Positions 1-64,000 of a stretch of 64,000 nucleotides of DNA are shown piece by piece. The notes under the pieces were generated by a model. The model was not told where the DNA came from, ran no database searches, and was given only the letters and a program-made list of their open reading frames with translations. Made by a program: the position numbers and the translations under genes. Origin of the DNA: an uncultured Gemmatimonadales bacterium. GTDB taxonomy: Bacteria > Gemmatimonadota > Gemmatimonadetes > Gemmatimonadales > GWC2-71-9. Within the stretch, counting starts at the first letter, position 1, and the number at the start of each line of letters is the position of its first letter. The stretch spans positions 39,431 to 103,430 of the forward strand of contig CAWHMT010000004.1 of assembly GCA_963830455.1 (NCBI GenBank), read 5' to 3'.

Positions 1-285
1 GCACTCAGTCCAGACCACGCGCTCCTTGGGGACGATCTCGCGGTACTCGCCGTGGAAGCCGACTTCGAACTTGCCGTGCGCAATCATGAGAAAGCGCCAC
101 TTTCCGCCGACGCGCAGATCGATCTCCGCCAGCTTCATCTCGCCACGCTTACCCACCCACCACTTGCTCACGAGCTCGGGCGTCGTGAACGTCTTGTAGA
201 CGAGGTGCTTGGGGGCGGCGAAGTCCCGTTCGATCAGGATCTGCGTATCCGTGGGCAAGCTCACCACGGCGCGGTTTTTACTCAT
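1..285 (-). CDS. SRPBCC/AHSA1-family protein (activator of Hsp90 ATPase homolog 1-like), C-terminus cut by window edge
   Basis: Own minus-strand translation from ATG 285-283: MSKNRAVVSLPTDTQILIERDFAAPKHLVYKTFTTPELVSKWWVGKRGEMKLAEIDLRVGGKWRFLMIAHGKFEVGFHGEYREIVPKERVVW... This is an AHSA1-type N-terminus. It overlaps the upstream ArsR gene by 8 nt (classic ArsR-AHSA1 pair). It is absent from the ORF track because it runs off the window. Confidence 0.7.
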   Translation of the reverse strand, partial: MSKNRAVVSLPTDTQILIERDFAAPKHLVYKTFTTPELVSKWWVGKRGEMKLAEIDLRVGGKWRFLMIAHGKFEVGFHGEYREIVPKERVVWTEC

Positions 286-634
286 GACGTCCACCATCGG
301 AGTCTTCCTCCCGTTTGAGTTCGTCCAGCACGTCGTCCATTCGGTCGAACCGCTCGTTCCACGCCTGTTCGTAGTTCTTTACCCACTCGTGGATCGACTT
401 GAGCGGCCGGCCGTTGAGGCGGTACAGCCGGTGACGCCCGTCTTCGCGGACGTGCACGAGGCCGACTTCCCGCAGGACGCGCAGGTGCTTGGACACCTGT
501 GGTTGGCCCAGCCTGAGCTGCCGCACCAGGTCGTTCACCGGCCGTTCGCCCTTTGCGAGGAGATCGAGGATCTCCCGGCGCCGAGGCTCGGCGACCGCGT
601 TGAACGCGTCCGTGGTGGTGGCTGCTCTGGCCAT
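278..634 (-). CDS. ArsR/SmtB-family winged-helix transcriptional regulator
   Basis: 118-aa ORF. The HTH region AEPRRREILDLLAKGERPVNDLVRQLRLGQPQVSKHLRVLREVGLV is typical of the ArsR family. Confidence 0.85.
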   Translation of the reverse strand: MARAATTTDAFNAVAEPRRREILDLLAKGERPVNDLVRQLRLGQPQVSKHLRVLREVGLVHVREDGRHRLYRLNGRPLKSIHEWVKNYEQAWNERFDRMDDVLDELKREEDSDGGRHE

Positions 635-673
635 GTCCGTTAATATATTCCCATATAGGAATATGTCAACGGT

Positions 674-696
674 GGGACTAGGGCTGGGGACTCGGG
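674..696 (+). repeat. G-tract motif GGGACTAGGGCTGGGGACTCGGG (four G3-4 runs, loops 2-4 nt; G-quadruplex-type)
   Basis: Read directly. It lies in the intergenic gap between the ArsR start (634) and the fucosidase stop (699) and shares the GGGACTAGGG core with 7694-7723. Confidence 0.5.
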
Positions 697-698
697 AT

Positions 699-2135
699 TC
701 AGACCTTTCGGCTAAGCTCTGAGAAGAGAGAGACTTCGGAGATGGCAGGACAGACTGATGCGCCGGTTATTCGGACGCGAACGCGGTTTGTGGCGACCCC
801 GGGCCCGCGGATGAGACGGCAATTCCCGATGCTCGTCGCTCGGCCGAACACCTTCCAGCCCCCGCTACGCCACATATCAACGTTTATGGATATGACGCGC
901 TGACCGAGGGGGAGGTACTCGCGCAGCCGGACCACGTTGAAGGTCACTTCTCGATCGAATTCGAGTGTCAGGCTCGGCGTCTTTACGGCGTCGTCGCTCG
1001 CCCAGTAGGTGTCACGCTTACCGTCGATCACATTCGCCGCAGGAAAACCGGCGCGCGTGTTGCTCGCACTCACCCGCGCCCCCCCTTGGGCCGCCAGGTC
1101 GGTACCAAATGTCGCGTCGACGTATCGTTTGAACCCGCGTAACGACGCGACATCGTTGTCGTGAATCCGCCCACGCCGATCCGGCGGCAGGTTCAGCAGG
1201 AACGACGCGCCCCGCCCTACTGACTTGTAGTAGAGGTCGACGAGCTGCTCGGACGTTTTGACCTGGCCATCCTCATGCTTGTGATAGAACCAGCCAGGCC
1301 TGATCGACACATCGCACTCCGCCGGCACCCAATGCGTCCCGGGGCGATCGCCCCGGTTCAGCCGAGCCGCGTCGGCCCGCCCGGGCGCAAAGTCGGCGCT
1401 GTTCTGCGTCGCCCAACACGTTTCGCCCGCAATCCCGTTTTCATTCCCAACCCAGCGGAGGTCAGGCCCCGCGTCGCTGAACAACACCGCGTCGGGCTGG
1501 AGCTCGCGCACCAGCTGCCACGTGGCCGGCCAATCGTAGTAGGTGCGGTTGTCGATCTCGCGCCGCTCATAGGCTCCACCGTAATAGCCGTCGCCGCCAT
1601 TGGCGCCGTCGAAAAAGATCTCGAACACCGGGCCATATTGGGTCAGCAGCTCGCGGAGCTGATTTCGGTAATATGTGAGGTACTCGGGCCGCCCGTAGTC
1701 CTTGTGATTGCGGTCCCACGGCGAGAGATAGACGCCGAACTTCACGCCCGCTCGCGCGCAGGCGTCCGAGATTTCCTTCACATAGTCGCGATTGGTGACG
1801 CAGTGCTCAGTATAGCGAGACGGCCAAAGACAGAACCCGTCGTGGTGCTTGCACGTGAGGATGAGCCCCTTCATCCCGCCGCCCTTCGCGGCTTCCACGA
1901 TCTGATCGGCGTCGAAGTCGGTCGGATTGAACAAGGCCGGCGATTCGTCGCCATAGCCCCACTCGCGGTTCGTAAACGTGTTGATCGTGAAATGGAGGAA
2001 GCCGTAGAATTCCAGCTCGTGCCAGGCAAGCTGGCGCGCTGATGGAACGGGACCAAACGGCGCTGGAGCATCGCTAAACCGCACGCCCGCGAGCGCGAGC
2101 GAGGCCAGCATGAACTCACGCCGGCTAACGGTCAT
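699..2135 (-). CDS. alpha-L-fucosidase (GH29) with C-terminal F5/8 type C (discoidin-like) module
   Basis: 478 aa with an N-terminal signal. GH29 core LAWHELEFYGFLHFTINTF...LTCKHHDGFCLWPS. The C-terminal NVIDGKRDTYWAS region resembles a discoidin domain. Confidence 0.85.
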   Translation of the reverse strand: MTVSRREFMLASLALAGVRFSDAPAPFGPVPSARQLAWHELEFYGFLHFTINTFTNREWGYGDESPALFNPTDFDADQIVEAAKGGGMKGLILTCKHHDGFCLWPSRYTEHCVTNRDYVKEISDACARAGVKFGVYLSPWDRNHKDYGRPEYLTYYRNQLRELLTQYGPVFEIFFDGANGGDGYYGGAYERREIDNRTYYDWPATWQLVRELQPDAVLFSDAGPDLRWVGNENGIAGETCWATQNSADFAPGRADAARLNRGDRPGTHWVPAECDVSIRPGWFYHKHEDGQVKTSEQLVDLYYKSVGRGASFLLNLPPDRRGRIHDNDVASLRGFKRYVDATFGTDLAAQGGARVSASNTRAGFPAANVIDGKRDTYWASDDAVKTPSLTLEFDREVTFNVVRLREYLPLGQRVISINVDMWRSGGWKVFGRATSIGNCRLIRGPGVATNRVRVRITGASVCPAISEVSLFSELSRKV

Positions 2136-4710
2136 CGCGGTCTTCGTCGGCGATATCGACGGCCATCGGGAAAAAGACCGAGCGCTTCACACCGGGGAAC
2201 GGCTTGTCCCACCCACGCGCGTCATGCCACAGAATCCGGTTGAGCAGATCCGAGGGCGCGGCGTCGGGAGTATTGAATTTCATCCGCGCCGACGCGAGCG
2301 CGGCCCGCCGGCGCTCCTCGGCGTGCGGCCCCGTGATCGAACCCACGCGCTGATTGACCTCGTGCAGCGACTGCGTGGGAATCAGCGCCGTATATGGCGT
2401 GAAATCGGGTGACTCGTCGGGACCAATGAAGCTCGCCCGCATGTCGGTCGCCACAAGATCAAACAGGCTCAGCGCCGGCAGGCCCAGCATCAGCTCGATC
2501 GTCTTTACCATACTCGGCTGGGCATAGAACGTCTGATCGAGCGCGCCCCGCTTGGCATACGGGCTCGCCACCATCGCGACGGTGCGATGCCCGTCGATGT
2601 GATCGACGCCATTTTGCGCGTCATCCTCGACAATCAGAATCGCCATCCTCTTCCAGAACGAGCTGCGCGACAGTCCTTCGACCATGCGGCCCGTCGCGAG
2701 ATCGTTGTCCGCTACGCAGGCCTTGGGCGTGCACCAGCCAGGGCTCGTGCCCTGCGTGTGGTCGCTGGGAAGAATCACCATCACCAGGTTCGGCATCTTC
2801 CCCGCCGTTTCCCATTCCCGCAGATGCTCGAGAAACACGTCGGCTTTCACGACGTCCGGGTTCTCTTGCGTCCAACCCGGATAGTCGCGCACCAGCACCC
2901 GGTCGAGCGAGGGAATGTCGGAGCGCGTGTTGTAGCGCTTGGCCATGTACGCGCGGAAGTCGGCCGGATTGTGCGGCTGCGAGTCGCGGTACTGCGCGAG
3001 CAGCGAAGCGCGCACCGAGGCGCTGTCGCTCTGCGGGGCGGGCGCATACTCGCCGAACACGCTCACGGTCTTGCCCTTCTGTTGCGCCACTTCCCACAGG
3101 AAGCCGCCCGACGAGTACGCCAGCGGATCCTGGCCTTCCGAGGGATAACTGCGGCCCTCGTACAGCGGCCACATCGGGTATTCGGTCTCGTTGGCCTGCG
3201 TGAGCCAGTTGTGGCCATCGGCGGAGTTGCCGCCGGACGCGAAGAAGTGATCGAGCAGCACGAACTGGTCGGCGAGCGCGTGCGCGTTGGGTGTCACGTC
3301 GCGCCCGTACTGCACCAGCGTCGAGTCGCTCGCGCCGCGCCCCATATCGCCGAACACCTGATCGTAGGTGCGGTTTTCGCGAATGATGTACACGACGTGC
3401 TCGATCAACGACGGCTCGCCCGGCCGCTCGGGGACCGCCCGAGCAACGACCTTGCGAGGCGCCGGCGCGGCCTCGGCGGCTCCGAGTGTCAGACGATTGT
3501 TGCGCGCAACGGACGTGGTATACGCGGCAAGCTCCGCCTCCGAAGGGACGGCGATGACGTTGACCGAGCCGCGATAGGAATGGACATACTTGCCCTCCAT
3601 CCCCGATGTGCGCCCCGTCCCCGACCCCACACCGAACAGCGCCCCAACCGCAATCGTCTTTCCATCGGCACTCACGTCGATGCTCGACGGATACCAGCCA
3701 GTGGGAATCAGGCCGCGAAATTGGCCGCTCGGCAGCGCATACACGCCCACGGCATTGAGGCCACCCAGTGTCACGTACAGCGTCGCGCCGTCGGGCGAGA
3801 CTTCCACATCTGTCGGCGCGAATCCGATCTTGCGCTCGCGGAACGGCGCGATGGCAATAGACCGCAGCCGCGTGCGGGCTCGTGTGTCGATGACGCTCAC
3901 GGTGTCGGAGTTGCCGTTCGCTACGTACAACCGCCCGTTCTTCTCATCCCACGCGACTCCGGTCGGATGCCGGCCCACCGTGATCACGGTGCGGACGGCC
4001 CCGGCGACCAGATCGACTTCGGAGACATCGCCCGCTTGAGCGATGCCGCGTGCATCGACCCGCACGAGCTCCGCGAACGCATCGCAGCACTGTTTGGCGG
4101 CGCGTGAACGGGCTGTCGGCTTCCGGCCGCCGAGGTTCGTGACCCACGCTCTGGAACCATCCGCGTTGATCGCGGCCGCGACGGGCAACACGCCGAGCGG
4201 GATCATCCTGATCAGCGAGCCGCGGTCGGCATCGATCACCGCCAGGGAGTCGTTCGCCGGCAGCGGCACGACAGCGACACGCCGGCCGGAGGCGTTGGCG
4301 CGCGACGCGACCGCGACGCCCCCAGCCATGCTCGAGCCGAGCGACCATGTGAAGCGAGCCGCACCACTTGAGTCGAAGGAGAATGTTTTGCCGACGCCGG
4401 ACACGATCGCGCGCCCGGTAACGGGATCCACCGCGACACCCTGCACGCCGGCACGATCCTCGAGCCGCGCACTCGCGAGCATCGCATTGTCGCGCCAATC
4501 GAGCAGATATGCGGCCCGGTTCACAGAGACCCAGATTTCGCCGGGACGCTTGCCGAAGCGCACGCCGGTCACCCGCGCGCCGAACACGCTCTGCACGCCG
4601 GCGGGAGTGACCTGTGCGGCGGTGGCGATTACGCCAGAATCGGGGACGCTTCGTTTAGGCTGTGGCGGTGCCTGGGGCATCGCCTGAAGCAGCAGGAGGA
4701 CGGCGAGCAT
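2125..4710 (-). CDS. bifunctional YncE-like beta-propeller / phosphoesterase-family (PLC/AcpA-like) protein
   Basis: 861 aa with a signal peptide. The N-terminal half has YVTN-type repeats (LYVANGNSDTVSVID, LYVTLGGLNAVGVY). The C-terminal half is phosphoesterase family (HVVYIIRENRTYDQVFGDM ... MVILPSDHTQG). Overlaps the fucosidase gene by 11 nt. Confidence 0.75.
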   Translation of the reverse strand: MLAVLLLLQAMPQAPPQPKRSVPDSGVIATAAQVTPAGVQSVFGARVTGVRFGKRPGEIWVSVNRAAYLLDWRDNAMLASARLEDRAGVQGVAVDPVTGRAIVSGVGKTFSFDSSGAARFTWSLGSSMAGGVAVASRANASGRRVAVVPLPANDSLAVIDADRGSLIRMIPLGVLPVAAAINADGSRAWVTNLGGRKPTARSRAAKQCCDAFAELVRVDARGIAQAGDVSEVDLVAGAVRTVITVGRHPTGVAWDEKNGRLYVANGNSDTVSVIDTRARTRLRSIAIAPFRERKIGFAPTDVEVSPDGATLYVTLGGLNAVGVYALPSGQFRGLIPTGWYPSSIDVSADGKTIAVGALFGVGSGTGRTSGMEGKYVHSYRGSVNVIAVPSEAELAAYTTSVARNNRLTLGAAEAAPAPRKVVARAVPERPGEPSLIEHVVYIIRENRTYDQVFGDMGRGASDSTLVQYGRDVTPNAHALADQFVLLDHFFASGGNSADGHNWLTQANETEYPMWPLYEGRSYPSEGQDPLAYSSGGFLWEVAQQKGKTVSVFGEYAPAPQSDSASVRASLLAQYRDSQPHNPADFRAYMAKRYNTRSDIPSLDRVLVRDYPGWTQENPDVVKADVFLEHLREWETAGKMPNLVMVILPSDHTQGTSPGWCTPKACVADNDLATGRMVEGLSRSSFWKRMAILIVEDDAQNGVDHIDGHRTVAMVASPYAKRGALDQTFYAQPSMVKTIELMLGLPALSLFDLVATDMRASFIGPDESPDFTPYTALIPTQSLHEVNQRVGSITGPHAEERRRAALASARMKFNTPDAAPSDLLNRILWHDARGWDKPFPGVKRSVFFPMAVDIADEDRDDR

Positions 4711-4725
4711 GCTCCAATAATGCGC

Positions 4726-5229
4726 CTACTGTTGATGGGCTTCAACAAACCACAGCCACTTGTCCGTGCCCCGCGCAATCTCCGTCAGCATATCGGCGCT
4801 GACCGCATCCTCCAGCTCGTTCATCTCCTCGATGCAGATGCGGGCACCGCGCGCGAATGCGCTCAGCGCGTCCGACAGCGCGGCCACGTGCTCGGGTCCC
4901 GTGCTCAGGCCGATCGGGTAGTCCGGGAGCGCGGACCGCTCCGTGACCACACCCACCGTGCCCTCGGCGATCCCGCCGAGCTGCATGATGCGTTCGGCGA
5001 TGAGATCGACGTACTCCACCACGGCGTCGTTGATCTCGTCGAACAGCTTGTGCAGCGCGATGAAAGCGGGGCCCTTCACGTTCCAATGCGCCTGCTTGCA
5101 CTGCGTCTGGAGATCGATCGCGTCGGCGAGCCGCTGATTGAGCAGCGACACGACTTCCGTGCGCGTCGATTCGGGAAGATCGTTCTTGGTCGTGTGCAGC
5201 TTCGTGTCGCTGCGTGATGCCGTTGCCAT
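4726..5229 (-). CDS. dps: Dps (DNA starvation/stationary-phase protection protein, ferritin-like)
   Basis: 167 aa with Dps signature CKQAHWNVKGPAFIALHKLFDEINDAV. Confidence 0.9.
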   Translation of the reverse strand: MATASRSDTKLHTTKNDLPESTRTEVVSLLNQRLADAIDLQTQCKQAHWNVKGPAFIALHKLFDEINDAVVEYVDLIAERIMQLGGIAEGTVGVVTERSALPDYPIGLSTGPEHVAALSDALSAFARGARICIEEMNELEDAVSADMLTEIARGTDKWLWFVEAHQQ

Positions 5230-5243
5230 CTACTCCTCCTTGT

Positions 5244-6233
<990 letters not shown>

Positions 6234-6245
6234 CGGAACCTCCCG

Positions 6246-6758
6246 TTACCGCGCTGCTTTTGCCACCGTGTCCCACGTCCGGGTTGTGACTTCCTTGCCG
6301 AACGTTTTGTCGATCAGCGTCATGAAAACCGGGCCCTTGGGATTCGGCACGTACACGCTGAAGATTGCGCCGCCCTGCATCACCAAAATGCGCGCCCCTT
6401 CGAATTCGATCGGCAGCTTCAACGTCTTGGACGGCCGCTCGCGCAGGAATGTGATGATCCGTTTGGACTCGGGCGCCAGGCGAAACCCCTTGTAGGGATC
6501 GGACGCGAGGATCTTGCGGAGCCCGTTCACGGGGCGGACGATCGTGAGAAACGCCTGGCCCAGCTTGTCGTGCATGGCCCTTTCGGCCCGGCGCTCGAGC
6601 GACGCGACCGGCGCCACCGGCGCGCTGAAGACGACGTTCCCGCTCGCGAGCAGCGTCTTCACGTCGGTGAAACCGGCGGCCTCGAACGCCGCTTTGAGCT
6701 GCGGCATTTTGGCGTTCGTCGGCATCACCCCTCTCAGGAAGGCAGCGTAGCGCGGCAT
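6246..6758 (-). CDS. DUF1697 domain-containing protein
   Basis: 170 aa. MPRYAAFLRGVMPTNAKMPQLKAAFEAAGFTDVKTLLASGNVVF matches the DUF1697 N-terminal pattern. Confidence 0.75.
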   Translation of the reverse strand: MPRYAAFLRGVMPTNAKMPQLKAAFEAAGFTDVKTLLASGNVVFSAPVAPVASLERRAERAMHDKLGQAFLTIVRPVNGLRKILASDPYKGFRLAPESKRIITFLRERPSKTLKLPIEFEGARILVMQGGAIFSVYVPNPKGPVFMTLIDKTFGKEVTTRTWDTVAKAAR

Positions 6759-6760
6759 GG

Positions 6761-7333
6761 TTATGTGGGGAGGAACGCTTCCACAAAGCCCAGGTTGGCG
6801 CGCCCCGCAATACGAACGATGGCCGGCGCGTCGCTCACCGATCCCTTGATGGCGAAGTATCCGAGGAATGCCCGCCCGCTCGTCTCGACCCGCACGCCGG
6901 CAGGGAACCGGATCTGCACATACCCCGAAAACACGCCAACGTCGATGGTAGTCACACCGGGCTCGAAGCGCGCCTGAGTCAGATCGAGCTCTACGTAGCC
7001 GAGGCGCGCCCGCAGCGTGAGATGGCGCGGCATCACACCCGCCAATTTGCGCTCTTGTCCCGCGAACGTCGCCCGAATATCGGTGGACTCGTGGTCTCCG
7101 AGCGCGGGCAGATCGGCGATGATGGCGTCGAGCTCCTGCAGAGACTTCGCTTCGTACACAGCCTGGAACCGGGCATCGAGCTGGGCTTCGGTGAGCTGAT
7201 CGTTGGCGAAGGAGCGCGTCAATACATCGATCACGCGGTCCCGCGCGGCGGCTGGAAGATCGGGAAGATCGGGCACGTCTAAACCTACTGTCGATTTCCC
7301 CTCCCTCTCAACGACTACCGGGTGTCCGAGCAT
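6761..7333 (-). CDS. DUF1707-like domain protein (hypothetical)
   Basis: 190 aa. DQLTEAQLDARFQAVYEAKSLQELDAIIADLP resembles DUF1707. The C-terminal half is beta-rich and of unknown function. Confidence 0.5.
   Translation of the reverse strand: MLGHPVVVEREGKSTVGLDVPDLPDLPAAARDRVIDVLTRSFANDQLTEAQLDARFQAVYEAKSLQELDAIIADLPALGDHESTDIRATFAGQERKLAGVMPRHLTLRARLGYVELDLTQARFEPGVTTIDVGVFSGYVQIRFPAGVRVETSGRAFLGYFAIKGSVSDAPAIVRIAGRANLGFVEAFLPT
7300..7317 (+). promoter_or_regulatory. conserved 18-mer AACGACTACCGGGTGTCC, 39 nt upstream of yciI copy 1 (candidate promoter/operator element)
   Basis: A near-identical 18-mer (one R difference) recurs at 7747-7764, 36 nt upstream of yciI copy 2. The rest of the two leaders is not conserved. 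Confidence 0.3.
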
Positions 7334-7356
7334 ATTTCCGACCTTACGGAGGAGCC

Positions 7357-7701
7357 ATGAAATACCTGTGCCTGGTCTACCAGGAAGAAAAGCAGGAAGT
7401 GAACGTCCCCAAGGAGACGATCGAGCAAGCCAAGCGGGACTACTGGGCGTTCACCGAAGACATCAAGAAGAGTGGGCACTATGTCGGCAGTAACGGGCTG
7501 CAGCACACCGATGCCGCGACGACCGTTCGTGTCCGCAACGGCAAGCTCTCGACCACCGATGGGCCTTTTGCCGAGACCAAGGAGCAGCTCGGCGGCTACT
7601 TCCTCATTGAGGCCAAAGACCTGAACGACGCCATCCAGGTAGCGGCGCGCATTCCGTCAGCCAAGTGGGGATCGGTCGAGGTCCGGCCGGTTTGGGGCTA
7701 G
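7357..7701 (+). CDS. YciI-family (DGPF domain) protein, copy 1
   Basis: 114 aa. MKYLCLVYQEE...DGPFAETKEQLGGYFLIEAKDLNDAIQVAARIP. GGAGGAG RBS just upstream. Confidence 0.8.
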   Translation: MKYLCLVYQEEKQEVNVPKETIEQAKRDYWAFTEDIKKSGHYVGSNGLQHTDAATTVRVRNGKLSTTDGPFAETKEQLGGYFLIEAKDLNDAIQVAARIPSAKWGSVEVRPVWG

Positions 7702-7723
7702 GGCCTAGGGTTGGGGACTAGGG
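7694..7723 (+). repeat. G-tract motif GGGGCTAGGGCCTAGGGTTGGGGACTAGGG (five G3-4 runs; G-quadruplex-type)
   Basis: Read directly. It starts inside the last codons and stop (TAG 7699-7701) of yciI copy 1 and extends into the spacer. Confidence 0.5.
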
Positions 7724-7746
7724 CCTGTCGAAATACGGACATCCCA

Positions 7747-7764
7747 AACGACTACCGGATGTCC
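7747..7764 (+). promoter_or_regulatory. conserved 18-mer AACGACTACCGGATGTCC upstream of yciI copy 2
   Basis: Second copy of the element at 7300-7317, at a similar distance to the start codon. Confidence 0.3.
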
Positions 7765-7800
7765 AGATTTCACAGTCCACAGACATGTCTCGGAGGAGCT

Positions 7801-8157
7801 ATGCGTTATCTGTGCCTGATTTACGAGGACGAGAAGTGGTGGGACAAGGCCACGCCGGCCGACATGGAGAAGGGCATGGCCGATTACAACGCGTTCACGG
7901 AAAGCATCAAGAAGAAGGGCAACTACATCGGCGGCGAAGCGCTGCAGCCGACGAAGACCGCGACGTCCGTAACGGTCCGCAACGGGAAAGTCTCGACCAC
8001 AGACGGCCCCTACGTCGAGACGAAGGAGCAGCTCGGCGGCTACTACCTGATCAACGCGAAGGACCTGAACGAGGCGGTCCAGGTCGCGTCCCGGATTCCG
8101 GGCGCGCAGCATGGGACGGTGGAAGTCCGACCGGTCATGGAGTTCGACCAGCCGTAG
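7801..8157 (+). CDS. YciI-family (DGPF domain) protein, copy 2
   Basis: Start chosen at ATG 7801 (MRYLCLIYEDEKWW...) with GGAGGAG RBS. DGPYVETKEQLGGYYLINAKDLNEAVQVASRIP is paralogous to copy 1. The track ORF 7711 has an unsupported N-terminal extension. Confidence 0.8.
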   Translation: MRYLCLIYEDEKWWDKATPADMEKGMADYNAFTESIKKKGNYIGGEALQPTKTATSVTVRNGKVSTTDGPYVETKEQLGGYYLINAKDLNEAVQVASRIPGAQHGTVEVRPVMEFDQP

Positions 8158-9333
8158 ACACGATCGAGTCGGTTTATCGCGCGGAGTCCCGCCGCGTCCT
8201 CGCGACCCTGATCCGCCTGCTCGGCGACTTCGATCTCGCCGAGGAGGCGCTTCAGGATGCGTTCGCGGCGGCGGTGGAGCGCTGGCCGATCGAGGGGACA
8301 CCCGCGAACCCCCGCTCGTGGCTGATCTCGACCGGCCGGTTCAAGGCCATCGATCGCCTTCGGAAGACCAGGCGCGAGACTCCCGGCGAGCTCGATGTCG
8401 CGCAGGACATGATCGAAACCGAGGACTACGACGTCGCCGACGACCGGCTGCGTCTGATCTTCACCTGCTGCCACCCGAGCATCAATCCTGACGCACAGGT
8501 GGGGATGACGTTGCGCGAGGTGTGCGGTCTGACGACCGAGCAGGTCGCCGCCGCGTTCCTCACGACCGCCCCGACGCTGGCGCAGCGCATTGTGCGCGCG
8601 AAGGCCAAGATCCGGGACGCGCGGATTCCGTACGAAGTACCAGCGCGCGCCGACCTGCCCGAGCGTCTCGCCACAGTACTGCACGTGATCTACCTCGTGT
8701 TCAATCAGGGCTACTTCACGCGAGCCGATCTGGCGGTCGAAGCGATTCGGCTCGGGCGGCTGCTGGTGGAGCTGCTCCCGGAGCCCGAAGCGCTCGGCCT
8801 GCTGGCGCTGATGCTGCTGCACGATGCCCGCCGCATGACTCGGACGACGCCGGCGGGCGAGCTGATTCCGCTCGAGGAGCAGGATCGCACGCGGTGGAAT
8901 CGCGCGCAGATAAAGGAAGGAGTGGAGCTGGTCGAGCAAGCGTTCGCTGTGCGGCGGGTGGGGCCCGTATCAGCTCCAGGCCGCGATCGCCGCGGTGCAC
9001 GCCGAGGCGCCATCGTCGGACCAGACCGACTGGAGCGAGATCGTGGGGCTGTACGACGTGCTGCTGAGGATCGATCCCTCACCCGTGATCGAGCTGAATC
9101 GGGCAGCGGCGATCGCGATGCGCGACGGACCCGAGCACGGCCTCGCGCTCATCGACGCGATTCTCGTGCGCGGCGATCTAATAGAGTACTCTCTCGCGCA
9201 CGCGGCACGCGCCGATCTGCTGCGCCGGCTGAAACGATCGTCCGAGGCCCGCCCCGCTTACGAGCGCGCGCTCGCATTGGCGGTCGAAGAACCGGCGCGG
9301 CGGTTCCTGGAGCGACGGCTGCGCGAGCTCTAA
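8154..9333 (+). pseudogene. ECF-type RNA polymerase sigma factor with long C-terminal (DUF6596-like) extension; frameshifted, start codon unclear
   Basis: Homology begins at ...IESVYRAESRRVLATLIRLLGDFDLAEEALQDAF (sigma region 2) and continues through LTTEQVAAAFLTTAPTLAQRIVRAKAKI (region 4). The frame changes by +1 in the G-run at 8958-8963: ...EQAFAVRRVG then GPYQLQAAIAAVHAEAPSSDQTDWSEIVGLYDVLL continues in ORF 8995-9333. There is no ATG/GTG/TTG in frame between 8100 and about 8270. May be a sequencing error. Confidence 0.7.
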
Positions 9334-9370
9334 CACCTGATAGCCGATAGCCCTCTTACCAAGGACACCC

Positions 9371-9814
9371 ATGTCACCACGATTCGTGATCCTCGCCCTG
9401 GCACTCTTGCCAGTGAGCAGGCTTCAAGCGCAGAGCTCCGCTGACTCGACCGGGATCCGCCAGGCCGCGCTCGACTACATCGAAGGGTATTACGAAGGAA
9501 ACGCCGAGCGGATGCAGCGCGCCCTGCACCCCGAGCTGGCCAAGCGCATCGTGAACGTCGACGAGCGCGGCCGATACCGGCTTGGCCAGATGAGCGCGAT
9601 GACACTCGTGGAGATCACGCGCGCCGGAGGCGGCAAAGACACGCCTGTTGCCGAGCGGCGCAAGGAGGTCACCATTCTCGACATCTACCAGAATGCCGCG
9701 AGCGCCAAGATCTACGCGTCAGGGTGGGTCGATTACCTGCATCTCGCCAAGTGGAACGGCCGCTGGGTAATCGTCAACGTGCTGTGGGAGCTGCATCCGC
9801 GAAGAGCTCCCTGA
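9371..9814 (+). CDS. secreted NTF2-like (SnoaL / putative lumazine-binding) family protein
   Basis: 147 aa with a signal peptide (MSPRFVILALALLPVSRLQAQ). IRQAALDYIEGYYEGNAERMQRALHPELAKR is typical of the NTF2-fold family. Confidence 0.6.
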   Translation: MSPRFVILALALLPVSRLQAQSSADSTGIRQAALDYIEGYYEGNAERMQRALHPELAKRIVNVDERGRYRLGQMSAMTLVEITRAGGGKDTPVAERRKEVTILDIYQNAASAKIYASGWVDYLHLAKWNGRWVIVNVLWELHPRRAP

Positions 9815-9833
9815 TTGCTCAGGGCCCACCGCG

Positions 9834-10814
9834 CTAGTACCAATTCTTCTCCCACGCGTGCGGGCGTAGCTTCGTCAACAGTGCCGGCGGCAGCGCGCCC
9901 CTGGTCGCCGCCATCGCGTTCTGCCGCACGTGCGCCGGCCGGCGCATGCCCGGAATCACCGTCGAGACTTCGGGCGCCGAAAGGCAGAACCGGAGCGCCA
10001 ACTCGGGCAGCGTCTGCACCTGTTCGTCCAGCACTCCCGCGAGCGCTTTCCCGCGGCGCTCCGCCTCGGCTTTGCGATCGCCCGCGAAGTACTCCGAGCG
10101 CCAGTCGCCCGGCGGAAACACCGTGTCGGCCTTGATCTGCCCGGTGAGCGCGCCCTCGTCGAACGGCACGCGCCCGATGATGCCGAGCGGCTTTTTCCTC
10201 GCGAGGTCGAACAGCGCCTTCTCGGGCGAGCGGTCGTAGATATTGTAAATCACCTGCGCGGTTTCGAAGATCGGATCGGTGAGTACGCGCAGCGCGGTCT
10301 CGGGCGCGTGATCGTTGATCGAGATGCCCCAGTGCAGGACCTTCCCTTCATCTTTAAGACGCTTGATCTGCTCAAACGAGGCCGGCCAGTCGGGATCCGC
10401 GAGCCAGACGTCGTTCCACACGTGCAGCTGCTGCACGGACAGCGCGTCGACGCGCAGGTTCTTAAGCGAGTTCTCGGTACTGGACCGGATGTACTTGGCG
10501 GGGAAGACGTCGCCGAGCCTGTAGTCGGCGCGCCCCGGCCATTGGCGATTCATGGGCGGGATCTTCGTCGCCACGATGACGCGCTCGGCGCGAATGTCGT
10601 CCTTGAGCGTCTCGCCGATCACGCGCTCGCTATGCCCGTTCCCGTACGCGAGCGCGGTGTCGAAGAAGGTGATCCCCTGATCGACGGCTTCGCGCAGCGC
10701 TTTGCGGCCTTCGGCGTCGTCCACGCCGCGCCACATCTCGCCGCCGATACCCCAGCCGCCGAAACCGATCTCCGAAACCTTGTAGCCGGTCGCTCCCAGC
10801 ATCCGTTGTTTCAT
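9834..10814 (-). CDS. aldo/keto reductase
   Basis: 326 aa. MKQRMLGATGYKVSEIGFGGWGIGG..., FFDTALAYGNGHSE. Confidence 0.9.
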   Translation of the reverse strand: MKQRMLGATGYKVSEIGFGGWGIGGEMWRGVDDAEGRKALREAVDQGITFFDTALAYGNGHSERVIGETLKDDIRAERVIVATKIPPMNRQWPGRADYRLGDVFPAKYIRSSTENSLKNLRVDALSVQQLHVWNDVWLADPDWPASFEQIKRLKDEGKVLHWGISINDHAPETALRVLTDPIFETAQVIYNIYDRSPEKALFDLARKKPLGIIGRVPFDEGALTGQIKADTVFPPGDWRSEYFAGDRKAEAERRGKALAGVLDEQVQTLPELALRFCLSAPEVSTVIPGMRRPAHVRQNAMAATRGALPPALLTKLRPHAWEKNWY

Positions 10815-10824
10815 GACGGCCCTC

Positions 10825-13515
10825 TCACTTAGCGACGGTAAACTCGTAGCTCCCGGATCCCACGGTGACGATCACGTCCTCGCCGGCCTGCCGTGCGTCG
10901 CGCATCCCGGCTGTCATCCGCACATGGTCGACGGTCGTGTCCCACAGCGTCACCTCGGCGGCGGTGTTGGGCGGCACGGTGACATTCAGCACGAACCGCT
11001 GGCCCCCCCCATCGAGCCGCCACGACGACATCACGGTGCCGTAGGATGTCTCGAGCGTCACGCGAGCATGCGTGAGGCCGGCACCGAGTCGCGGCGCGAT
11101 CCGGACTCGCTTCCCGCCGGGTGCGCCCGGATCGAGGTTGATCCCGCCGATCGTGCGGTACATCCAGTCGCCGACCGCGCCGAACGCGTAATGATTGAAG
11201 GAGTTCATCCCGACATCCTGGAACGAGCTGTCGGGGCGAATGCCATCCCACCGCTCCCACATCGTGGTGGCGCCGCGCGTGATTGGATAGAGCCACGACG
11301 GGTACGTCCGCTGCATCAACAGTCCGTAGGCCACATCGAGGTGACCGGTCGCGCTCAGCACCGGCAGCAGCTGCGGCGTGCCAAGGAAGCCCGTGGTGAG
11401 ATGCATGCCGCGAGCGCGAACCCCGGCCGCCAGGCGTGCCGCGGCCGCCGGCACGAGACTGTCGGGCAAGAGGTCGAACGCGAGCGCTAACGCATACGCC
11501 GTCTGCGTATTCTCCCCCACTCGGCCGCCGGCGGAGACGAATTCGCGATTGAACGCCGTGCGTACGTCGCGAAACAGGCTGTCATAGCGCGCGGCATCGC
11601 CGGCTTTCCCCAACGCCCGGGCCGCGCGCGCGACCAGATTGGCCGAGTGGGCGAGATAGGCGGTCGCGATGTAGTCGGTGTTGGTGGTCGCGCCGGGATA
11701 CGAGGGGTCGTCGCTATGCAGCGCGAGCCAGTCACCGAACTGCCACCCCGGCTGCCAAATCAGATCCGCGCCGGCGCGGCGCCGCTCGAATTCGACCCAG
11801 GCGCGCATGCTCGGATACTGGCGCTCGAGCAGGCCGCGGTCGCCGTACGCGACGTACATCGTCCACGGCACGATCACCGCCGCGTCACTCCAGCCGGCGG
11901 TCCCCGCCCCTTCGACCGAATCGCCGCCGAGGACGTTCGGAATCACCCACGGCACACTCCCGCTCGCGTGCTGATCGGCGGCGACATCGCCGAGCCACTT
12001 CGCGAAGAAGCCGGCCACGTCCATGTTGAAGGCCGCGGTACTCGCAAACACCTGCGCGTCCCCCGTCCAGCCAAGGCGCTCGTCTCGCTGCGGGCAGTCG
12101 GTTGGAACGTCGAGGAAGTTGCTGCGCTGCCCCCACACGATGTTCTGCTGCAGCCGGTTGAGCAGCGAATCCGACGTCTCGAACGATCCCGTTTGGGCGA
12201 GATCGGACGACACGGCGACTCCGGTGATCGTTGCCGTATCGCCGGCGGCGGGAAGTCCCGTCGCGCCGACGTAACGGAAACCATGGAAGGTGAAATGCGG
12301 CTCGTAGATCTCTTCGCCGCCGCCCTTCAGCGTGTAGCGGTCGGTCTGAGCCGCGCGGCGCAAATTGGCGGTGTAGAGATTGCCGTCGCGATCCAACACC
12401 TCGGCGAACCGCAGGGTGACGACCGTACCCGCGGCGCCTCGCACCTTGAGCCGTGCCCACCCCGTGAAGTTCTGACCGAGGTCGAAGATGGTTTCGCCCG
12501 AGGCGCTGCGGCGCATGCTGATGGGCTTGAGCTCCCGCACCCGGCGGACGGGCGGTGCTTCTGGTGCGATCAGTTTCGTGCTCGGCGGATCGAGCACGAC
12601 AACTCGCGCCCACTCCTGATCGTCGTATGCGGCGCGATCCCACCCCGACCGCTCACGGCGCGCGTCGTACGTTTCGCCGCCGTAGATGTCGGACGCCTGA
12701 ATCGGGCCCGTGGCCGTCCGCCACTGCGAGTCGGAGACGACGCGCTCGATCTTTCCATTCTGATAAATGATCTCGAGCTGCAGGCGGACGCCGATCCGCT
12801 GGCCATACACATTGCGCCGTCCCTCGAAGCCGAGTTGGCCGCGATACCAACCGTCACCCAGCACCGCACCGAGCGCGTTGTCGCCGGGTTTGAGCAGCTT
12901 CGTGACGTCGTAGGTCTGATACTGGAGGCGGCGAGAGTAGGACGTCCAACCCGGGGTGAACAGCTGATCGCCCACGCGCGTGCCGTTCAAGTACGCTTCG
13001 TACAATCCGAGGCTCGTGGCGTACAGTCGCGCTCTCGCCACAACCCCGCTCACGCGAAATGCGCGACGGAACAGCGGCGAGGGACCTCCCACGCTGTCGG
13101 TTGGACCAGGCGCCGTGCCGATCCAAGCAGCGGTCCATTGGGACGGCTCGAGCAGTCCCATTTCCCAGAACCCGAGCTCGCTCCATGGCGATACGCGACC
13201 CTTGCCGTCCCAGACACGCACGCGCCATTCGTAGCGCCGCCGAGATTCAGGATCAGGACCACCATAAGCGACAAACACGGAAGCGTCGCCCGACGTGCGT
13301 CCCGTGGCCCAGATGAGCCGCCCGCTCCGCGTCACCTCGATCTCGTAGGCGGACTGGACGGTGTTGTGCTCGGCGCTCGTGATGCGCCAACTCAACCGCG
13401 GTCGTACGGCATCGATGCCGAGGGGGTTGGCCAGATACTCGACGCGCAGCCCGGTCACGCCAAGCGACGGCTGTTGGATCGCGATGAACGCTAGGAGCTG
13501 CAGGGTCCCGATCAT
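10825..13515 (-). CDS. alpha-L-rhamnosidase (GH78)
   Basis: 896 aa. N-terminal LRVEYLANPLGIDAVRPRLSWRI, central DCPQRDERLGWTGDAQVF and C-terminal modules are characteristic of GH78. Confidence 0.85.
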   Translation of the reverse strand: MIGTLQLLAFIAIQQPSLGVTGLRVEYLANPLGIDAVRPRLSWRITSAEHNTVQSAYEIEVTRSGRLIWATGRTSGDASVFVAYGGPDPESRRRYEWRVRVWDGKGRVSPWSELGFWEMGLLEPSQWTAAWIGTAPGPTDSVGGPSPLFRRAFRVSGVVARARLYATSLGLYEAYLNGTRVGDQLFTPGWTSYSRRLQYQTYDVTKLLKPGDNALGAVLGDGWYRGQLGFEGRRNVYGQRIGVRLQLEIIYQNGKIERVVSDSQWRTATGPIQASDIYGGETYDARRERSGWDRAAYDDQEWARVVVLDPPSTKLIAPEAPPVRRVRELKPISMRRSASGETIFDLGQNFTGWARLKVRGAAGTVVTLRFAEVLDRDGNLYTANLRRAAQTDRYTLKGGGEEIYEPHFTFHGFRYVGATGLPAAGDTATITGVAVSSDLAQTGSFETSDSLLNRLQQNIVWGQRSNFLDVPTDCPQRDERLGWTGDAQVFASTAAFNMDVAGFFAKWLGDVAADQHASGSVPWVIPNVLGGDSVEGAGTAGWSDAAVIVPWTMYVAYGDRGLLERQYPSMRAWVEFERRRAGADLIWQPGWQFGDWLALHSDDPSYPGATTNTDYIATAYLAHSANLVARAARALGKAGDAARYDSLFRDVRTAFNREFVSAGGRVGENTQTAYALALAFDLLPDSLVPAAAARLAAGVRARGMHLTTGFLGTPQLLPVLSATGHLDVAYGLLMQRTYPSWLYPITRGATTMWERWDGIRPDSSFQDVGMNSFNHYAFGAVGDWMYRTIGGINLDPGAPGGKRVRIAPRLGAGLTHARVTLETSYGTVMSSWRLDGGGQRFVLNVTVPPNTAAEVTLWDTTVDHVRMTAGMRDARQAGEDVIVTVGSGSYEFTVAK

Positions 13516-15668
13516 TGGCCGCCGCTTCCAAACTGGCGCGAGTATTTCACGATGAACGAGCGAGCGTATGGCTCGTTCAAGCTAAAAAAGCTGTCGGCGG
13601 AGCGTCCCTCGTTGAACACGACGAACAGCCCGTTGCCAGCGGTGCTGAGCCAACTGAAGCGCGCGTTTGCGGACCACGCCTGCACCTGGTTGCTGTACTG
13701 CACGAGGGTCTGGAACATGATGCGTGGCGTGAAGAAGAACGCGACCCGGGCATTGATCAGCTTGCGGATGAAGTCTCCCTCGACCAGGCGCACGTCGTTG
13801 TACTCTGTGGTGAGGGATGTGTTGAAGAAGCTTCCGCTGCGCGCCCCCACGGAGACCACGCCACCGGCCCGAGTCCCATCGTAAAATCCGCCGATGTCCG
13901 CGCGCAACGTCAGCCAGAACGGCGCGCTCGGGTTGGTGGCGAGATCAAAGCCGAGTGATGTGTAGTCGTACGAGCCGGCGGGGAGCGTCACCCCCGGGGA
14001 GATCTCGAACGGCTGCTCCAGGCCTTGATGCTCGACGTTCGCCTCGGGACCGAACCGGCCGCCGTTGGCGAGATCGAACTCGGTGAGATCGAGGTGAAGC
14101 CGTCCTTCCTGCCAGAAACCGTTGAGCCGGTAGTAGCCGCGATAGCTGGCGTGCGGGAGCCACTCCTTGAGCCACGGGATGCCGGGGAAACGTTGCTTCC
14201 ACATCAGGCCGGCCTCGTAGTAGCGATAGCCGCCGGTCCGATTGAGGAATCCCACCTGCGGATCGAACTCGCTTCCGACCTGGATGTAACGCGCGACGTT
14301 GCTCCACCGCTGCGTTTCAAGCCCTAGCCGCGCGCTGTACGCGATGTCGTCATTGGGACCGGGCTTCGCAGATCCCGCGCCCCACCAATCCACGGTCCAC
14401 GCGTCGCCCATGCCGATGCGCCCGTCCACGCCGAAGACGCGATTCCAGCCTCCGGCCACGTCGGTCGCCATGCGCTGCACGCCGATGACGCCGATGCGCG
14501 ATCTGGTCGCGAGCTCGCGCCCCACCTTGAATACGGAATAGCCCTGATCCTCGGTAAAGATCTGCAGGCCGCCCACGGTCAGCCCGCTCAGGCGGCCCGT
14601 CACGCGGCCACCGCCCACGATGGGCACCGGCTGGCCGAGCGCGTCGATGCCGATGCGGCGGGTAAAGAATAGATCGACGGCTTGCGGCGTACCAGCGGAG
14701 AAGATTCCGGCATTCTCGAGAAAGAACGGACGCTTCTCCGGAAAGAACAGCGGGAAGCGGGTGAGGTTAGTGCGCTGCTCGTCGACCTCGACCTGCGCGA
14801 AGTCGGTATTGTAGGTGAGGTCGAGCGTGAGACTCTGTGTGAGCCCGACTTTCAGGTCGCCGCCCACCTCGCTGCGACTGTGTGCCTCGGGCTCGATCAG
14901 ATAGTTGCGTTCCCTCCCGGTGAGCGCGTACGGCGTGACGTACCAGACGCGCCGCGAGGGCACCTGCACGCCTTGGAGCGTCCCCGCATGCGAGATCTTA
15001 TTGAGAGTGAACTGGCGCGGGATGAACGACCAGAACGCTTCTTCACTTTTGCGCCGGATGCTGCGGACGAGATTGAGTCCCCAGGTTTGCGTCTCGCCCG
15101 GGCCAAAGCGCAGCGTGGTAAAGGGAATCCGAAACTCGGCGTACCACCCGGCGGAGTCGACCGAGGTGGCGACGGTCCAGGTCCCGTCCCAGTTGATGTT
15201 GAACCCGCCCAGCGCGCCGGCCGTGGCCGACGTCTGGCCGGGGAGCTGGACTCCACCACCTTCGCCCTCGTTAACGACCTGTGCGTCGTACTCGATCGCG
15301 GCCGGTGTGGTCGTGAACACGAACCCATTCTGCCGGTCGTGATAGGTATCAAAGAGAATGCCGAAGTAGTCGCTCTTGGAGATGTCGCCGTCGCGCACCT
15401 GCGCGCCGGGGACGATGGAAGTGGGGTCCGTGTCGTAGAGCCAGGCGCCCACGTACACCGCCTCGCCGTCGGTAATGATGCGGACTTCGGTCCGCTCGGT
15501 GACCGGCTGCCCTTCGTGCAGCTCGCGCTGGATGAACCCACTCACTGGACTCGCGTCCAGCCACGCGGCGTCGGTCAGGCGACCGTCGATCACGGGTGGT
15601 GTGGAGACAGCGCGCGAGGTCGCTGTTGGGCCCTGCGCGGCAGAGACCAAGAGGATGACGGCGAGCAT
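13512..15668 (-). CDS. CBM9-like / DUF5916 outer-membrane protein
   Basis: 718 aa with a signal peptide. N-terminal PVIDGRLTDAAWLDASPVSGFIQREL...EVRIITDGEAVYVGAWLYD (CBM9-like), followed by a long beta-rich region ending in aromatic residues. Confidence 0.7.
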   Translation of the reverse strand: MLAVILLVSAAQGPTATSRAVSTPPVIDGRLTDAAWLDASPVSGFIQRELHEGQPVTERTEVRIITDGEAVYVGAWLYDTDPTSIVPGAQVRDGDISKSDYFGILFDTYHDRQNGFVFTTTPAAIEYDAQVVNEGEGGGVQLPGQTSATAGALGGFNINWDGTWTVATSVDSAGWYAEFRIPFTTLRFGPGETQTWGLNLVRSIRRKSEEAFWSFIPRQFTLNKISHAGTLQGVQVPSRRVWYVTPYALTGRERNYLIEPEAHSRSEVGGDLKVGLTQSLTLDLTYNTDFAQVEVDEQRTNLTRFPLFFPEKRPFFLENAGIFSAGTPQAVDLFFTRRIGIDALGQPVPIVGGGRVTGRLSGLTVGGLQIFTEDQGYSVFKVGRELATRSRIGVIGVQRMATDVAGGWNRVFGVDGRIGMGDAWTVDWWGAGSAKPGPNDDIAYSARLGLETQRWSNVARYIQVGSEFDPQVGFLNRTGGYRYYEAGLMWKQRFPGIPWLKEWLPHASYRGYYRLNGFWQEGRLHLDLTEFDLANGGRFGPEANVEHQGLEQPFEISPGVTLPAGSYDYTSLGFDLATNPSAPFWLTLRADIGGFYDGTRAGGVVSVGARSGSFFNTSLTTEYNDVRLVEGDFIRKLINARVAFFFTPRIMFQTLVQYSNQVQAWSANARFSWLSTAGNGLFVVFNEGRSADSFFSLNEPYARSFIVKYSRQFGSGGQ

Positions 15669-15703
15669 GAGCCCCGAAGATAACGCTGGCTGTTACCGGG
15701 GCG

Positions 15704-15958
15704 TTACGGACGCCTCCGTCCAACAATTGCGCGGTACGCGAGGAGCAGCAGCACGGCGCCAATAATCGAAGCGATCCAGCCGGCGCTCTCGCCGGCCGAG
15801 TAGATACCCAGCACCCGGCCCAGCCATGTACCCAACAAGGCTCCCGCAATACCCAGCAGGATCGTCACGATCCACCCGCCGGGATCGCGCCCCGGCACCA
15901 GCAGCTTGGCGATGGCGCCGATGATCAGTCCGATCACCAGAGTAGCTATCAGACCCAT
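15704..15958 (-). CDS. GlsB/YeaQ/YmgE-family stress-response membrane protein
   Basis: 84 aa. MGLIATLVIGLIIGAIAKLLVPGRDPGGWIVTILLGIAGALLGTWLG. Confidence 0.85.
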   Translation of the reverse strand: MGLIATLVIGLIIGAIAKLLVPGRDPGGWIVTILLGIAGALLGTWLGRVLGIYSAGESAGWIASIIGAVLLLLAYRAIVGRRRP

Positions 15959-16083
15959 AACACCTCCACCTCGGTGAGAGAATGGAGCACTCTACTTCAC
16001 TTTCCCGGTCTTGTCGAATCGCTCGCGAAAACCCTCGCTCTTGACGATCTCTTGCGGGAGGCTGTGACGGGCTCATGGCCGCC

Positions 16084-17163
16084 TCAATACTCGTCGAAAT
16101 AGCGCTGGATCACCTTCGGATCGCTCGTCTTGGTCAACGCCAGGCGCAGCAACACGCGCGCTTTTTGCGGGTTGAGTCCCAGCGATGCAACAAAGCCGTA
16201 CTTGTCATCGTCGATCTCGACGTTCCGCCCGACATTCCCTGTGGTGACCCGCGACGAACGCACGCACACGATGCCCTTTTTCGCCTGCGCCGCGAGCGCG
16301 GTGACCGCTGTGGCGGTCATGTTGCCGTTGCCGACACCGGCGATCACGATCCCCTTGGCACCGGCCGCGACGGCCGCGTTGATCATCGCGCCGTCCATGT
16401 TCTCCGATGCCATGATGATGTCGACTCGGGGCAACACGGTGGTGTTGTCGACGGAGAACTCGGATGTGGTCGTGTTCTTCCCCACCGGGCCCCGGTAGAA
16501 CTCGGGCTGCCCATACGAGACGGTGCCGATCAGGCCCGAGATCGGGGAGAGAAAGGTCTGCACTGCGGTCGTGCTGGTCTTGGTGAGTGAGCCCGCGCCG
16601 TGAATCCAGTCATTGACGACCACGAGCACGCCACGACCGGCGGCCTGCGGGCTGGCCGCGACTCCGACCGCGTTATAGAAGTTGAGCGGACCGTCAGCCG
16701 AGAGTGCGGTGGACGGGCGCATGGAGCCCGTCAGCACGACCGGCTTGGCCGATTTCACGACGAGGTTGAGGAAGTATGCCGTCTCCTCGATGGTATCCGT
16801 CCCGTGCGTGATGACGACGCCGGCGACGTCGGGCTGCGCCAGCAGCGCGTTGATCCGCGTCGCCAGCTTGATCCAGACCGAGTCATTCATATCCTGCGAG
16901 CCGATGTTGGCAATCTGCTCGCCGCGCAGATTGGCCAGTTTCTTCGCCTGTGGCACAGCCGCGAGCAGCTGTTCGACGCCGACCTGGCCGCTGGTGTAGC
17001 CGGCCTGCACGTCACTCGCGGCCGCGCCAGCAATGGTCCCGCCGGTCGCGAGCACCACGATAGTGGGGAGGGCAGGACCGCTGCTTCTTGCAGGCGCAGG
17101 CGTCTGTGACAACGCGATCGAGGTGGCGATCGCCAGCATTGGTACGAAAACGAGCACTCGCAT
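16084..17163 (-). CDS. ansB: periplasmic L-asparaginase, type II
   Basis: Start chosen at ATG 17163 (MRVLVFVPMLAIATSIALSQ, GGAGGG RBS 5 nt upstream). Catalytic motif IVVLATGGTIAG and ITHGTDTIEETAYFL. Confidence 0.85.
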   Translation of the reverse strand: MRVLVFVPMLAIATSIALSQTPAPARSSGPALPTIVVLATGGTIAGAAASDVQAGYTSGQVGVEQLLAAVPQAKKLANLRGEQIANIGSQDMNDSVWIKLATRINALLAQPDVAGVVITHGTDTIEETAYFLNLVVKSAKPVVLTGSMRPSTALSADGPLNFYNAVGVAASPQAAGRGVLVVVNDWIHGAGSLTKTSTTAVQTFLSPISGLIGTVSYGQPEFYRGPVGKNTTTSEFSVDNTTVLPRVDIIMASENMDGAMINAAVAAGAKGIVIAGVGNGNMTATAVTALAAQAKKGIVCVRSSRVTTGNVGRNVEIDDDKYGFVASLGLNPQKARVLLRLALTKTSDPKVIQRYFDEY

Positions 17164-17266
17164 CTGACCCTCCTTCACCTTGTTCGAAGCGACCATCGCT
17201 TACCGATGAAGAGCGTAGGAGGAGCGGGAGGATTCGGTTACTAGACTTTGGGGCAGGAGCAAGAGA

Positions 17267-17291
17267 AACGGCGGCCATCGGCCGCCGTTTT
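17267..17291 (-). terminator. intrinsic terminator-like hairpin downstream of the tRNA pair
   Basis: 10-bp stem AACGGCGGCC/GGCCGCCGTT with a 3-nt loop. On the minus strand it is followed by TCTCTTGC (with the stem end, UUUCUCUU). On the plus strand it is followed by TTTT, so it could act bidirectionally. Confidence 0.5.
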
Positions 17292-17293
17292 GA

Positions 17294-17366
17294 TTGCCCC
17301 TCCTGGGATCGAACCAGGACTCTCCTGATCCAGAGTCAGGCGTGTTGCCAGTTACACCAAGGGGCA
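17294..17366 (-). tRNA. tRNA-Gln (anticodon CUG)
   Basis: Hand-folded cloverleaf: UGCCCCU UG GUGU AACUGGCA ACAC G CCUGA CUCUGGA UCAGG AGAGU CCUGG UUCGAUC CCAGG AGGGGCA A. Has the U1-A72 pair typical of tRNA-Gln. No encoded CCA. Confidence 0.9.
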
Positions 17367-17371
17367 GCGAA

Positions 17372-17444
17372 TGGAGCTGAGGGGGCTCGAACCCCTGACC
17401 TCCTGGGTGCGATCCAGGCGCTCTCCCAGCTGAGCTACAGCCCC
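17372..17444 (-). tRNA. tRNA-Ala (anticodon CGC)
   Basis: Hand-folded: GGGGCUG UA GCUC AGCUGGGA GAGC G CCUGG AUCGCAC CCAGG AGGUC AGGGG UUCGAGC CCCCU CAGCUCC A. The G3:U70 identity pair is present. No encoded CCA. It lies 5 nt upstream of tRNA-Gln. Confidence 0.9.
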
Positions 17445-17456
17445 GTGAGGGCGTTC

Positions 17457-17486
17457 AAACTAAACCCGCGGGGGGGTCGGATTCAA
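17457..17486 (-). promoter_or_regulatory. possible sigma70-like promoter for the tRNA pair (TTGAAT - 18 nt - TAGTTT)
   Basis: Minus-strand reading: ccTTGAATccgacccccccgcgggttTAGTTTgaacgccctcac-GGGG (tRNA 5' end). The -10 match is weak. Confidence 0.3.
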
Positions 17487-17504
17487 GGACAACATCGGCG
17501 CGCG

Positions 17505-17969
17505 CTAGCGCCCGAGCGCCTTCCGCAGATTGTTGACGAGCCCGTCGAACATCCGGCGTGAGTTGCGGCGGCGGTAGAACTGCCCGTTGAGCCACGAGCG
17601 GAATCCCGTCGGCACCCACACGTGCTTGAGCGTGACCTTGGTCGATCCCCCGGCGAAAGTCAGGCCGAAGAAGGTTTTCGATCCCGCGCGATGGTAGATC
17701 TCCACCCACCCGAACGTGTGGGGCGGCTGGAAATCGATGATCTCGATGACCGACTCGTGCTGGTTGGCGTCGCGCTGGAAGGTGAGCTTGTAGCGCGCCC
17801 CTTTACCGGCGCGTGCGCTGGTCGTGGCCTTGACCGCGATGCAGCGCGGCAGCCACTCCGGCATCCGACCTGGATCGGAGATGAGGGCGAAGACTTTGTC
17901 GATTGGCGAGGGCACGCTGGCGGAGTACGTGAACGAAACCGGTCCCATGGGGCGGGGAATATAACTCAC
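17505..17969 (-). CDS. SRPBCC (polyketide cyclase/dehydrase-like) family protein
   Basis: 154 aa. FALISDPGRMPEWLPRC and overall START/Bet v1-like pattern. GTGA start/stop overlap with rnz. Confidence 0.7.
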   Translation of the reverse strand: MSYIPRPMGPVSFTYSASVPSPIDKVFALISDPGRMPEWLPRCIAVKATTSARAGKGARYKLTFQRDANQHESVIEIIDFQPPHTFGWVEIYHRAGSKTFFGLTFAGGSTKVTLKHVWVPTGFRSWLNGQFYRRRNSRRMFDGLVNNLRKALGR

Positions 17970-18907
17970 TCGGCAAACGGCACGTCCACCTCCAGTCCGT
18001 CCTTGGCAACGCTCACATTGGGAAAGACCTCGCGCGCTTCGCGCACCAGCTCGTCCGCGCTGATCGAGTAGCGCGCGGAGACGTGGGAGAGCACGAGGCG
18101 CTTGGCCTTGGCCGCGAGGGCCACCTGTGCGGCCTCCTTCGCGGTGGCGTGGCCGGTGTCGCGCGCGCGCTCGCGTTCTTCTTCGCCGAAGGTCGCTTCG
18201 TGGATCAGCAGATCGGCCCCCTGTGCCGCATCCACGGTCGCCGCGCAGGGCCGCGTGTCGCCGGTGAATGCGACCAATCGACCGGGTCTCGTTGCGCCCA
18301 CGAAGCCGATCTGCCGTCAGACGGTCTGACCGTCAGCCAGCGTCGATGCGCTCGCCCTTCGCGAGTTTCCCCCAAAGCGGTCCCTCAGGAATTCCCGCGG
18401 CCTTCGCTTTCTCGACGTCAAATCGCCCGCGGCGCACTGCTCTTTCAGCACGTAACCGATCGATGGCCCGCCGCCGTGCTCGGTGGGAAACGCGTAGACG
18501 TCGTACCCGTCCCGCTTCCCCTTTCCCCCTTCCCCCCCAACCGTGTCGCCCGCTTTCACCTCGACGATCTCGACGGGAAACGGTGCGCGCTCGACACCGA
18601 GCTGCAGCGCCGTGCTCAGGACTTTCTTCGCGCCTTTGGGGCCGTACAGAAACAGCGGCTCCGGACGCCCCTGCAAGCCAAGCGTGCGAATCAGACCGAT
18701 GACGCCAAGGAAATGGTCGGCGTGAAAGTGCGTGAAGAAGATTTCGGAGAGCGCGAAGCTCACGCCGTAGCGCATCATCTGGCGCTGCGTGCCTTCGCCG
18801 CATTCGAACAGCAGCGTCTCGCCTTCGCGGTGAATCGCGAGGCCGGAGACGTTGCGTTCGACTGTTGGCCGGGCGGCGGACGTGCCGAGAAAGGTGACGG
18901 TTAGAAC
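17966..18907 (-). pseudogene. rnz: ribonuclease Z (metallo-beta-lactamase fold), disrupted
   Basis: Pieces: (V)LTVTFLGTSAARPTVERNVSGLAIHREGETLLFECGEGTQRQMMRYGVSFALSEIFFTHFHADHFLG...IGYVLKE (frame a). AVRRGRFDVEKAKAAGIPEGPLWGKLAKGERI (frame b, from about 18440). TLADGQTV (back in frame a from about 18335). In-frame TGA at 18317-18319. Then RQIGFVGATRPGRLVAFTGDTRP...LIHEATF...LVLSHVSARY. There is no ATG/GTG/TTG at the homologous N-terminus. Confidence 0.7.
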
Positions 18908-19791
18908 AGTTTCACCCTGATCAAGCCGGGTTTCATGTACTTGTCGGGATGCTCCTTGAGGTCCGTAAGGAGCGCGGTCAGCGCCACCGACAAGTCGCGC
19001 AAGTTCGCGTACATGGCCGTATCGGCGGCCATTCTCCCCAGCGTCCCTTCACCCCGATTGATCCGGCTCAGCAGCGTGTCCAGCTGCGCAGTGGTATGGG
19101 TGAGGTGATCCGTCAGCGTCGCCAGATTCTTGGAAATGGAGTCGATGTTCGCGCCCGTCCCGGAGCCCAGCATCGAGTCTACGCGCTGCATCACGCGCTC
19201 GGTCGCCTGCAGCGTGCGGGTCGTCTGCCGGATGAACGGCCCCTCCGGCATGTTCGACAGCGTGGTCATGGCGCGCTGCGTGACGACCAGCGTGTTGTGG
19301 ATGTCCTCGCCCAGCCGGTCGGACACGATGTTAGCCGCGTTTTCCATCAGCTCGTTGGCGCGGGTGGCGACGCCCTGCGCCACATCGGCGATATCCGGCG
19401 AGTTCGACCCGGTGATGACGCGCCCGTCCGCGAGCAGCTCTTCGCGCGACCCGGGGTTGTAATCGACAAACTTGGCACCGAACAGATCCATCGCTGCAAC
19501 CACGGCGCTGGCGTCGATGCGCGGTGCGATGTCCCGGGACAGCTCGAGCGTGACGCGCACGCTCTTCACCCGCTCGAGATTCACGCGCGCCACCCGGCCC
19601 TTCTTGACGCCCGACACCAGCACGGGATCCCCCTGCTTCAGCCCCGCGACGCTCTCGAACATCACGTCCACCCTGATGCCGCTCGTGCCCAGCGATTTCC
19701 CCGTGAGCCAAAACATGCCCACCAGGAACACCGCGACGCCGACGAGCACGAATGCGCCCACACCGACTTCCTGCTTGTACGAGAGGTCCAC
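18901..19791 (-). CDS. mlaD: MlaD/MCE-family protein (lipid-asymmetry ABC transporter periplasmic component)
   Basis: 296 aa. N-terminal TM (VGVGAFVLVGVAVFLVGMFWL) plus MCE domain (VMFESVAGLKQGDPVLVSGVKKGRV). GTG start overlaps the mlaF stop by 1 nt. Confidence 0.8.
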   Translation of the reverse strand: MDLSYKQEVGVGAFVLVGVAVFLVGMFWLTGKSLGTSGIRVDVMFESVAGLKQGDPVLVSGVKKGRVARVNLERVKSVRVTLELSRDIAPRIDASAVVAAMDLFGAKFVDYNPGSREELLADGRVITGSNSPDIADVAQGVATRANELMENAANIVSDRLGEDIHNTLVVTQRAMTTLSNMPEGPFIRQTTRTLQATERVMQRVDSMLGSGTGANIDSISKNLATLTDHLTHTTAQLDTLLSRINRGEGTLGRMAADTAMYANLRDLSVALTALLTDLKEHPDKYMKPGLIRVKLF

Positions 19792-20612
19792 TAGCGAGCC
19801 CCTCCGACCGGAAATTCTCCGGAGCGTCTCCTCGCCGGAGTCTCGAATACCAAGCGACCAGCTTGAATCACCGCCATCTCGAGATCGCGCTCCAGGAACT
19901 GCTGCACGATGGGGTCCTTGGACGCAATGATCTCTTCGGCGGTCCCGACCGCCCGGATCTTCGCCTGCGCCAGCAGCGCGATCCGGTCGGCCACCCGAAA
20001 AGCCCCGCGCACGTCATGCGTCACCACCACGCTCGTCACGCCGATCTCCTGCTGTAGCCGTTCGATCAGTGAATCGATGACGTCGGCGTTTACCGGATCG
20101 AGCCCGGACGTCGGCTCGTCGTACAGCAAGTATACCGGCTTTCCGGCGATCGCCCGCGCGATGCCGACGCGCTTGCGCATGCCGCCGGACAGCTCGGAGG
20201 GGTACTTGCGGGCCACGTCCTCCGCCAGGTTGACGAGCCGCAGGCATTCTTTGACGCGGTCGATGCAGTACTCCTTGTCGTTGTACAGCTTCTCATCGGT
20301 GATGCCGAGACGGATGTTTTCGGACACGTCCATCGAGTCGAACAGCGCGCCGTTTTGAAAGACGTAGCCGATACGGCTGCGCAGCGCGGCCAGCTCCTTG
20401 CGGCCGAGCAGCGGCACCTGCTGACCGTCCACCCACACTTCGCCCGAATCGGGTTTGATGAGCCCGATGATGTGCTTCAAGAGTACGGACTTCCCGACGC
20501 CCGACGGTCCCAGCAGCGCCACCGTCTCACCTTCGGCAACGTTGAAGTCCACGCCGTCGAGCACGACGTTGTCCACGAACCGCTTCGAGACTTTCTTCAG
20601 CTCGATGCTCAA
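19791..20612 (-). CDS. mlaF: ABC transporter ATP-binding protein, MlaF-like
   Basis: TTG start at 20612 overlapping the mlaE TGA. Walker A GPSGVGKS, signature LSGGMRKRV, Walker B LLYDEPTSGLD. The upstream part of track ORF 19791-21362 is out-of-frame overlap with mlaE. Confidence 0.85.
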   Translation of the reverse strand: MSIELKKVSKRFVDNVVLDGVDFNVAEGETVALLGPSGVGKSVLLKHIIGLIKPDSGEVWVDGQQVPLLGRKELAALRSRIGYVFQNGALFDSMDVSENIRLGITDEKLYNDKEYCIDRVKECLRLVNLAEDVARKYPSELSGGMRKRVGIARAIAGKPVYLLYDEPTSGLDPVNADVIDSLIERLQQEIGVTSVVVTHDVRGAFRVADRIALLAQAKIRAVGTAEEIIASKDPIVQQFLERDLEMAVIQAGRLVFETPARRRSGEFPVGGAR

Positions 20613-21409
20613 TGCGCGGTCCCGAGGATGAGCTTGGTGAGAATCGTATCCAGCAACAGCACCGAAACGGACGACGCCACCACCGCTTGCGTCGTCGCCC
20701 GTCCCACCCCCTCGGCCCCTTGCTGGGTGTTGAAGCCGATGTAGCAGGGGATGATGGTGACGGCGCCCGCGAAGGCGTACGACTTGATCAGCGAGTACCA
20801 CAGATCCAGCGGCCGGAAGAAGTAGCGCGCGCCGAACTCGAAGTCGGCATACGTCAGGCCGAGCGACGACCGCGCTGTGAAGTAACCCACCACGACCCCG
20901 AAGGCGTTCGCCAGCATCACCAGAGCGGGAATGGCGATGATGCCGGCGAGGATGCGCGGCAGCAGCAGGTGCGTGACCGGCGAACGGCCCAGGCTCTCGA
21001 GCGCGTCGATCTGCTCCGTCACCCGCATGCTCCCCAGCTCGGCGGCGTAGCGCGCCCCGATCCGCCCGGCCAGGATGAGCCCCGTTAGAACGGGGCCCAG
21101 CTCGAGAATCATCGATTCGGAGATTACGCCGCCCGCCACGTAGAGGGGCAACTGGCCGGTAAACTGATACCCGGCTTGAAGACTGGTCACGGCGCCCGCG
21201 AAGCCGGCTACCAGCAACACGATAAAGAGACTGCCGTAGCCGACGGAGATGGTCTGCTCGATGGTACGTGGGACCCAGACGCGCCATTCGAGGATGCCGC
21301 GCACCAGGTCGAGGATCATGAAAGAGAAGCGCCCGGCGTGGCTGGCGCTGCGCAGCGACCACCGCCCCACGTATCGCCGCAGGTCGAGGGCGGCAGTGAA
21401 TGCTCTCAT
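20609..21409 (-). CDS. mlaE: ABC transporter permease, MlaE-like
   Basis: 266 aa, multi-TM, MlaE/Ttg2B-type (QIDALESLGRSPVTHLLLPRILAG). Confidence 0.85.
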   Translation of the reverse strand: MRAFTAALDLRRYVGRWSLRSASHAGRFSFMILDLVRGILEWRVWVPRTIEQTISVGYGSLFIVLLVAGFAGAVTSLQAGYQFTGQLPLYVAGGVISESMILELGPVLTGLILAGRIGARYAAELGSMRVTEQIDALESLGRSPVTHLLLPRILAGIIAIPALVMLANAFGVVVGYFTARSSLGLTYADFEFGARYFFRPLDLWYSLIKSYAFAGAVTIIPCYIGFNTQQGAEGVGRATTQAVVASSVSVLLLDTILTKLILGTAH

Positions 21410-21430
21410 GGGCCTGTATCTTGTGTACGC

Positions 21431-22060
21431 ATGGCCACCACGTCTACCCCTGAAAGGCGAAAGCTCTTTGTTCGCAAGCTATTGGCCTGGTACCGCCGGG
21501 CGGCCCGCGACTTACCGTGGCGTGCTACGCGCAATCCCTATGCCATTCTCGTGTCGGAGTTCATGCTCCAGCAGACGCAGGTCAGCCGGGTGGTGGACTT
21601 CTATCCGCGGTTTCTGAAGCGATTCCCGACCATCGCCGCGCTCGCACGCGCCCGACCCAAAGCGGTCATGGAACAGTGGGACGGCCTCGGCTATTACGCG
21701 CGGGCGCGGAACCTTCACAAGCTGGCAAAGCAGCTATCGGCTACCGGCTATCAGGTACCTGCAGACCCCGCGGCGTTGACTGAACTCCCGGGAGTTGGAC
21801 GCTACACAGCCGGGGCCGTCGCGTGTTTTGCGTACGAGCAGCCCGTCCCCGCCGTCGACACGAACGTCAAACGCGTGCTCGGCCGGGTGTTCCGGAAAAA
21901 GGATGTGTGGGGACTCGCCACCGCCATCGTGCCGAGGAACGGCAAGACGGCGTGGAGGTTCAATCAGGCGCTGATGGAGCTTGGCGCGTTGGTGTGCGTG
22001 GCGCGAAAACCGAAATGCCCGGAGTGCCCCGTGCGGCGCGAGTGCCTCAGCGTACAATGA
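21431..22060 (+). CDS. mutY: A/G-specific adenine glycosylase-like HhH-GPD/FeS base-excision enzyme (short form, no NUDIX domain)
   Basis: Start at ATG 21431. LLAWYRRAARDLPWRATRNPYAILVSEFMLQQTQV, GLGYYARARNLH, LPGVGRYTAGAV. 4Fe-4S ligands CVARKPKCPECPVRREC. Confidence 0.8.
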   Translation: MATTSTPERRKLFVRKLLAWYRRAARDLPWRATRNPYAILVSEFMLQQTQVSRVVDFYPRFLKRFPTIAALARARPKAVMEQWDGLGYYARARNLHKLAKQLSATGYQVPADPAALTELPGVGRYTAGAVACFAYEQPVPAVDTNVKRVLGRVFRKKDVWGLATAIVPRNGKTAWRFNQALMELGALVCVARKPKCPECPVRRECLSVQ

Positions 22061-23870
22061 GGCGTCGCATGTACCCCATTTGCTTGTCCGGCGGCCCCAT
22101 CGTCAGCAGGTACTCGCCCGGCGCCGGAGGCGTGAACTCGACGTCGTAGGTCTCTCCCACCGCGATCCGCTTGCGGGCGGGACCCACCACGGCGAGCGAC
22201 GCCGGCAGATTCTCGCCGTCCTTGGCCAACGGCCGCCAGGTCAGCACCGTCGAGTCGCGACGCGCCGCAAACACGACCCGCTGCGCGGGGCCGATGTTCA
22301 CGAACCGCAGCCGGTGCGGTACGCCGGCGGCCAGCTCGAGCGGTGGCGCGGTGCTGTCGCCGTTCACGACGAGCCGCGCCGGAGTCTGCGGTCCGTCCCA
22401 TCCGACCACGAACACGTGATCGGTGTTTGGATCGAACCGGCGGCCCGGCTCTAGCACCACGATCGCCCCATAGAGCCCCGACGTCATCTGCTCGACATCG
22501 TTGAGGTGCGTGTGATACATGAACGTGCCCGCCCGCGGCAGTGTGAGCCGCGCGGTGAACGAATCACGCGCCGCAATGATGGGCGCGAGTCGCGCACTCA
22601 GACCGCTCCAACCCGCCACGCCATCCGAAAAGCTCTCGAGCTCGATCCCGTGCCAATGGATTGCCGTCGCTTCAGCCAGGCGGTTCACGACCGTGACGTC
22701 GGTCGGCTCGTTCTGCGTCAGGATCAGCGTCGATCCCGGGATCTCCACCGAGTCCGCCGCCGGCGGCGTGTCGCCGCTTTGCAGCACGAACCCCAATCTG
22801 CGAGGGGCATAGCTGCGACTCGGCGCCTCATTCACGAACAGATGCAGGCGGCGCGGGTTTGCCCGCGCCGGCTCGACCCATCCCCGCCCCGGCCGCACCG
22901 TGATGCCGAGGACCAGGCCCGCCATGTGCTTGCCGGGATCCAGCGCGTGCATGTCGTCCTGCCGGGCGTGAGGCTCGAGCCGGGCGTCCGGAGAAACCAC
23001 GTGGAACGTGATGTGACAGTGGAACAACCAGTTCCCCGGCCGGCTTGCCTGCCACGCCATGCGCATCGTCTCGCCGGGGCTCATGTCTTCCGTTACGACG
23101 ACCCGGGGCTCTTCGGCCGGCAACACGCTGTCGCGCAGGAAGGTGCCGTGGGACTCGACGCGGAAGTAGAACCCGTGCAGGTGCATCGGGTGGTTCCGCG
23201 ACGTGCCGTTAATGATGCGCCAGCGCAGACTGTCGCCCACCGTGGCCGTGATCCGTTCCGTGTAGGGCCACGACTTCCCGTTGATGGCCAGCGCATTGGG
23301 GTAGGTGACGGAGTCCCGCGGCTCCCCCCAGATGTCCATCACGAAGATGCGATCGTCGGTGCGCGCTCCCACGGCGTCGATCACGAATGCGCCGGTGAGC
23401 TGCTCGCGCTCGCGAATGTCGTAGTCGATCGTGCCGAGGGTCGCCCAGTACAGATAGGTCCCCGCTGAGCCCGCCGCGAATCGCACCGTGCGAGTCTCGC
23501 CCGGCGGCACGGCGACGCTGTCGTTGGTGGCGGCGGGCTTCGTGGTGAGACCGTGCACGTAGATGGTCGAGTCGGCGAGGGCGTTGCGAACCGTCGCGAC
23601 AATCGTCGTGCCGGTCGGGACGCGGATCAGAGGACCGGGAACCTGGGGTGCGTGGCCCTCCTCGGCGAAGGCCGTGACGTCGGTGAAGGGACCGTCTTTC
23701 GCCTCGGGGTACCAGCGCGCCATGCGCACGACGAGGCGGATCGTGAGCACGCCGTGGCGCAGCTCGCCGGCGGGAGCGCGGTTGTCGTTGGGATGGACCG
23801 TCGGGGGGGGGAGCGGCGGCAGGAGCCCGAGCACCGTGCCGGCGAGTGCCGCGGCGAAGAGCCGCGCCAC
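22047..23870 (-). CDS. multicopper oxidase (three cupredoxin domains), secreted
   Basis: GTG start 23870 overlaps the upstream stop by 1 nt; signal ARLFAAALAGTVLGLLPP. Copper motifs HWHGIELES, HPMHLHGFYF, LFHCHITFH. The N-terminal about 210 aa of track ORF 22047-24512 is rejected. Confidence 0.8.
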   Translation of the reverse strand: MARLFAAALAGTVLGLLPPLPPPTVHPNDNRAPAGELRHGVLTIRLVVRMARWYPEAKDGPFTDVTAFAEEGHAPQVPGPLIRVPTGTTIVATVRNALADSTIYVHGLTTKPAATNDSVAVPPGETRTVRFAAGSAGTYLYWATLGTIDYDIREREQLTGAFVIDAVGARTDDRIFVMDIWGEPRDSVTYPNALAINGKSWPYTERITATVGDSLRWRIINGTSRNHPMHLHGFYFRVESHGTFLRDSVLPAEEPRVVVTEDMSPGETMRMAWQASRPGNWLFHCHITFHVVSPDARLEPHARQDDMHALDPGKHMAGLVLGITVRPGRGWVEPARANPRRLHLFVNEAPSRSYAPRRLGFVLQSGDTPPAADSVEIPGSTLILTQNEPTDVTVVNRLAEATAIHWHGIELESFSDGVAGWSGLSARLAPIIAARDSFTARLTLPRAGTFMYHTHLNDVEQMTSGLYGAIVVLEPGRRFDPNTDHVFVVGWDGPQTPARLVVNGDSTAPPLELAAGVPHRLRFVNIGPAQRVVFAARRDSTVLTWRPLAKDGENLPASLAVVGPARKRIAVGETYDVEFTPPAPGEYLLTMGPPDKQMGYMRRLIVR

Positions 23871-24322
23871 TACCGCATCACCGTCGCGGCCACCAACGCT
23901 AGAAGGGCAAACACTCCTGCGACCGTCGCGAAGATCGCTTGGCGTTTGCGCAGGCCGGTAAACGACTCGGGCAGCTCTCCGCGCGCGTCCACCTCGAGCC
24001 TCCCCAGTCGCGCGGCGGTCGGCATCACGATACCGATCGCGACGAGCGCGCCGAGCAAACCCAGTGCCTGCATCGCCAGCAGCCACGACGGCACCGTCGC
24101 CGCTCTGAAGTACGGCCCCGACAGGACGAACCCGCTCACCACCACGAGCACCGCGCCCGTCCCGACGAGGTTGCGCGTGATGACCGCCATGATCCGGTAG
24201 ACTGCGAGCCGTTGCTCGGGCGGGAAGTACTTCGCGGTGATGCCGCTGAGCATGACGGCGAGCCCGCCTCCCAGCCAGGCGACGAATCCCATGTCGTGCA
24301 GAAACAGCCAGAAGCCTCTCAT
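23870..24322 (-). CDS. hypothetical 4-TM membrane protein (co-transcribed with the multicopper oxidase)
   Basis: Start at ATG 24322 (MRGFWLFLHDMGFVAWLGGGLAVML...). Four hydrophobic helices. 4-nt overlap with DUF2203 gene. Confidence 0.55.
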   Translation of the reverse strand: MRGFWLFLHDMGFVAWLGGGLAVMLSGITAKYFPPEQRLAVYRIMAVITRNLVGTGAVLVVVSGFVLSGPYFRAATVPSWLLAMQALGLLGALVAIGIVMPTAARLGRLEVDARGELPESFTGLRKRQAIFATVAGVFALLALVAATVMR

Positions 24323-24732
24323 GTGCGGCTGAGCACGTCGGGGAGCGGCTGGCGGCCGGCAAAGCCGGCGTCGAGCTCGTGCCAGTGCGTGATGCGATCC
24401 TCGCCAGACTTCCAGCACCACAGGATTTCGCGCTCGTCCAAGCGGCCGTGAAAATCGACGAGCCCCTCGTCAAAGCCCTTGAACTCGCAGCCGACCTGCT
24501 CCAGCTCGCCAAGGAAGCCGTTGATCTTCGCGGCGGCGGTGTCGATCTGGGCCTTCAGGTTGAGCTGTTCCTGCGACTCGCCCCACTCGGGACGGGCCTT
24601 GGACGCCACGAGCTCGTACTGAGCGACGAGATCCTTCCACTGGGGATAGACGGACATGATGTCCTGCACGACCCGCTTAACGAGGGGAAGAGTGCGGTTG
24701 GCTTCGGCGAGAGTGAAGGATCTGTGAGCCAC
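24319..24732 (-). CDS. DUF2203 domain-containing protein
   Basis: 137 aa. MAHRSFTLAEANRTLPLVKRVVQDI...GCEFKGFDEGLVDFHG...ILWCWKSGEDRITHWHE. Confidence 0.75.
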   Translation of the reverse strand: MAHRSFTLAEANRTLPLVKRVVQDIMSVYPQWKDLVAQYELVASKARPEWGESQEQLNLKAQIDTAAAKINGFLGELEQVGCEFKGFDEGLVDFHGRLDEREILWCWKSGEDRITHWHELDAGFAGRQPLPDVLSRT

Positions 24733-24746
24733 GGGAGCAAAGCTAA

Positions 24747-24810
24747 GGCGCGGACATGCAAAAACTAGGCGACAGACGCACCGCGGTCATCGGGCCACCG
24801 TCAACGGGAC
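24747..24810. repeat. palindromic-element arm, copy A (forward orientation)
   Basis: GGCGCGGACATGCAAAAACTAGGCGACAGACGCACCGCGGTCATCGGGCCACCGTCAACGGGAC. It ends 4 nt before the CBS stop codon and is the inverted partner of 25224-25276. Confidence 0.8.
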
Positions 24811-24814
24811 AACC

Positions 24815-25216
24815 CTACCTGACAACGATTCCCTGCACCTCCTCAGGATGGGGAATGAATCCCACGACCCTCTTTTCTCCATCCAAAACGACAATCGTGG
24901 ACCGCACATGATGGTCGCTGGGATCAAGCTGCTTTGCGACCTTAAAGCCCTTCATCTCAGTATCCGGTTTCACAACGGGCGTATCGGTGCGAACGTGATC
25001 AGCCGCGGAGCAATCGGTCGGGTCGTGGCCTGCGCCCACACATCGGGCCACGATGTCACGGTCGGAGATGGTGCCCATGTAACGACGATCTTTGGGGTTA
25101 TCGACCACCGGCACCACGGAAATGTTCTTGACGCGCATGAGCGCCGCCACTTCGGACGATGTCGCGCCCGCCGCAGCGACTACAGGATCCGCAATCATTA
25201 CTTCCGATGCACGCAT
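24815..25216 (-). CDS. CBS domain-containing protein
   Basis: 133 aa. Tandem CBS pattern (MRASEVMIADPVVAAAGATSSEVAALMRVKNISVVPVVD ... GTISDRDIV). Confidence 0.8.
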   Translation of the reverse strand: MRASEVMIADPVVAAAGATSSEVAALMRVKNISVVPVVDNPKDRRYMGTISDRDIVARCVGAGHDPTDCSAADHVRTDTPVVKPDTEMKGFKVAKQLDPSDHHVRSTIVVLDGEKRVVGFIPHPEEVQGIVVR

Positions 25217-25223
25217 CAGGTTA

Positions 25224-25276
25224 TCCCGTTGACGGATGACTGTGGACCGCGGTGCGTCTGTGGCCTAGCCTTTGCC
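25224..25276. repeat. palindromic-element arm, copy B (reverse orientation)
   Basis: TCCCGTTGACGGATGACTGTGGACCGCGGTGCGTCTGTGGCCTAGCCTTTGCC. Its reverse complement shares perfect 17-nt (ACAGACGCACCGCGGTC) and 11-nt (CGTCAACGGGA) blocks with copy A. It abuts the patatin stop codon and starts 7 nt upstream of the CBS start. Confidence 0.8.
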
Positions 25277-26103
25277 TATCCTAAAGCCTTTTTGGTTGCC
25301 TGGTAGCCCATCTCCACATGCTCCTGCACGCGGTCGACGGCAAACGTCGCTTCGGCTTCCGCGACCGCGCGCACGTACACCAGCCGCGGGCCCCCCCCCT
25401 GCTTCGGCCACTCCGCGAGCGCGCGTTGCGTCTGGTCCGCCATCATGATCCGCAGCGCCTCGCCGTGCCTGCGTACGACATTGGGGATCCGCGGCCTGGG
25501 TCCGTCCACCGGGCGCTCATCGAATCCGGGACCGACGTCGACCGCAACGAATAGGTCCGCGTCGGGCTCGAGTGCGCGCGCCGCCTCCAGTGGCAGCACG
25601 GCGCGCAGTCCGCCGTCAGCGAGACGCCGGCCGTCTGTTTCGAGCGGCGGGAAGTACAGCGGCAGAGCGCAGGAAGCGTACAAGGCATCACTCAGCTCGA
25701 TGTCACGCCGCTCCGGCCCGCCGAGCAGCAGCAGCTCTCCGGTGTCGACGTCGACCGCCGTTACGGTGAGCGGGATGCGCAGGTACTCGAAGCGCGTCTT
25801 CGGCACGATGCGAGCGATGGCCCGTCTGAGCCCGGACGCCGGAAACAGGCTGCGGGAAAACAGGCCCATGATGAGCACTCTGGGATCGAACGGCGCGATG
25901 TCCTCGCGACGCAGCCCCATGGCGCGGCGCCGAACCTGATCGAACGGCATCCCGGATGCAAGCGCCGCGCCGACGACAGAGCCCATCGACGTCGCGACGA
26001 TGCGACTGGGAACAAGATTGGCCTGCTCGAGGGCTCGAAACGCACCGGCGTGAGCAAGCGCTTTCGCTCCGCCGCCCGACAAGACCAGAACGACTTTACT
26101 CAC
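25276..26103 (-). CDS. patatin-like phospholipase
   Basis: 275 aa. Oxyanion motif LSGGGAKALAHAG and nucleophile elbow GTSMGS-type (ATSMGSVVGA). Confidence 0.85.
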   Translation of the reverse strand: MSKVVLVLSGGGAKALAHAGAFRALEQANLVPSRIVATSMGSVVGAALASGMPFDQVRRRAMGLRREDIAPFDPRVLIMGLFSRSLFPASGLRRAIARIVPKTRFEYLRIPLTVTAVDVDTGELLLLGGPERRDIELSDALYASCALPLYFPPLETDGRRLADGGLRAVLPLEAARALEPDADLFVAVDVGPGFDERPVDGPRPRIPNVVRRHGEALRIMMADQTQRALAEWPKQGGGPRLVYVRAVAEAEATFAVDRVQEHVEMGYQATKKALG

Positions 26104-26593
26104 CCTTGCCCTGGTCGAAGCGGCGTTCCATCACGCGATTGGCGCGCCGTTTCGCGGCCCGCTCGTAGCGGCGCTTTTCATCAGGCGTCTCGGGTACGAT
26201 CGGCGGGACCTCCGTCGGCCGGCCGTTCTCATCGAGCGCGACATATGTGACATAGCACGAATTGGTGTGGCGCCGGTCGCCCGACAGCACGTTCTCGGCC
26301 AGCACTTTCACCCCGACTTCCATTGAGGTCTTGCCCGCGAAGTTCACGCGCGCCAGCGCGGTCACCAGCTCGCCGACGTGGATCGGCTCGCGGAAGTCGA
26401 CCTTGTCCACCGAGACCGTGACACAGGAGCGATGCGAGTGGCGGATCGCCGCGACCGCGGCCACACGATCCACCAGCGCCAGAATGTGACCGCCGAACAC
26501 ATTGCCCATGACGTTTGCGTGATGCGGCATCATGAGCTCGGTGAGCGTGGCCTCGGATTCGCGCGGGTGACGGCCCTTGGGGGGGGGCGCCAT
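26096..26593 (-). CDS. acyl-CoA thioesterase (hotdog fold)
   Basis: Start chosen at ATG 26593 (MAPPPKGRHPRESEATLTELMMPHHANVMGNVFGGHILALVD), overlapping the nadE TGA by 1 nt. Confidence 0.8.
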   Translation of the reverse strand: MAPPPKGRHPRESEATLTELMMPHHANVMGNVFGGHILALVDRVAAVAAIRHSHRSCVTVSVDKVDFREPIHVGELVTALARVNFAGKTSMEVGVKVLAENVLSGDRRHTNSCYVTYVALDENGRPTEVPPIVPETPDEKRRYERAAKRRANRVMERRFDQGKGE

Positions 26594-28386
26594 CAGTAGT
26601 CCACCGGTCTCAGATAGAACTCCCCAATCGCCGTCTGTGACACGACCGCGACCGTGGGCAAGCGCCGCTTCCAATGGGTGGAATCGAGGCGCTTACGCAC
26701 GATGTCGACGGCCTCCTTGCCGAAGCCCTTCGGCTCCTCGCCGCGGATCAAATGGTAGAGGACGCGGTCCGCGATCGCGTACGACACGCCCAGGTCGCCT
26801 TCGTCCGTCTGGCCTTTGATGAGATCGGCCGTCGCGGGCTTGTCGACGATTGCTTCCGGCACCCCCACGTGTCGCGCCAGTTCCCACACCTGCGTCTTGA
26901 ACAGATCGCCCAGAGGATTCACCGGCGGCGCATCGTCGCCGTGCCAGGTGAAGTAGCCGAGCAAGCGCTCCGATTTGTTGCTGGTGCCGAGCGGCAGCGC
27001 TTTGTGCAGGGCGGAGAGATCGAACAGGACGATCATGCGCTCGCGCGCCATGATGTTGCCGAGGCGGTGCGGATCCGCGCCGCCGATCTGCTTGATGTAG
27101 CCGTCGACTGCGCCGGAGATGTCGATCGTGACGGATTGGATACCGAGCTTGTCGATGACGAGTTGCGCGTGGCCGAGACTGTCGGGACTCGAGGTGCGGT
27201 ACGGCATGCGCACCCCGATCACGTTTTCAGGACCCAGGGCCTCCGCGGCGAGGAACGCGGTGAGCGCCGAATCGACACCGCCCGACAGCCCGACCAATCC
27301 CTTCGTGAAGCCGCGGCGGCGGAGCACTTCGTCCTTGAGAAAACTCACTAACCAACGCCTGGTCAGCTCCGGGTCGATTCGGAGCGCATCTGCCTCATTG
27401 AGTCTTGAGGCGTGCAAGGGCGTGGAACTGCGTGAAGCGGTGTGGGGAGTGGGGCTGCCGTTCGTGGCGGGGTCGAATTTCACTTTCTGCGAATGCTTGT
27501 CGCCGCTCAGGCTCTTGGTCAGCACGGGCAACGCACTCTGCAGATCGGACAGCAACGGCGAGTCGGAGCGCGCGGTCGTGAGCGAGTCGAGATCGATCTC
27601 GGCCGTGACCAGCGCTTCCTCGAACAGCGGCCCGCGCGCGATGACCCTGCCGGTCGGATCGATGACGGCTGACGCTCCCGGGAAGCCCTTGCCGCCCTCG
27701 AACCCCACGAGATTGGCCAGGGCGACGAACACGCCGTGTTCCTCGGCGATGCCGCGCACGATCCGCTCCCAGCGCACGACCGATGCGGGCAGCGTCTCGT
27801 CCTTGCAGTCGGCCTCCTCACCCAGCCCGCGTGCCGGCGACGCGCTCGGCACAATCAAAAGCTGCGCTCCCTCGAGAGCGGCGACGGTCGCGGCCAGCGA
27901 GTGCCACGCATCTTCGCAAATCAGAATCGCTGCCTTCCCCCCCCAGCCGGTCTCGAACGAGCGCACACCGTCCTGCCCGCGATCGACGAACCGCTCTTCA
28001 TCGAAGACCCCGTAGGTCGGCAGGAACACCTTGCGATGGACGTGACGCACCTCCGGCTGCTTCCCGCTCTCCCCCAGCGTCACGTACAGTCCGGAATTGT
28101 AGATGTGGTTCTGGAATCGCTCGTAGAATCCGACCACTACGTCGATCGGGGGACCGTTGTAAGCGGCCGCGAGATCGCGAGCCAGTGTGCCGGCCGTGAC
28201 CGCCAGCTCCTGCACGCCGCCTTCGACGAAGTAGCCCGACGTGGCCGTCTCGGGAAAGACGACCAGGTCGGGCTTGGGATCGAGCTGCGCCGCCTGGCTC
28301 ACGACCGCGCCGATGCGCGCGACGTTCTGGGCGTACTCACCCTTGGTAGGACGGAACTGTGCCAGCGCGATGCGGATGTGCGCCAT
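26593..28386 (-). CDS. nadE: glutamine-dependent NAD+ synthetase (CN-hydrolase + NAD synthetase domains)
   Basis: 597 aa. Nitrilase-type domain (LVVFPETATSGY, AILICEDAWH) and PP-loop GLSGGVDSALTA. The two domains are joined by an unusually long Ser/Pro/Thr linker. Confidence 0.9.
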   Translation of the reverse strand: MAHIRIALAQFRPTKGEYAQNVARIGAVVSQAAQLDPKPDLVVFPETATSGYFVEGGVQELAVTAGTLARDLAAAYNGPPIDVVVGFYERFQNHIYNSGLYVTLGESGKQPEVRHVHRKVFLPTYGVFDEERFVDRGQDGVRSFETGWGGKAAILICEDAWHSLAATVAALEGAQLLIVPSASPARGLGEEADCKDETLPASVVRWERIVRGIAEEHGVFVALANLVGFEGGKGFPGASAVIDPTGRVIARGPLFEEALVTAEIDLDSLTTARSDSPLLSDLQSALPVLTKSLSGDKHSQKVKFDPATNGSPTPHTASRSSTPLHASRLNEADALRIDPELTRRWLVSFLKDEVLRRRGFTKGLVGLSGGVDSALTAFLAAEALGPENVIGVRMPYRTSSPDSLGHAQLVIDKLGIQSVTIDISGAVDGYIKQIGGADPHRLGNIMARERMIVLFDLSALHKALPLGTSNKSERLLGYFTWHGDDAPPVNPLGDLFKTQVWELARHVGVPEAIVDKPATADLIKGQTDEGDLGVSYAIADRVLYHLIRGEEPKGFGKEAVDIVRKRLDSTHWKRRLPTVAVVSQTAIGEFYLRPVDY

Positions 28387-28410
28387 GCTGGAAAGATATT
28401 AGCTTCCAGC

Positions 28411-28464
28411 AGGCGATGGAGTTCGCCTTCAACCGCCCTGTTCACGGGCTAATGACTCCTACCT
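28411..28464 (+). promoter_or_regulatory. fluoride riboswitch (crcB RNA motif)
   Basis: AGGCGAUGGAGUUCGCCUUCAACCGCCCUGUUCACGGGCUAAUGACUCCUACC. It matches the conserved GGCGAUGGnnUUCGCC ... AACCGCC ... CUAAUGAnUCCUAC pattern and sits directly upstream of crcB. Confidence 0.85.
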
Positions 28465-28489
28465 GAACCACTTACGGCAGGAGTTTTTG
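28456..28489 (+). terminator. riboswitch expression platform: terminator/RBS-sequestering hairpin
   Basis: CTCCTACC (28456-63) pairs with GGCAGGAG (28476-83) with one mismatch, followed by TTTTT. The 5' arm overlaps the conserved 3' end of the aptamer and the 3' arm contains the AGGAG RBS. Confidence 0.5.
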
Positions 28490-28490
28490 T

Positions 28491-28865
28491 CTGACCATCC
28501 TCTACATCGCCCTGGGCGGCATCGCCGGCACGTTGTCGCGCTACGGGCTCGAAGGCTGGATTCAGAGCCGAACCACGAGCGGCTTCCCGCTGGGCACGCT
28601 GATCGTGAACCTCGCCGGATCGCTCCTCCTCGGCTTCATCCTGCGTCTCGCGACCGGCGCCACGCTGATCACGCCCGATCTGCGCGCGGGACTCACAATC
28701 GGGTTCTGCGGCGCCTTTACCACGATGAGTACGTTCAGCTACGAGAGTGTCACGCTGCTCCATGGCGGCGATTATCTGCGGGCGGCCGGGTACATGACTG
28801 CCACCATTGGAGGCTGCGTGGTCGCTGTGGTTGCCGGCACCGCGCTGGCCGACAGACTCCTCTGA
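28491..28865 (+). CDS. crcB: fluoride ion channel CrcB/FluC
   Basis: LTILYIALGGIAGTLSRYGLEGW...GTLIVNLAGSLLLGF...GFCGAFTTMSTFSYE. There is no ATG/GTG in frame: candidates are CTG 28491 or TTG 28533 (truncating). Alternatively TTG 28487 in the +2 frame (MSD...) could join after a 1-nt slip. Confidence 0.8.
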   Translation: MTILYIALGGIAGTLSRYGLEGWIQSRTTSGFPLGTLIVNLAGSLLLGFILRLATGATLITPDLRAGLTIGFCGAFTTMSTFSYESVTLLHGGDYLRAAGYMTATIGGCVVAVVAGTALADRLL

Positions 28866-28874
28866 GGTCCTGCC

Positions 28875-29219
28875 ATGACTGAGAAATTTCGCGGTGAGCG
28901 CACGCTGATGCGCGTGTTCATCGGGGAGAGCGATAAGTACCACGGCAAACCGCTTTACGAGGCGCTGCTCGAACGCTTTCGCAGCAAGGGACTCGCCGGC
29001 GCGACGGTGCTGCGCGGCGTGGCAGGCTTCGGCGCGTCGAGCAAGCTGCACACCGACAAGGTGCTGCGTCTCTCGATCGATCTACCCATCATCATCGAGG
29101 TAGTCGAAACCGACGAGGTGATTCAGGGCATACTCCCGGACCTGAGCGAGATGATCGGTGGAGGCCTGATCACTCTCGAGAAGGCGAACGTGATTCTGTA
29201 CCGGCCGGGATCCAGCTGA
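28875..29219 (+). CDS. DUF190 domain-containing protein (frequent crcB/fluoride-riboswitch partner)
   Basis: 114 aa. LMRVFIGESDKYHGKPLYEALLERFRSKGLAGATVLRGVAGFG. Confidence 0.8.
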   Translation: MTEKFRGERTLMRVFIGESDKYHGKPLYEALLERFRSKGLAGATVLRGVAGFGASSKLHTDKVLRLSIDLPIIIEVVETDEVIQGILPDLSEMIGGGLITLEKANVILYRPGSS

Positions 29220-30489
29220 GGCCCCACGCCGCGACCAGCACTCCCACCGCGATCAGCACGAGGCCGTGTTGGTTGATCGCCGTGCCTGCGAGCAGCGCGA
29301 CATAGACCGCAATGAAGAGCGCCGGCACAAACGGATACAGCGGCACCCGAAACGGCGCGTCCGGTTGGCGCGCGCGAAGCACGAACAACGATGCCGCGGT
29401 CGCCCCGTCGATCAGCAGAATCAGGGCGATCGCTAGCGCGAGCAACTGCGTGAACGTGCCGCTCGCCGCCAACGCCATCGACACGGCGCCGATCAGCGCC
29501 GTGGCCGTCCACGGCGTGGCACCGGCGTTCACCCGCGTCAACACAGCGGGGCCGAGCCCGTCGCGCGCCAGGCCAAAGATCACGCGGGGCGTCACGAAGA
29601 TATTCCCGTTGAGCGACGCCAGCACGACGAGCAGCGCCAGCACCGCCATGATCACGCCACCGCGGGCGCCGAACACAGCCGTCGCCACGTCGCCCGCCAC
29701 GAGATTCGACGCGGCGATCTGCGCGAACGGCAGCACGTGCAGGAACGCCGCGTTCAACAGGAGATACAGCGCCGTCACGATGGCGATCCCGAGCAGGAAC
29801 ACGCGCGGCAGCGTGCGGCCGGGATCCACGACCTCCTCGGCGATCTTCGCGGCATCCACCGAGCCGTAGTAGGACCAGATGACCGACTGCGCCGCGACGG
29901 CGAGCGCCGCGAACAGCGCGCCGCCCGTCGGCGCGCCCGGCAACGTCCCGTGCCACCCGGCTCCGGTTCCGGCGGCGAACGCAAGCACGACAACCGCGGC
30001 GAGTGCGAGCACCTTGGCGGCGGTGATGACATTTTGCGCCCACCGCCCGGAGCTCACGCCCAGGAGGTTGATGCCGGTGAACCCGCCGACGAGCGCGACG
30101 GCAATCCAGCGAACGCTCCCGGCCGGCCAGCCCGCGATACGCGCGATGAACTCGGCGCCGGCCACGCCGATCGCCGCGATCGCGACAGTATAGATCGCCA
30201 GCCCCTCGACCCAACCGACGACAAACCCAGCGCGCCGGCCAAACGCCTCGCGCGCGTACACGTACTTGCCCCCCGCGCGCGGATGGCGCGTGGCCAGCTC
30301 GGCGAAGACGAGCGCGCCCAGTAGCGCGAGTACACCGCCGAGCAGCCAGGCGACGAACGTGAGCCACGGCCGGCCCAGCTCCCGCGCCACGAGCCCCGGC
30401 GTCCGGAAGATTCCGGAGCCGATCATGATCCCGACGATCATCGCGAGACCGTCGAAAACACGAAGCGACCGTTTCAGCTCAGTGCTCAC
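29170..30489 (-). CDS. APC-family amino acid permease
   Basis: 439 aa, about 12 TM. MSTELKRSLRVFDGLAMIVGIMIGSGIFRTPG. 50-nt convergent overlap with the DUF190 gene. Confidence 0.85.
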   Translation of the reverse strand: MSTELKRSLRVFDGLAMIVGIMIGSGIFRTPGLVARELGRPWLTFVAWLLGGVLALLGALVFAELATRHPRAGGKYVYAREAFGRRAGFVVGWVEGLAIYTVAIAAIGVAGAEFIARIAGWPAGSVRWIAVALVGGFTGINLLGVSSGRWAQNVITAAKVLALAAVVVLAFAAGTGAGWHGTLPGAPTGGALFAALAVAAQSVIWSYYGSVDAAKIAEEVVDPGRTLPRVFLLGIAIVTALYLLLNAAFLHVLPFAQIAASNLVAGDVATAVFGARGGVIMAVLALLVVLASLNGNIFVTPRVIFGLARDGLGPAVLTRVNAGATPWTATALIGAVSMALAASGTFTQLLALAIALILLIDGATAASLFVLRARQPDAPFRVPLYPFVPALFIAVYVALLAGTAINQHGLVLIAVGVLVAAWGLSWIPAGTESRSPSRE

Positions 30490-30531
30490 GGGCCGAAACG
30501 GTCGCTTCGAAAGGCGGGTTGTGCTAGGTGA

Positions 30532-31068
30532 TCAATGGAACGTCACACCAAGCGCGAAATGATAGAAGTTCTGGCTGAAGCCGTCCGTGGGGTGACCGTA
30601 GACCCACTGCAGGTTCGGCACGATGGAGATGTTCGTGCCCACGCGCAGGTCATATCCGGCACCGAGCGTAAATCCTGGACCCGTCTCGCCAGCACTGAGG
30701 CCGCTGCCGCTAATCTCGACGCGCGACAACCCCACACCGCCATTGAGGAATAACCCGCCGGCCGGCTTGGGATAGTAATACGCGTTGAAGGTGAGGTTCC
30801 CAGCGGTCAGCGTCTCGCCGCTTTCTGACTTGCTCCACGCGACTGTTTCACCGCCGAGCAGCAGGTGAGGACTCACCGTTCCGCCCAGCTTGATGTAACC
30901 GGTGTAAGAGGATGTGTTATCGCAGTCGGTGCAGGAATACGTACCGTAGCCAAAGCCGAAGCCGATCCAGAACCCTTTTCGTGTTTGTGGCTTTTGCGCC
31001 GACGCCGCCGACGTGCCGAGCAGCAGCAGGACGGTCGCCATCGCAATGCCGCGCGAGATGTACCGCAT
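30532..31068 (-). CDS. small outer-membrane beta-barrel protein
   Basis: Start chosen at ATG 31068 (MRYISRGIAMATVLLLLGTSAASAQ signal). Alternating beta-strand pattern; C-terminus HFALGVTFH. Confidence 0.7.
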   Translation of the reverse strand: MRYISRGIAMATVLLLLGTSAASAQKPQTRKGFWIGFGFGYGTYSCTDCDNTSSYTGYIKLGGTVSPHLLLGGETVAWSKSESGETLTAGNLTFNAYYYPKPAGGLFLNGGVGLSRVEISGSGLSAGETGPGFTLGAGYDLRVGTNISIVPNLQWVYGHPTDGFSQNFYHFALGVTFH

Positions 31069-31171
31069 TAGTTCCCCCGAGGGTAGGAGACCGGCCACAA
31101 TATTTGAGATTTGCTCGCTGGATGCCAGCGAATCATGGAACTCGTTGAGATGCATGGGTATGTTGGAATCC

Positions 31172-33477
31172 ATGCGTCTTTCACTCCGATTCGTCGTCCC
31201 GCTCCTCGTTGCCCTCGGCATCTTCGCCTATGCGGCGCTGCCCCTCGCGGACGGGCTGATGCTGCGCTGGTTCAGCCGCGATCTCGACATCCGCGCCAAC
31301 TTCGTCGCTCATGCGGTCGAGGAGCCGCTCCAGGATCTGCTGCGGGCAGGAAACCGGCGGCGCATCCTACAGTTCTTCACGCGGATCACACAGGACGAGC
31401 GGCTGCTGGCCGTGGGATTCTGCCCGGCGGACGGCAGCGAGCCGATCGCGACCCCCACATTCCCCAAAGAGGTGACGTGCGCCACGCTGGACCGGTTCGC
31501 GAATGCCAGCGGCGGGCTGCTACAGCCCCAGCAGGGGCCAGTCAAAGTGTCGGTGCGGCGGATCGCCGCCGAGCCTACCGCGCCGGTCGCGAATCTCGGC
31601 CGCCTTGTGCTCGTCCACGACATGAGCTTCATCGCCCGGCGCAGCCGCGAAACGCGCGAGTACCTCTTCCTCTTCTTCGTGGGTCTCGGGCTGGTCGTCG
31701 CCCTGATCACCGTATTCATCGCGCAGCTTTCCTGGCGCGGTTGGGTGCAGGGCCTGCAGGCGCTGCTGCGCGGCGAAGGGGCTGATTGTCCCGCCTGGAC
31801 GGCCGGGTGTGCGCGGGTTTGCGAGCGCTCCGGCCGAGCTGCGTCCGATCGCGAAGGATCTACGCGCCCTGATCGACGATCTCGAGGCCAACCATCGCTC
31901 TCGCGACGAAGATCAGCTCGTGTGGACGCCGGACACGCTGCGCCAGATTCTGGATCGCGAGCTGCGCGGCCAGGAGGTGATCGTCGTCTCCAACCGAGAA
32001 CCCTACATTCACGTACGGCCGGGCCACGAGATCGAGGTGCGCCGCCCCGCGAGCGGTCTGGTCACCGCGCTCGAGCCAATCATGCGCGCCTGCTCGGGTA
32101 CCTGGATCGCGCACGGCGGTGGCAGCGCGGACCGCGACGTCGTGGACCGGCACGATCGCATCGCCGTGCCGCCGCCACCCGAGACGCCCGCCTATCAGCT
32201 GCGCCGAGTCTGGCTGACGCCCGAAGAAGAAGCGGGCTACTACTACGGTTTTGCCAACGAGGGCCTCTGGCCGCTGTGCCACATCGCCCATGTGCGCCCG
32301 ATCTTCCGCACCAGCGACTGGGAGCAGTACGTCAAGGTCAACCGCAAGTTCGCGAGCACCGTGAAGCAGGAAGCGCAGTCGGACGATCCGATCGTGCTCG
32401 TACAGGATTATCACCTCGCGTTGCTACCGCGCATGATCAAAGAATTGCTGCCGGACGCGACGATCATCTCGTTCTGGCACATTCCCTGGCCGAACCCCGA
32501 AGCGTTCGCCATCTGCCCCTGGCGCGAGGAGCTGCTGGACGGCCTGCTCGGCAGTAACATCCTCGGCTTTCACACGCAATTCCACGTGAACAACTTCGTG
32601 GACACCGTGGACCGGCTGCTCGAGGCCCGCGTGGACCGGGAGATCTTCGCGGTGACCTATCGCGGGAAACCGACGACGGTGCGGCGCTACCCGATCAGCG
32701 TCGAATGGCCGCCACCGGCCGAGGTGCTGGCAAAGCCGGTCGAGCAGTGCCGCACCGAGGTGCGCCAGCGCAACAACCTCCCGCCTGAGCATGCGCTCGG
32801 CGTCGGCGTCGAGCGGCTCGACTACACGAAGGGCATCGAGGAACGGTTCCGCGCGGTGGAGCGACTCATGGAGCTCGAGCCGCGCTGGATCGGGAAGTTC
32901 ACGTTCATTCAAATCGCGGCGCCTTCACGCAGTCGCATCGAGGAGTATCGCGCGTATGAAGAAAGGGTGCGCGCGTTGGCGACCCGGATCAACCAGCGCT
33001 TCCCCGAGGCGCTGCATCCGCCGATCATCCTGAAGGTGGAGCACCACCAGCCCGATGAGATCTTCGAGTACTATCGGGCCGCCGACATCTGCATGGTGAC
33101 GAGCTTGCACGACGGCATGAACCTCGTCGCCAAGGAGTTCGTGTCGGCGCGCGATGACGAGCGCGGCGTCCTGATTCTCAGCCTGTTCACGGGCGCGGCA
33201 CGCGAGTTGCCCGAAGCGCTGATCGTGAACCCGTACGACACCGACCAGTGCGCGGGCGCGCTGCAGCTGGGGCTGACGATGCGCAGCGCCGAGCAGCGCA
33301 CGCGCATGCGCCTGATGCGCGGCCTGCTCCAGGACTTCAACGTGTTCCGCTGGGCCGGACGCATGTTGATGGATGCGGCCGGCGATGCGCCGCCGCGGCC
33401 GCCTGCCCGACGTCGTCACCGTGCGCGGGACGGAGCGGAAGCTGGGATTGTTCGCCAGGCTAATGGGACGACGGTGA
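31172..33477 (+). pseudogene. otsA: trehalose-6-phosphate synthase (GT20) with N-terminal two-TM extracytoplasmic domain; two frameshifts
   Basis: N-terminus MRLSLRFVVPLLVALGIFAYAAL...LFLFFVGLGLVVALITVFIAQL...LLRGEG. Shift in GGGG 31778-81 to GLIVPPGRPGVRGFASAPAELRPIAKDL...VIVVSNREPY...GFANEGLWPLCH...LVQDYHL... A second shift near 33377-33385 gives ...MLMDAA then AMRRRGRLPDVVTVRGTERKLGLFARLMGRR-TGA (33475-77). Confidence 0.75.
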
Positions 33478-34208
33478 GCGAGGCGCGCCGCCCCCCCCGG
33501 CGCCGCAGTGCGACTGGGCGTATTTCTTCGACATCGACGGCACGCTCGTCGATTTCGCCGACACGCCCACCGCCGTGCACGTGAGCGACGACGTGCGCCG
33601 CCTGCTGGAACACCTCTACGAGTGCGCCGGCGGCGCGGTGGCGTTGATGAGCGGCCGGGCGATCAGCGAGGTCGATCGCCTGTTTCCCGACCGTGCGCAT
33701 GCCGGTCGCGGGCCAGCACGGCGTGGAACGGCGCAACGCCGCCGGCGTGTACAGCCGGCACGCGCCGCCGACCGAGCGCTTCGAGCAGGCGCGCCAGCAC
33801 CTCCATGCCGCGATCGCCGGCAAGCCCGGGCTGCTGCTCGAGGACAAGGGCGTCTCGCTCGCGCTGCATTACCGTCGCGTTCCCGAGCTGGCCGACTTCG
33901 TGCAGCGGACGATGCGGGAGGTCCTGCCGCAGTTCGACGGCCAATACAGCCTGCAGCTCGGCAAAAGCGTCGTCGAGATGAAGCCTGCGGGGAAGGACAA
34001 GGGACTCGCCGTGCTCGAGTTTCTGGAGGAGCCGCCATTCGCCGGCCGCACGCCCGTGTTCGTGGGAGACGATGAGACCGATGAATATGGTTTTCACGTG
34101 GTCAACCGCGTCGGCGGGTACTCGATCAAGGTCGGCGCGGGTGTGACCGCGGCGCGGTGGCGCCTGCCCGACGTGGAGGCGGTACGCCAGTGGCTTCGCT
34201 CGATCTAG
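33474..34208 (+). pseudogene. otsB: trehalose-6-phosphate phosphatase (HAD family); two frameshifts
   Basis: GTG 33474 (GTGA overlap with the otsA stop): MSEARRPP. Shift inside C8 run 33491-98 gives APQCDWAYFFDIDGTLVDF...ALMSGRAISEVDRLFPD. Shift near 33685-33700 gives MPVAGQHGVERR...VFVGDDETDEYGF... Confidence 0.7.
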
Positions 34209-35990
34209 CACTCATCGGGAACGGGACGATCGGCGCGCTCATCGATCCCGCGGGCGAGATCACGTGGGCCTGTTTCCCGCGCTTCGATGGCGATCCCATG
34301 TTCTGCTCCCTGCTCAAGCCCCCCCGCCCCCCGCGCGGGGGGCCGGACGACATCGGATTCTTCGCCGTCGAGCTGCTCGACTGTGCCACGACCGAGCAGC
34401 GCTACCTGCAAAACACACCAGTGGTGGTCACGCGCCTGACCGACGCCGCCGGCGGCGCTGTCGAAATCACTGATTTCGCACCGCGCTTCGAGCACCACGG
34501 CCGGATCTTCTGTCCGATGATGCTGGTGCGGCGCGTGCAGCGCATCGCGGGACACCCCCGCATTCGCGTGCGCGCGCGGCCGGCGCAGAACTACGGCCAG
34601 CCGCTGACCGGCACGACCTCCGGCAGCAACCACATTCGCTACATCGGGAACGGCCTCGTGCTCCGGCTCACCAGCGACGCACCCATCACCGCGGTCCTCG
34701 AGGAGAATCCGTTCTTCGTCGACGACGCCGTGACCCTCGTCCTGGGTCCGGACGAAACGCTCCAGGATCGCGCCGACGACGTCGGCCAGCGCTTCCTGTC
34801 CGAGACCATGGCGTACTGGCGCGAACTGGGTCCGCTCGCTCGCCATTCCGTTCGAGTGGCAGGATGCCGTGATCCGCGCGGCCATCACGTTGAAGCTGAA
34901 CGTGTTCGAGGACACCGGCGCGATCATTGCGGCCGTCACGACCTCCATTCCCGAATCGGCGGACACCAGTCGGAACTGGGATTACCGCTATTGCTGGCTG
35001 CGCGACGCGTATTTCGTGGTGAACGCCCTGAACCGGCTCGGCGCGACGCAGACGATGGAGCGCTACCTGGGCTTCATTCGCAACGTCGTCGCCGACGGCA
35101 CCGACCGGCCACTCGATCCCGTGTACACCGTCACAGGACACCGGCTGCCGCCCGAGCGCGTCGTGGAGTCGCTGCCCGGCTATCGCGGCATCGGCCCCGT
35201 GCGCGTGGGCAATCAGGCCTCCGAGCAGTCGCAGCACGACGTGTACGGCTCGTCTATCCTCGCCGCGACCCATGTCTTTTACGACCGCCGGCTGATCCGG
35301 CAGGGCGACGAAGCGCTGTTCCGGCGCCTCGAGCCGCTGGGGGAGCGTGCCTACCAGTTGTACGACAAGCCCGACGCCGGTTTGTGGGAGCTGCGCGGCA
35401 GCACGCACGTCCATACCTTCTCGGCCGTGATGTGCTGGGTGGGGTGCGAGCGCCTGGGTCGCATCGCCACACACCTCGGCCTCACCGACCGCGCCACGCA
35501 CTGGTGCCAGCGCGCCACCGAGATGCACGAGGTGATTTCCCGCCGGGCCTGGAATGAAAAGCTGGGCACCTTCGTCGCCACGTTCGACGGCGACACCCTC
35601 GACGCCAGCCTGCTGCAGCTGAACGAGCTGTTCTTCGTCGCGGACGGCGACCCGCGCTTCGTCGCGACCGTGCGCGCTATCGGCAAGCAGCTCAGGCGGG
35701 GGGACTTCGTGTTTCGGTATACCACGCCGGACGATTTCGGCACTCCGTCGAACGCGTTTCTGGTCTGCTCGTTCTGGTACATCAACGCGCTTGCCGCGAT
35801 CGGTGATCGAGATGAAGCCCGCAGGATCTTCGAGTACCTCCTGGCATGCCGCAACCGGCACGGCTTGCTGGCTGAGCACATCGATCCGAAGACGCGCGAG
35901 CAGTGGGGAAACTTCGTGCAGACGTACAGCATGGTGGGACTGGTCAGCTCGGCGATACGACTGTCACAGAGGTGGGACCAGGCTTTCTAA
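34190..35990 (+). pseudogene. GH15 glycoside hydrolase (glucoamylase/trehalase-type); one frameshift
   Basis: GTG 34190: VASLDLALIGNGTIGALIDPAGEITWACFPRFDGDPMF...ETMAYWRE. Shift near 34823-34830 gives WVRSLAIPFEWQDAVIRAAITLKL...SRNWDYRYCWLRDAYF... and continues to the stop at 35988-90. Confidence 0.75.
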
Positions 35991-35992
35991 AA

Positions 35993-36108
35993 GCGGGGCA
36001 ATGCAACGGCTAGGCCACAGACGCACCGCGGGCCCCAGTCATCAGTAAACGGGACTAGCCCCGCAACGATTGTCCCGTTGACGTAGACTAGTCTTTGCAT
36101 GTCCGCGC
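35993..36108. repeat. palindromic element copy C (two inverted arms, 18-nt loop; right arm internally deleted)
   Basis: GCGGGGCAATGCAACGGCTAGGCCACAGACGCACCGCGGGCCCCAGTCATCAGTAAACGGGA - loop - TCCCGTTGACGTAGACTAGTCTTTGCATGTCCGCGC. It fills the gap between the convergent stops of GH15 (35990) and the tupA-like gene (36113). Confidence 0.8.
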
Positions 36109-36112
36109 TTTC

Positions 36113-36916
36113 CTACCATCGATCGACCTTTCCAGCATCCGGGATGAATAGTGGTTGACCGAATCTGGTCGTGCCGAATCTGCCCATGAGCTCCTGAGCT
36201 TCCGGCGATACAAAGAAATCGGCGAGCGCCCGCGCCGCCGGTCCGGCGTCCGGGACTTCCATGATGTGGTAGACGTTGTGGAACAGCGTGTCCCCTTCCA
36301 CCAGCGGCACCAGCTCGAGCTTCGCTTGCCAGACGAGAAACGTCCCGCGATCGCTGATCGTGTACGCGTGCTTCTCGTCGGCCATCTGCAGTGTGGCCGC
36401 CATGCCCTGCCCCGCCTCGACGTACCACCCACCGGGCGGCGGCGGCTCGAGCCCGGCGAGTCTCCAAAGCTTCTGCTCGAAGATGTGGGTCCCCGAGCGA
36501 TCGCCGCGCGAAACGAAGGGCGCGTGGGCGTCCGCCACCATGCGCAGCGCCGTCACGGGATCGTGCAGCCCCCGTAGTCTTGCCGGATCATTCGCAGGGC
36601 CGACAAACAAGAAATCATTGTGCATGACGATCCGCCGGCGCACGAAATTGCCCGAATCGACCTGGGCACGTTCGATCTCGGGCGCGTGCACGAGCACGAT
36701 CTCTGCGTCGCCGCGCCGCGCCATCGCGATCGCCTGCCCGGTTCCGACCGCGACGACTTTGACCTTGTAGCCGGTTCGCTGCTCAAACAGGGGGAGCAGC
36801 GAGTCCAGAAGGCCGGTGTCGCGCGTGGACGTTGTAGTGGCGAGAAGAACGTCCTGGCGCCGGGATGGCGCAGCGCACGACAGGAGCAGCAGTCCCGTTA
36901 ACCAGAGCCTGTTCAC
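36113..36916 (-). CDS. TupA-like (tungstate-type) periplasmic substrate-binding protein, lipoprotein
   Basis: 267 aa. Signal/lipobox LLLLSCAA. Hallmark LLATTTSTRDTGLLDSLLPLFE and KVVAVGTGQAIAMARRGDAEIVLVHAP. No adjacent permease or ATPase. Confidence 0.7.
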   Translation of the reverse strand: MNRLWLTGLLLLSCAAPSRRQDVLLATTTSTRDTGLLDSLLPLFEQRTGYKVKVVAVGTGQAIAMARRGDAEIVLVHAPEIERAQVDSGNFVRRRIVMHNDFLFVGPANDPARLRGLHDPVTALRMVADAHAPFVSRGDRSGTHIFEQKLWRLAGLEPPPPGGWYVEAGQGMAATLQMADEKHAYTISDRGTFLVWQAKLELVPLVEGDTLFHNVYHIMEVPDAGPAARALADFFVSPEAQELMGRFGTTRFGQPLFIPDAGKVDRW

Positions 36917-36956
36917 CGCTGTGCGTCTGCCTGCCTAGTTTTTGCACGTCCGCGCC
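36917..36956. repeat. palindromic-element arm, copy D (single, truncated)
   Basis: CCGCTGTGCGTCTGCCTGCCTAGTTTTTGCACGTCCGCGCC. It runs from the tupA-like GTG start (36916) into the trehalase 3' end. The element's own CTAG supplies the trehalase TAG stop (36935-37), giving the C-terminal ...ARTCKN. Confidence 0.7.
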
Positions 36957-38564
36957 TGCACTGGCATGGCGCAGAGTGCAAGTACGACTCCGTTGGTCCA
37001 CCCGAACCCATCCTGCGTCGGGTACTCTCCTCCGCCCGCCTTCCGGTTCGGATTGACGACGTCGTACTTCTCCATCATGCGCCCGGTCGCGCGATAGGTC
37101 CGCTGAATGAGATTGAGCCAGCGCGTGGCGGCCGTGTCGGCGAGATCATCGCGCCGATACCGCCGGACCCCTTCGATCGTGAGCCACTCGAGCGGCGGCC
37201 AGCCGTTGGGCGCATCCCACTGCTGCCCGGAGTTGAAGTTGGTCGTGACGAAACCGCCGGGCTTCAGGAACTCCGCTTCGAGCCTGGCCGCGGTGCGCAC
37301 GCCCTGGTCCGGGGTCGCGATGCCGAAGTAGAGTGGCGCCGCGGCGGCGAGCGACGGCCGATCGAGCACGCGCTCGCCCGAGCGCCAGCGGACATCGTAG
37401 AAGAACCCGCGCGTCGGGCTCGTACATCAGGTTTTGGATCGCCTGCTCGGCGCTCGTCCGCCAGCGGGTGAAGCGGCGCGCGACTTCCTCGTCCCCCGCT
37501 CCTTCTCGGAATGCCCGCAACGCCGCGATCACGCGCTCCGCATTATAAAGGAGGGAGTTGAGGTCAACGGGAAGAAGATCCGTGGTCTCGAGCGTGCGCA
37601 GGTCCTTGGGGTCGCGCATCCAGCGGCTCGAAAAGTCCCAGCCGCTCTCGGCGCTCGCCCGCACGTTGCGGTAGAAGCTCGCGCGCAGCGAATCGGGCAG
37701 CGTCATCCCGATTTCCACGTCGGGCCGGTACGATTCGGGCCGCGGCTCGTCCGAATCGTCCCAGTAGCGATTGAGTACCACACCCTCCGGCATCCGCACT
37801 GCTCGGCGATAGAACTGACCCGGCTTCAGTTGGTCCCCTCCATCCATCCAGAAGGCATACTCCTTCTCCAACGCGTCGAGATACGGGAGCGCCCGCGCCG
37901 TGTCGGTCGCGCTCGCGTACAGCGCCACCATCGCGGCGAAGTAGGGCGGCTGGCTGCGCGTCAGGTAGTACGTTCGGTTGCCGTTGGGAATGTGGCCGAG
38001 CGTCCGGATCAGATGCGCGAAGTTGTCCAGCATATGCTTCACGAGGTCGGTGTGACCGCTCTTCACCAGACCCTGCATCGTGAAATAACTGTCCCAGTAA
38101 TAGATCTCGCGGAATCGGCCGCCCGGGACGACATAGGGACTAGGGAGAGGGATGAGGGACGATTGCAGGTCGGTCGTGTCGGGTGGTCTCGTCAACACCG
38201 GCCAGAGCGCGTTGACGTGCGCTACCATCCCCTGCGAGGCGACGGTGCGATACCCGTCGCCCGCTGGTTGGGGCAACACGAAGTTCTGCTCGACGAACGT
38301 GCGCAACACAAATCCGGGCGCGCGACGCGCGGAATCGTAGCGCGCCTGAATCGCGCCCGGCAGCGCGCGGGGCCGCGCGTCGACGAACTCTTTCGAATCG
38401 GAAAAGATCCCCGACAACTGCACGTCCGAGAACAGCGCGCCGATGTCGTGCGCAGGATCATAGGCTGCTGGCCTGGCCGATGGACGGTCTGCCGGCGTGC
38501 AGGCAAGGACAAAGCAAAGCGCGGAAATGCAAAGACTAGACGCAGCAGACGCACCGCGGTCCAC
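36935..38564 (-). pseudogene. treA: periplasmic trehalase (GH37); one frameshift
   Basis: GTG 38564: VDRGASAASSLCISALCFVLAC (lipobox) ...FREIYYWDSYFTMQGL...SQPPYF...LMYEPDAR. Shift near 37400-37412 (GGG run) gives GFFYDVRWRSGERVLDRPSLAAAAPLYFG...SGQQWDAPNGWPPLEW...GGGEYPTQDGFGWTNGV. Confidence 0.75.
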
Positions 38565-38651
38565 GGTCCTGAGGTTACGGGATGGTCCCGTTGACCGATG
38601 ACTGTGCGTCCGCCGCTGCGTCTGTGCACCTAGCCTTTGCATGTCCCCGCC
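38519..38651. repeat. palindromic element copy E (two full inverted arms, 3-nt loop)
   Basis: GCGCGGAAATGCAAAGACTAGACGCAGCAGACGCACCGCGGTCCACGGTCCTGAGGTTACGGGA TGG TCCCGTTGACCGATGACTGTGCGTCCGCCGCTGCGTCTGTGCACCTAGCCTTTGCATGTCCCCGCC. It lies between the SSS stop (38656) and the trehalase 5' end. The left arm overlaps the predicted trehalase signal peptide. Confidence 0.8.
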
Positions 38652-38655
38652 TTTG

Positions 38656-40281
38656 TCAGGCAAACACGATCCACAGCACGCCAATGATGGCCACGAGTAG
38701 CACCGACAGCCCGATCTGGAACTTCCGATCGGCCGCGGTCTCGCCTTCCAGCAGAGCGGCGCCCCCTGGTCCGGCACGGACGTACGTGAGTCCCTCTGTC
38801 TTGTCAGCACTGGGCGGCGGCGTCGCCATGCTCACGACGAACAGCACGGCGGTGCAGATCACGAACAGCAACACGGCGTAGTGGAGGAAATTGATCGTCG
38901 CGATCCAGTGCCAGAGCGTCCCCGACTCGAGGCCGCCGGTCGCCTTGTTCGTCAGCTCGAGGACGAGCCGCAGCACGCCGAGAACGAGCCCGGTGATGAG
39001 CGATGCCATCGCCCCGGTGCCGTTAAGGCGGCGGAAGAACAGGCCGAGGAGGAAGCAGGCGGCGATGGGCGGCGCGATGTACGCCTGCACGCTCTGCAAG
39101 TAGATGTAGATCTGCGACGAGACGAACTTCATCAGCGGAATCCAGGCCAGCCCAAGGAACACCATGACCCCGGCGGAAATGCGGCCCACGCGCACGAGCT
39201 GCTGCTCGCTCGCGCCGGGACGCATCTTCTTGTAGACATCCCAGGTCAGGAGCGTCGAACACGCGTTGAACGCGGAGGCCAGGGAGCTCATCAGCGCCGC
39301 GAGCATGCCCGCGAGCACCAGGCCCTTGATGCCGTCCGGGAGCAGTCGCGTCACCAGCGTGGGATACGCGGAGTCAGGGTTGTTGCTGACATCGGAGAAC
39401 AGCGCCATCGCGACGATGCCCGGCAGCACGAAGATGAAAACGGGGAGAATCTTCAGGTAACCCGCGAAGATGGTTCCGGTGCGCGCCTGTTTGATGTTCT
39501 TGGCAGCGAGCACGCGTTGCACGATGTGTTGATCGGTACACCAATACCAAATTCCGAGAATCGGAGCTCCAAAGATGATTCCGGTCCATGGAAAGTCCGG
39601 ATGACTCGACGGTTTCCACATCGAGAAGAAGCCCGCAGGGACTTTGGCCTCGAGCCCGGCGATGCCGCCGACCCGCGACAGCCCGATTGCCATCAGGGTG
39701 ATGGAGCCGAGAATCAGCACGATGGCCTGCAGCACCTCGGTGTAGACCACGGCGCGCAGTCCGCCGAAGATCGTATACAGCCCGGTGATGACGATGAGGA
39801 CAATGGCCGCCGTGTAGAAATTCCACCCCGTCACCGCGCGAATCACGACCCCGCCGGCATACAGCGTAACGCTGATCTTCGTCAGGACGTAGCCAATGAC
39901 TGACACCCAGGTGAAATAAGTCCGCGACGCCGAGTTGTACCGCTTTTCCAGGAACTCCGGCATCGTGTAGACGCCGCTCTTCAGGTAAAAAGGAACGAAG
40001 AGCCAGCCGAGCAGCAGCAGGATGAGACAGGCGAGCCACTCGAAGTGCCCGACGGCGAGACCGCTGCCGGCGCCCGTGCCCGCCAGCCCCACGAGGTGCT
40101 CGCTCCCGATGTTGGACGCGAACAGGCTTGCGCCGACCGCGAACCACGCGACGTCGCGGCTCGCGAGGAAGTAGTCGGAGCTGACGGCCTTCTCTCTGCG
40201 CGCTGCCCACCACGCAATGCCGAACAGGATGAGGAAGTAGGCGGCGATGAACAGCAGATCGAAGAAGTGGAGATTGCTCAT
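38656..40281 (-). CDS. sodium:solute symporter (SSS/SGLT family)
   Basis: Start chosen at ATG 40281 (MSNLHFFDLLFIAAYFLILFGIAWWAARREK...). About 13-14 TM. SDYFLASRDVAWFAVGASLFASNIGSEHLVGLAG is typical of the SSS family. Confidence 0.85.
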   Translation of the reverse strand: MSNLHFFDLLFIAAYFLILFGIAWWAARREKAVSSDYFLASRDVAWFAVGASLFASNIGSEHLVGLAGTGAGSGLAVGHFEWLACLILLLLGWLFVPFYLKSGVYTMPEFLEKRYNSASRTYFTWVSVIGYVLTKISVTLYAGGVVIRAVTGWNFYTAAIVLIVITGLYTIFGGLRAVVYTEVLQAIVLILGSITLMAIGLSRVGGIAGLEAKVPAGFFSMWKPSSHPDFPWTGIIFGAPILGIWYWCTDQHIVQRVLAAKNIKQARTGTIFAGYLKILPVFIFVLPGIVAMALFSDVSNNPDSAYPTLVTRLLPDGIKGLVLAGMLAALMSSLASAFNACSTLLTWDVYKKMRPGASEQQLVRVGRISAGVMVFLGLAWIPLMKFVSSQIYIYLQSVQAYIAPPIAACFLLGLFFRRLNGTGAMASLITGLVLGVLRLVLELTNKATGGLESGTLWHWIATINFLHYAVLLFVICTAVLFVVSMATPPPSADKTEGLTYVRAGPGGAALLEGETAADRKFQIGLSVLLVAIIGVLWIVFA

Positions 40282-42451
40282 TGGGTGGGGGCCTGCCTTC
40301 GCGTGTTGAGGAGATATTGAACCGCGAGATCCGTGAGCGTCCACAGCTGAACATCCGAAGCGGAACCGTAGCGCACGGGACGCAGCGTCCCGTTCTCGAA
40401 CTTGTAGCTCCACAGCTCGGCATACTGCAACCCGGAGCGCGCCACTGCCGCGCGTATCGAGTCGACTGCACTCGGCCGGTCACGGTTTGCGAGCGCGACT
40501 AACAGCATATTCACTTCCCGGCCCCACACGACGCGCGGCGAGTGGTACAGATCGCGCTCGAACATCTGCCACACGGCGGGCGCCGCGTAGGCGTCGTTCG
40601 CGACGGCGAGTCCCACGCCGTCGATGAACAGGCCGACCGGATAGGGCAGCAGGAACGGCTTGAGCAGCTCAGCCTCACGCGCAGGGTCCTGCCGCTCGAG
40701 CAGCAGCCACATCGCCGGATCGGTGCTCATGACGGGGATCGGCAGACCCGCACTGTCGAGCGCGACGGCGGGAAAGCGCAGCGTGTCGGGCTCGTATCCT
40801 GAACGCGTGAGCACGCCGTCCCAGTACCGCTGCTCCGGCTCTGGGAGCGACGCCGAGCTTCGCGCGGACTCGGGCTCGCACCTCGTCCGGTGCGAGCGTC
40901 ACCATGAAATGCCGCGACGCCCCTTGCCAGGTGCGCGCACCCGCCGCGATCAGATCGGCATGTTCGATCCCGGGCTCGCCGAGCGCGCGCAGCGCGCTGT
41001 CGATCGCGACGATCGCGCGCAGCGCTTGCGGGACCCAGACCACGTTCACGTCGAACGCGAAGCAGCCACCGGCGTAGCCCACGCGACTGTCGCGCCAGCT
41101 TCCCGGATGGCAGTAGCCGTCGGGATCGCGCTTGAAGCTCACGAGATTCGTGGCGACCGGATCGTGCGCATACGGCGCTGCCTGGTGCATCACGTACGAG
41201 ATGCTCTTGCGCAGCGGCGTTCCCCAGCGGCGCACGAATGCGCGCTTGCGCGCGGCGGGCACGCGCGCGTCGGCGAAGTAGCGCCCGGCGACGACGGGCA
41301 GCTGGAAGTCGTCGTCGACCATCCAGTAGTTCTCGCGCGTCTGCTGGAGATGGCGCAGCAACGTCGTGTCGCCGGTGCGCAGGAACTCGGCGCCATTCTC
41401 ACGAATCGCCTGGCCGCCGAGGGCTTCTTCATGACTGACCTCGCCGTCCGGACCGAGCTTGGCGAGCGCCGCGCCCATCACGAACTCCGCCATCGTGTCG
41501 GACCACACCGGCTCCATCAGCAGCGCGGTCATGAGCATGTCGCGGCCGAAGTAGGTCGCGTACGTCGGGAGCCCCGCCATCAGCTTCTGCTTGGAGCTGA
41601 GCAGCTCGAAGCCGCGGATTTCGCGCTCCAAGCGCTGTGACTTCACGGAATCGGCGAAGCGGTGGAACGACGTGTTGAAGATCGCTTTGCGGTTCAGCGG
41701 TTGTAGTGCGGCTCCATCAGTGGCGATTTCCACGCTGACGGTGACCGGCCGCGCGCCGAGCGTCCGGATCGTCAGGACGGCATTGGTGAGGCTCGCGCGT
41801 GTGGTCCGCGCGTCGCCGCGCACGGTGAGCCACAGGTGATTCTTTCCGTCGAGACTGGGCTGCGAGACTCGCAGTGCCCAATCTCTCTCCGTGCTCGTCA
41901 GGCGCACGCCCGGCGTGAGTCGCTCGGTGTACGCCAGGCCCAGGCGCTTGGCGAGCTGCGCCATTTCAGGGACGACGAAGGTGGGCGCATCGATCCGATC
42001 CTTGACACGCCCCGCGTACCCGAAGTCGCGCTCGATGCGCATCGAGCCCAGGAGGAACTGCCCGATCTGGATTGACCGCCCGCCCGGCACCGTAAGCGCG
42101 TAGCGCAAGCTGCGTCGACCGCTCGCACTCCAAGCGGACGCCGGCCCTGCATCGAACGCGACCGCCGCGACCGCCGCGACCGCCGCATTTGCTTCTTGAC
42201 CGCCTTGACCGCCTATCTCTCACCGTGAACCCAATGCTCTCGTTCAGCGCATCGGCCCACAGGTGCACCACGCGGCCGGTCTTGCCGTCGATGTAGATCT
42301 CTACCGAATTGCCGCGCGAGTCTCTGAACACGCGCGCGTGGTAGCCTTCGTATGCAGCGGAGTCATCCAGGCCGGGGGTGGGAAACTCAAGCACCGGCGC
42401 GCTATTCTGCGTGGGAGCAGCTTGAATCATCAGCAGCAAGGCCATCAGCAT
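40278..42451 (-). pseudogene. secreted (alpha/alpha)6-barrel, GDE_C-like putative glycoside hydrolase; at least two frameshifts
   Basis: Signal MLMALLLMIQAAP...HLWADALNESIGFTV. Shift near 42212-42222 gives ...EIGGQGGQEANAAVAAVAAVAFD...LRYALTVPGG...LPTYATYFGRDMLMTALLMEP... Shift near 40845-40860 gives ...LPEPEQRYWDGVLTRSGYEPDTLRF... and continues to stop 40278. The family call is tentative. Confidence 0.55.
42160..42213 (-). repeat. short in-frame tandem repeats (3 x GACCGCCGC, 2 x TTGACCGCC) inside the GDE-like gene
   Basis: Read directly. They encode (AAV)3 and (GGQ)2 in the frame that joins the flanking homologous segments. Confidence 0.6.
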
Positions 42452-42597
42452 GGGCCTACATACTCCGCCCCCTCCCGAGCCTTGACAAGGGCTGGACGCG
42501 GGCGCATTTCAAGATACGATAATCGTCAGTCCGTTCAGGCGAATCCTGCCCGCGGAGGTAACGTCGATGCGTTCGAGTAAGACTCGTTGGTCTCATT

Positions 42598-45500
42598 TTG
42601 GCGCTCCTCGCCTGCACCGCGCTGCCATTGGCCGCGCAGGGCACCGGCACAGTTCGTGGACAAGTCGTCGATAGCGTGACACGGCAGGGTCTGGTCGGCG
42701 TCACAGTCCAGATTCAAGGCACACAGCGTACCACAGTCACGGGAAACGATGGCACCTACTCGCTCGGCGACGTCCCCGAGGGCAGCGTGGTCGTGCGAGC
42801 GACCCGAATCGGGTTTGGACCGCAACAGCAGGTCGTCGCCATCACCGCCGGGGGCACCGTCGAAGCGCGGTTCGAGCTGGCGCCGCAGGCAAACCTACTC
42901 GAGCCCGTCGTCGTCACCGGCTACGGAACGACCCGGCGTGAAGCCATCACCGGCTCAGTGGCGAGCGTCGATGCCGCGGCCGCGAACGTTGGCGTGAAAA
43001 CCAACGTCACCCAGATGATTCAGGGCCGCGCCGCAGGCGTCGAAGTCAGTCTGAACAACGGCGAGCCGGGCGCGGGGGCGCAGATCCGGATTAGAGGCGG
43101 CAGCTCGGTGAGCGCGAGGAACGATCCGCTCTACGTCATCGACGGGGTGCCAATCGCCAACGTGGCGACGGAGCCGGACGCCAACGGATGGACCGGCAAT
43201 CCGTCGCTGCCACGCAACCCCCTCAACTTGATCAATCCCTCCGATATCGCATCCATCACGATCCTGAAAGACGCGAGCGCCACGGCGATTTACGGCAGCC
43301 GCGCCTCGAATGGCGTGGTTCTGGTCGAAACGAAGCGAGGCTCGTCGGGCGGCGGACCGACGTTCGAGTACGACGGCTACGTGTCGACCTCGAGTCCGGC
43401 TCGCAGCCTCGGCGTGCTCGACGGTGCCGAGTACCGGAGCTTCGTCGAGGGCTCGGTTGCGCAGTGGCGGACCGACTCAACGGCGTGCGTCGGGCGGCCG
43501 GCCTGCGCGGCGGGCTTCGCAGATTCTGCGGCGCAATTCAACGCGCTCGATCCGTCTCACCTCGCGACCATGGGGGCGGCGAACACGAATTGGGAGAAAA
43601 GCGTGACGCGCCAGTCCCTCACGTATAATCAGAATCTCTCGTTCTCCGGCGGGACCGAAAACACGCACTATCGCGGGTCAGTGAACTACGCGAAGGAGCA
43701 GGGCGTGACGCTCTCGAGCGATCTGGAACGGATTCAGGGGCGGCTCAGCGCGACCCATTCGGATATCGACGGCCGCCTGCGGCTCGGCCTCAACGTGACG
43801 AGCTCGCGCGTCAACAACACGTACCTCACCTACGAAAACCAGGGTGGCTTCGAGGGCGGTGTATTCGAGAATGTCGCCACCTTCAATCCCACGCAGCCGG
43901 TCACCGTCACCGACTCCACGGGCACGCGCTACTACGAGGTCGGCGGGACGACGATCCGCAACCCGGTGGCGTTGGCGAATCAGATCTCGAACATCGGTTC
44001 GACGACCAGGACGCTCGGCAACGCCGAGGCTGAGTTCGACGTGGCGCGTGGTCTGACGGCGAAGATCAACGTCGGGCTCGACAACTCCAACGGCGCACGG
44101 CAGGAGTACTATCCCATCGCGAGCCCGCTGGGCCGGGCGTTGGGTAACGGACTCGCCCAGCAACAGGATCTCGAGAACAATACCCAGACGCTGCAGACAC
44201 TCCTCACGTACGACGGCCACGTCGGCCAGAGCAACACCCTCAACGTCGTGGGTGGCTACGAATACAGCAAATTCAAAACGAACTGGGTGATGGGAAGGGG
44301 CATCGGATTCTTCACCGACGCATATACCTTCCACGCCCTCGACGCGGCTGTGACGAAAACGACGCAGTCGAGCGCGTCGGAAGCACGCCTCGCGTCGTTC
44401 TTTGGCCGCGCCAACGTTGGCTTCAACGAGCGCTTTTTCCTCACGGGCGTACTCCGCTATGACGGCTCGTCCAGATTTGCGGAGGGACACAAGTGGGCCC
44501 TCTTCCCGGCGCTGTCTGGCTCGTGGAATCTGAAGCAAGAAGGGTTCATGCAGGGTGGCGCTTTCTCGGAGTTCCGCGTGCGCGCCGGCTGGGGCCTCCA
44601 GGGCAATCCCAGCGTTGATCCGTACACCTCGTTGATCACGCTGAGGAGCGGCAGTGATGCGAGCTACCCGTGGGGCGACCAGTCGCAAGGCGGAGTTATC
44701 GGGAGCAGCAACGGGAACCCGGATCTCAAGTGGGAGCAGACGTCACAGTACGACGCCGCAGTCGATTTCGGGCTGTGGGGCAACCGGCTCTCGGGAACCA
44801 TCGAGTACTATCACAAAGACACCAAGGACCTGCTGCTCACCGTCGACGTGTCGCAGCCGGCACTTGCGTCCACGCAGCTCAGAAACGTGGGCCGGCTGAG
44901 CGGCCACGGTCTCGAGCTTTCCCTCGATGCGTTGGCCGTGTCGAAGCCGGGTTTGACCTGGCGTGCCGGCCTCGTCTTCGCGGCGGACAAGAACAAGGTT
45001 ACGGATCTCGGGTGTGGGGCGGATTCGACGGGCGTCAAGACGTGCCCGTTCTACGAGTCCGGAGACGTGAGCGGACAGGGGCAGAGCGGTGTACGGGCCG
45101 AGCGCGTCATGGTCTGCGACCCCAGCAGTCCGGGCAGTTGCCCCGGGTATGCCTTGGGAACGTTCTACGGCCCCGTGTTCGTCGGCGTCGACGCGAACGG
45201 CCAGCAACAGTTCTTCTGCACGGCGGCCACTACGGGATGCGTGGGTGGGAAGACGACAATCAGGGGCAACCCGGACGCCCGCGACTACCGCGTGATCGGC
45301 AACGCCAATCCGGACTTCACCCTGGGATTCACCAGCAATATCACGTGGAAGCGGTTCGACGTCAGTTTCCTGATCCACGCCGCGATCGGACAGGATGTAT
45401 TCAACAACACGGCGCTGGTCTACTCCACCAAGAGCAACGCCCTCCAGGACAAGGGGTTTCTGAAGGACGCGCTCAGCGACCCGATCGGGATTCACGAACC

Positions 45501-45771
45501 CGCGATCTACTCATCCCGCTGGATCGAGGACGCGTCCTTCGTGCGCCTGCAGAACATCACGATCGGGTATGACCTCAACCTGCCGTTCTTGATGCGCACC
45601 GCGCGGAGCGCGAGGCTCTACATGGCGGCGGACAATCTCCTTCTGTTCACGGGTTACTCGGGACTCGATCCCGAAGTCTATTCCGGCACCGGATTGGCAG
45701 TGCGTGGTGTCGATTATCTCGTCTATCCCCGCCCCCGTACGATTACGGGGGGTCTCCGTCTCGTCTTTTAG
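42598..45771 (+). CDS. SusC/RagA-family TonB-linked outer-membrane protein
   Basis: 1057 aa. Carboxypeptidase-regulatory-like domain (GTVRGQVVDSVTRQGLVGVTVQIQGT) and plug (ASITILKDASATAIYGSRASNGVVLVETKRG). Large barrel ending ITGGLRLVF. The start is uncertain: TTG 42598, or ATG 42566 with a GGAGG RBS in another frame. Confidence 0.85.
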   Translation: MALLACTALPLAAQGTGTVRGQVVDSVTRQGLVGVTVQIQGTQRTTVTGNDGTYSLGDVPEGSVVVRATRIGFGPQQQVVAITAGGTVEARFELAPQANLLEPVVVTGYGTTRREAITGSVASVDAAAANVGVKTNVTQMIQGRAAGVEVSLNNGEPGAGAQIRIRGGSSVSARNDPLYVIDGVPIANVATEPDANGWTGNPSLPRNPLNLINPSDIASITILKDASATAIYGSRASNGVVLVETKRGSSGGGPTFEYDGYVSTSSPARSLGVLDGAEYRSFVEGSVAQWRTDSTACVGRPACAAGFADSAAQFNALDPSHLATMGAANTNWEKSVTRQSLTYNQNLSFSGGTENTHYRGSVNYAKEQGVTLSSDLERIQGRLSATHSDIDGRLRLGLNVTSSRVNNTYLTYENQGGFEGGVFENVATFNPTQPVTVTDSTGTRYYEVGGTTIRNPVALANQISNIGSTTRTLGNAEAEFDVARGLTAKINVGLDNSNGARQEYYPIASPLGRALGNGLAQQQDLENNTQTLQTLLTYDGHVGQSNTLNVVGGYEYSKFKTNWVMGRGIGFFTDAYTFHALDAAVTKTTQSSASEARLASFFGRANVGFNERFFLTGVLRYDGSSRFAEGHKWALFPALSGSWNLKQEGFMQGGAFSEFRVRAGWGLQGNPSVDPYTSLITLRSGSDASYPWGDQSQGGVIGSSNGNPDLKWEQTSQYDAAVDFGLWGNRLSGTIEYYHKDTKDLLLTVDVSQPALASTQLRNVGRLSGHGLELSLDALAVSKPGLTWRAGLVFAADKNKVTDLGCGADSTGVKTCPFYESGDVSGQGQSGVRAERVMVCDPSSPGSCPGYALGTFYGPVFVGVDANGQQQFFCTAATTGCVGGKTTIRGNPDARDYRVIGNANPDFTLGFTSNITWKRFDVSFLIHAAIGQDVFNNTALVYSTKSNALQDKGFLKDALSDPIGIHEPAIYSSRWIEDASFVRLQNITIGYDLNLPFLMRTARSARLYMAADNLLLFTGYSGLDPEVYSGTGLAVRGVDYLVYPRPRTITGGLRLVF

Positions 45772-45783
45772 GGAGAGCTGGCC

Positions 45784-47418
45784 ATGAATCGACTCTTTGT
45801 GACGAAAGCGCTCGGAGCGGGGGTGCTCCTGGGCTTGCTTGTTCTGCCCGGGCAGGGATGCACCAACCTCGATGAGACGCCGCTCAGCGTCATCTCGACG
45901 GGGAGTTTCTTCTCCAACGAGGCGGAAGTGAAGGCTGGTCTCGCCGGCGTATACGCGCAGCTGCGGAGCACAGCTCCCGAAGGCGCCATCTACGACGCGA
46001 ATGAGGTCACCACGGACGAGATCGTTGTGCCGATCCGCGGCCAGGACTGGAACGACAACGGCCAGTGGATCGATCTGCACAACCAGACCTGGTCGCCGAC
46101 GAGCATCGCGACCGCGAATTTCTTCAATGGGGCCTGGAATAGCGCGTACACAGGCGTCGCGCGCGCCACGCTGTTCATTTCCGCGCTACAGAACGTGACC
46201 GTTCCGAACAAGGCAACCTACATCGCCGAGGGCCGGGCGCTGCGCGCGTTCTATTACTACATCCTGATGGACCAGTTCGGCGGCGTGCCGATCGACACAA
46301 CCACTGAAATCGACCCGGCCGCCCGCAACACGCGTCGTGAAACGTTCGATTTCATCGAAAGTGAGCTGATTGCGGCGCGCGACGGAGGGCTGCCGGACAC
46401 CTGGGACGCCGCGAACAACGGGCGGTTCACCAAGGGCGCCGCGGATGCTATCCTCGCCAACATGTACATCAACGCCGGTGTGTTCACGAAAGACGGTGCC
46501 GCGGGTGGCATCCTTGCCGCCGCCTACAACACATGCTTGGGCGTGACGGTGAGCGGGGGCCAAGATGCGTGCGCGGCCGCGATCGCCGCGTCGGATCGCA
46601 TTCTGAATTCCGGCCACTATCAGCTGGCCGACTCGTTCCCCAAGGCCTTCCGGTACGACAACGGCACCTCGAAGGAGAACATCTTCGTCGTCAAGTTCAT
46701 CGCCTCGGACGGTGTGGGAATTGGTGTCACGATGTCGTCGCTGCACTATTGCCAGTATGCGCCGCTCACGCCCTGGAACGGCTTCTCCACCCTGGCGGAG
46801 ACGTACGGCGCGTTCGACCCGACGGACAAGCGCCGGAATGCGATCCTGATGGGGCCACAGAAGGACGTGCTCACCGGTGCACTGGTGACCGTACGCGTCT
46901 CCGGCGCGTGTCCCGCCTATACGCCGGCGAATGCGTTGGTTTTCACCGACACAATCCACAACATCACCTCGGCGAGCGAAAGCGAGGGTGGTCGGCCGTA
47001 TAAGTGGCCGGCCGACCCGTCCCACGTGGCGCAGAACAGCGGCAACGACTTCGCCTGGTTCCGCCTCGGGGAGATCTACCTGATCAAAGCCGAAGCCCTG
47101 AACGAACAGGCGGCAGGTAGCGCCGCGGCACTCACCGCGTTGAACACCCTGCGCGCTCGCGCGCCAGGAGAGGCCGTCAACACACCGCTCGCAGCGATCG
47201 ACCGCCCCACGATCCTCAGGGAGCGGCTGTTCGAGCTGTTCGGCGAGAGCAAGCGGCGGCAAGATCTGATCCGGTTCGGCGCGTATACCGGCCGGACGGA
47301 CGCCGCATCGGGCCTGGTCGGGGGCAAGGGTCCCAGACCGGATTACTACGTGTTGATGCCGATCCCGCAGACGCAGATCAACGCGAATCCCCTGTTGACG
47401 CAGAACCCAGGGTTCTAA
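45784..47418 (+). CDS. RagB/SusD-family nutrient-uptake outer-membrane lipoprotein
   Basis: 544 aa. Lipobox LPGQGC. SusD-like N-terminus (FFSNEAEVKAGLAGVYAQL) and C-terminus (WFRLGEIYLIKAEAL...ERLFELFGESKRRQDLIRFG). Begins 12 nt after the SusC stop. Confidence 0.85.
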   Translation: MNRLFVTKALGAGVLLGLLVLPGQGCTNLDETPLSVISTGSFFSNEAEVKAGLAGVYAQLRSTAPEGAIYDANEVTTDEIVVPIRGQDWNDNGQWIDLHNQTWSPTSIATANFFNGAWNSAYTGVARATLFISALQNVTVPNKATYIAEGRALRAFYYYILMDQFGGVPIDTTTEIDPAARNTRRETFDFIESELIAARDGGLPDTWDAANNGRFTKGAADAILANMYINAGVFTKDGAAGGILAAAYNTCLGVTVSGGQDACAAAIAASDRILNSGHYQLADSFPKAFRYDNGTSKENIFVVKFIASDGVGIGVTMSSLHYCQYAPLTPWNGFSTLAETYGAFDPTDKRRNAILMGPQKDVLTGALVTVRVSGACPAYTPANALVFTDTIHNITSASESEGGRPYKWPADPSHVAQNSGNDFAWFRLGEIYLIKAEALNEQAAGSAAALTALNTLRARAPGEAVNTPLAAIDRPTILRERLFELFGESKRRQDLIRFGAYTGRTDAASGLVGGKGPRPDYYVLMPIPQTQINANPLLTQNPGF

Positions 47419-50400
47419 TTGCTGAAGGCGTACCAAGGAGGGGCGCAGCCATATGCGCCCCTCCTTCTGTTTCTCCTGTCGCTGAGCGCCGCCTGCTCCG
47501 AGAAACCACACGACACCGCTCCACCGCAGCCGGGCAGAGAACTCTTTACGCGCATGCCCTCCGGCTACACGGGCGTCACGTTTGCCAATCGTCTGAGCGA
47601 AACGCACGACTTCAATGTCTTCACCTACCGCAATTTCTATAACGGCGGCGGCGTCGCGCTCGGTGACCTGACCGGGGACGGCCTCCCCGAAATCGTCCTC
47701 ACCTCGAATCAGGACGGTCCGAAAGTCTATCTGAACCTTGGCCGGTTTCAGTTTCGAGACGTGACCGAAGCGGCGCGCGTCGTGGAGCGGGACCGCTGGA
47801 CGACGGGTGTCACGCTCGCCGACGTGAATGGCGACGGGAAGCTCGACATCTACGTGTGCCACGCCGGCGTGAAGCCCGGCTCGGCGCGCGCGAATACGCT
47901 CTACATCAATCAGGGCATGACCGACGGCGTCCCGCATTTCACGGAGATGGCAGCGCAGTACGGCCTGGCCGATACCGGGTACTCGACCCAGGCCGCCTTC
48001 TTCGACTACGACGGCGACGGCGACCTCGACATGTTCCTGATTCGCAACTCCCCGCGGCCCGTCGCGAGCATCGCCGTCAAGAACCAGCGCACCCAGCGCG
48101 ACCCGTTAGGCGGCCACGAGCTCTACCGGAACGACCACGGTCACTTCGTCGACGTCAGCGAGCGGGCGGGGATCTACGGGCCCACGATCGGGTTTGGATT
48201 GGGAATCGCGGTCGGAGACGTGAATCGCGACGGCCGCCCCGACGTCTACATCGCGAACGACTTCTTCGAGCGCGACTACCTCTATCTGAACAACGGGAGC
48301 GGGACGTTTCGGGAGGTCCTTGAGGACGCGCTGCCGGTCTCGAGTTATTTCTCGATGGGCGTCGACATCGCCGACATCGACAACGATGGCTGGCCCGATA
48401 TCTACACGAGCGACATGCTCCCCGAAGACGACTACCGCCTCAAGACGACGCAAGCGTTCGAGCCGTGGACGGTCTATGATGCCAAGACACGCGACGGATT
48501 CGACCACCAGCTCATGCGCAACATGCTGCAGCGCAACAACGGAAACGGCACGTTCAGCGACATCGCCTGGCAGGCAGGGGTCGCGCGCACCGACTGGAGC
48601 TGGGCCGCGCTGCTCGCCGACTTCGACCTCGACGGCAACAAGGACATCTTCGTCGCCAATGGTCTGTCCAGGGACGTGACGTCACAGGATTACATCGCAT
48701 TTCTGTCGAACGATCAAACCCTGCTTGCGGCGACGCGCGGTGGGAAGCAGCGGGTCGATTTCGAGAGCCTGATCGCGGCCATGAGCTCGACCAAGCTTTC
48801 CAACGTTGCGTTCCGCAATCGCGGAGACCTGGCGTTCAGCAACGTGAGCGCGGAGTGGGGACTCGATCAGCCGAGTTTCTCGAATGGTGCCGCGTACGGG
48901 GACCTGGATGGCGACGGCGCGCTCGATCTCGTGGTGAACAACGTGAACGACGAAGCGTTCGTCTACCGCAACAATGCCCGCTCGCAGCGTGTCGGGAACC
49001 GGTTTCTTCAGGTGCGCCTGGTCGGGAGCGGGAGCAATCCGTTCGCGGTCGGCGCGCACGTCACGGTGCGCGCCGGCGGTACCGAATTCGCTCAGGAGCT
49101 CCAGCCGACGCGCGGCTTTCAGTCGAGCGTTGACTACACACTGACGTTCGGCGTCGGTCAGGTGGACACGCTCGAATCGGTGATCGTGGACTGGCCCGAC
49201 GGAAAATCGACGATCGTGTCACCGGTCGTCGCCAATCGGCTGCTCACGCTCCGCGAGGAGAACACCCAGCGAACGCGGGGGGCGTTGCGGCGCGACCGCA
49301 CCGAGCTGCTGCATGACGTCACGGCCGAAGTGGGCCTCGATTTTGTCCACCGGGAGAACGCATTCGTCGATTTCGATCGTGAACCCCTCATGCCCCGTAT
49401 GGTTTCGACCGAGGGGCCGATCGTGACGGTGGGCGACGTCAATCGGGACGGGCTGGACGACTTCTTCATCGGTGGCGCCAAGGAGCAGCCGAGCGCCCTG
49501 TACGTGCAGCGGCCCAACGGCACGTTCACGTCCACAAATCAGGCGTTGTTCGCTCAAGATCAGATCGCCGAAGATCTGGGGGCGGCGTTCCTCGACGCCG
49601 ACGGGAATGGCACACTCGATCTCTACGTCGCGACAGGCGGGACGGAATTCTCCGCGCTCGCTCCAGCGCTCGAGGACCACCTCTACCTGGGGAACGGGCG
49701 GGGCGCGTTCACGAAAGCCGTTGATCTGCCGCCGCTGTTCAACAGCAATTCGCGCGTGGCGGTGTCGGGTGATTTCGTATTCGTCGCGGGGCGGGCGGTG
49801 CCGGGGCGCTACGGCGTCGATCCGAACAGTACTCTGCTCAAGCGAGACTCCGCCGGCCGGTTCACGGATGTCACCGCGCAAGCCGCTCCGGAGCTCGCGC
49901 ATATCGGCATGGTCAGCGACGCGCTCTGGGCCGACGTCGATGGGGATGGCCGGGACGATCTCGTGGTCGTGGGCGAGTGGATGCCTATCACGGTCTTTCA
50001 CAACACGGGAACCAAACTCGAGCGCGTCAAGACACGCGGGCTCGAGCAGAGCGCCGGATGGTGGAACAGGATCGTGGCGGGCGATTTCACCGGCGACGGC
50101 CGCGTCGACTTCGTCATCGGAAACGCAGGACTCAACTTTCGGCTGCACGCCACTGTCGATGAGCCCGCGCGCATGTATATCCGGGACTTCGACCACAACG
50201 GATTTCCAGAGCAGGTGCTCACGACGATCGAGCGGGGAAGCGAGGTGCCGGTCGCGCTGCGGGATGAGCTGACCGCCGTGCTGCCCTTTCTGCAACCGCG
50301 ATATCCAACGTACGTCGATTACGCGCGCCAGAGTGTGCGCGACGTTTTTGGCAGCGCGCTGGACAGCGCGCTCGTCAAGCGCGTCGACACCTTCGCGTCG

Positions 50401-50760
50401 GTACTGGCACGCAACAACGGCGACGGCTCGTTTACACTGGTCCCGCTGCCGCGCGAGGCACAGATTGCTCCCATCTATGGGCTGCTGGCACGGGATTTCG
50501 ACCGCGACGGCAACCTCGACCTGTTGCTCGCCGGGAATCTGGCCGGCGTGCAGCCGGCATTCGGCCCGATGATGGGAAGCTATGGACTGCTGTTGCGTGG
50601 GAATGGCCGCGGCGAATTCGAGGTGGTCCCCGCGACCGAAAGCGGGTTCAACGTGCCAGGACAAACGCGGGACATTCAGCGCCTGCGCACGCGCCGGGGC
50701 GACCTCTACATCGTCGCCCGCAACAACGACCGGCCGCTGTTCTTCAGGCCGCTGCGCTAG
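47419..50760 (+). CDS. CRTAC1-like FG-GAP/VCBS-repeat protein with ASPIC/UnbV domain (lipoprotein)
   Basis: 1113 aa. Lipobox LSLSAAC. Repeats DLTGDGLPEIV, DVNGDGKLDIYV, DYDGDGDLDMF, DIDNDGWPDIY. UnbV block FLQVRLVGSGSNPFAVGAHVTVRAGGTEFAQELQPTRGFQSSVD. A second propeller half follows. Confidence 0.8.
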   Translation: MLKAYQGGAQPYAPLLLFLLSLSAACSEKPHDTAPPQPGRELFTRMPSGYTGVTFANRLSETHDFNVFTYRNFYNGGGVALGDLTGDGLPEIVLTSNQDGPKVYLNLGRFQFRDVTEAARVVERDRWTTGVTLADVNGDGKLDIYVCHAGVKPGSARANTLYINQGMTDGVPHFTEMAAQYGLADTGYSTQAAFFDYDGDGDLDMFLIRNSPRPVASIAVKNQRTQRDPLGGHELYRNDHGHFVDVSERAGIYGPTIGFGLGIAVGDVNRDGRPDVYIANDFFERDYLYLNNGSGTFREVLEDALPVSSYFSMGVDIADIDNDGWPDIYTSDMLPEDDYRLKTTQAFEPWTVYDAKTRDGFDHQLMRNMLQRNNGNGTFSDIAWQAGVARTDWSWAALLADFDLDGNKDIFVANGLSRDVTSQDYIAFLSNDQTLLAATRGGKQRVDFESLIAAMSSTKLSNVAFRNRGDLAFSNVSAEWGLDQPSFSNGAAYGDLDGDGALDLVVNNVNDEAFVYRNNARSQRVGNRFLQVRLVGSGSNPFAVGAHVTVRAGGTEFAQELQPTRGFQSSVDYTLTFGVGQVDTLESVIVDWPDGKSTIVSPVVANRLLTLREENTQRTRGALRRDRTELLHDVTAEVGLDFVHRENAFVDFDREPLMPRMVSTEGPIVTVGDVNRDGLDDFFIGGAKEQPSALYVQRPNGTFTSTNQALFAQDQIAEDLGAAFLDADGNGTLDLYVATGGTEFSALAPALEDHLYLGNGRGAFTKAVDLPPLFNSNSRVAVSGDFVFVAGRAVPGRYGVDPNSTLLKRDSAGRFTDVTAQAAPELAHIGMVSDALWADVDGDGRDDLVVVGEWMPITVFHNTGTKLERVKTRGLEQSAGWWNRIVAGDFTGDGRVDFVIGNAGLNFRLHATVDEPARMYIRDFDHNGFPEQVLTTIERGSEVPVALRDELTAVLPFLQPRYPTYVDYARQSVRDVFGSALDSALVKRVDTFASVLARNNGDGSFTLVPLPREAQIAPIYGLLARDFDRDGNLDLLLAGNLAGVQPAFGPMMGSYGLLLRGNGRGEFEVVPATESGFNVPGQTRDIQRLRTRRGDLYIVARNNDRPLFFRPLR

Positions 50761-51188
50761 CTTTTGGTACGAATGACTATCACGCCGTTCGAACCGCGGA
50801 CCCCGTACTCGGACGTTGCCGCGGCATCGCGCAGCACCTGGACGGTCTCGATATCATGGATGTTGATGGCGCTGAGATTGCCGCCCACCCCAGGACCGAG
50901 TGGGATGCCGTTCACAACAAACAGCGGCTCATCATCGCCGACGAGCGTGTTCTTTCCGCGAAGGATCAGCTTGGTATGACCGTCCGCGGCTCTCTCGATG
51001 GTGAGACCGGGCACGCGTGCAATCAGCAATTGCTCCAGGGACTGGCCCGGGTTGCGACGGATGTCCTCGGCCGTGAGGACCGTTCCTGGCGGGCGGGCCT
51101 CTGCTGGAGAGTCAGGCACGGCCTGGCGGTGCGAGCACGAGACGAGCAGCAAGCAGGATACCCAAGCAGCGCGCGGAATGGTCTTCAT
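50757..51188 (-). CDS. stand-alone TonB-dependent-receptor plug-domain lipoprotein
   Basis: Start chosen at ATG 51188 (MKTIPRAAWVSCLLLVSCSH, lipobox). LTAEDIRRNPGQSLEQLLIARVPGL...VNGIPL...IETVQVLRDAAATSEYGVRGSNGVIVIRTK is a plug domain with no barrel. Confidence 0.65.
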   Translation of the reverse strand: MKTIPRAAWVSCLLLVSCSHRQAVPDSPAEARPPGTVLTAEDIRRNPGQSLEQLLIARVPGLTIERAADGHTKLILRGKNTLVGDDEPLFVVNGIPLGPGVGGNLSAINIHDIETVQVLRDAAATSEYGVRGSNGVIVIRTKS

Positions 51189-51256
51189 AAACAGCCCCTT
51201 TAAGGGAATGCGCTGACACGCACAATATACCACGCCGTTCGACTTCGGAGTGACTC

Positions 51257-53286
51257 ATGCGAATGCAATCGCTGTTGCTCGTGCTGGCGGTATCGGCGGC
51301 CCCCGTCGTCGCCCAAACACGCGTTACCTCACCCGACAAGCGCAACGAGGTGCAGGTCGGCATTCACGAGGGCGGGCTCTACTACGTCGTGCAGCGCGAC
51401 GGCACCCCCCTGCTCACGCCGTCGCGGCTGGGGTTCGTGTTCCGCGGCGCCCCGCCACTGCGCGACTCGCTGAGCATCGTCGATTCCAGCCGCAGCACGT
51501 TTGACGAGACCTGGACCCAGCCGTGGGGCGAAGTGCGGCGCGTCCGCAATCATTACAACGAGCTGAAGGTCTCGGTTCAGGAGAACGACGGCGCCGCGGC
51601 GTCAGTTCGTGCTGGCGGTGCGCGCGTTCAACGACGGCGTGGCGTTCCGCTACGAGTTCCCCAGCGCAACCGAATTTGGGTGAGTTCGAAATCATGGACG
51701 AGCTGACCGAGTTTGCGTTCGCCGACAACGCGCGCGCCTGGTCGATCCCGTCCAACCGGCCGCGGCTCGACCGCTCCGAGCAGCTCTACTCCTCCCAGCC
51801 CGTCAGCACGCTCGACAGCGTGCAGACGCCGATCACGATGGAGACCCGCGACGGCAAGACGTTCATGGTGCTGCACGAGGCGAATCTCGTCGACTACGCG
51901 CGCATGAACATCAGGGGTCCGCGCATGGAGAACCGCACGCTGCGCGTCGATCTCGCGCCCTACGCGGACGGCGTGAAGGTGCGCGGCCGTACGCCGTTCA
52001 CCACACCCTGGCGCACGATTCAGATCGCGGATCGCGCCGGCGACCTGGCTCCGTCGGTGCTCGGCCTGAACCTCAATCCGCCGAGCGTCATCGCGAACAC
52101 GGACTGGATCAAGCCGATGAAGTACGTGGGCATCTGGTGGGGGATGCACATCAACACGATGACGTGGAACTCGGGGCCCAAGCACGGCGCCACGACCGCG
52201 AATACGAAACGCTACATCGACTTCGCGGCCGCCAACGGGTTCGGAGGAGTGCTGGTGGAAGGCTGGAACATCGGCTGGGACGGCGACTGGATCCAGAACC
52301 GCAACGCGTTCTCGTTTACGAGAGCCTATCCCGACTACGACATCGTCGAGCTGGCACGGTACGCGAAGTCCAAGGGCGTCCACTTGATCGTGCACAACGA
52401 GACGTCGGGCGGCATCCAGAACTACGAGCGCCAGATCGACAGCGCATTCTCCATGTACGAGCGGCTCGGCCTCGATGCGATCAAGTCCGGCTACGTGACC
52501 GACCTGACCAGTGAAGGCCATTCGCACTGGGGCCAGTTCATGGTCAATCATTACCGGCACGTGATCGAGAAGGCCGCGGAGCATCACATCATGCTGGACG
52601 CGCACGAGCCGATTCACGACACCGGCGAGCGCCGCACCTATCCCAACATGATGGCCCGCGAAGGGGCGCGCGGGCAGGAGTACAACGCCTGGGGCGGCGA
52701 GGGCGGCAATCCGCCCGAGCACGAGACGATCCTGTTCTTCACGCGGATGCTCACCGGGCCGATGGACTTCACGCCCGGGATCTTCGATATCCTGCGCACC
52801 AAGACCGGCCCCGCGCGGCGCAATGAAGACTCGCGCGTGCGCACCACGCTCGCCAAACAGCTCGCGCTGTACGTCGTGCTGTACTCGCCGCTGCAAATGG
52901 CGTCGGATCTGCCGGAGAATTACGAGGGCCAGCCGGCTTTCAAGTGGATCAAGGACGTCGCGGTCGATTGGGACACCAGCCGAGTGATCGACGGCAGGAT
53001 CGGCGACTACGTCATCGTGGCGCGCAAGCAGAAGGACAGCCCGCAGTGGTTCCTCGGCGCGATCACCGATGAAGAAGCGCGCACGTTCGACGTGCCGCTG
53101 ACGTTCCTCGATCCCGGCAAGAGCTACACCGCGGACATCTATGCCGACGGGCCGGGCGCCGACTGGCTCACGAACCCGACGCCGGTGCGGATCACGCACC
53201 GCACGGTGACTCGCGCCACGCGGCTCCACATCGCGCTTGCCAAGGGCGGCGGGCAGGCGATCCGGATTCGACCAGCACAACCTTAA
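51257..53286 (+). pseudogene. GH97 alpha-glucosidase (SusB-like); two +1 frameshifts 60 nt apart
   Basis: Signal MRMQSLLLVLAVSAAPVVAQ...ELKVSVQENDGAA (frame 2). Shift near 51590-51600 gives RQFVLAVRAFNDGVAFRYEFP (frame 0). Shift in CCCC 51659-62 gives AQPNLGEFEIMDELTEF...KYVGIWWGMHI...VLVEGWNIGWDGDW...VHNETSG... (frame 1), continuing to stop 53286. Confidence 0.75.
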
Positions 53287-53365
53287 TGATTTCATCCAAC
53301 AGAATTTCGGGTTTCTTCATGGTTCTTTCTGGACGGTGCCGCATGCCGCCGTAACTTTGCGCGCC

Positions 53366-55465
53366 ATGATCAATCCCGCGGAAATGCGATCCAAAACCGC
53401 GGAGTGGCAGCGCCGCTTGCTCGTAGCGGTAGCCGCTCTGCTGATCTTCGAGACGCTCTCAGGTCTCTCGATCTGGCTGTTGCCATTCAGCATTCCGAAT
53501 CAGGTCGCGGTCGTCCTGCATACCGCGATCGGCCTGATCTGCATCCTTCCCTACGCCTGGTACCAGCTGCGCCACTGGCGCCTGTATCGCGAGCGCCAGC
53601 TCACCCACGTCAAGCTCACCGGCTACTTCTCGATGGTCGCCGCGATCGCGGCCTGCGTCTCGGGAGTCGTGTTGTCGTATCAGGCGCTGTTCGCCGCCCG
53701 CATCGGCTACGGCTGGGATCTGGTCCACATCGTCTCAACGTTCGCGCTGCTCGCGTCTGTGCTGCCGCACGTTCTCAGTCTCGTCTATTACGCACGCCAT
53801 GGGAGCACGGAGACCGCGCTGGAGCTGCGGCGTGCCCAGCGGCAGTTTGGGCGCAGGACGCTGTACGGCACGTTCGCGCTGGGGTTGCTCGTCGCCCTGG
53901 TGGCCATCGCCTATCGGCCCGTGCGCCTGAACAACCAGCTGCCGGCCGACTACAGCTACGTGTACGGGCACGACCGGCCGTTCGCGCCGAGTCTCGCGCG
54001 CACGAACACAGCGCAGGCATTCGACGCGCGGTCGCTGGGCGGCTCCAAGTCGTGCGGCGAGGCCGGCTGTCACGAGCAGATCTACGAAGAGTGGTCGGTG
54101 AGCGCCCATCGCTACTCGGCGATGGACCTCGGCTTCCGCGCCATCCAGACGACGATGGGCCAGCAGAACGGGCCGGAATCGACGCGCTACTGCGCCGGCT
54201 GTCACGATCCGATTTCGCTGTTCGCCGGAACGAAGAACCTGTACCGCGACGAGCTGACCAACCCCATCGGCCGGGATGAGGGCGTCTCCTGCATCACGTG
54301 TCACGCGATTCGCGAAACCGACGTCAAGGGCAACGCCAGTTATGTGATCGCGCAGCCGGCGCGCTACATGTTCGAGCTGCGCGAGGGTGAAGGCGCTCGG
54401 CAGCTGCGCAACTTCCTGATCCGCGCCTACCCGCGCCAGCACGTGCGCTCGCTGCAGCACGGCCTCTTCAAGAGTCCCGAGTTCTGCGCCGCCTGTCACA
54501 AACAGTTTATCGACAAGGAAATCAACCAGGTCGGCTGGGTGCAGCTGCAGAATCAGTACGACAATTGGCGCAAGAGCCGCTGGAACGACACCCTCAACCC
54601 GCGGCGCACCGTCGAGTGCCGCGAGTGCCACATGCGGCTCGTGCCCTCCGAGGATCCGGCGCGCGGCGACGACCGCGACTACAACCGCTCGGCGGGCGAC
54701 GGCGCGCATCGCAGCCATCGCTTCCTCGCCGCGAATCAGTTCATGCCCGTCGCGCTCAAGCTGCCCGGCGCGGCGGAGCACGCCGAGCTCACCGCGCGCT
54801 GGCTCCAGGGGCGGATCGACGTGCCCGAGATCGCCGACAAATGGCGTACCGGACCGGCCGTGCCGATCGAGTTGGTGGCGCCGGCGCGCGTGCAGCCGGG
54901 AGAACCGGTCGATCTGCAGGTGCTGATCACGAACAACAAAGTCGGCCACGATTTCCCGACGGGGCCGCTCGACATCATCCAGTCGTGGGTCGAGATCGTG
55001 GTACGTGATCAGAACGGCAACGTGGTCTACGAGACCGGCCAGCGCGACGCGAAGCACTTCATCCGCCCGGGCTCGTTCATCTTCAAGGCCGAGCCGGTGG
55101 ACCAGTACGGCAAGCTGATCGATCGCCACAACCTCTGGGAAATGGTGGGCGTGCGCTACCGCCGCTCGATGTTCCCCGGACAGTCGGACCGCGCCGAGTT
55201 CACGTTCAATTGTCCCGCGACCTCGGCCCGGCCAACCCCAGCGTCGGCGACCGGGGGGGGGGAGATCGGCGATCAGCGCTACGCATTTCGCTCGCCCGCC
55301 GGGCGCGTTACGCGGCTCGACGTCTCCGCCAAGCTGCTGTACCGCAAGGTGGACCAGTTCCTCTTGAACTTCCTGTTCGGTGAGTCGTCCGGCATCACAG
55401 CTCCTGTGACGGTGGTCTCGGAGGACACCCGGAGCATCGAGGTCGTGCCCCAGCGCGGGCAGTAG
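53366..55465 (+). CDS. membrane-anchored multihaem c-type cytochrome (N-terminal cytochrome-b/DUF4405-like 5-TM domain + penta-haem periplasmic domain)
   Basis: Start ATG 53366 (MINPAEMRSKTAEWQRRLLVAVAALLIFETL...). About 5 hydrophobic helices with conserved His. Haem sites CGEAGCH (CX4CH-like), CAGCH, CITCH, CAACH, CRECH. C-terminal beta-rich region with VGHDFPTGP. Confidence 0.8.
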   Translation: MINPAEMRSKTAEWQRRLLVAVAALLIFETLSGLSIWLLPFSIPNQVAVVLHTAIGLICILPYAWYQLRHWRLYRERQLTHVKLTGYFSMVAAIAACVSGVVLSYQALFAARIGYGWDLVHIVSTFALLASVLPHVLSLVYYARHGSTETALELRRAQRQFGRRTLYGTFALGLLVALVAIAYRPVRLNNQLPADYSYVYGHDRPFAPSLARTNTAQAFDARSLGGSKSCGEAGCHEQIYEEWSVSAHRYSAMDLGFRAIQTTMGQQNGPESTRYCAGCHDPISLFAGTKNLYRDELTNPIGRDEGVSCITCHAIRETDVKGNASYVIAQPARYMFELREGEGARQLRNFLIRAYPRQHVRSLQHGLFKSPEFCAACHKQFIDKEINQVGWVQLQNQYDNWRKSRWNDTLNPRRTVECRECHMRLVPSEDPARGDDRDYNRSAGDGAHRSHRFLAANQFMPVALKLPGAAEHAELTARWLQGRIDVPEIADKWRTGPAVPIELVAPARVQPGEPVDLQVLITNNKVGHDFPTGPLDIIQSWVEIVVRDQNGNVVYETGQRDAKHFIRPGSFIFKAEPVDQYGKLIDRHNLWEMVGVRYRRSMFPGQSDRAEFTFNCPATSARPTPASATGGGEIGDQRYAFRSPAGRVTRLDVSAKLLYRKVDQFLLNFLFGESSGITAPVTVVSEDTRSIEVVPQRGQ

Positions 55466-55469
55466 TCCC

Positions 55470-57989
55470 GTGTTCGATTCGCTGCCCCGCCGCTCACGCC
55501 GCCTCGCGCTCACGGCGACGTTCGCCGGCGTGTTTCTCGCTGTCGCCGGGATCATCGCCTTCGTGGCGCTGCGGCCGCGCGCCGGCTACCAGCCCGGCCA
55601 GAAGGTCGAAGGCCTGACGTCGGACCTGTCGCGCGACCTGCCCGCGGACTACCCGCGCGTCACGTTCGTCGACGTCACGAGCCAGGCGGGGATCCAGTTC
55701 CAGCATTTCTGGGGGGAGCGGACCTCGCAGATCCCTGAGGACATGGGCTCCGGGGCGGCGTGGGGGGATTACGACAACGACGGCTGGCCCGACCTCTTCC
55801 TCGTCAATCTCGCGGGACCGATCACGTTGAGCCCCGATTCGCTGCGCCGCTCGCCGGCGCATTGCGCGCTCTACCATAACAACCATGACGGCACGTTCAC
55901 GGACGTCAGCGCCCAGGCGGGCGTGGACCTGCGCATCTGGGGGATGGGCGCGGAGTGGGGCGACTACGACAACGACGGCCACCTCGATCTCGTCGTCTCG
56001 GCCTACGGCGAGAACGTCCTCTTCCGTAACAACGGCGATGGGACGTTCAGCAATCGCACGCGGGAATCGGGCATCGGCGGCAAGCGTGGATTCTGGTCCG
56101 GCGTCGCCTGGGCTGACTACGACCGCGACGGCTTTCTCGACCTGTACGTCGCCGGGTACGTGCGGTACGCCCGTCCCTCGGAGAGCTTCGCCGCCTCACA
56201 CTACGACGTCGAGAATCCCGTCAGTATCAACCCCAACGCCTTTCCGCCCGAGCGCAATCTGCTGTACCACAACAACCGCAACGGGACGTTCACGGAGGTT
56301 GCGGTGGCGGCGGGAGTGTTGGGGGATCGCGGCAAGAGCCTGGAAGCGGCGTGGGTGGACTTCGATGACGACGGCTGGCCCGACATCTACGTGGCGAACG
56401 ATGTCACCGACAACCAACTGTTCCGCAACCTGCACAACGGCAGGTTCGCCGACGTCAGTCACGAGGCGCGCGTGGCCGACTACCGCAGCGCCATGGGCCT
56501 CGCCATCGGCGACTGGGACGGCGATCAGGACCTCGACATTTTCATCACGCACTGGATCGCGCAGGAGAACGCGCTCTACAATCACGTCAGCAACAAGCCG
56601 CTCGAATTCGAGGACGTCGCCGATCGCTTTGGAGTCGGTCAGATCGCGCTCGACTTCGTCGGCTGGGGGACGTTCTTCTTCGATTACGACAACGACGGCA
56701 AGCTCGACCTGTTCGTCTCCAACGGCCACACCTTTCAGCGCCGCGACGCCCCGCAGCTCCTGGCGCCCGAGACGCCGCAGCTCTTCTGGAACCGCGGGCC
56801 CGAGGACGGCTTCTACAACGTCTCGGCCGCGAGCGGGCCGTACTTCCGCGTGCCCCACGTCGGCCGCGGGGCGGCGTTCGCCGACTACGACAACGACGGC
56901 GATCTCGACGTGGTCGTCGTAAACCACAGCGGCGCCGCCGCGCTGCTGCGCAACGAGGGCGGCAACCGCAACCACTGGCTCAACGTCAGGCTCGAGGGGG
57001 GTGGGGGGGGCCGCCGCAGCAACCGCACCGCCGCGGGCGCAAAGCTGCGGGTGGTGGCGGGGACGCAGGTGTTCATCCGCGAGATCGGCGCGCAGGCCTC
57101 CTATCTCTCGCAGAACGACCTCACCGAGCACTTCGGCCTCGGCGCGCTCACGCAGGTCGACAGCATCGCGGTCGTCTGGCCGAGCGGCGCCCGCCAGGCA
57201 GTCACGAACGTCGCCGCCGGCCAGACCGTGCGGATCGTCGAAGGACGTGACGCCGTCGCGGTGACCGATACAGCGGTGAGCCGCCAGGCGGTGCGCGACT
57301 TCTGGTCGTTGTACCGCGCGGCCACGGCCGCGCGCGTCGAGGGCAGGAGCGTGGACGCGCGTGACGGCTACCGCGCGGCGCGTGAGCTGAATCCACGCCA
57401 CGAGGACGTGCTCTACTACCTCGGCAACATGGAGCTCGAGCTCGGCAATTTCGCTGACGCGGAGACCGCCTGGCGCCGCCTCGTGGAGGTCAACCCCTCG
57501 AGCGCGCGCGCGCACTCGCGGCTCGGCGACCTCTACGCGTGCCCCGACACGGGAGCACCGTGGGATCTCGGGCGCGCGAGGACCGAACTCGCGCGCGCCG
57601 CCGAGCTCAATCGTGAAGAAACGGGCCCGCTCCTTCGCCTCGGCGAGGTCGCGCTGCTCCGCGGCGACTGGAGCGGCGCGCTGCGCCAGTTCGACGCCGT
57701 GATCGTCACGCACCCCAAGAGCGTGGAGGCGCATTTCCTCAAGGGCTACGTCGCTTGGAAACGCGGCCAGCAGGCGCTCGCTGCCACCGAGCTGCGCCAA
57801 GCGGAGGCACTCGCGAACGCGCCGCAACCTGTACCGCAGGCGCCATCGGAAGGCGATACCAAGCAGGGTGCAAGCGGAGCCGCGCCGATGGTCACGCAAT
57901 CGACGCGGTGCCGGTTATTCGGCGATCAATTGGAGCCCTACGCGGACCTCGACCGCCGGATCAAGCAGGCCACCTCACGGCATCAGTGA
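55470..57989 (+). CDS. CRTAC1-like FG-GAP/ASPIC-UnbV protein with C-terminal TPR repeats, N-terminal membrane anchor
   Basis: 839 aa. The GTG start is 4 nt after the cytochrome stop. Anchor LALTATFAGVFLAVAGIIAFVAL. Repeats WGDYDNDGWPDLFL, WGDYDNDGHLDLVV, WADYDRDGFLDLYV. UnbV block WLNVRLEGGGGG...GAKLRVVAGTQVFIREIGAQASYLSQND. TPR region YYLGNMELELGNFADAETAWRRLVEVNP. Confidence 0.8.
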   Translation: MFDSLPRRSRRLALTATFAGVFLAVAGIIAFVALRPRAGYQPGQKVEGLTSDLSRDLPADYPRVTFVDVTSQAGIQFQHFWGERTSQIPEDMGSGAAWGDYDNDGWPDLFLVNLAGPITLSPDSLRRSPAHCALYHNNHDGTFTDVSAQAGVDLRIWGMGAEWGDYDNDGHLDLVVSAYGENVLFRNNGDGTFSNRTRESGIGGKRGFWSGVAWADYDRDGFLDLYVAGYVRYARPSESFAASHYDVENPVSINPNAFPPERNLLYHNNRNGTFTEVAVAAGVLGDRGKSLEAAWVDFDDDGWPDIYVANDVTDNQLFRNLHNGRFADVSHEARVADYRSAMGLAIGDWDGDQDLDIFITHWIAQENALYNHVSNKPLEFEDVADRFGVGQIALDFVGWGTFFFDYDNDGKLDLFVSNGHTFQRRDAPQLLAPETPQLFWNRGPEDGFYNVSAASGPYFRVPHVGRGAAFADYDNDGDLDVVVVNHSGAAALLRNEGGNRNHWLNVRLEGGGGGRRSNRTAAGAKLRVVAGTQVFIREIGAQASYLSQNDLTEHFGLGALTQVDSIAVVWPSGARQAVTNVAAGQTVRIVEGRDAVAVTDTAVSRQAVRDFWSLYRAATAARVEGRSVDARDGYRAARELNPRHEDVLYYLGNMELELGNFADAETAWRRLVEVNPSSARAHSRLGDLYACPDTGAPWDLGRARTELARAAELNREETGPLLRLGEVALLRGDWSGALRQFDAVIVTHPKSVEAHFLKGYVAWKRGQQALAATELRQAEALANAPQPVPQAPSEGDTKQGASGAAPMVTQSTRCRLFGDQLEPYADLDRRIKQATSRHQ

Positions 57990-60900
57990 TCGTTTGACGC
58001 ACCCTGCCTGATGATCCGGGTGTTGTACTCGCGCAGATAGCGCTGCCGCGCGGAGTCCGCCGGGTAGCCGTCGCTCGGGCCGTATGGGTACGACGTGATC
58101 GCGTGATACGGGAGCGGCTCGACCGTCGTGCCGTAGGCCGTGTTCAAGTCGGAATCCTTGATCCAGCCGTCGCTATATAAGAAGAAGGTGCGTTTCCAGC
58201 CGGGGGCCGGCTCCTTCAGGCCCGCGGCGTCGAACGCGACGGTCGCCTCGTCCCCCGGGACCATCACGATGTACTGGTCGTCGCTGTGCTCGAGCAGCGG
58301 CCGCACGCTTCCGAAGCGCGTCGCCGCGCCGGTGATGGGACGCCAGGGCGATTCGCGTGTCACGTCGCTGTAGTCGAACCAGTGGGGACCGTAACGCCCA
58401 CCGCGCCGGTACATCCGCGAGAAGCCGCGGTAGTGTAGATCCCCGGACAGCGGCGTGAGGGTCGTGACCCGCGTGACCGCCGCAGTTGATTCTGGACCGC
58501 CCCGACCGCCGCCGTTTGCGTCGTCCGCCACAAAAGCTTGATCCCAATAGATCTGCATAGACGTCCGCACGCGCACGTGGCGATCCTTCGTCGGGAAAAT
58601 TCCGGCGAGATCGATCACCATCGTCTTGTCCTTCCCCGCCGGGAAGCCAATCATCCCGCGGGGAATCCACCGGTCGCGGGCGTCGCGCACTTCGATCACC
58701 GGCATCTCGGATTTCAGCACCTGCTGTTGCGAGAGGGCGACGTTGATGCTCGCATCGCTCGGGAAGATCCAACCGCGTAGCAACAAATGCGTCCCCGGCT
58801 CGCCAGCGTGCTCGTCCAGCTCGAGCACCAGCGCGTGCGGCTCGGTCAGGCCTTGATACCGGCGGGGCGTCAAGTTCGAGACGTAGCGGAAATCGTGATC
58901 GGTGAGATCGGCGAGCACGTCCGTGCCGCGTTCATCCACGGCGGATAGCGGTGCCCGGCGGCGGACAACCTGAAACAGCCTCAGGTCGGTTCCTCGCATG
59001 GGGGGGAAACGCTCGTCGACGAATACCGCCACGGAATCCGGATGGTCCACCGCGAGTAGTCGCAGCTGGTCGAGATACGCGGTCTCCCACAGCTCTTCGG
59101 TCACCTGAATGACGTAGCGCCCGTTCCGCGGCCTGAGCGCTTCCCCGGGGATTCGTACGTATTCGAGCGAAGCGCCTGCCGGTGCATACGACATCGCCCG
59201 AGTCCCTAGCCCCGAATCCCTAGCCCCCATGATTCCCACCGGCATCCCGAGCGCGCTTTGCCACATGATGTCGGTGACGAATCGGAACTGTTCGCCATCC
59301 CATGTATAGAGGAAAGCGCACGAGCCCTTGAGCTGCTGCAGCTCGAGCACGTCGGCGTCGGTTCCGGGGAAGTAGACCGTCTGCGGCACGCCGTTGGTCC
59401 ATTGCACGCGCAGCACGTCGGCTTTGAGGTGAGTGCCAAGCCCGATCTGGGTGAGGCGGTCGGTCACGACGCGTGTTTGATAGAGCTCGCCGGCCCGAAC
59501 CTCGAGCCTGGCGCCGATGCCGAAGGTGTTGTTCTTGCTGCTGCCCGTGCGCAGCGCGGTGAGCTGGATGCGCATGCCGAGGTGCGCGTTGCCGCCGTCG
59601 TTGCGGAGGAAATGCGCACCGCTTCGGGTGCCCAGCAACAGGTCCTGGTCGCCGTCGCCGTCCAGGTCGCTCGCGAGGACCGGCCCAATGCCGGCACGTC
59701 TGATGTCCGGCGGCAGCAGTGCCGTGCGATCCTCGAACCGGCCGCCGCGCCTATTATGGAAGAGAGACGCACCACTCGCGCCCGCCGTGAACAGATCCAG
59801 CCACCCGTCGTTGTCGTAGTCGAAAAAGCGGGCTTCCCCGCCGGAGCGCGCCGTGACGCCCGCGCGCGTGTCTCTCGTGAATGTCCCCGTGCCGCTATTG
59901 TGCCACAGGCCCGTACCGGCGAGGTAGAAATCGAGCGCGCCGTCATTATCGTAATCGCCCACCGCCACGGGACCGGGTCCGTGGATCATGTCCGCGGCTC
60001 GGACGAACCCTTGCACCGCATCATTGAGGAACAGGCCCTGCGTTCCGGTCGCGCTCGCGATCACGACGTCCACGCGCCCGTCGTCGTTGACGTCCGCTAC
60101 GCCAGCGTCGCTGCCGCCCTGCAGGATGCCGGCGGCATTGGGAAGTAGCGCGAAGGTGCCGTCCGCGTTGTTGCGGTACACCACGCGCGATTCGTTCCCG
60201 ACGAGGAGCAGATCCAGGTCGCCATCGTGGTCCAAATCGACGAACAGGATGCGAGTCGCGCTCCCGACCTCTCGAACACCCGCGCGCTCGGTCACATCCT
60301 CGAACTGCTGCCCTTCACGATTGCGCACGAGATAGCCGAGGTGGTCGGTGCCGATGGCGAACAGATCCAGCCAGCCGTCATTGTCGTAGTCGACGAACGT
60401 CGCGACGAGCGCTCCGCGCGGCAGCGGGACCGGCATGCGCGCCGTGACATCCGTGAGGAACCCCTGCTGCATCGCATACAGCTGCACCTGTTGCCCCACG
60501 GCGAGCAGCAGATTGTCGATGCCGTCACCGTCGTAGTCGCCCAGCGCGAGTGCGGTTGGCGCTTCCGACCGCTCCGGCAGTCCGCTCTCGTTGGTCACGT
60601 CGGTGAATTGCACTGGCGCGGCGGCCGGTGGCGGGCGAATGCCGCGCATCGTGATCAGCGTCTGCGGGCTGAACGAGAACGTCTGATTGCCGGCGATCGG
60701 CCCTTCGGTCCAGTTGACCAGCGCGAGCGACGCCTGGTAGGGCGCGGTGACCTCGATGGCACGGCGGAAGCGGTCGAAGGCCATGCGCGCTTCGGGGTGG
60801 CGGCTCGCGCGCAGTGCCCGGATCGCGGCGTCGAGATGCGGCTGAGCGTCGCGTGGAGCCTCCGGACGCAGCCGGCGGATGTCCTCCAGGTGGCGCAGCG

Positions 60901-61447
60901 TGCTGTCGCTCTCCCCGAGGCGCAGCAGCACGTCGGCCAGCTCGATGCGCACGGCGAGATTCGACGGCACTTTCGCCAGCAGCTGCCGCAGGCGCCCGGC
61001 GTAGGCGGTATCACCACCCGTCTGGCGGTCGAGCTGCGCGAGTGTGTACAGCACCCGCGCATCGGGCTCGATATCGGCGAGCACGCGCCGTGCCTCCTCG
61101 GGCCGCCCGGTCAGCGCGTACAGCCGGGCCAGGATGAGCGCGATCTCCGGACTGCGCGGGTCGAGCCGGCGAGCGCGCTCGAGCTGCTCCTCCGCGTCGG
61201 CGAAGCGGGTGGGGCCGCTGCGCAGATAGGTGAGGCCGAGGTTGGCGTACCCCGACGCATCCTTGGGCGCGAGCGCGATGACCTGCTTGAACTCCTGCTC
61301 CGCTTCGCTCAAACGGCCGCGCTCCAGCTCGGCGAGCCCGACGGTGCGCGCCGTCAACAGCGCGCCCTGATCGATCGGCTTCTCCTGACAGGCAACGATT
61401 GCGAGGAGCAGGAACGCGCCCGTATAATGCCTGCGCTTGCGTAGCAC
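57983..61447 (-). CDS. large lipoprotein: N-terminal TPR region + FG-GAP repeats + ASPIC/UnbV + ~480-aa uncharacterised C-terminal region
   Basis: Start chosen at GTG 61447 (VLRKRRHYTGAFLLLAIVACQEKP, lipobox; purine-rich GAGGAGAAAGAGAAGA upstream). TPR: GYANLGLTYLRSG..., FG-GAP: LGDYDGDGIDNLLL, FVDYDNDGWLDLF, FVDLDHDGDLDLLL. UnbV: HLGMRIQLTAL...GIGARLEVRAGELYQTRVV. The first about 190 codons of track ORF 57983-62023 are rejected. Confidence 0.8.
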   Translation of the reverse strand: MLRKRRHYTGAFLLLAIVACQEKPIDQGALLTARTVGLAELERGRLSEAEQEFKQVIALAPKDASGYANLGLTYLRSGPTRFADAEEQLERARRLDPRSPEIALILARLYALTGRPEEARRVLADIEPDARVLYTLAQLDRQTGGDTAYAGRLRQLLAKVPSNLAVRIELADVLLRLGESDSTLRHLEDIRRLRPEAPRDAQPHLDAAIRALRASRHPEARMAFDRFRRAIEVTAPYQASLALVNWTEGPIAGNQTFSFSPQTLITMRGIRPPPAAAPVQFTDVTNESGLPERSEAPTALALGDYDGDGIDNLLLAVGQQVQLYAMQQGFLTDVTARMPVPLPRGALVATFVDYDNDGWLDLFAIGTDHLGYLVRNREGQQFEDVTERAGVREVGSATRILFVDLDHDGDLDLLLVGNESRVVYRNNADGTFALLPNAAGILQGGSDAGVADVNDDGRVDVVIASATGTQGLFLNDAVQGFVRAADMIHGPGPVAVGDYDNDGALDFYLAGTGLWHNSGTGTFTRDTRAGVTARSGGEARFFDYDNDGWLDLFTAGASGASLFHNRRGGRFEDRTALLPPDIRRAGIGPVLASDLDGDGDQDLLLGTRSGAHFLRNDGGNAHLGMRIQLTALRTGSSKNNTFGIGARLEVRAGELYQTRVVTDRLTQIGLGTHLKADVLRVQWTNGVPQTVYFPGTDADVLELQQLKGSCAFLYTWDGEQFRFVTDIMWQSALGMPVGIMGARDSGLGTRAMSYAPAGASLEYVRIPGEALRPRNGRYVIQVTEELWETAYLDQLRLLAVDHPDSVAVFVDERFPPMRGTDLRLFQVVRRRAPLSAVDERGTDVLADLTDHDFRYVSNLTPRRYQGLTEPHALVLELDEHAGEPGTHLLLRGWIFPSDASINVALSQQQVLKSEMPVIEVRDARDRWIPRGMIGFPAGKDKTMVIDLAGIFPTKDRHVRVRTSMQIYWDQAFVADDANGGGRGGPESTAAVTRVTTLTPLSGDLHYRGFSRMYRRGGRYGPHWFDYSDVTRESPWRPITGAATRFGSVRPLLEHSDDQYIVMVPGDEATVAFDAAGLKEPAPGWKRTFFLYSDGWIKDSDLNTAYGTTVEPLPYHAITSYPYGPSDGYPADSARQRYLREYNTRIIRQGASNDH

Positions 61448-64000
61448 TCTTCTCTTTCTCCTCTTCGTTCTTGCGAGCTGCCGTGGCGGCGCGCCGCCGC
61501 CGCTGTTCGAGCGCGTCGCGCCGGAAGCGAGCGGCGTGCACTTCGCGAACACGCTGCCCCGGGATTCCGGGTCGGGGGGGCGGCGGCGGCGGTGAACATC
61601 GTGAACTACCTGTACTACTACAACGGCGGCGGCGTCGCGGCGGGCGACGTGGATGGTGACGGTCTGGTCGATCTGTATTTCACGTCGAACCTGGGCAGGA
61701 ACCGCCTCTACCGCAACCTCGGTCAGTTTCGATTTGAAGATGTCACGGATCGCGCCGGCGTCGCGGACTCCGGCGGCTGGAAAAGCGGCGTGACCATGGC
61801 CGACGTGAACGGCGACGGGCGTCTCGACATCTACGTGTCGGGCGTGGACGATGAGATGCGCGGCCGCAACGTGCTCTACATCAACAACGGCGACGGCACG
61901 TTCAGCGATCGGACAGACGAGTTCGGCCTGGGCTTCGCCGGATACGGCACCCAGGCCGCGTTCTTCGATTACGACGGCGACGGCGATCTGGACATGTACC
62001 TGCTGAACAGCTCGACGCTGCAACGCGTCGCGCGTGCGCAGAGCACAAGCCGCACCGCGCGCGACGCCGCGGCCGGAGATCGGTTGTACCGCAATGACGA
62101 CGGACGCTTCGTCGACGTGAGCGAGCAGGCCGGCATCTATGGTGGGGTCGAGGGATTTGGGCTAGGGATTGGGGTCAGCGATCTGAATGTCGATGGCTGC
62201 CCAGACATCTACGTCGCGAATGACTTTCCCGAGAATGACTTCCTGTATCTGAACAACTGCGACGGCACGTTCCACGAAGCGATTACCGAAACCACCGGCC
62301 ACACCAGCCGCTTCTCGATGGGCGTAGACGTTGCCGACTTCAACAACGACGGTCGTCCCGACATCGCCGTCGTGGACATGCTCCCCGACTCGGAGCCGAT
62401 CCTCAAGACCGCGGCGAGCGCGGAGAGCTACACGCTGTTCAACCTGAAGCTCGCGGCCGGCTATCACCCGCAGTACGCGCGCAACACGCTGCAACTGAAC
62501 CGCGGCGTGGCCCGCGGGAAGCTGCGCTTCAGCGAGATCGGCCAGCTTGCCGGTATCGAGGCCACCGATTGGAGCTGGGCGCCGGTGTTCGCCGACTTCG
62601 ATAACGATGGCTTCAAGGACCTGTTTGTCACCAACGGGATCTATCGGCGTCCCAACGATCTCGACTACATCGCGTCCCTCGACAGCGGCGGTCCGCCGAT
62701 GCTAGGCAGGATGCCGAGTGTACCGTTGGCCAAGTACGCGTTCCGCAACAATGGTGATCTCACATTTGGGAATAGGGCTGGGGACTGGGGACTAGGAGAT
62801 GCAGGATTCTCGAACGGCGCCGCGTACGCTGATCTCGATAACGATGGCAACCTCGATCTCGTGGTGAACAACCTGAATGCCTCGGCGTCCATCTACCGTA
62901 ACCTCGGTGCAAGCGGGCACCACCTGCGCATTGTCTTGCGCGGCAGCGGGGCGAACACGGCCGGCATCGGCGCGAAAGTCACGGTCACAACGCAAGGCCG
63001 TACGCAGTTGCTCGAGCAGAGCCCAACCCGCGGCTTCCAATCGTCAGTAGATCCGGTGCTGCACGTTGGGCTGGGGACGTCCACAACGGTCGATTCGCTC
63101 ACGGTGACGTGGCCCGATCGCCGCCAGCAGACGCTCACCAGTTCTTGGTGTCGACACAACGATCACGTTGTCGCAGGCCGACGCGACCGTCCAACCGTCC
63201 AACCGTCTAACCGTCCAACCCCTGTTTTCCGATATCACCGCACAGTTCGATATCACCTATAGACACCGCGAGAACACGTTCTTCGACTTTGGTCGCGAGC
63301 CGCTGATGCCGCATTTGCTCTCGACCGAAGGGCCGGCGCTAGCCGTTGCGGACGCCAATGGCGACGGGCTCGACGACATCTACGTGGGCGGCGCGAAGTG
63401 GCAGGCCGGTGAGTTGTGGCTGCAGCGTGCCGACGGCCGCTTCCGCGCCAGCGCGCAACCCGCCTTCGCCGCCGACAGCCTGCATGAAGACATCGATGCG
63501 GCGTTCGTCGATGTCGACGGGGACGGCGACCGCGATCTCTACGTCGTGAGCGGCGGGAACGAATTCTCGGAGGGCGAGCCGCTCCGCGACCGGCTGTATC
63601 TGAATGACCGGGGCACGTTCCGTCGCGGCGAGCTCCCCGACTTCGCTCACAACGGCTCGTGTGTGGTCCCGGGCGATTTCAATCGCGACGGGCACGTCGA
63701 TCTGTTCGTCGGGAGCCGCGTGGTTACGCGAACGTACGGCGCGACGCCGCGCAGCTATCTGCTGCAGGGCGATGGGACGGGACACTTTCGCGACGTCACA
63801 CCCGACTTGATCGCCAATGCCGGGATGGTGAGCGGCGCCGCCTGGGTGGACGGCAATCTGATCGTCGTAGGCGAATGGATGCCGGTGAAGATCTTCCACC
63901 AGCAAAACGGGGGCTGGGTAGCGGACTCATTGCCAGCCACCACGGGATGGTGGAACAGCATCCAGACCGCCGACTTGAACCGTGACGGCCGGCCTGACCT
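61437..64000 (+). pseudogene. CRTAC1-like FG-GAP/ASPIC-UnbV lipoprotein (paralog of 47419-50760); two frameshifts, 3' end beyond window
   Basis: TTG 61437: MRSTLLFLLFVLASC (lipobox) RGGAPPPLFERVAPEASGVHFANTLP. Shift within 61557-61592 (C4/G7 runs) gives ...VNIVNYLYYYNGGGVAAGDVDGDGLVDLYF...LRIVLRGSGANTAGIGAKVTVTTQGRTQLLEQSPTRGFQSSVD...VTWPDRRQQTLT. Shift near 63131-63140 gives PVLGVDTTITLSQADATVQPSNRLTVQPLFSDITAQFDITYRHRENTFFDFGREPLMPHLLSTEGPALAVADANGDGLDDIYVGG..., open to 64000 (own translation; not in the ORF track). Confidence 0.7.
63187..63218 (+). repeat. tandem 8-nt repeat, 4 copies (CCGTCCAA CCGTCCAA CCGTCTAA CCGTCCAA) inside the CRTAC1-like gene
   Basis: Read directly. The unit length is not a multiple of 3. 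In the productive frame it encodes TVQPSNRLTVQP. In one alternative frame the variant third unit creates a TAA stop. Confidence 0.85.

Follow-up and report, generated by a model that had tools for sequence, protein, structure and literature searches.

A CBS gene enclosed by an inverted repeat

Why does a complete small gene lie exactly between the two arms of a long inverted repeat, and did the gene enter the repeat or the repeat grow around the gene? We address this question at a locus in a 64,000-nt stretch of DNA from an uncultured soil Gemmatimonadales bacterium, which we call the window. An inverted-repeat search confirms what the initial annotation of this DNA had described, namely a complete ORF for a CBS-pair protein enclosed by two arms, which are 63 nt long, 81% complementary and 404 nt apart. 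The layout of this CBS bracket is both real and unusual. Its features are the following:

24752-24814 and 25219-25281: inverted-repeat arms, 63 nt each (inverted-repeat search)
24815-25216 (-): CBS-pair protein gene, 402 nt, 133 aa, ATG start (Pfam CBS, E = 1.8e-10)
25215-25285 (-): type-1 arm on the 5' side (upstream on the mRNA strand) (nhmmer E = 1.5e-18)
24743-24818 (+): type-1 arm on the 3' side (downstream), outer to inner on the + strand (nhmmer E = 1.2e-18)
25276-26103 (-): patatin-like phospholipase gene, the upstream cistron (Pfam PF01734, 6e-33)
24319-24732 (-): DUF2203 gene, the downstream cistron (Pfam PF09969, 6e-37)

The neighbours are those originally named, patatin on one side and DUF2203 on the other, as judged by Pfam. 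The upstream arm separates the CBS start codon from the patatin stop codon (TAG, 25276-25278); the patatin 3' end replaces its outermost ~13 nt, the patatin stop forms its outer edge, and its inner end, GTCAACGGGATAACCTG, stands immediately 5' of the CBS ATG. The downstream arm lies between the CBS stop codon, which its inner end abuts, and the GTG start of DUF2203, 10 nt past its outer end. Both perfect blocks reported earlier were recovered: the 17-mer ACAGACGCACCGCGGTC is shared by the two arms (24772-24788, + strand; 25245-25261, - strand), and the 11-mer CGTCAACGGGA is perfect in each of them. When up to three mismatches are allowed, ACAGACGCACCGCGGTC matches the window at 5 places, where chance would give 0.89; none of 100 shuffles has as many as 5. 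The best solved relatives of the CBS protein are stand-alone CBS-pair proteins, e.g. Rv2626c.

A low-copy repeat family associated with PF05635 genes

The arms are inverted copies of a ~75-nt unit ("type 1") restricted to soil Gemmatimonadales. This is a low-copy family, and all 189 recovered elements fall into ~15 orthologous loci, each of them syntenically conserved. Four layouts are seen: type-1 arms bracket a 125-aa PF05635 gene between an ABC-2 permease gene and mnmG; they lie next to each other as palindromes of ~130-145 nt; they occur as solo arms; and they bracket two unrelated small resident genes, those for the CBS protein and for a TupA-like binding protein. No gene other than these, PF05635, CBS and the TupA-like one, is enclosed by full arms. 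PF05635 is the family of the 23S-rRNA intervening-sequence protein, an S23p/Avd-like four-helix bundle.

The repeat family also has shortened and internally deleted forms, and a hypervariable intergenic site after DUF2269 carries several arm types. Solo arms are kept at syntenic loci in many genomes, have no partner within 3 kb, and show no self-structure, since a single arm folds no better than its shuffles (z ~0). Codon-position GC proved too noisy a guide to the orientation of genes around the elements. When the flanks of filled and unfilled sites were read by eye, no consistent direct repeat appeared that could be a target-site duplication. The adjacent-arm copies of ~130-145 nt share terminal inverted repeats and small size with MITEs; many polymorphic copies and a transposase-encoding autonomous relative, which are also features of MITEs, are missing from a family of ~15 loci whose PF05635 protein is no known transposase.

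A second family, type 2, has arms that begin TAG/CTA, which may reflect no more than stop-codon overlap. Both families are inverted repeats around a PF05635 gene upstream of mnmG. All nine split copies (9/9) among 120 metagenome loci, together with L001, L011 and L015, enclose the same PF05635 gene at one locus, and the ORF in the same-arm sister elements (L001, L219 and others) matches PF05635 with 2e-30. Type-2 arms bracket a divergent PF05635 gene at mnmG in L266, L269, L273, L275-L277, L280 and L316. The window itself has no PF05635 gene within its 64 kb.

The association extends across the order: at 46 of the 53 Gemmatimonadales PF05635 genes, the flanking inverted repeats were stronger than all 212 shifted controls. 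The arm family follows the type of the protein, with type 1 at PF05635 identities of at least 82%, type 2 at 60-72%, and other arms at other paralogues. The CBS and PF05635 loci of one genome carry the same arm type in SMAG_U4524 (L040, L277), AG40 (L052, L316) and bin.258 (L058, L229). Some genomes combine type-1 and type-2 arms with one PF05635 type at mnmG in the sample (L018/L277, L008/L276, L313/L229), and close relatives differ at mnmG in the type, 1 or 2, of the entire element. The PF05635 protein keeps ~90% amino acid identity despite saturated synonymous sites; by this measure it is under strong purifying selection. Its best PDB match is the S23p protein of Xanthomonas (2GSC), which has been described as a toroidal homopentamer (PMC4990558). 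In the literature, of which our coverage was partial, we found neither a report on PF05635 genes bracketed by repeats outside rRNA nor one on palindromic repeats of Gemmatimonadetes.

Order of arrival of gene and arms

The gene order 4HBT-patatin-CBS-DUF2203-DUF2269 is kept across Gemmatimonadales, down to ~50% identity, and more than 50 genomes of this order have the CBS gene between patatin and DUF2203, mostly without arms (orthologues in L029-L084). Among the 68 DUF2203 loci compared, most close relatives have CBS junctions of 5-25 nt from which the arms are absent. Because the gene is resident in most relatives with such short arm-free junctions, the arms were added around it, and comparison of these loci shows that CBS long predates the arms at its locus. 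Type-1 arms at CBS are confined to one sub-clade. A tree of CBS nucleotide sequences groups their carriers as monophyletic, and the type-1 bracket had a single origin, in the sub-clade's ancestor. Both arms are present and matched in type and orientation in 9 of the 10 arm-bearing CBS loci; L041 has the downstream arm only. Our best guess is that one arm came first, as in L041, and that a templated inverted copy would then have been placed across CBS. Type-2 arms bracket the same CBS gene in other lineages (L029, L035, L040, L052), and CBS is deleted in L046 and L053.

Closer to the window, the best match to its DUF2203 in the genome collection has 91% identity. Of four metagenome DNA runs, in which the arms and CBS are intact, two contain the window's own species, and none shows an arm-less, relocated or inverted CBS allele.

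Two proposals of the initial annotation can be judged by these comparisons. The capture of a gene in the loop of a palindrome is contradicted by the synteny of CBS in the more than 50 genomes and by its arm-free state in most close relatives; nor does any orthologous patatin/DUF2203 junction carry an uninterrupted palindrome minus CBS, the CBS-less loci L046, L065, L066, L075 and L086 being arm-free. The idea of a tiny cargo-carrying element survives in part, as the arms are indeed the inverted repeats of an element with PF05635 as its "cargo", but arms and CBS occur together at no other locus, and neither a transposase nor a target-site duplication was found.

A second bracket in the window

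Further arm copies in the window were located by nhmmer with a profile made from arm copies:

35985-36060 (+): full type-1 arm adjoining the 3' end of the GH15 gene, outer partner of the second bracket (nhmmer 1.5e-17)
36083-36112 (-): shortened extra arm (nhmmer 9e-4, HMM positions 8-37 only)
36113-36916 (-): TupA-like periplasmic binding-protein gene, PBP_like_2 (Pfam PF12849, 1e-37)
36891-36957 (-): trehalase-side type-1 arm (nhmmer 1.5e-10)
38513-38655 (no strand): adjacent-arm type-1 palindrome in the gap between the SSF symporter and trehalase genes (nhmmer 38513-38587 (+), 38580-38655 (-))

Eleven kb from CBS, the TupA-like gene is thus enclosed by the arms 35985-36060 and 36891-36957. 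The inner half of the latter supplies the first codons of the gene, and its outer 22 nt code for the C-terminus and stop codon of trehalase. Homologues of the gene product carry the name tungstate-binding protein. In the MFE fold of this bracket, 64 long-range pairs join the two arms. The trehalase-side arm had been overlooked in the initial annotation; it looks solo, yet it has its partner in 35985-36060.

Two adjacent-arm copies had originally been reported. Both are present, at ~35985-36112 and ~38513-38655, but in the 36-kb copy the middle part of the right arm is missing: arm 36083-36112 consists of the inner 16 nt and the outer 30 nt with the middle deleted, and makes a local palindrome with 35985-36060. 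These copies had been taken for empty versions of the structure around CBS. At the TupA-like locus, the only one where this could be tested, the order seems to be reversed. Arm 35985-36060 is orthologous to the GH15-side arm of an uninterrupted palindrome in L005, L120, L142, L148, L175, L208 and L049, and in relatives without the TupA-like gene the two arms are adjacent at that locus, so that the "empty" palindrome there looks derived, by loss of the enclosed gene from a bracket.

Conservation and pairing of the arms

Between species, arm identity is 71-88% for the CBS locus and 75-78% for the PF05635 locus, while four-fold sites have 44-54%; on this comparison, the arms change at far below the neutral rate. 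Locus-specific arm variants persist across species, and homogenisation within a genome is therefore not the cause of arm identity.

Selection for pairing left no signal in three comparisons. Arms are as complementary to their own partners (0.778) as to the partners from other elements (0.762); RNAalifold on 18 orthologous PF05635 brackets gave a covariation term of -0.05, with double changes in 4 of 38 pairs; and the arm mismatches of 64 brackets have no sense-strand G·U excess (104 vs 104; 48 vs 42 in the non-redundant set). The mismatches are mostly transversions. The conservation of solo arms, which have neither partner nor self-structure, points to the arm sequence rather than the duplex as the conserved unit.

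A predicted stem and its possible processing

The RNA of the CBS locus folds with an MFE of -258.6 kcal/mol (z = -7.5), and a long-range stem is found in both the MFE and the centroid structure. The earlier reading of the arms as a long-range RNA stem is thus upheld by folding, but not by covariation or G·U strand bias, both of which are absent. The genes of the patatin-CBS-DUF2203 region share a strand, and the gaps between them in relatives are tiny. Scans found no sigma-70-like promoter in 23800-26800 and neither a promoter nor a strong terminator between the arms of the CBS bracket; the terminator scan returned 4 weak sites where 2.2 would be expected, and one of these falls within the downstream arm; we do not deem this meaningful. 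A sigma-54-like site in the arm, TTGCC-N6-TTTGCAT, was ruled out since its essential GG is TG. Rfam gave no match for 24650-25350 up to E = 1 and a chance-level match only for 35900-38750. Four RNA-labelled runs yielded only short fragmentary contigs from relatives, at 90-95% identity, among which neither joints nor transcript ends were seen.

We suggest, as the best explanation and with about an even chance of being right, that the type-1 arms around the old resident CBS gene are co-transcribed, pair, loop out the cistron and form an RNase III substrate. Both arms would be on one transcript with patatin, CBS and DUF2203, and would pair across ~400 nt into an imperfect duplex of ~63 bp with the whole CBS cistron in the loop. 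To judge from true intervening sequences and the processing stalks of rRNA, this duplex could be cut by RNase III, which would sever the polycistronic RNA on either side of CBS at once. The cistron might then be uncoupled from its neighbours and left with paired, protected ends; alternatively, translation of CBS could be gated, because its ribosome-binding region would be inside the stem.

Alternative explanations

It is possible, though we consider it rather unlikely, that the stem is incidental and that each ~75-nt arm is a putative DNA or RNA site for a trans-acting factor, with the cognate PF05635 pentamer as the candidate and CBS in its regulon. Such a site would fit the conservation of the arm sequence, which exceeds the neutral level by far at every locus for paired and solo arms alike, the solo arms that have neither partner nor self-structure, and the absence of covariation and G·U bias. 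The factor would be a strongly constrained protein with these arms around its own gene; the arm family follows the type of this protein, and the solved homologue of the protein is the toroidal homopentamer of Xanthomonas (2GSC; PMC4990558). However, the co-divergence of arm and ORF needs no functional specificity, because the two are physically linked, and some genomes have both arm types and one PF05635 type at mnmG in the sample. The inverted geometry, with inner ends toward the gene across unrelated arm families, is better explained by pairing or by a symmetric assembly. To our knowledge, nucleic-acid binding is not known for any non-DGR PF05635 protein, which also counts against this reading. 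Going further, PF05635 and its arms could be a general gene-bracketing system beyond rRNA, in which the pentamer recognises the arms in trans and the arms, set around small genes (that of PF05635 itself, CBS and the TupA-like one), act on the RNA to control whether the enclosed cistron is excised or expressed, and favour gene loss that leaves empty palindromes and solo arms; we offer this as an improbable speculation.

We also find it improbable that the arms are selfish or neutral DNA, either MITE- or REP-like halves or two decayed insertions, tolerated around a dispensable gene. Palindromic, solo, shortened and internally deleted forms, the hypervariable site after DUF2269 with its several arm types, the deletions of CBS in L046 and L053 and the lack of covariation would all suit such an origin. 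It accounts poorly, however, for orthologous arms that remain 71-88% identical where four-fold sites are saturated (44-54%), for locus-specific variants kept across species and for matched pairs of arms in 9 of 10 arm-bearing CBS loci, and ~15 syntenic loci are unlike a recently active high-copy element; no transposase was found. That arms and CBS move as one cassette, or that an already existing palindrome took CBS into its loop, is close to refuted. The layout does resemble a composite element, and the differing element type at mnmG in close relatives suggests whole-unit replacement, but CBS has this position in more than 50 mostly arm-free genomes, is never found with arms at another locus, and has no empty palindrome as counterpart at patatin/DUF2203, where CBS-less loci are arm-free; same-species DNA runs contain no arm-less or relocated allele. 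Hardly credible, finally, is an invertible switch in which the arms are recombination sites that flip CBS. A complete gene flanked by inverted repeats is what such a switch would look like, but CBS is co-oriented with its neighbours wherever it is bracketed and in all of the close relatives (36 of 36), the four metagenome DNA runs have no strand-changing joints, and the neighbourhood holds metabolic genes and no recombinase gene.

Comparison with known elements

The initial annotation knew of no described element with this layout, which was too strong a statement, as ORF-containing intervening sequences (IVS) of 23S rRNA share it (PMC4990558). These are the closest known system, from which the CBS bracket is set apart by lying outside rRNA and around an unrelated gene. 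They occur in Coxiella, Leptospira, Brucella and Xanthomonas, and in Coxiella the terminal inverted repeats make up a 28-bp stem with the S23p ORF in the loop and a mapped RNase III cleavage in the stem (PMC4990558). Common to both are terminal inverted repeats that make a long stem (here a predicted one), a loop of ~400 nt with a complete small ORF, short tandem repeats adjoining the ORF, the existence of ORF-less versions and a total of ~430-550 nt; sister elements with the same arms even carry a PF05635/S23p ORF in the loop. The CBS bracket, however, lies between protein-coding genes and not in helix 25 or 45 of 23S (Rfam finds no rRNA in the window), its loop gene is an old resident CBS instead of S23p, and its arms are 63-75 nt rather than 28 bp long as in Coxiella. 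Type-1 arms are furthermore dispersed as palindromes and solo units, and excision by RNase III, known for IVS, is a prediction here.

Such IVS have been known in 23S rRNA for more than 30 years, but the origin of the element and the role of S23p/PF05635 are not understood (PMC4990558). We find that, in Gemmatimonadales, inverted repeats systematically enclose the PF05635 genes that lie outside rRNA, and that the same repeats also occur as ORF-less palindromes or solo units at conserved loci and around unrelated resident genes. As protein and arms are both clearly constrained, a family of unknown function is tied to conserved cis elements, and its role becomes directly testable. Two loci suggest an evolutionary series from a compact gene to a bracketed gene and, at one of them, to a lost gene with adjacent arms; the usual assumption runs the other way, with the empty palindrome at the start. 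Should the stem be processed, a protein-coding cistron would be cut from its operon transcript in the manner of rRNA; and if the general gene-bracketing system were true, it would provide a first function for the S23p family and explain the origin of the rRNA intervening sequences.

In rRNA operons, flanking sequences pair over hundreds to thousands of nucleotides into RNase III stalks, and cleavage of the stem frees the enclosed unit. Complementary sequences likewise lie on either side of a functional unit in the CBS bracket, where the duplex is predicted by folding, but the enclosed unit here codes for a protein, its flanks are copies of a dispersed repeat and its processing is no more than a prediction.

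Like the Correia repeat enclosed elements (CREE) of Neisseria (PMC2649163) and ERIC/MITE-type palindromes, type-1 elements are intergenic, ~100-150 nt long, built of inverted repeats and present in full and shortened forms. RNase III binds and cuts Correia elements; CREE are co-transcribed with their neighbours, and their RNA hairpins are targets for RNase III binding or cleavage (PMC2649163). CREE are, however, high-copy, polymorphic in presence or absence and accompanied by TA target duplications, whereas type 1 has ~15 syntenic loci. We know of no CREE with a whole gene between its repeats. REP/REPIN-RAYT systems share with ours a single-copy, vertically inherited gene flanked by inverted repeat copies that also form adjacent doublets elsewhere; the flanked gene here encodes a PF05635 four-helix bundle, not a Y1 (IS200/IS605-like) transposase, and the type-1 units are ~75 nt, low-copy and not hairpins themselves.

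Integrons differ by their integrase, of which there is none here, by attC sites that follow the gene as a whole palindrome instead of being split around it, and by mobile cassettes where the bracketed genes described here are syntenic residents. The likeness to attC lies in small promoter-less genes with imperfect palindromic sites, and in the window's binding-protein gene, which has an arm on each side, the two being in direct orientation.

An inverted arm pair encloses the CBS gene

The arms around the CBS-domain gene form the longest inverted repeat within the 64-kb window. In the inverted-repeat search they are 63 nt long, 81% complementary and 404 nt apart, and the space between them is filled by a 133-aa ORF with a clear domain match (Pfam 1.8e-10), which bears out the initial annotation of an inverted repeat with a complete CBS ORF in its loop. 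The nearest solved relatives of the protein are stand-alone CBS pairs, e.g. Rv2626c. The 17-mer ACAGACGCACCGCGGTC is perfect in both arms, and with up to three mismatches it has five matches in the window vs 0.89 expected. A profile made from arm copies found seven arms of this family, here called type 1:

Arms in the window and the CBS gene
24752-24814 / 25219-25281: CBS arm pair
24815-25216 (-): CBS-domain gene
35985-36060 + 36083-36112: full arm and shortened partner
36891-36957: solo-looking arm, absent from the initial annotation
38513-38587 / 38580-38655: adjacent arm pair

The two adjacent pairs reported initially were thus both recovered, but the partner near 36 kb (36083-36112) is shortened. 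The upstream CBS arm matches the 36-kb arm at 90% and its own partner at only 81%, and the inner end of the CBS arms is of the palindrome subtype (GTCAACGGGACAACCC), unlike that of the PF05635 element described below.

The window comes from the genome of an uncultured soil member of the Gemmatimonadales. Two ENA contigs (0.49 and 1.9 Mb) carry an identical CBS protein and its neighbours. Their gene calls differ for patatin (275 vs 236 aa) and DUF2203 (137 vs 112 aa), and about 10 consecutive C lie inside the patatin gene at 25389-25399; this suggests that the long-read assemblies differ in homopolymer length.

The CBS locus in related genomes

We compared the layout of 68 loci encoding DUF2203 relatives. 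The gene order 4HBT thioesterase - patatin - CBS - DUF2203 - DUF2269 is kept across Gemmatimonadales, down to about 50% amino acid identity, and most close relatives (78-91% DUF2203 identity) have compact CBS junctions without arms, in which the patatin stop is followed after about 8 nt by the CBS ATG, and the CBS stop after about 5-25 nt by the DUF2203 start. At CBS, type-1 arms are confined to the window's species (L097, L098) and to L031, L032, L033 and L039, with decayed remnants at L058. The junctions are alike in all type-1 carriers, and as these carriers form one group in the CBS nucleotide tree, the type-1 bracket (a gene enclosed by an inverted arm pair) arose once. By this distribution CBS is the old resident and the arms are the newcomers.

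At four other loci (L029, L035, L040, L052) both CBS gaps are occupied by another inverted pair, type 2, based on octamers that resemble GAGACGCC; these arms are 55 nt long, 84% complementary and 434 nt apart in L052, and 45 nt, 87% and 422 nt in L035. Nine of the ten arm-bearing CBS loci have both arms, of matching type and with their inner ends toward the gene. L041 has the downstream arm only.

The initial annotation had considered that the gene was captured in the loop of a palindromic element, or that the arms are terminal repeats of a mobile element with CBS as cargo, and had proposed to look for a palindrome (two adjacent arms) without CBS at orthologous patatin/DUF2203 junctions. No such uninterrupted palindrome occurs among the 68 DUF2203 loci, the few CBS-less loci are without arms, and metagenome DNA runs containing the window's species hold the arms-plus-CBS form only. 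We therefore reject both capture and cargo movement for CBS, which is a resident gene with arm-free orthologues.

The CBS gene is deleted internally and almost completely at L046 (4960-5000), and at L053 (4806-5000) an in-frame deletion leaves the C-terminus and 53 N-terminal residues; some lineages can thus dispense with the gene. The intergenic site downstream of DUF2269 (L029-L060, about 5800-6100) is hypervariable: L058 and L035 have a full palindrome there, L046 has a half element with a mini-hairpin, L034 and L040 have single arms made of CTGCTGCGT-type units, L052 has a type-2 solo arm, and other relatives have nothing.

Arm families and the PF05635 gene

A search of other genomes with the arm consensus had also been proposed initially. 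Scanning 185,579 species genomes with the 22-nt arm core gave 28 loci, all in Gemmatimonadales metagenome-assembled genomes, and a metagenome scan added at least 120 further arm loci. Among the matches listed, profile searches divide the metagenome copies into palindromes of adjacent arms (68), solo arms (47) and split pairs (9). In all nine split pairs among the matches listed the arms are 397-401 nt apart, and here, as in L001, L011 and L015, they enclose one and the same 125-aa gene at a single orthologous locus. It has an ABC-2 permease gene on one side and mnmG/gidA on the other, and the three genes share a strand. Its product belongs to PF05635, '23S rRNA-intervening sequence protein' (E = 2e-30), with Xanthomonas S23p (2GSC), described as a pentamer (PMC4990558), as best PDB match; the right arm codes for the protein's last codons.

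Among 80 loci encoding PF05635 relatives, 53 full-length Gemmatimonadales loci were scored, and at 46 of these the flanking inverted repeats outscore every one of 212 shifted control placements. Arm family and protein type go together: proteins at least 82% identical to that of L001 have type-1 arms, those at 60-72% identity, many at the same mnmG locus, have exactly the type-2 arms of CBS, and more distant paralogues have inverted arrays of other short tandem units, e.g. (GGCACGTC)n and (GGGGCTAAG)n. The same pattern is seen in examples from a Planctomycete and a Patescibacterium, and the bracket may be a general property of the PF05635 gene family. In the genomes for which both the CBS and the PF05635 locus were recovered, the arm types agree, being type 2 in SMAG_U4524 (L040, L277) and AG40 (L052, L316), and type 1 in M3-S_metawrap_bin.258 (L058, decayed; L229). 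Many genomes with a PF05635 bracket nonetheless have a compact CBS locus.

Inverted short-tandem arrays flank PF05635 genes of other paralogue groups and other phyla (Planctomycetes, Patescibacteria) at L286, L288, L289, L291 and L298, the units being (GGGGCTAAG)n, (GGCACGTC)n, (GAGTTGTG)n and AT-rich (GTTGTAA)n. In type-2 PF05635 elements (L266, L269, L273, L275-L277, L280, L316; about 2445-2490) the stretch between the left arm and the start codon has a strong hairpin and, after it, a T-rich run (AAAGGCACGGCA...TGCCGTGCCTTT). Elsewhere, type-2 arms form adjacent palindromes (L300, L306) or stand alone, and a derivative (L315) has lost the ORF and retains the internal hairpin of the full element between its arms. 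A solo type-1 arm directly follows a tRNA-like 3' end (GGTTCGAGTCCCTCCGGTCGCAC), about 45 nt before the trigger-factor start codon, and is conserved in several genomes (L008, L019, L021).

A second bracket around a binding-protein gene

The window contains another bracketed gene, in minus-strand reading order:

Binding-protein locus
SSF symporter gene, upstream of the palindrome
38513-38655: palindrome of adjacent arms, between symporter and trehalase
36935-38810 (-): trehalase gene
36891-36957: arm between trehalase and binding-protein gene
36113-36916 (-): TupA-like binding-protein gene
36083-36112: extra arm, shortened, middle deleted
35985-36060: arm adjoining the 3' end of the convergent GH15 gene

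In the MFE fold of the 991-nt binding-protein RNA the two full arms are joined by 64 long-range pairs. Like CBS, this gene is an old resident: relatives have it between trehalase and GH15 (72-88% identity). The locus has five states: compact without arms (L324, L325); an arm remnant of the outer ~24 nt, in which the gene's ATG lies (L319, L326); a clean bracket (L323, and L322 with 65-nt arms, 80% complementary and 775 nt apart); the bracket of the window with its one extra shortened arm; and no binding-protein gene, the same pair of arms then lying side by side in an ordinary palindrome (L005, L049, L120, L142, L148, L175, L208). Here the empty palindrome is best read as the leftover after loss of the enclosed gene and not as a later insertion site. 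Adjacent-arm loci had looked initially like empty versions of the CBS structure; this reading, which applies to one locus, reverses that order. Arm ends and coding sequence overlap: the trehalase stop codon comes from the invariant CTAG, and the inner half of the arm codes for the start of the binding protein's signal peptide.

The window trehalase is split into two overlapping ORFs (37146-38810 and 36935-37369, both -), whereas that of relatives is a single ORF of 529-550 aa (L319, L321-L324); a frameshift, genuine or caused by misassembly, accounts for the split.

Constraint on the arms and possible function

Among the matches listed, 189 type-1 elements collapse to about 15 orthologous loci, so that the family is low-copy and syntenically conserved and not a swarm of recent insertions. 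Between species saturated at four-fold degenerate sites (44-54% identity), identity is 71-88% for the arms at CBS, 75-78% for those at the PF05635 locus and about 90% for the PF05635 protein. Since arm copies retain locus-specific variants across species, this conservation does not stem from within-genome homogenisation, and selection maintains both the arms and the PF05635 protein.

As in one of the three readings proposed initially, the arms are predicted to loop out CBS: in the sense RNA (24735-25290) they form one long stem closing the whole cistron, in both MFE and centroid, with a fold energy of -258.6 kcal/mol, where shuffled sequences give -213 ± 6 (z = -7.5). The tests for selection on this pairing were all negative. 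Complementarity to the own partner (0.778) shows no preference over partners from other elements (0.762). Of the 38 consensus pairs from 18 orthologous PF05635 brackets, most are invariant and only four have double changes, and the covariation term is nil. Mismatches are mostly transversions, without G·U excess on the sense strand (104 vs 104). Solo arms with neither a partner within 3 kb nor structure of their own are kept at syntenic loci, on up to 31 contigs, which together with the negative tests points to the arm sequence as the conserved unit, e.g. as a putative binding site. On the other hand, unrelated arm families all keep the inverted geometry, an argument for a role of pairing or of symmetric assembly.

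We conclude that the arms belong to a PF05635-associated family of intervening-sequence-type repeats, that they were placed once on either side of the resident CBS gene, and that they are constrained. For their function, we give an even chance to the proposal that on a patatin-CBS-DUF2203 transcript they form a ~63-bp imperfect duplex cut by RNase III. The duplex would form if the operon is transcribed as one RNA, and a scan of 23800-26800 gave no promoter-like site. RNase III cuts true intervening sequences (PMC4990558) and Correia elements (PMC2649163); here, cleavage would free a CBS RNA whose ends are paired and disconnect the cistrons on either side. The duplex could instead gate CBS translation, and the ribosome-binding region of CBS lies inside the predicted stem. 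The main rival reading, which is less likely, takes each arm as a putative site for a trans factor, with the PF05635 pentamer as the most plausible candidate and the duplex as incidental; the two readings are not mutually exclusive. That the arms are pure junk is unlikely and fits poorly with their conservation, while a mobile cassette and, least probable of all, an invertible switch are close to excluded. As to origin, replication template switching is a known route to an inverted copy (PMC8794818), and L041 represents a one-armed state at the CBS locus; the arms of one pair are not especially similar to each other, so any arm copying would be old.

Comparison with known elements

The initial annotation knew of no described element with this layout. 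In the literature consulted we found nothing on PF05635-type intergenic elements of this kind, and Rfam has no model for the arm element, but the anatomy is that of an ORF-containing 23S rRNA intervening sequence. The 428-nt 'selfish' element of Coxiella has terminal inverted repeats forming a 28-bp stem cut within by RNase III, an S23p ORF in the loop and tandem heptamers adjoining the ORF, and similar elements occur in Leptospira, Brucella and Xanthomonas (PMC4990558). Unlike these, the Gemmatimonadales elements sit between protein genes, and their arms also occur without an ORF and enclose other genes. The CBS bracket is real and more than a stray palindrome, but of the intervening-sequence or palindromic-repeat kind and not a new category. 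Its value lies in dispersed conserved arms tied to the unexplained PF05635 family, in the repeated bracketing of small resident genes, with the same CBS gene bracketed by two arm families, and in the evolutionary series from compact to bracketed to gene lost.

Other features of the window

A fluoride riboswitch (28403-28468, +; Rfam RF01734, 63 bits) adjoins the start of a divergent NAD synthase gene (26593-28386), and a pair of adjacent tRNA genes lies at 17294-17444 (-; RF00005, 62-63 bits each). Several long ORFs contain large families of diverged ~45-65-nt direct repeats (47700-50600, 55700-56950, 59600-60450, 61700-63750), which are rich in GAC/GGC codons, Asp/Gly-rich and calcium-binding-repeat-like, and include two paralogous stretches, 70-77% identical and separated by about 13.96 kb.

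Follow-up and report, generated by a model that had tools for sequence, protein, structure and literature searches.

In Geobacter, CbcL combines a di-haem b membrane domain and a periplasmic multihaem c domain in one polypeptide and is thought to connect the quinone pool with periplasmic acceptors. Its b domain is of the HydC/FdnI type, it carries nine c-haems and it functions in extracellular metal respiration; we know of no propeller partner for it. TPR domains that recognise a specific c-type cytochrome occur in CcmI/CycH and NrfG. The penta-haem cytochromes (PHCs), a family described in PMC11976967, include T. tepidum c552 (5ZE8), Geobacter ExtKL/Gsu2801 and the PHCs of cable bacteria, all with five c-haems followed by an Ig-like domain. 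They are soluble or lipoprotein-like, have no CRTAC1 partner on record and still lack an established function. Haem b binding by the membrane cytochromes of the DUF4405 type has been demonstrated experimentally (PMC11334425). These proteins have six reported helices and couple to flavinylated or molybdenum partners.

Vertebrate CRTAC1/LOTUS (9ETN) consists of a seven-bladed calcium propeller followed by an ASPIC/UnbV domain. It is secreted or GPI-linked and has no TPR domain, membrane helix or redox partner; it is reported to be a binding protein that acts via receptors. In hydrazine-synthase-like clusters, a CRTAC1-family gene lies between multihaem enzyme genes, and HZS itself sets a precedent, as a haem enzyme in which a cofactor-less β-propeller is an integral subunit (PMC12758564). 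Those systems comprise different haem proteins in soluble complexes, and the comparison with the locus described below is made at the level of gene context. Within the literature searched, only a paper on anammox evolution joined FG-GAP/CRTAC1 proteins with multihaem cytochromes, and no description of a cytochrome/propeller pair such as the present one was found. To our knowledge, neither the cytochrome nor the bacterial propeller half has a known role.

The window, that is, the whole stretch of 64,000 nt analysed here, contains a gene for a fused b/c-type cytochrome and, directly downstream, one for a CRTAC1-like propeller/TPR protein (Table 1). We propose that their products assemble into a two-subunit redox complex of the inner membrane, made of a b/c-haem wire and a cofactor-less propeller/TPR partner, and assign this reading a probability of about 0.5. 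Within the forward-strand ORF at 53237–55465, the ATG at 53366 yields 699 aa, and this start is supported by orthologues of 693–703 aa with 100% coverage counted from it. The TAG stop ending at 55465 is followed by the spacer tccc and the GTG at 55470 that opens the 839-aa ORF. The ORFs thus confirm the gene positions, the protein lengths and the 4-nt spacing given in the first-pass annotation.

Table 1. Features of the cytochrome/propeller locus and of related genes in the window.
Feature	Position	Strand	Basis
Fused b/c-type cytochrome gene, 699 aa	53366..55465	+	ORF and ATG start; orthologue coverage
Membrane domain, residues 1–182, five predicted helices	53366..53911	+	AF2 model
Predicted c-haem site 1, CX4CH, C230-x4-C235-H236	54053–54073	+	motif scan
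Predicted c-haem site 2, CXXCH, C276xxC279H280	54191–54205	+	motif scan
Predicted c-haem site 3, CXXCH, C309xxC312H313	54290–54304	+	motif scan
Predicted c-haem site 4, CXXCH, C374xxC377H378	54485–54499	+	motif scan
Predicted c-haem site 5, CXXCH, C418xxC421H422	54617–54631	+	motif scan
C-terminal β-rich (Ig-like) domain, residues ~495–699	54848..55465	+	β-strands in model
CRTAC1-like propeller/TPR gene, 839 aa	55470..57989	+	ORF, Pfam, AF2 model
N-terminal membrane anchor, residues 7–34	55488..55571	+	single long helix in AF2 model
Seven-bladed FG-GAP propeller and UnbV/ASPIC, residues ~60–590	55647..57239	+	Pfam, Foldseek
TPR domain, residues 602–782, then conserved tail	57273..57989	+	Pfam, AF2 model
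Accessory 1154-aa lipoprotein, lipobox IVAC	57983..61447	-	ORF, Pfam; 7-nt overlap, convergent with the pair
CRTAC1 paralogue, divergent partner of the 1154-aa gene	61437..64000	+	three-frame translation; runs off the window
1113-aa FG-GAP/UnbV paralogue	47419–50760	+	directly after SusC/SusD

The cytochrome consists, in order, of a membrane domain, a penta-haem c domain and an Ig-like domain. It has more than 3,500 homologues, the best 120 of which align over the full length at 64–95% identity. Its AF2 model (pLDDT 51.5, haem region unmodelled) places membrane helices at residues 4–38, 45–74, 81–109, 115–145 and 149–182. We scored the invariance of haem motifs and histidines in an alignment of 41 orthologues and represented the wider family by 88 sequences. 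H52, H70, H121 and H135 are invariant in the 41 orthologues, with H52/H121 near the periplasmic side of the membrane domain and H70/H135 near its cytoplasmic side. H52/H121 are retained at every aligned position in the 88 representatives, and H70/H135 are missing jointly in about nine of them. By sequence, the four intramembrane histidines offer candidate ligands for two bis-His haem sites, and we propose that the domain holds two b-haems. Four membrane histidines on two helices, predicted here to form two stacked sites, are also the pattern of DUF4405/MsrQ/PepSY-like cytochromes. However, the window protein is predicted to have one helix fewer than DUF4405, and its b domain is fused to c-haems. 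Its match to DUF4405 (PF14358) reaches 16.9 bits, under the Pfam gathering cut-off of 26.7; weak matches (E ≤ 0.01) occur in 13 of the 41 orthologues, and Bacteroidota orthologues have PF14358 or PF01292 on record.

Since an odd number of membrane helices (five) precedes the c-haem motifs, these are placed in the periplasm. All five are invariant in the 41 orthologues and are found in 86–88 of the 88 family representatives, while exactly five motifs are present in 84 of the 87 that are full length. The candidate distal ligands H248, H359, H451 and H528 are kept in 86–87 of 88 representatives; H588, which is present in the window protein, is kept in 58 and replaced by Arg in 20. The alignment offers candidate bis-His ligation for all five c-haems of the window protein. 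With exported motifs and conserved distal ligands, the protein has the sequence features of a multihaem c-type cytochrome and is expected to bind haem. The conservation of the ligands and the paired loss of histidines support the combined b-type and penta-haem-c architecture put forward in the first-pass annotation.

The Ig-like domain, in which NNKVGHDFPTGP and DRHNLWEMVGVRYRR are invariant among the 41 orthologues, follows the five c-haem sites as it does in PHCs. Unlike PHCs, the window cytochrome carries a predicted membrane b-haem domain, and its first haem site is CX4CH, whereas that of 5ze8 is CXXCH. The top sequence-profile match is 5ze8 (E 9e-5, across just 85 residues), which is also the top Foldseek match (E 3e-4; TM 0.14/0.23, from the pLDDT-51.5 model), followed by Ig-fold proteins. 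Pfam Cytochrome_C554 matches with 32.4 bits. The comparison with CbcL is made at the level of architecture, a fusion of b and multihaem c domains. A possible but unlikely alternative to the two-subunit complex is that the cytochrome is an enzyme or respiratory module for a small periplasmic substrate, such as an N, S or Se oxyanion, and that the propeller/TPR protein is a dedicated assembly, maturation or stabilising factor. The exchange of H588 for Arg could leave one haem open in some family members, and links with selenite/tellurite and with sulfur chemistry have been drawn for the relatives ExtKL and T. tepidum c552 (PMC5877670; PMC11976967). Against an enzyme speak the candidate bis-His ligation of every haem in the window protein and the distance from the ExtKL model (NCBIfam NF040886), which scores 25.9 bits over residues 227–263 only, compared with an equivalog cut-off of 250.

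The second half of this alternative concerns the 839-aa protein, in which a TPR domain would grip the apo- or holo-cytochrome in the manner of CcmI or NrfG. The family TPR_CcmH_CycH (PF23914) is matched in 32 of 41 propeller orthologues, the distantly related acidobacterial cytochrome carries a TPR of its own that scores 46.8 bits against the CcmH/CycH cut-off of 42, and the TPR is still found with the cytochrome in a case that lacks an adjacent propeller gene (P0170). Generic TPR families, however, score much higher, so that the CcmH/CycH match may be cross-talk, and no haem-lyase genes adjoin the pair. A chaperone role would also leave a strongly conserved calcium propeller of 530 residues unexplained. 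Calditrichota encode the TPR part separately, as a 290-aa protein that has an anchor of its own. The tail that follows the TPR domain in the 839-aa family is conserved in EGDTKxG and Cys814, and Cys691 is near-invariant too.

The propeller itself is modelled with better confidence. The AF2 model of the 839-aa protein (pLDDT 83.8) shows a TM helix at residues 7–34, the propeller and a TPR domain at 602–782; the hydrophobic stretch of the anchor reads LALTATFAGVFLAVAGIIAFVAL. FG-GAP_3 (172.7 bits) and UnbV_ASPIC (66.6 bits, residues 521–587) both match above their cut-offs, TPR families are matched as well, and the propeller has seven calcium loops of the Dx[DN]xDG type. Murine CRTAC1 is the top Foldseek match (9etn_A; E 1e-25, TM 0.74 on the target) and also the top match in a profile search of the PDB (E 2e-25). 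With a calcium propeller followed by UnbV_ASPIC, the protein belongs to the CRTAC1/ASPIC-UnbV family and shares fold and domain order with vertebrate CRTAC1 at about 20% identity. The next Foldseek matches are the fungal GlcNAc lectins 4tqm, 4up4 and 2bwr. The motif scan of the 839-aa protein returned no haem motif. A search for clade-specific propeller residues that might form a cofactor or cytochrome-contact site gave no convincing candidate and no Cys/His cluster, the invariant positions being mostly shared calcium-loop residues. As the closest structural matches are CRTAC1 and lectins, not redox enzymes, and as the propeller has neither a haem motif nor a special Cys/His site, we favour a binding role and expect that it binds rather than catalyses.

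The two genes form a near-obligate pair. An orthologous propeller gene lies next to the cytochrome gene in all 73 loci with enough downstream DNA to be counted (80 cytochrome loci overall); in 70 the two genes adjoin directly, a median of about 8 nt apart, and three have one gene inserted. Conversely, the cytochrome lies upstream of the propeller in 18 of 19 orthologue-level propeller loci. Paired propeller orthologues are 47–82% identical, compared with 30–38% for paralogues. The pair is seen in Gemmatimonadota, Bacteroidota, Rhodothermales, Calditrichota, Marinimicrobia, KSB1 and others, 22 of the 80 cytochrome loci belonging to phyla other than Gemmatimonadota, and its identity between phyla is 60–65%. 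It is present in at least about 570 species-level genomes and in thousands of metagenome proteins, with carriers among soil and marine bacteria of hundreds of species. No other gene family occurs in more than seven of the 80 loci. The architecture of a TM b domain with five haems itself defines a large family, with E ≤ 1e-30 matches in 483 clusters of a 50%-identity library; database and literature searches returned no characterised member. The protein search returned MAG and metagenome entries only, with no cultured carrier among them, and a genome scan with a Cyclobacteriaceae orthologue added nothing.

Distant members of the family are paired again. In Acidobacteriota, a cytochrome of only 24–28% identity has a CRTAC1 gene directly downstream (with a 0-nt gap in locus L116), and members at 42% and 32% identity also adjoin FG-GAP propellers. 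The acidobacterial pair has its TPR domain on the cytochrome and not on the propeller protein. Across phyla, the TPR occurs as part of either protein or as a stand-alone one. The acidobacterial TPR was considered as an orthologue of the 839-aa TPR tail and rejected, as it shows generic TPR similarity only and the EGDTK...RC tail is absent; the swap is usable as architectural evidence only. Soil metatranscriptome RNA contigs span the gene junction (X25, 55129–55768; X27, 55363–55515), although they come from relatives 90–95% identical and may include DNA carry-over. A scan for promoters and terminators gave nothing informative. Not every distant cytochrome relative has a propeller neighbour, and propellers of 49–51% identity occur without a cytochrome, which indicates that the propeller is not intrinsically cytochrome-dependent.

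The functional link suggested in the first-pass annotation is therefore supported by the near-obligate pairing over many phyla, by its recurrence in distant members and by the RNA contigs; the absence of synteny in other genomes that would have spoken against it was not borne out. Such near-constant pairing in hundreds of species points to an undescribed two-part redox machine, and we infer that the cytochrome and the propeller protein are in physical contact. An operon of convenience, whose products work separately, is exceedingly improbable. The case for a joint function does rest on gene order and RNA contigs, but 73 pairings in 73 loci with gaps of a few bases, the recurrence at 24–42% identity and the shift of the TPR between the two proteins all speak against mere adjacency. 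A cell-surface location, which had also been suggested, is not supported, as both proteins have N-terminal inner-membrane anchors. No outer-membrane conduit of the porin-cytochrome type recurs beside the pair in the 80 loci.

In the proposed complex, subunit 1 would be the electron wire, with two b-haems on His52/His121 (outer) and His70/His135 (inner) of helices 2 and 4. These would relay electrons through the membrane, connecting the quinone pool or a cytoplasmic donor with five periplasmic c-haems, the latter forming a chain like that of the T. tepidum c552/Geobacter ExtKL family and ending in the Ig-like domain. Subunit 2, which would contribute no redox cofactor, would be held alongside by its one helix; its calcium-loaded CRTAC1-type propeller would bind whatever ligand or partner the haem chain acts on, and its TPR domain would keep the complex together or recruit further proteins. 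Our guess is that the substrate is a periplasmic glycan-linked or other polymer-bound compound and that electrons run outward from menaquinol. By analogy with DUF4405/MsrQ-type cytochromes, cytoplasmic electron donors may also be used, and inward flow is conceivable, as alternatives to the quinol-oxidising electron export expected in the first-pass annotation. No quinone-site motif is known for this kind of membrane domain.

The hints at a glycan are confined to the lectin-like structural neighbours of the propeller and to a 49%-identical propeller in a SusC/SusD/GH2 locus (L106). A specific sub-case of the two-subunit complex would be redox-assisted glycan processing, in which the propeller binds a periplasmic oligo- or polysaccharide and the haem chain gives or takes the electrons for its oxidative or reductive modification. 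At the inner membrane, this would parallel the electron donors of oxidative polysaccharide-cleaving enzymes. We consider this rather unlikely. GlcNAc-binding lectins do follow CRTAC1 among the structural neighbours, another close propeller relative lies in a SusC/SusD locus of the window itself (42598–50760), the window is rich in GH29, GH78, GH97 and trehalase genes, and GH16/GH30, GH3 and TonB-receptor genes lie near the pair in some genomes. The lectin likeness, however, is at the level of the fold only (15–17% identity), the propeller has no visible catalytic metal site and no glycan-related gene is conserved beside the pair. Conserved linkage of the cytochrome to SusC/SusD, as in a polysaccharide utilisation locus, was not found, TonB-dependent receptors occurring in about six of the 80 loci. 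Quite improbable, too, is a new class of periplasmic redox enzymes in which bacterial CRTAC1/UnbV propellers hold the substrate or act as the catalytic half, and a dedicated membrane cytochrome exchanges electrons with a propeller-bound polymer, most likely a glycan.

A very unlikely use of the same propeller would be metal redox chemistry, in which the acidic calcium-type loops capture Fe(II), Mn(II) or another cation for the haem chain to oxidise or reduce. The seven Dx[DN]xDG loops and many invariant Asp residues would suit such a role, multihaem proteins often handle metals, and the FoxEYZ iron-oxidation genes offer an analogy in their set of cytochrome, propeller and membrane protein. Yet the loops are the ordinary structural calcium sites of all CRTAC1 proteins, PUL-linked ones included, and neither metal transporters nor outer-membrane cytochromes are conserved in the neighbourhood.

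If cytochrome and propeller do work together in one complex, the large orphan CRTAC1/UnbV family acquires, for the first time in bacteria, a functional context that can be tested. Gemmatimonadota, Acidobacteriota, Bacteroidota and their relatives, which dominate many soils and sediments, would gain a further route by which electrons leave the membrane. Should the propeller-bound-polymer reading hold, a biochemical role would be assigned to the CRTAC1/ASPIC-UnbV domain for the first time, and the respiratory or carbon-processing chains of soil and marine bacteria that are abundant would have a branch so far unrecognised.

Further FG-GAP/UnbV genes exist in the window as first annotated, but the two said to flank the pair both lie downstream of it. 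The 1154-aa lipoprotein comprises a TPR region, an FG-GAP propeller, a weak UnbV match and a C-terminal domain of 455 aa. That last domain is without known relatives: it gave no Pfam match even at E 10, and a PDB search returned nothing besides TPR and CRTAC1. Of the 80 cytochrome loci, 24 have a homologue of the lipoprotein gene in the vicinity, and in about 16 of 25 acidobacterial loci with the distant pair it follows directly downstream. These acidobacterial three-gene operons had pointed to an obligatory third core subunit. We dropped that reading, since a cytochrome lies within 10 kb of only five of the 80 closest 1154-aa relatives and the gene pairs with a CRTAC1 paralogue of its own. 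Together, the two extra propeller lipoproteins make up a module of their own that is only loosely linked to the pair and does not form one unit with it. The SusC/SusD genes at 42598–47418 serve the separate 1113-aa paralogue. The CRTAC1 paralogue from ~61437 has at least two frameshifts within the window by three-frame translation, and its divergent arrangement with the 1154-aa gene recurs in most loci of the 80 closest 1154-aa relatives.

The genes for the 699-aa b/c-haem cytochrome and its 839-aa CRTAC1-like partner lie on the same strand, separated by four bases (tccc) between the cytochrome stop, ending at 55465, and the partner GTG at 55470. The cytochrome start at 53366 is backed by orthologues of 693–703 aa, whose alignment begins there and covers 100% of the length. 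ORFs, haem motifs and FG-GAP, UnbV and TPR domains were all found where the first-pass annotation had placed them. It had also proposed a functional link from gene order, with conserved synteny as the decisive test. To this end, the cytochrome was used as a query with one genome per species, and the best 80 of >570 matching loci were analysed. In all 73 loci with at least 600 nt past the cytochrome, a partner orthologue is present, directly adjacent in 70 (estimated median gap 8 nt) and behind a single inserted gene in three. These orthologues are 47–82% identical, versus 30–38% for paralogues at the same loci. Conversely, among the orthologue-level propeller loci, 19 have enough DNA on the upstream side, and in 18 of these the cytochrome is found there. 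Conserved synteny thus supports the proposed link.

Genes and protein regions of the pair, and further propeller genes in the window
Feature	Position	Strand	Details
Cytochrome gene	53366-55465	+	ATG at 53366 within ORF 53237-55465; 699 aa
Partner gene	55470-57989	+	GTG start at 55470; 839-aa ORF
Partner, single N-terminal membrane helix	residues 7-34		AF2 model
Partner, seven-bladed propeller + UnbV domain	residues about 60-590		AF2 model
Partner, TPR solenoid	residues 602-782		AF2 model
1154-aa FG-GAP/UnbV lipoprotein	57983-61447	-	lipobox IVAC
CRTAC1 paralogue	61437-64000	+	lipobox LASC; continues in third frame to window end
1113-aa double FG-GAP/UnbV protein	47419-50760	+	directly after SusC/SusD pair

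Of the 80 loci, 22 come from lineages other than Gemmatimonadota: Cytophagia, Cyclobacteriaceae, Flammeovirgaceae, Saprospiraceae, Rhodothermales, Calditrichota, Marinimicrobia, Fidelibacterota, KSB1 and Krumholzibacteriia. When flanking ORFs of the 80 loci were clustered, only the cytochrome and CRTAC1 families recurred; the next family reached 7/80, and the other neighbours of the pair are heterogeneous. Two soil metatranscriptome contigs span the gene junction (X25, 55129-55768; X27, 55363-55515), as a single transcript in close relatives would; the contigs are 90–95% identical, and DNA carry-over is possible. The insert in the three exceptional loci, all marine Gemmatimonadota (L044 10125-11474, L045 and L056), is a 449-aa gene without a Pfam match. 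At L248, where the cytochrome is 42% identical, a PQQ_2-type β-propeller gene (10174-11478) precedes the CRTAC1 gene, so the module can carry a second, different extra gene. Short contigs assigned to MAGs of Lentzea, Acidimicrobiia, Actinomycetota and Vicinamibacteria (L090, L122, L214, L224) hold Gemmatimonadota-like copies of these genes at 55–66% identity, probably through binning error rather than transfer.

More distant versions of the pair vary in how their parts are distributed. Of 49 paralogue-level loci, 25 show an acidobacterial version, with a 24–28%-identical cytochrome ahead of a ~40%-identical CRTAC1 paralogue. At locus L116, a cytochrome, a CRTAC1 gene (0-nt gap) and a gene for a 1155-aa TPR-propeller protein follow head-to-tail; here it is the 972-aa cytochrome that ends in a TPR domain, which the 560-aa CRTAC1 protein lacks. 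Calditrichota encode the TPR part as a separately anchored protein of 290 aa. Elsewhere, a 32%-identical cytochrome overlaps an FG-GAP gene upstream, and three other distant members of the cytochrome family have no propeller neighbour beside them. The L250 relative (41-3406, 36% identical), which has no propeller neighbour, is flanked by genes for a DUF2249/hemerythrin protein and an Rrf2-family regulator, neighbours that would fit NO or iron/redox stress in that branch.

A motif scan of the cytochrome located one CX4CH, a form that is also regular for haem sites of cytochromes c3, and four CXXCH (residues 230, 276, 309, 374 and 418), in a region that Pfam matches to Cytochrome_C554. Across 41 orthologues of 64–92% identity, all haem Cys and His are invariant, as are four membrane His, two in helix 2 (H52, H70) and two in helix 4 (H121, H135). 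An exhaustive profile-free search returned 3,038 clusters (50% identity) at E<=1e-3 and 483 at E<=1e-30; among 87 full-length representatives from the best 150, the number of haem motifs is exactly five in 84, and 4–5 hydrophobic segments usually come ahead of the first haem. The AF2 model, of low overall quality (pLDDT 51.5), shows five membrane helices and a β-rich C-terminal domain. Together with a positive N-terminus inside, five helices would put the haem-c domain on the periplasmic side, with H52/H121 close to the outer face of the membrane and H70/H135 close to the inner one. In an 88-sequence alignment, H52 and H121 are kept in every sequence that has a residue aligned there, while H70 and H135 are lost jointly in ~9 sequences and singly in only four, the pattern expected if each His pair ligates one b-haem. 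Candidate distal ligands are the non-motif His 248, 359, 451 and 528, near-universal in these 88 sequences, and a fifth, H588, present in the window protein and replaced by Arg in 20/88.

The membrane part has a weak, sub-threshold Pfam match to DUF4405, which reaches E<=0.01 in 13 of 41 orthologues; Bacteroidota orthologues are annotated with PF14358 or PF01292. The family match is only suggestive. Purified DUF4405 proteins bind haem b, and the arrangement of their four central His is that of MsrQ (PMC11334425). Among solved structures, only the T. tepidum penta-haem cytochrome c552 (5ze8) is significantly related to the periplasmic part; it is the top match both by profile (E 9e-5) and by fold and, unlike the window cytochrome, has CXXCH at the site equivalent to CX4CH. 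The NCBIfam ExtKL model matches weakly, far under its cut-off. Cytochrome c552, ExtKL and Gsu2801 have been grouped as a penta-haem family with an Ig-like domain and unsettled function (PMC11976967).

The partner scores strongly in Pfam for FG-GAP_3, FG-GAP, UnbV_ASPIC and several TPR families, and its AF2 model is good (pLDDT 83.8). Structural comparison ranks murine CRTAC1 first (9etn_A; E 1e-25, TM 0.74 on target), followed among propellers by fungal GlcNAc-binding lectins; redox enzymes are absent from the matches. A motif scan found no haem motif, and comparing cytochrome-linked with cytochrome-free propeller relatives revealed no clade-specific Cys/His cluster, the invariant propeller residues being mainly calcium-loop Asp common to the whole family. 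Since vertebrate CRTAC1/LOTUS is also reported as a binding protein, we take the propeller to be a binding module that lacks a cofactor. Behind the TPR solenoid follow a disordered yet conserved stretch (EGDTKxG ... RC) and a final helix. In this region (57540-57989 (+), residues 691-839), near-invariant C691 and C814 and the EGDTKxG motif could form a disulfide or docking peptide; the motif also occurs in the separate Calditrichota TPR protein (KGEGATKSG).

In the model with the best support, the two proteins form a two-subunit complex in the inner membrane. Electrons would pass between the periplasm and the membrane (or cytoplasm) through the two b-haems and five c-haems of the cytochrome, and the propeller/TPR protein, anchored beside the cytochrome, would supply ligand or partner binding. 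The main rival makes the cytochrome alone the enzyme and its partner a dedicated TPR-based assembly factor. TPR_CcmH_CycH matches and a TPR that travels with the cytochrome fit this role; however, generic TPR families outscore TPR_CcmH_CycH, and a chaperone role leaves the conserved propeller unexplained. As for what the two-subunit complex might act on, the lectin-like propeller fold and the glycan-rich window hint indirectly at a glycan. A third such hint is locus L106 (1057-11097), where a 49%-identical propeller with neither TPR nor cytochrome lies between SusC/SusD and a GH2 β-galactosidase; propellers closely related to the cytochrome-linked one are therefore at work in glycan loci too. 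A cell-surface or extracellular conduit is unsupported, because no outer-membrane component is conserved beside the pair.

Our literature search found no description of a cytochrome/CRTAC1 pair. The nearest report concerns hydrazine-synthase-like haem clusters that contain CRTAC1 genes (PMC12758564), an independent hint that this propeller family works with haem proteins. All matches examined derive from metagenome-assembled genomes or metagenomes, and no cultured carrier was identified among them. What sets this membrane b/c cytochrome apart is its CRTAC1 partner, which is near-obligate and unprecedented; in the boldest and less likely reading, the pair would be a categorically new enzyme system.

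The other FG-GAP/UnbV genes listed in the first-pass annotation exist, including the two said to flank the pair, both of which lie downstream of it. The 1154-aa lipoprotein gene is near the cytochrome in 24/80 cytochrome loci, and of the 25 acidobacterial loci with a distant pair, about 16 have a gene of this type immediately after the pair. Among its own 80 closest relatives, only five have the cytochrome within 10 kb, which marks it as a loosely linked accessory outside the core; most adjoin a CRTAC1 paralogue, as in the window. Its 455-aa C-terminal domain (57986-59350 (-)) has no Pfam match at E 10 and no PDB relative; at 61–83% identity across the 80 closest Gemmatimonadota loci (best 80 of >570 matches), it is an unnamed conserved domain.

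The CRTAC1 paralogue and the 1154-aa gene form a divergent pair, an arrangement kept in most Gemmatimonadota loci of the latter's relatives. The paralogue is present as annotated and not intact, with at least two frameshifts in the window (around positions 61560 and 63150). A GH97 glycoside hydrolase gene (51257-53286 (+)), the one immediately ahead of the cytochrome gene, is split by a frameshift near 51600 into overlapping ORFs (51257-51706 and 51523-53286). The disruptions in both genes suggest long-read assembly indel errors or real pseudogenes. A 158-aa ORF (50757-51233 (-)) encodes only a signal/lipoprotein-like start followed by a Plug domain of TonB-dependent receptors, with no barrel; it could be a plug protein in its own right or the remnant of a gene. 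SusC-like (1057 aa) and SusD-like (544 aa) genes form, with that of the 1113-aa protein, a PUL-like unit (42598-50760 (+)) in this Gemmatimonadota-type genome. Elsewhere in the window are a GH29 fucosidase, a GH78 rhamnosidase, a trehalase, a sodium:solute symporter and a multicopper oxidase (22047-24512).
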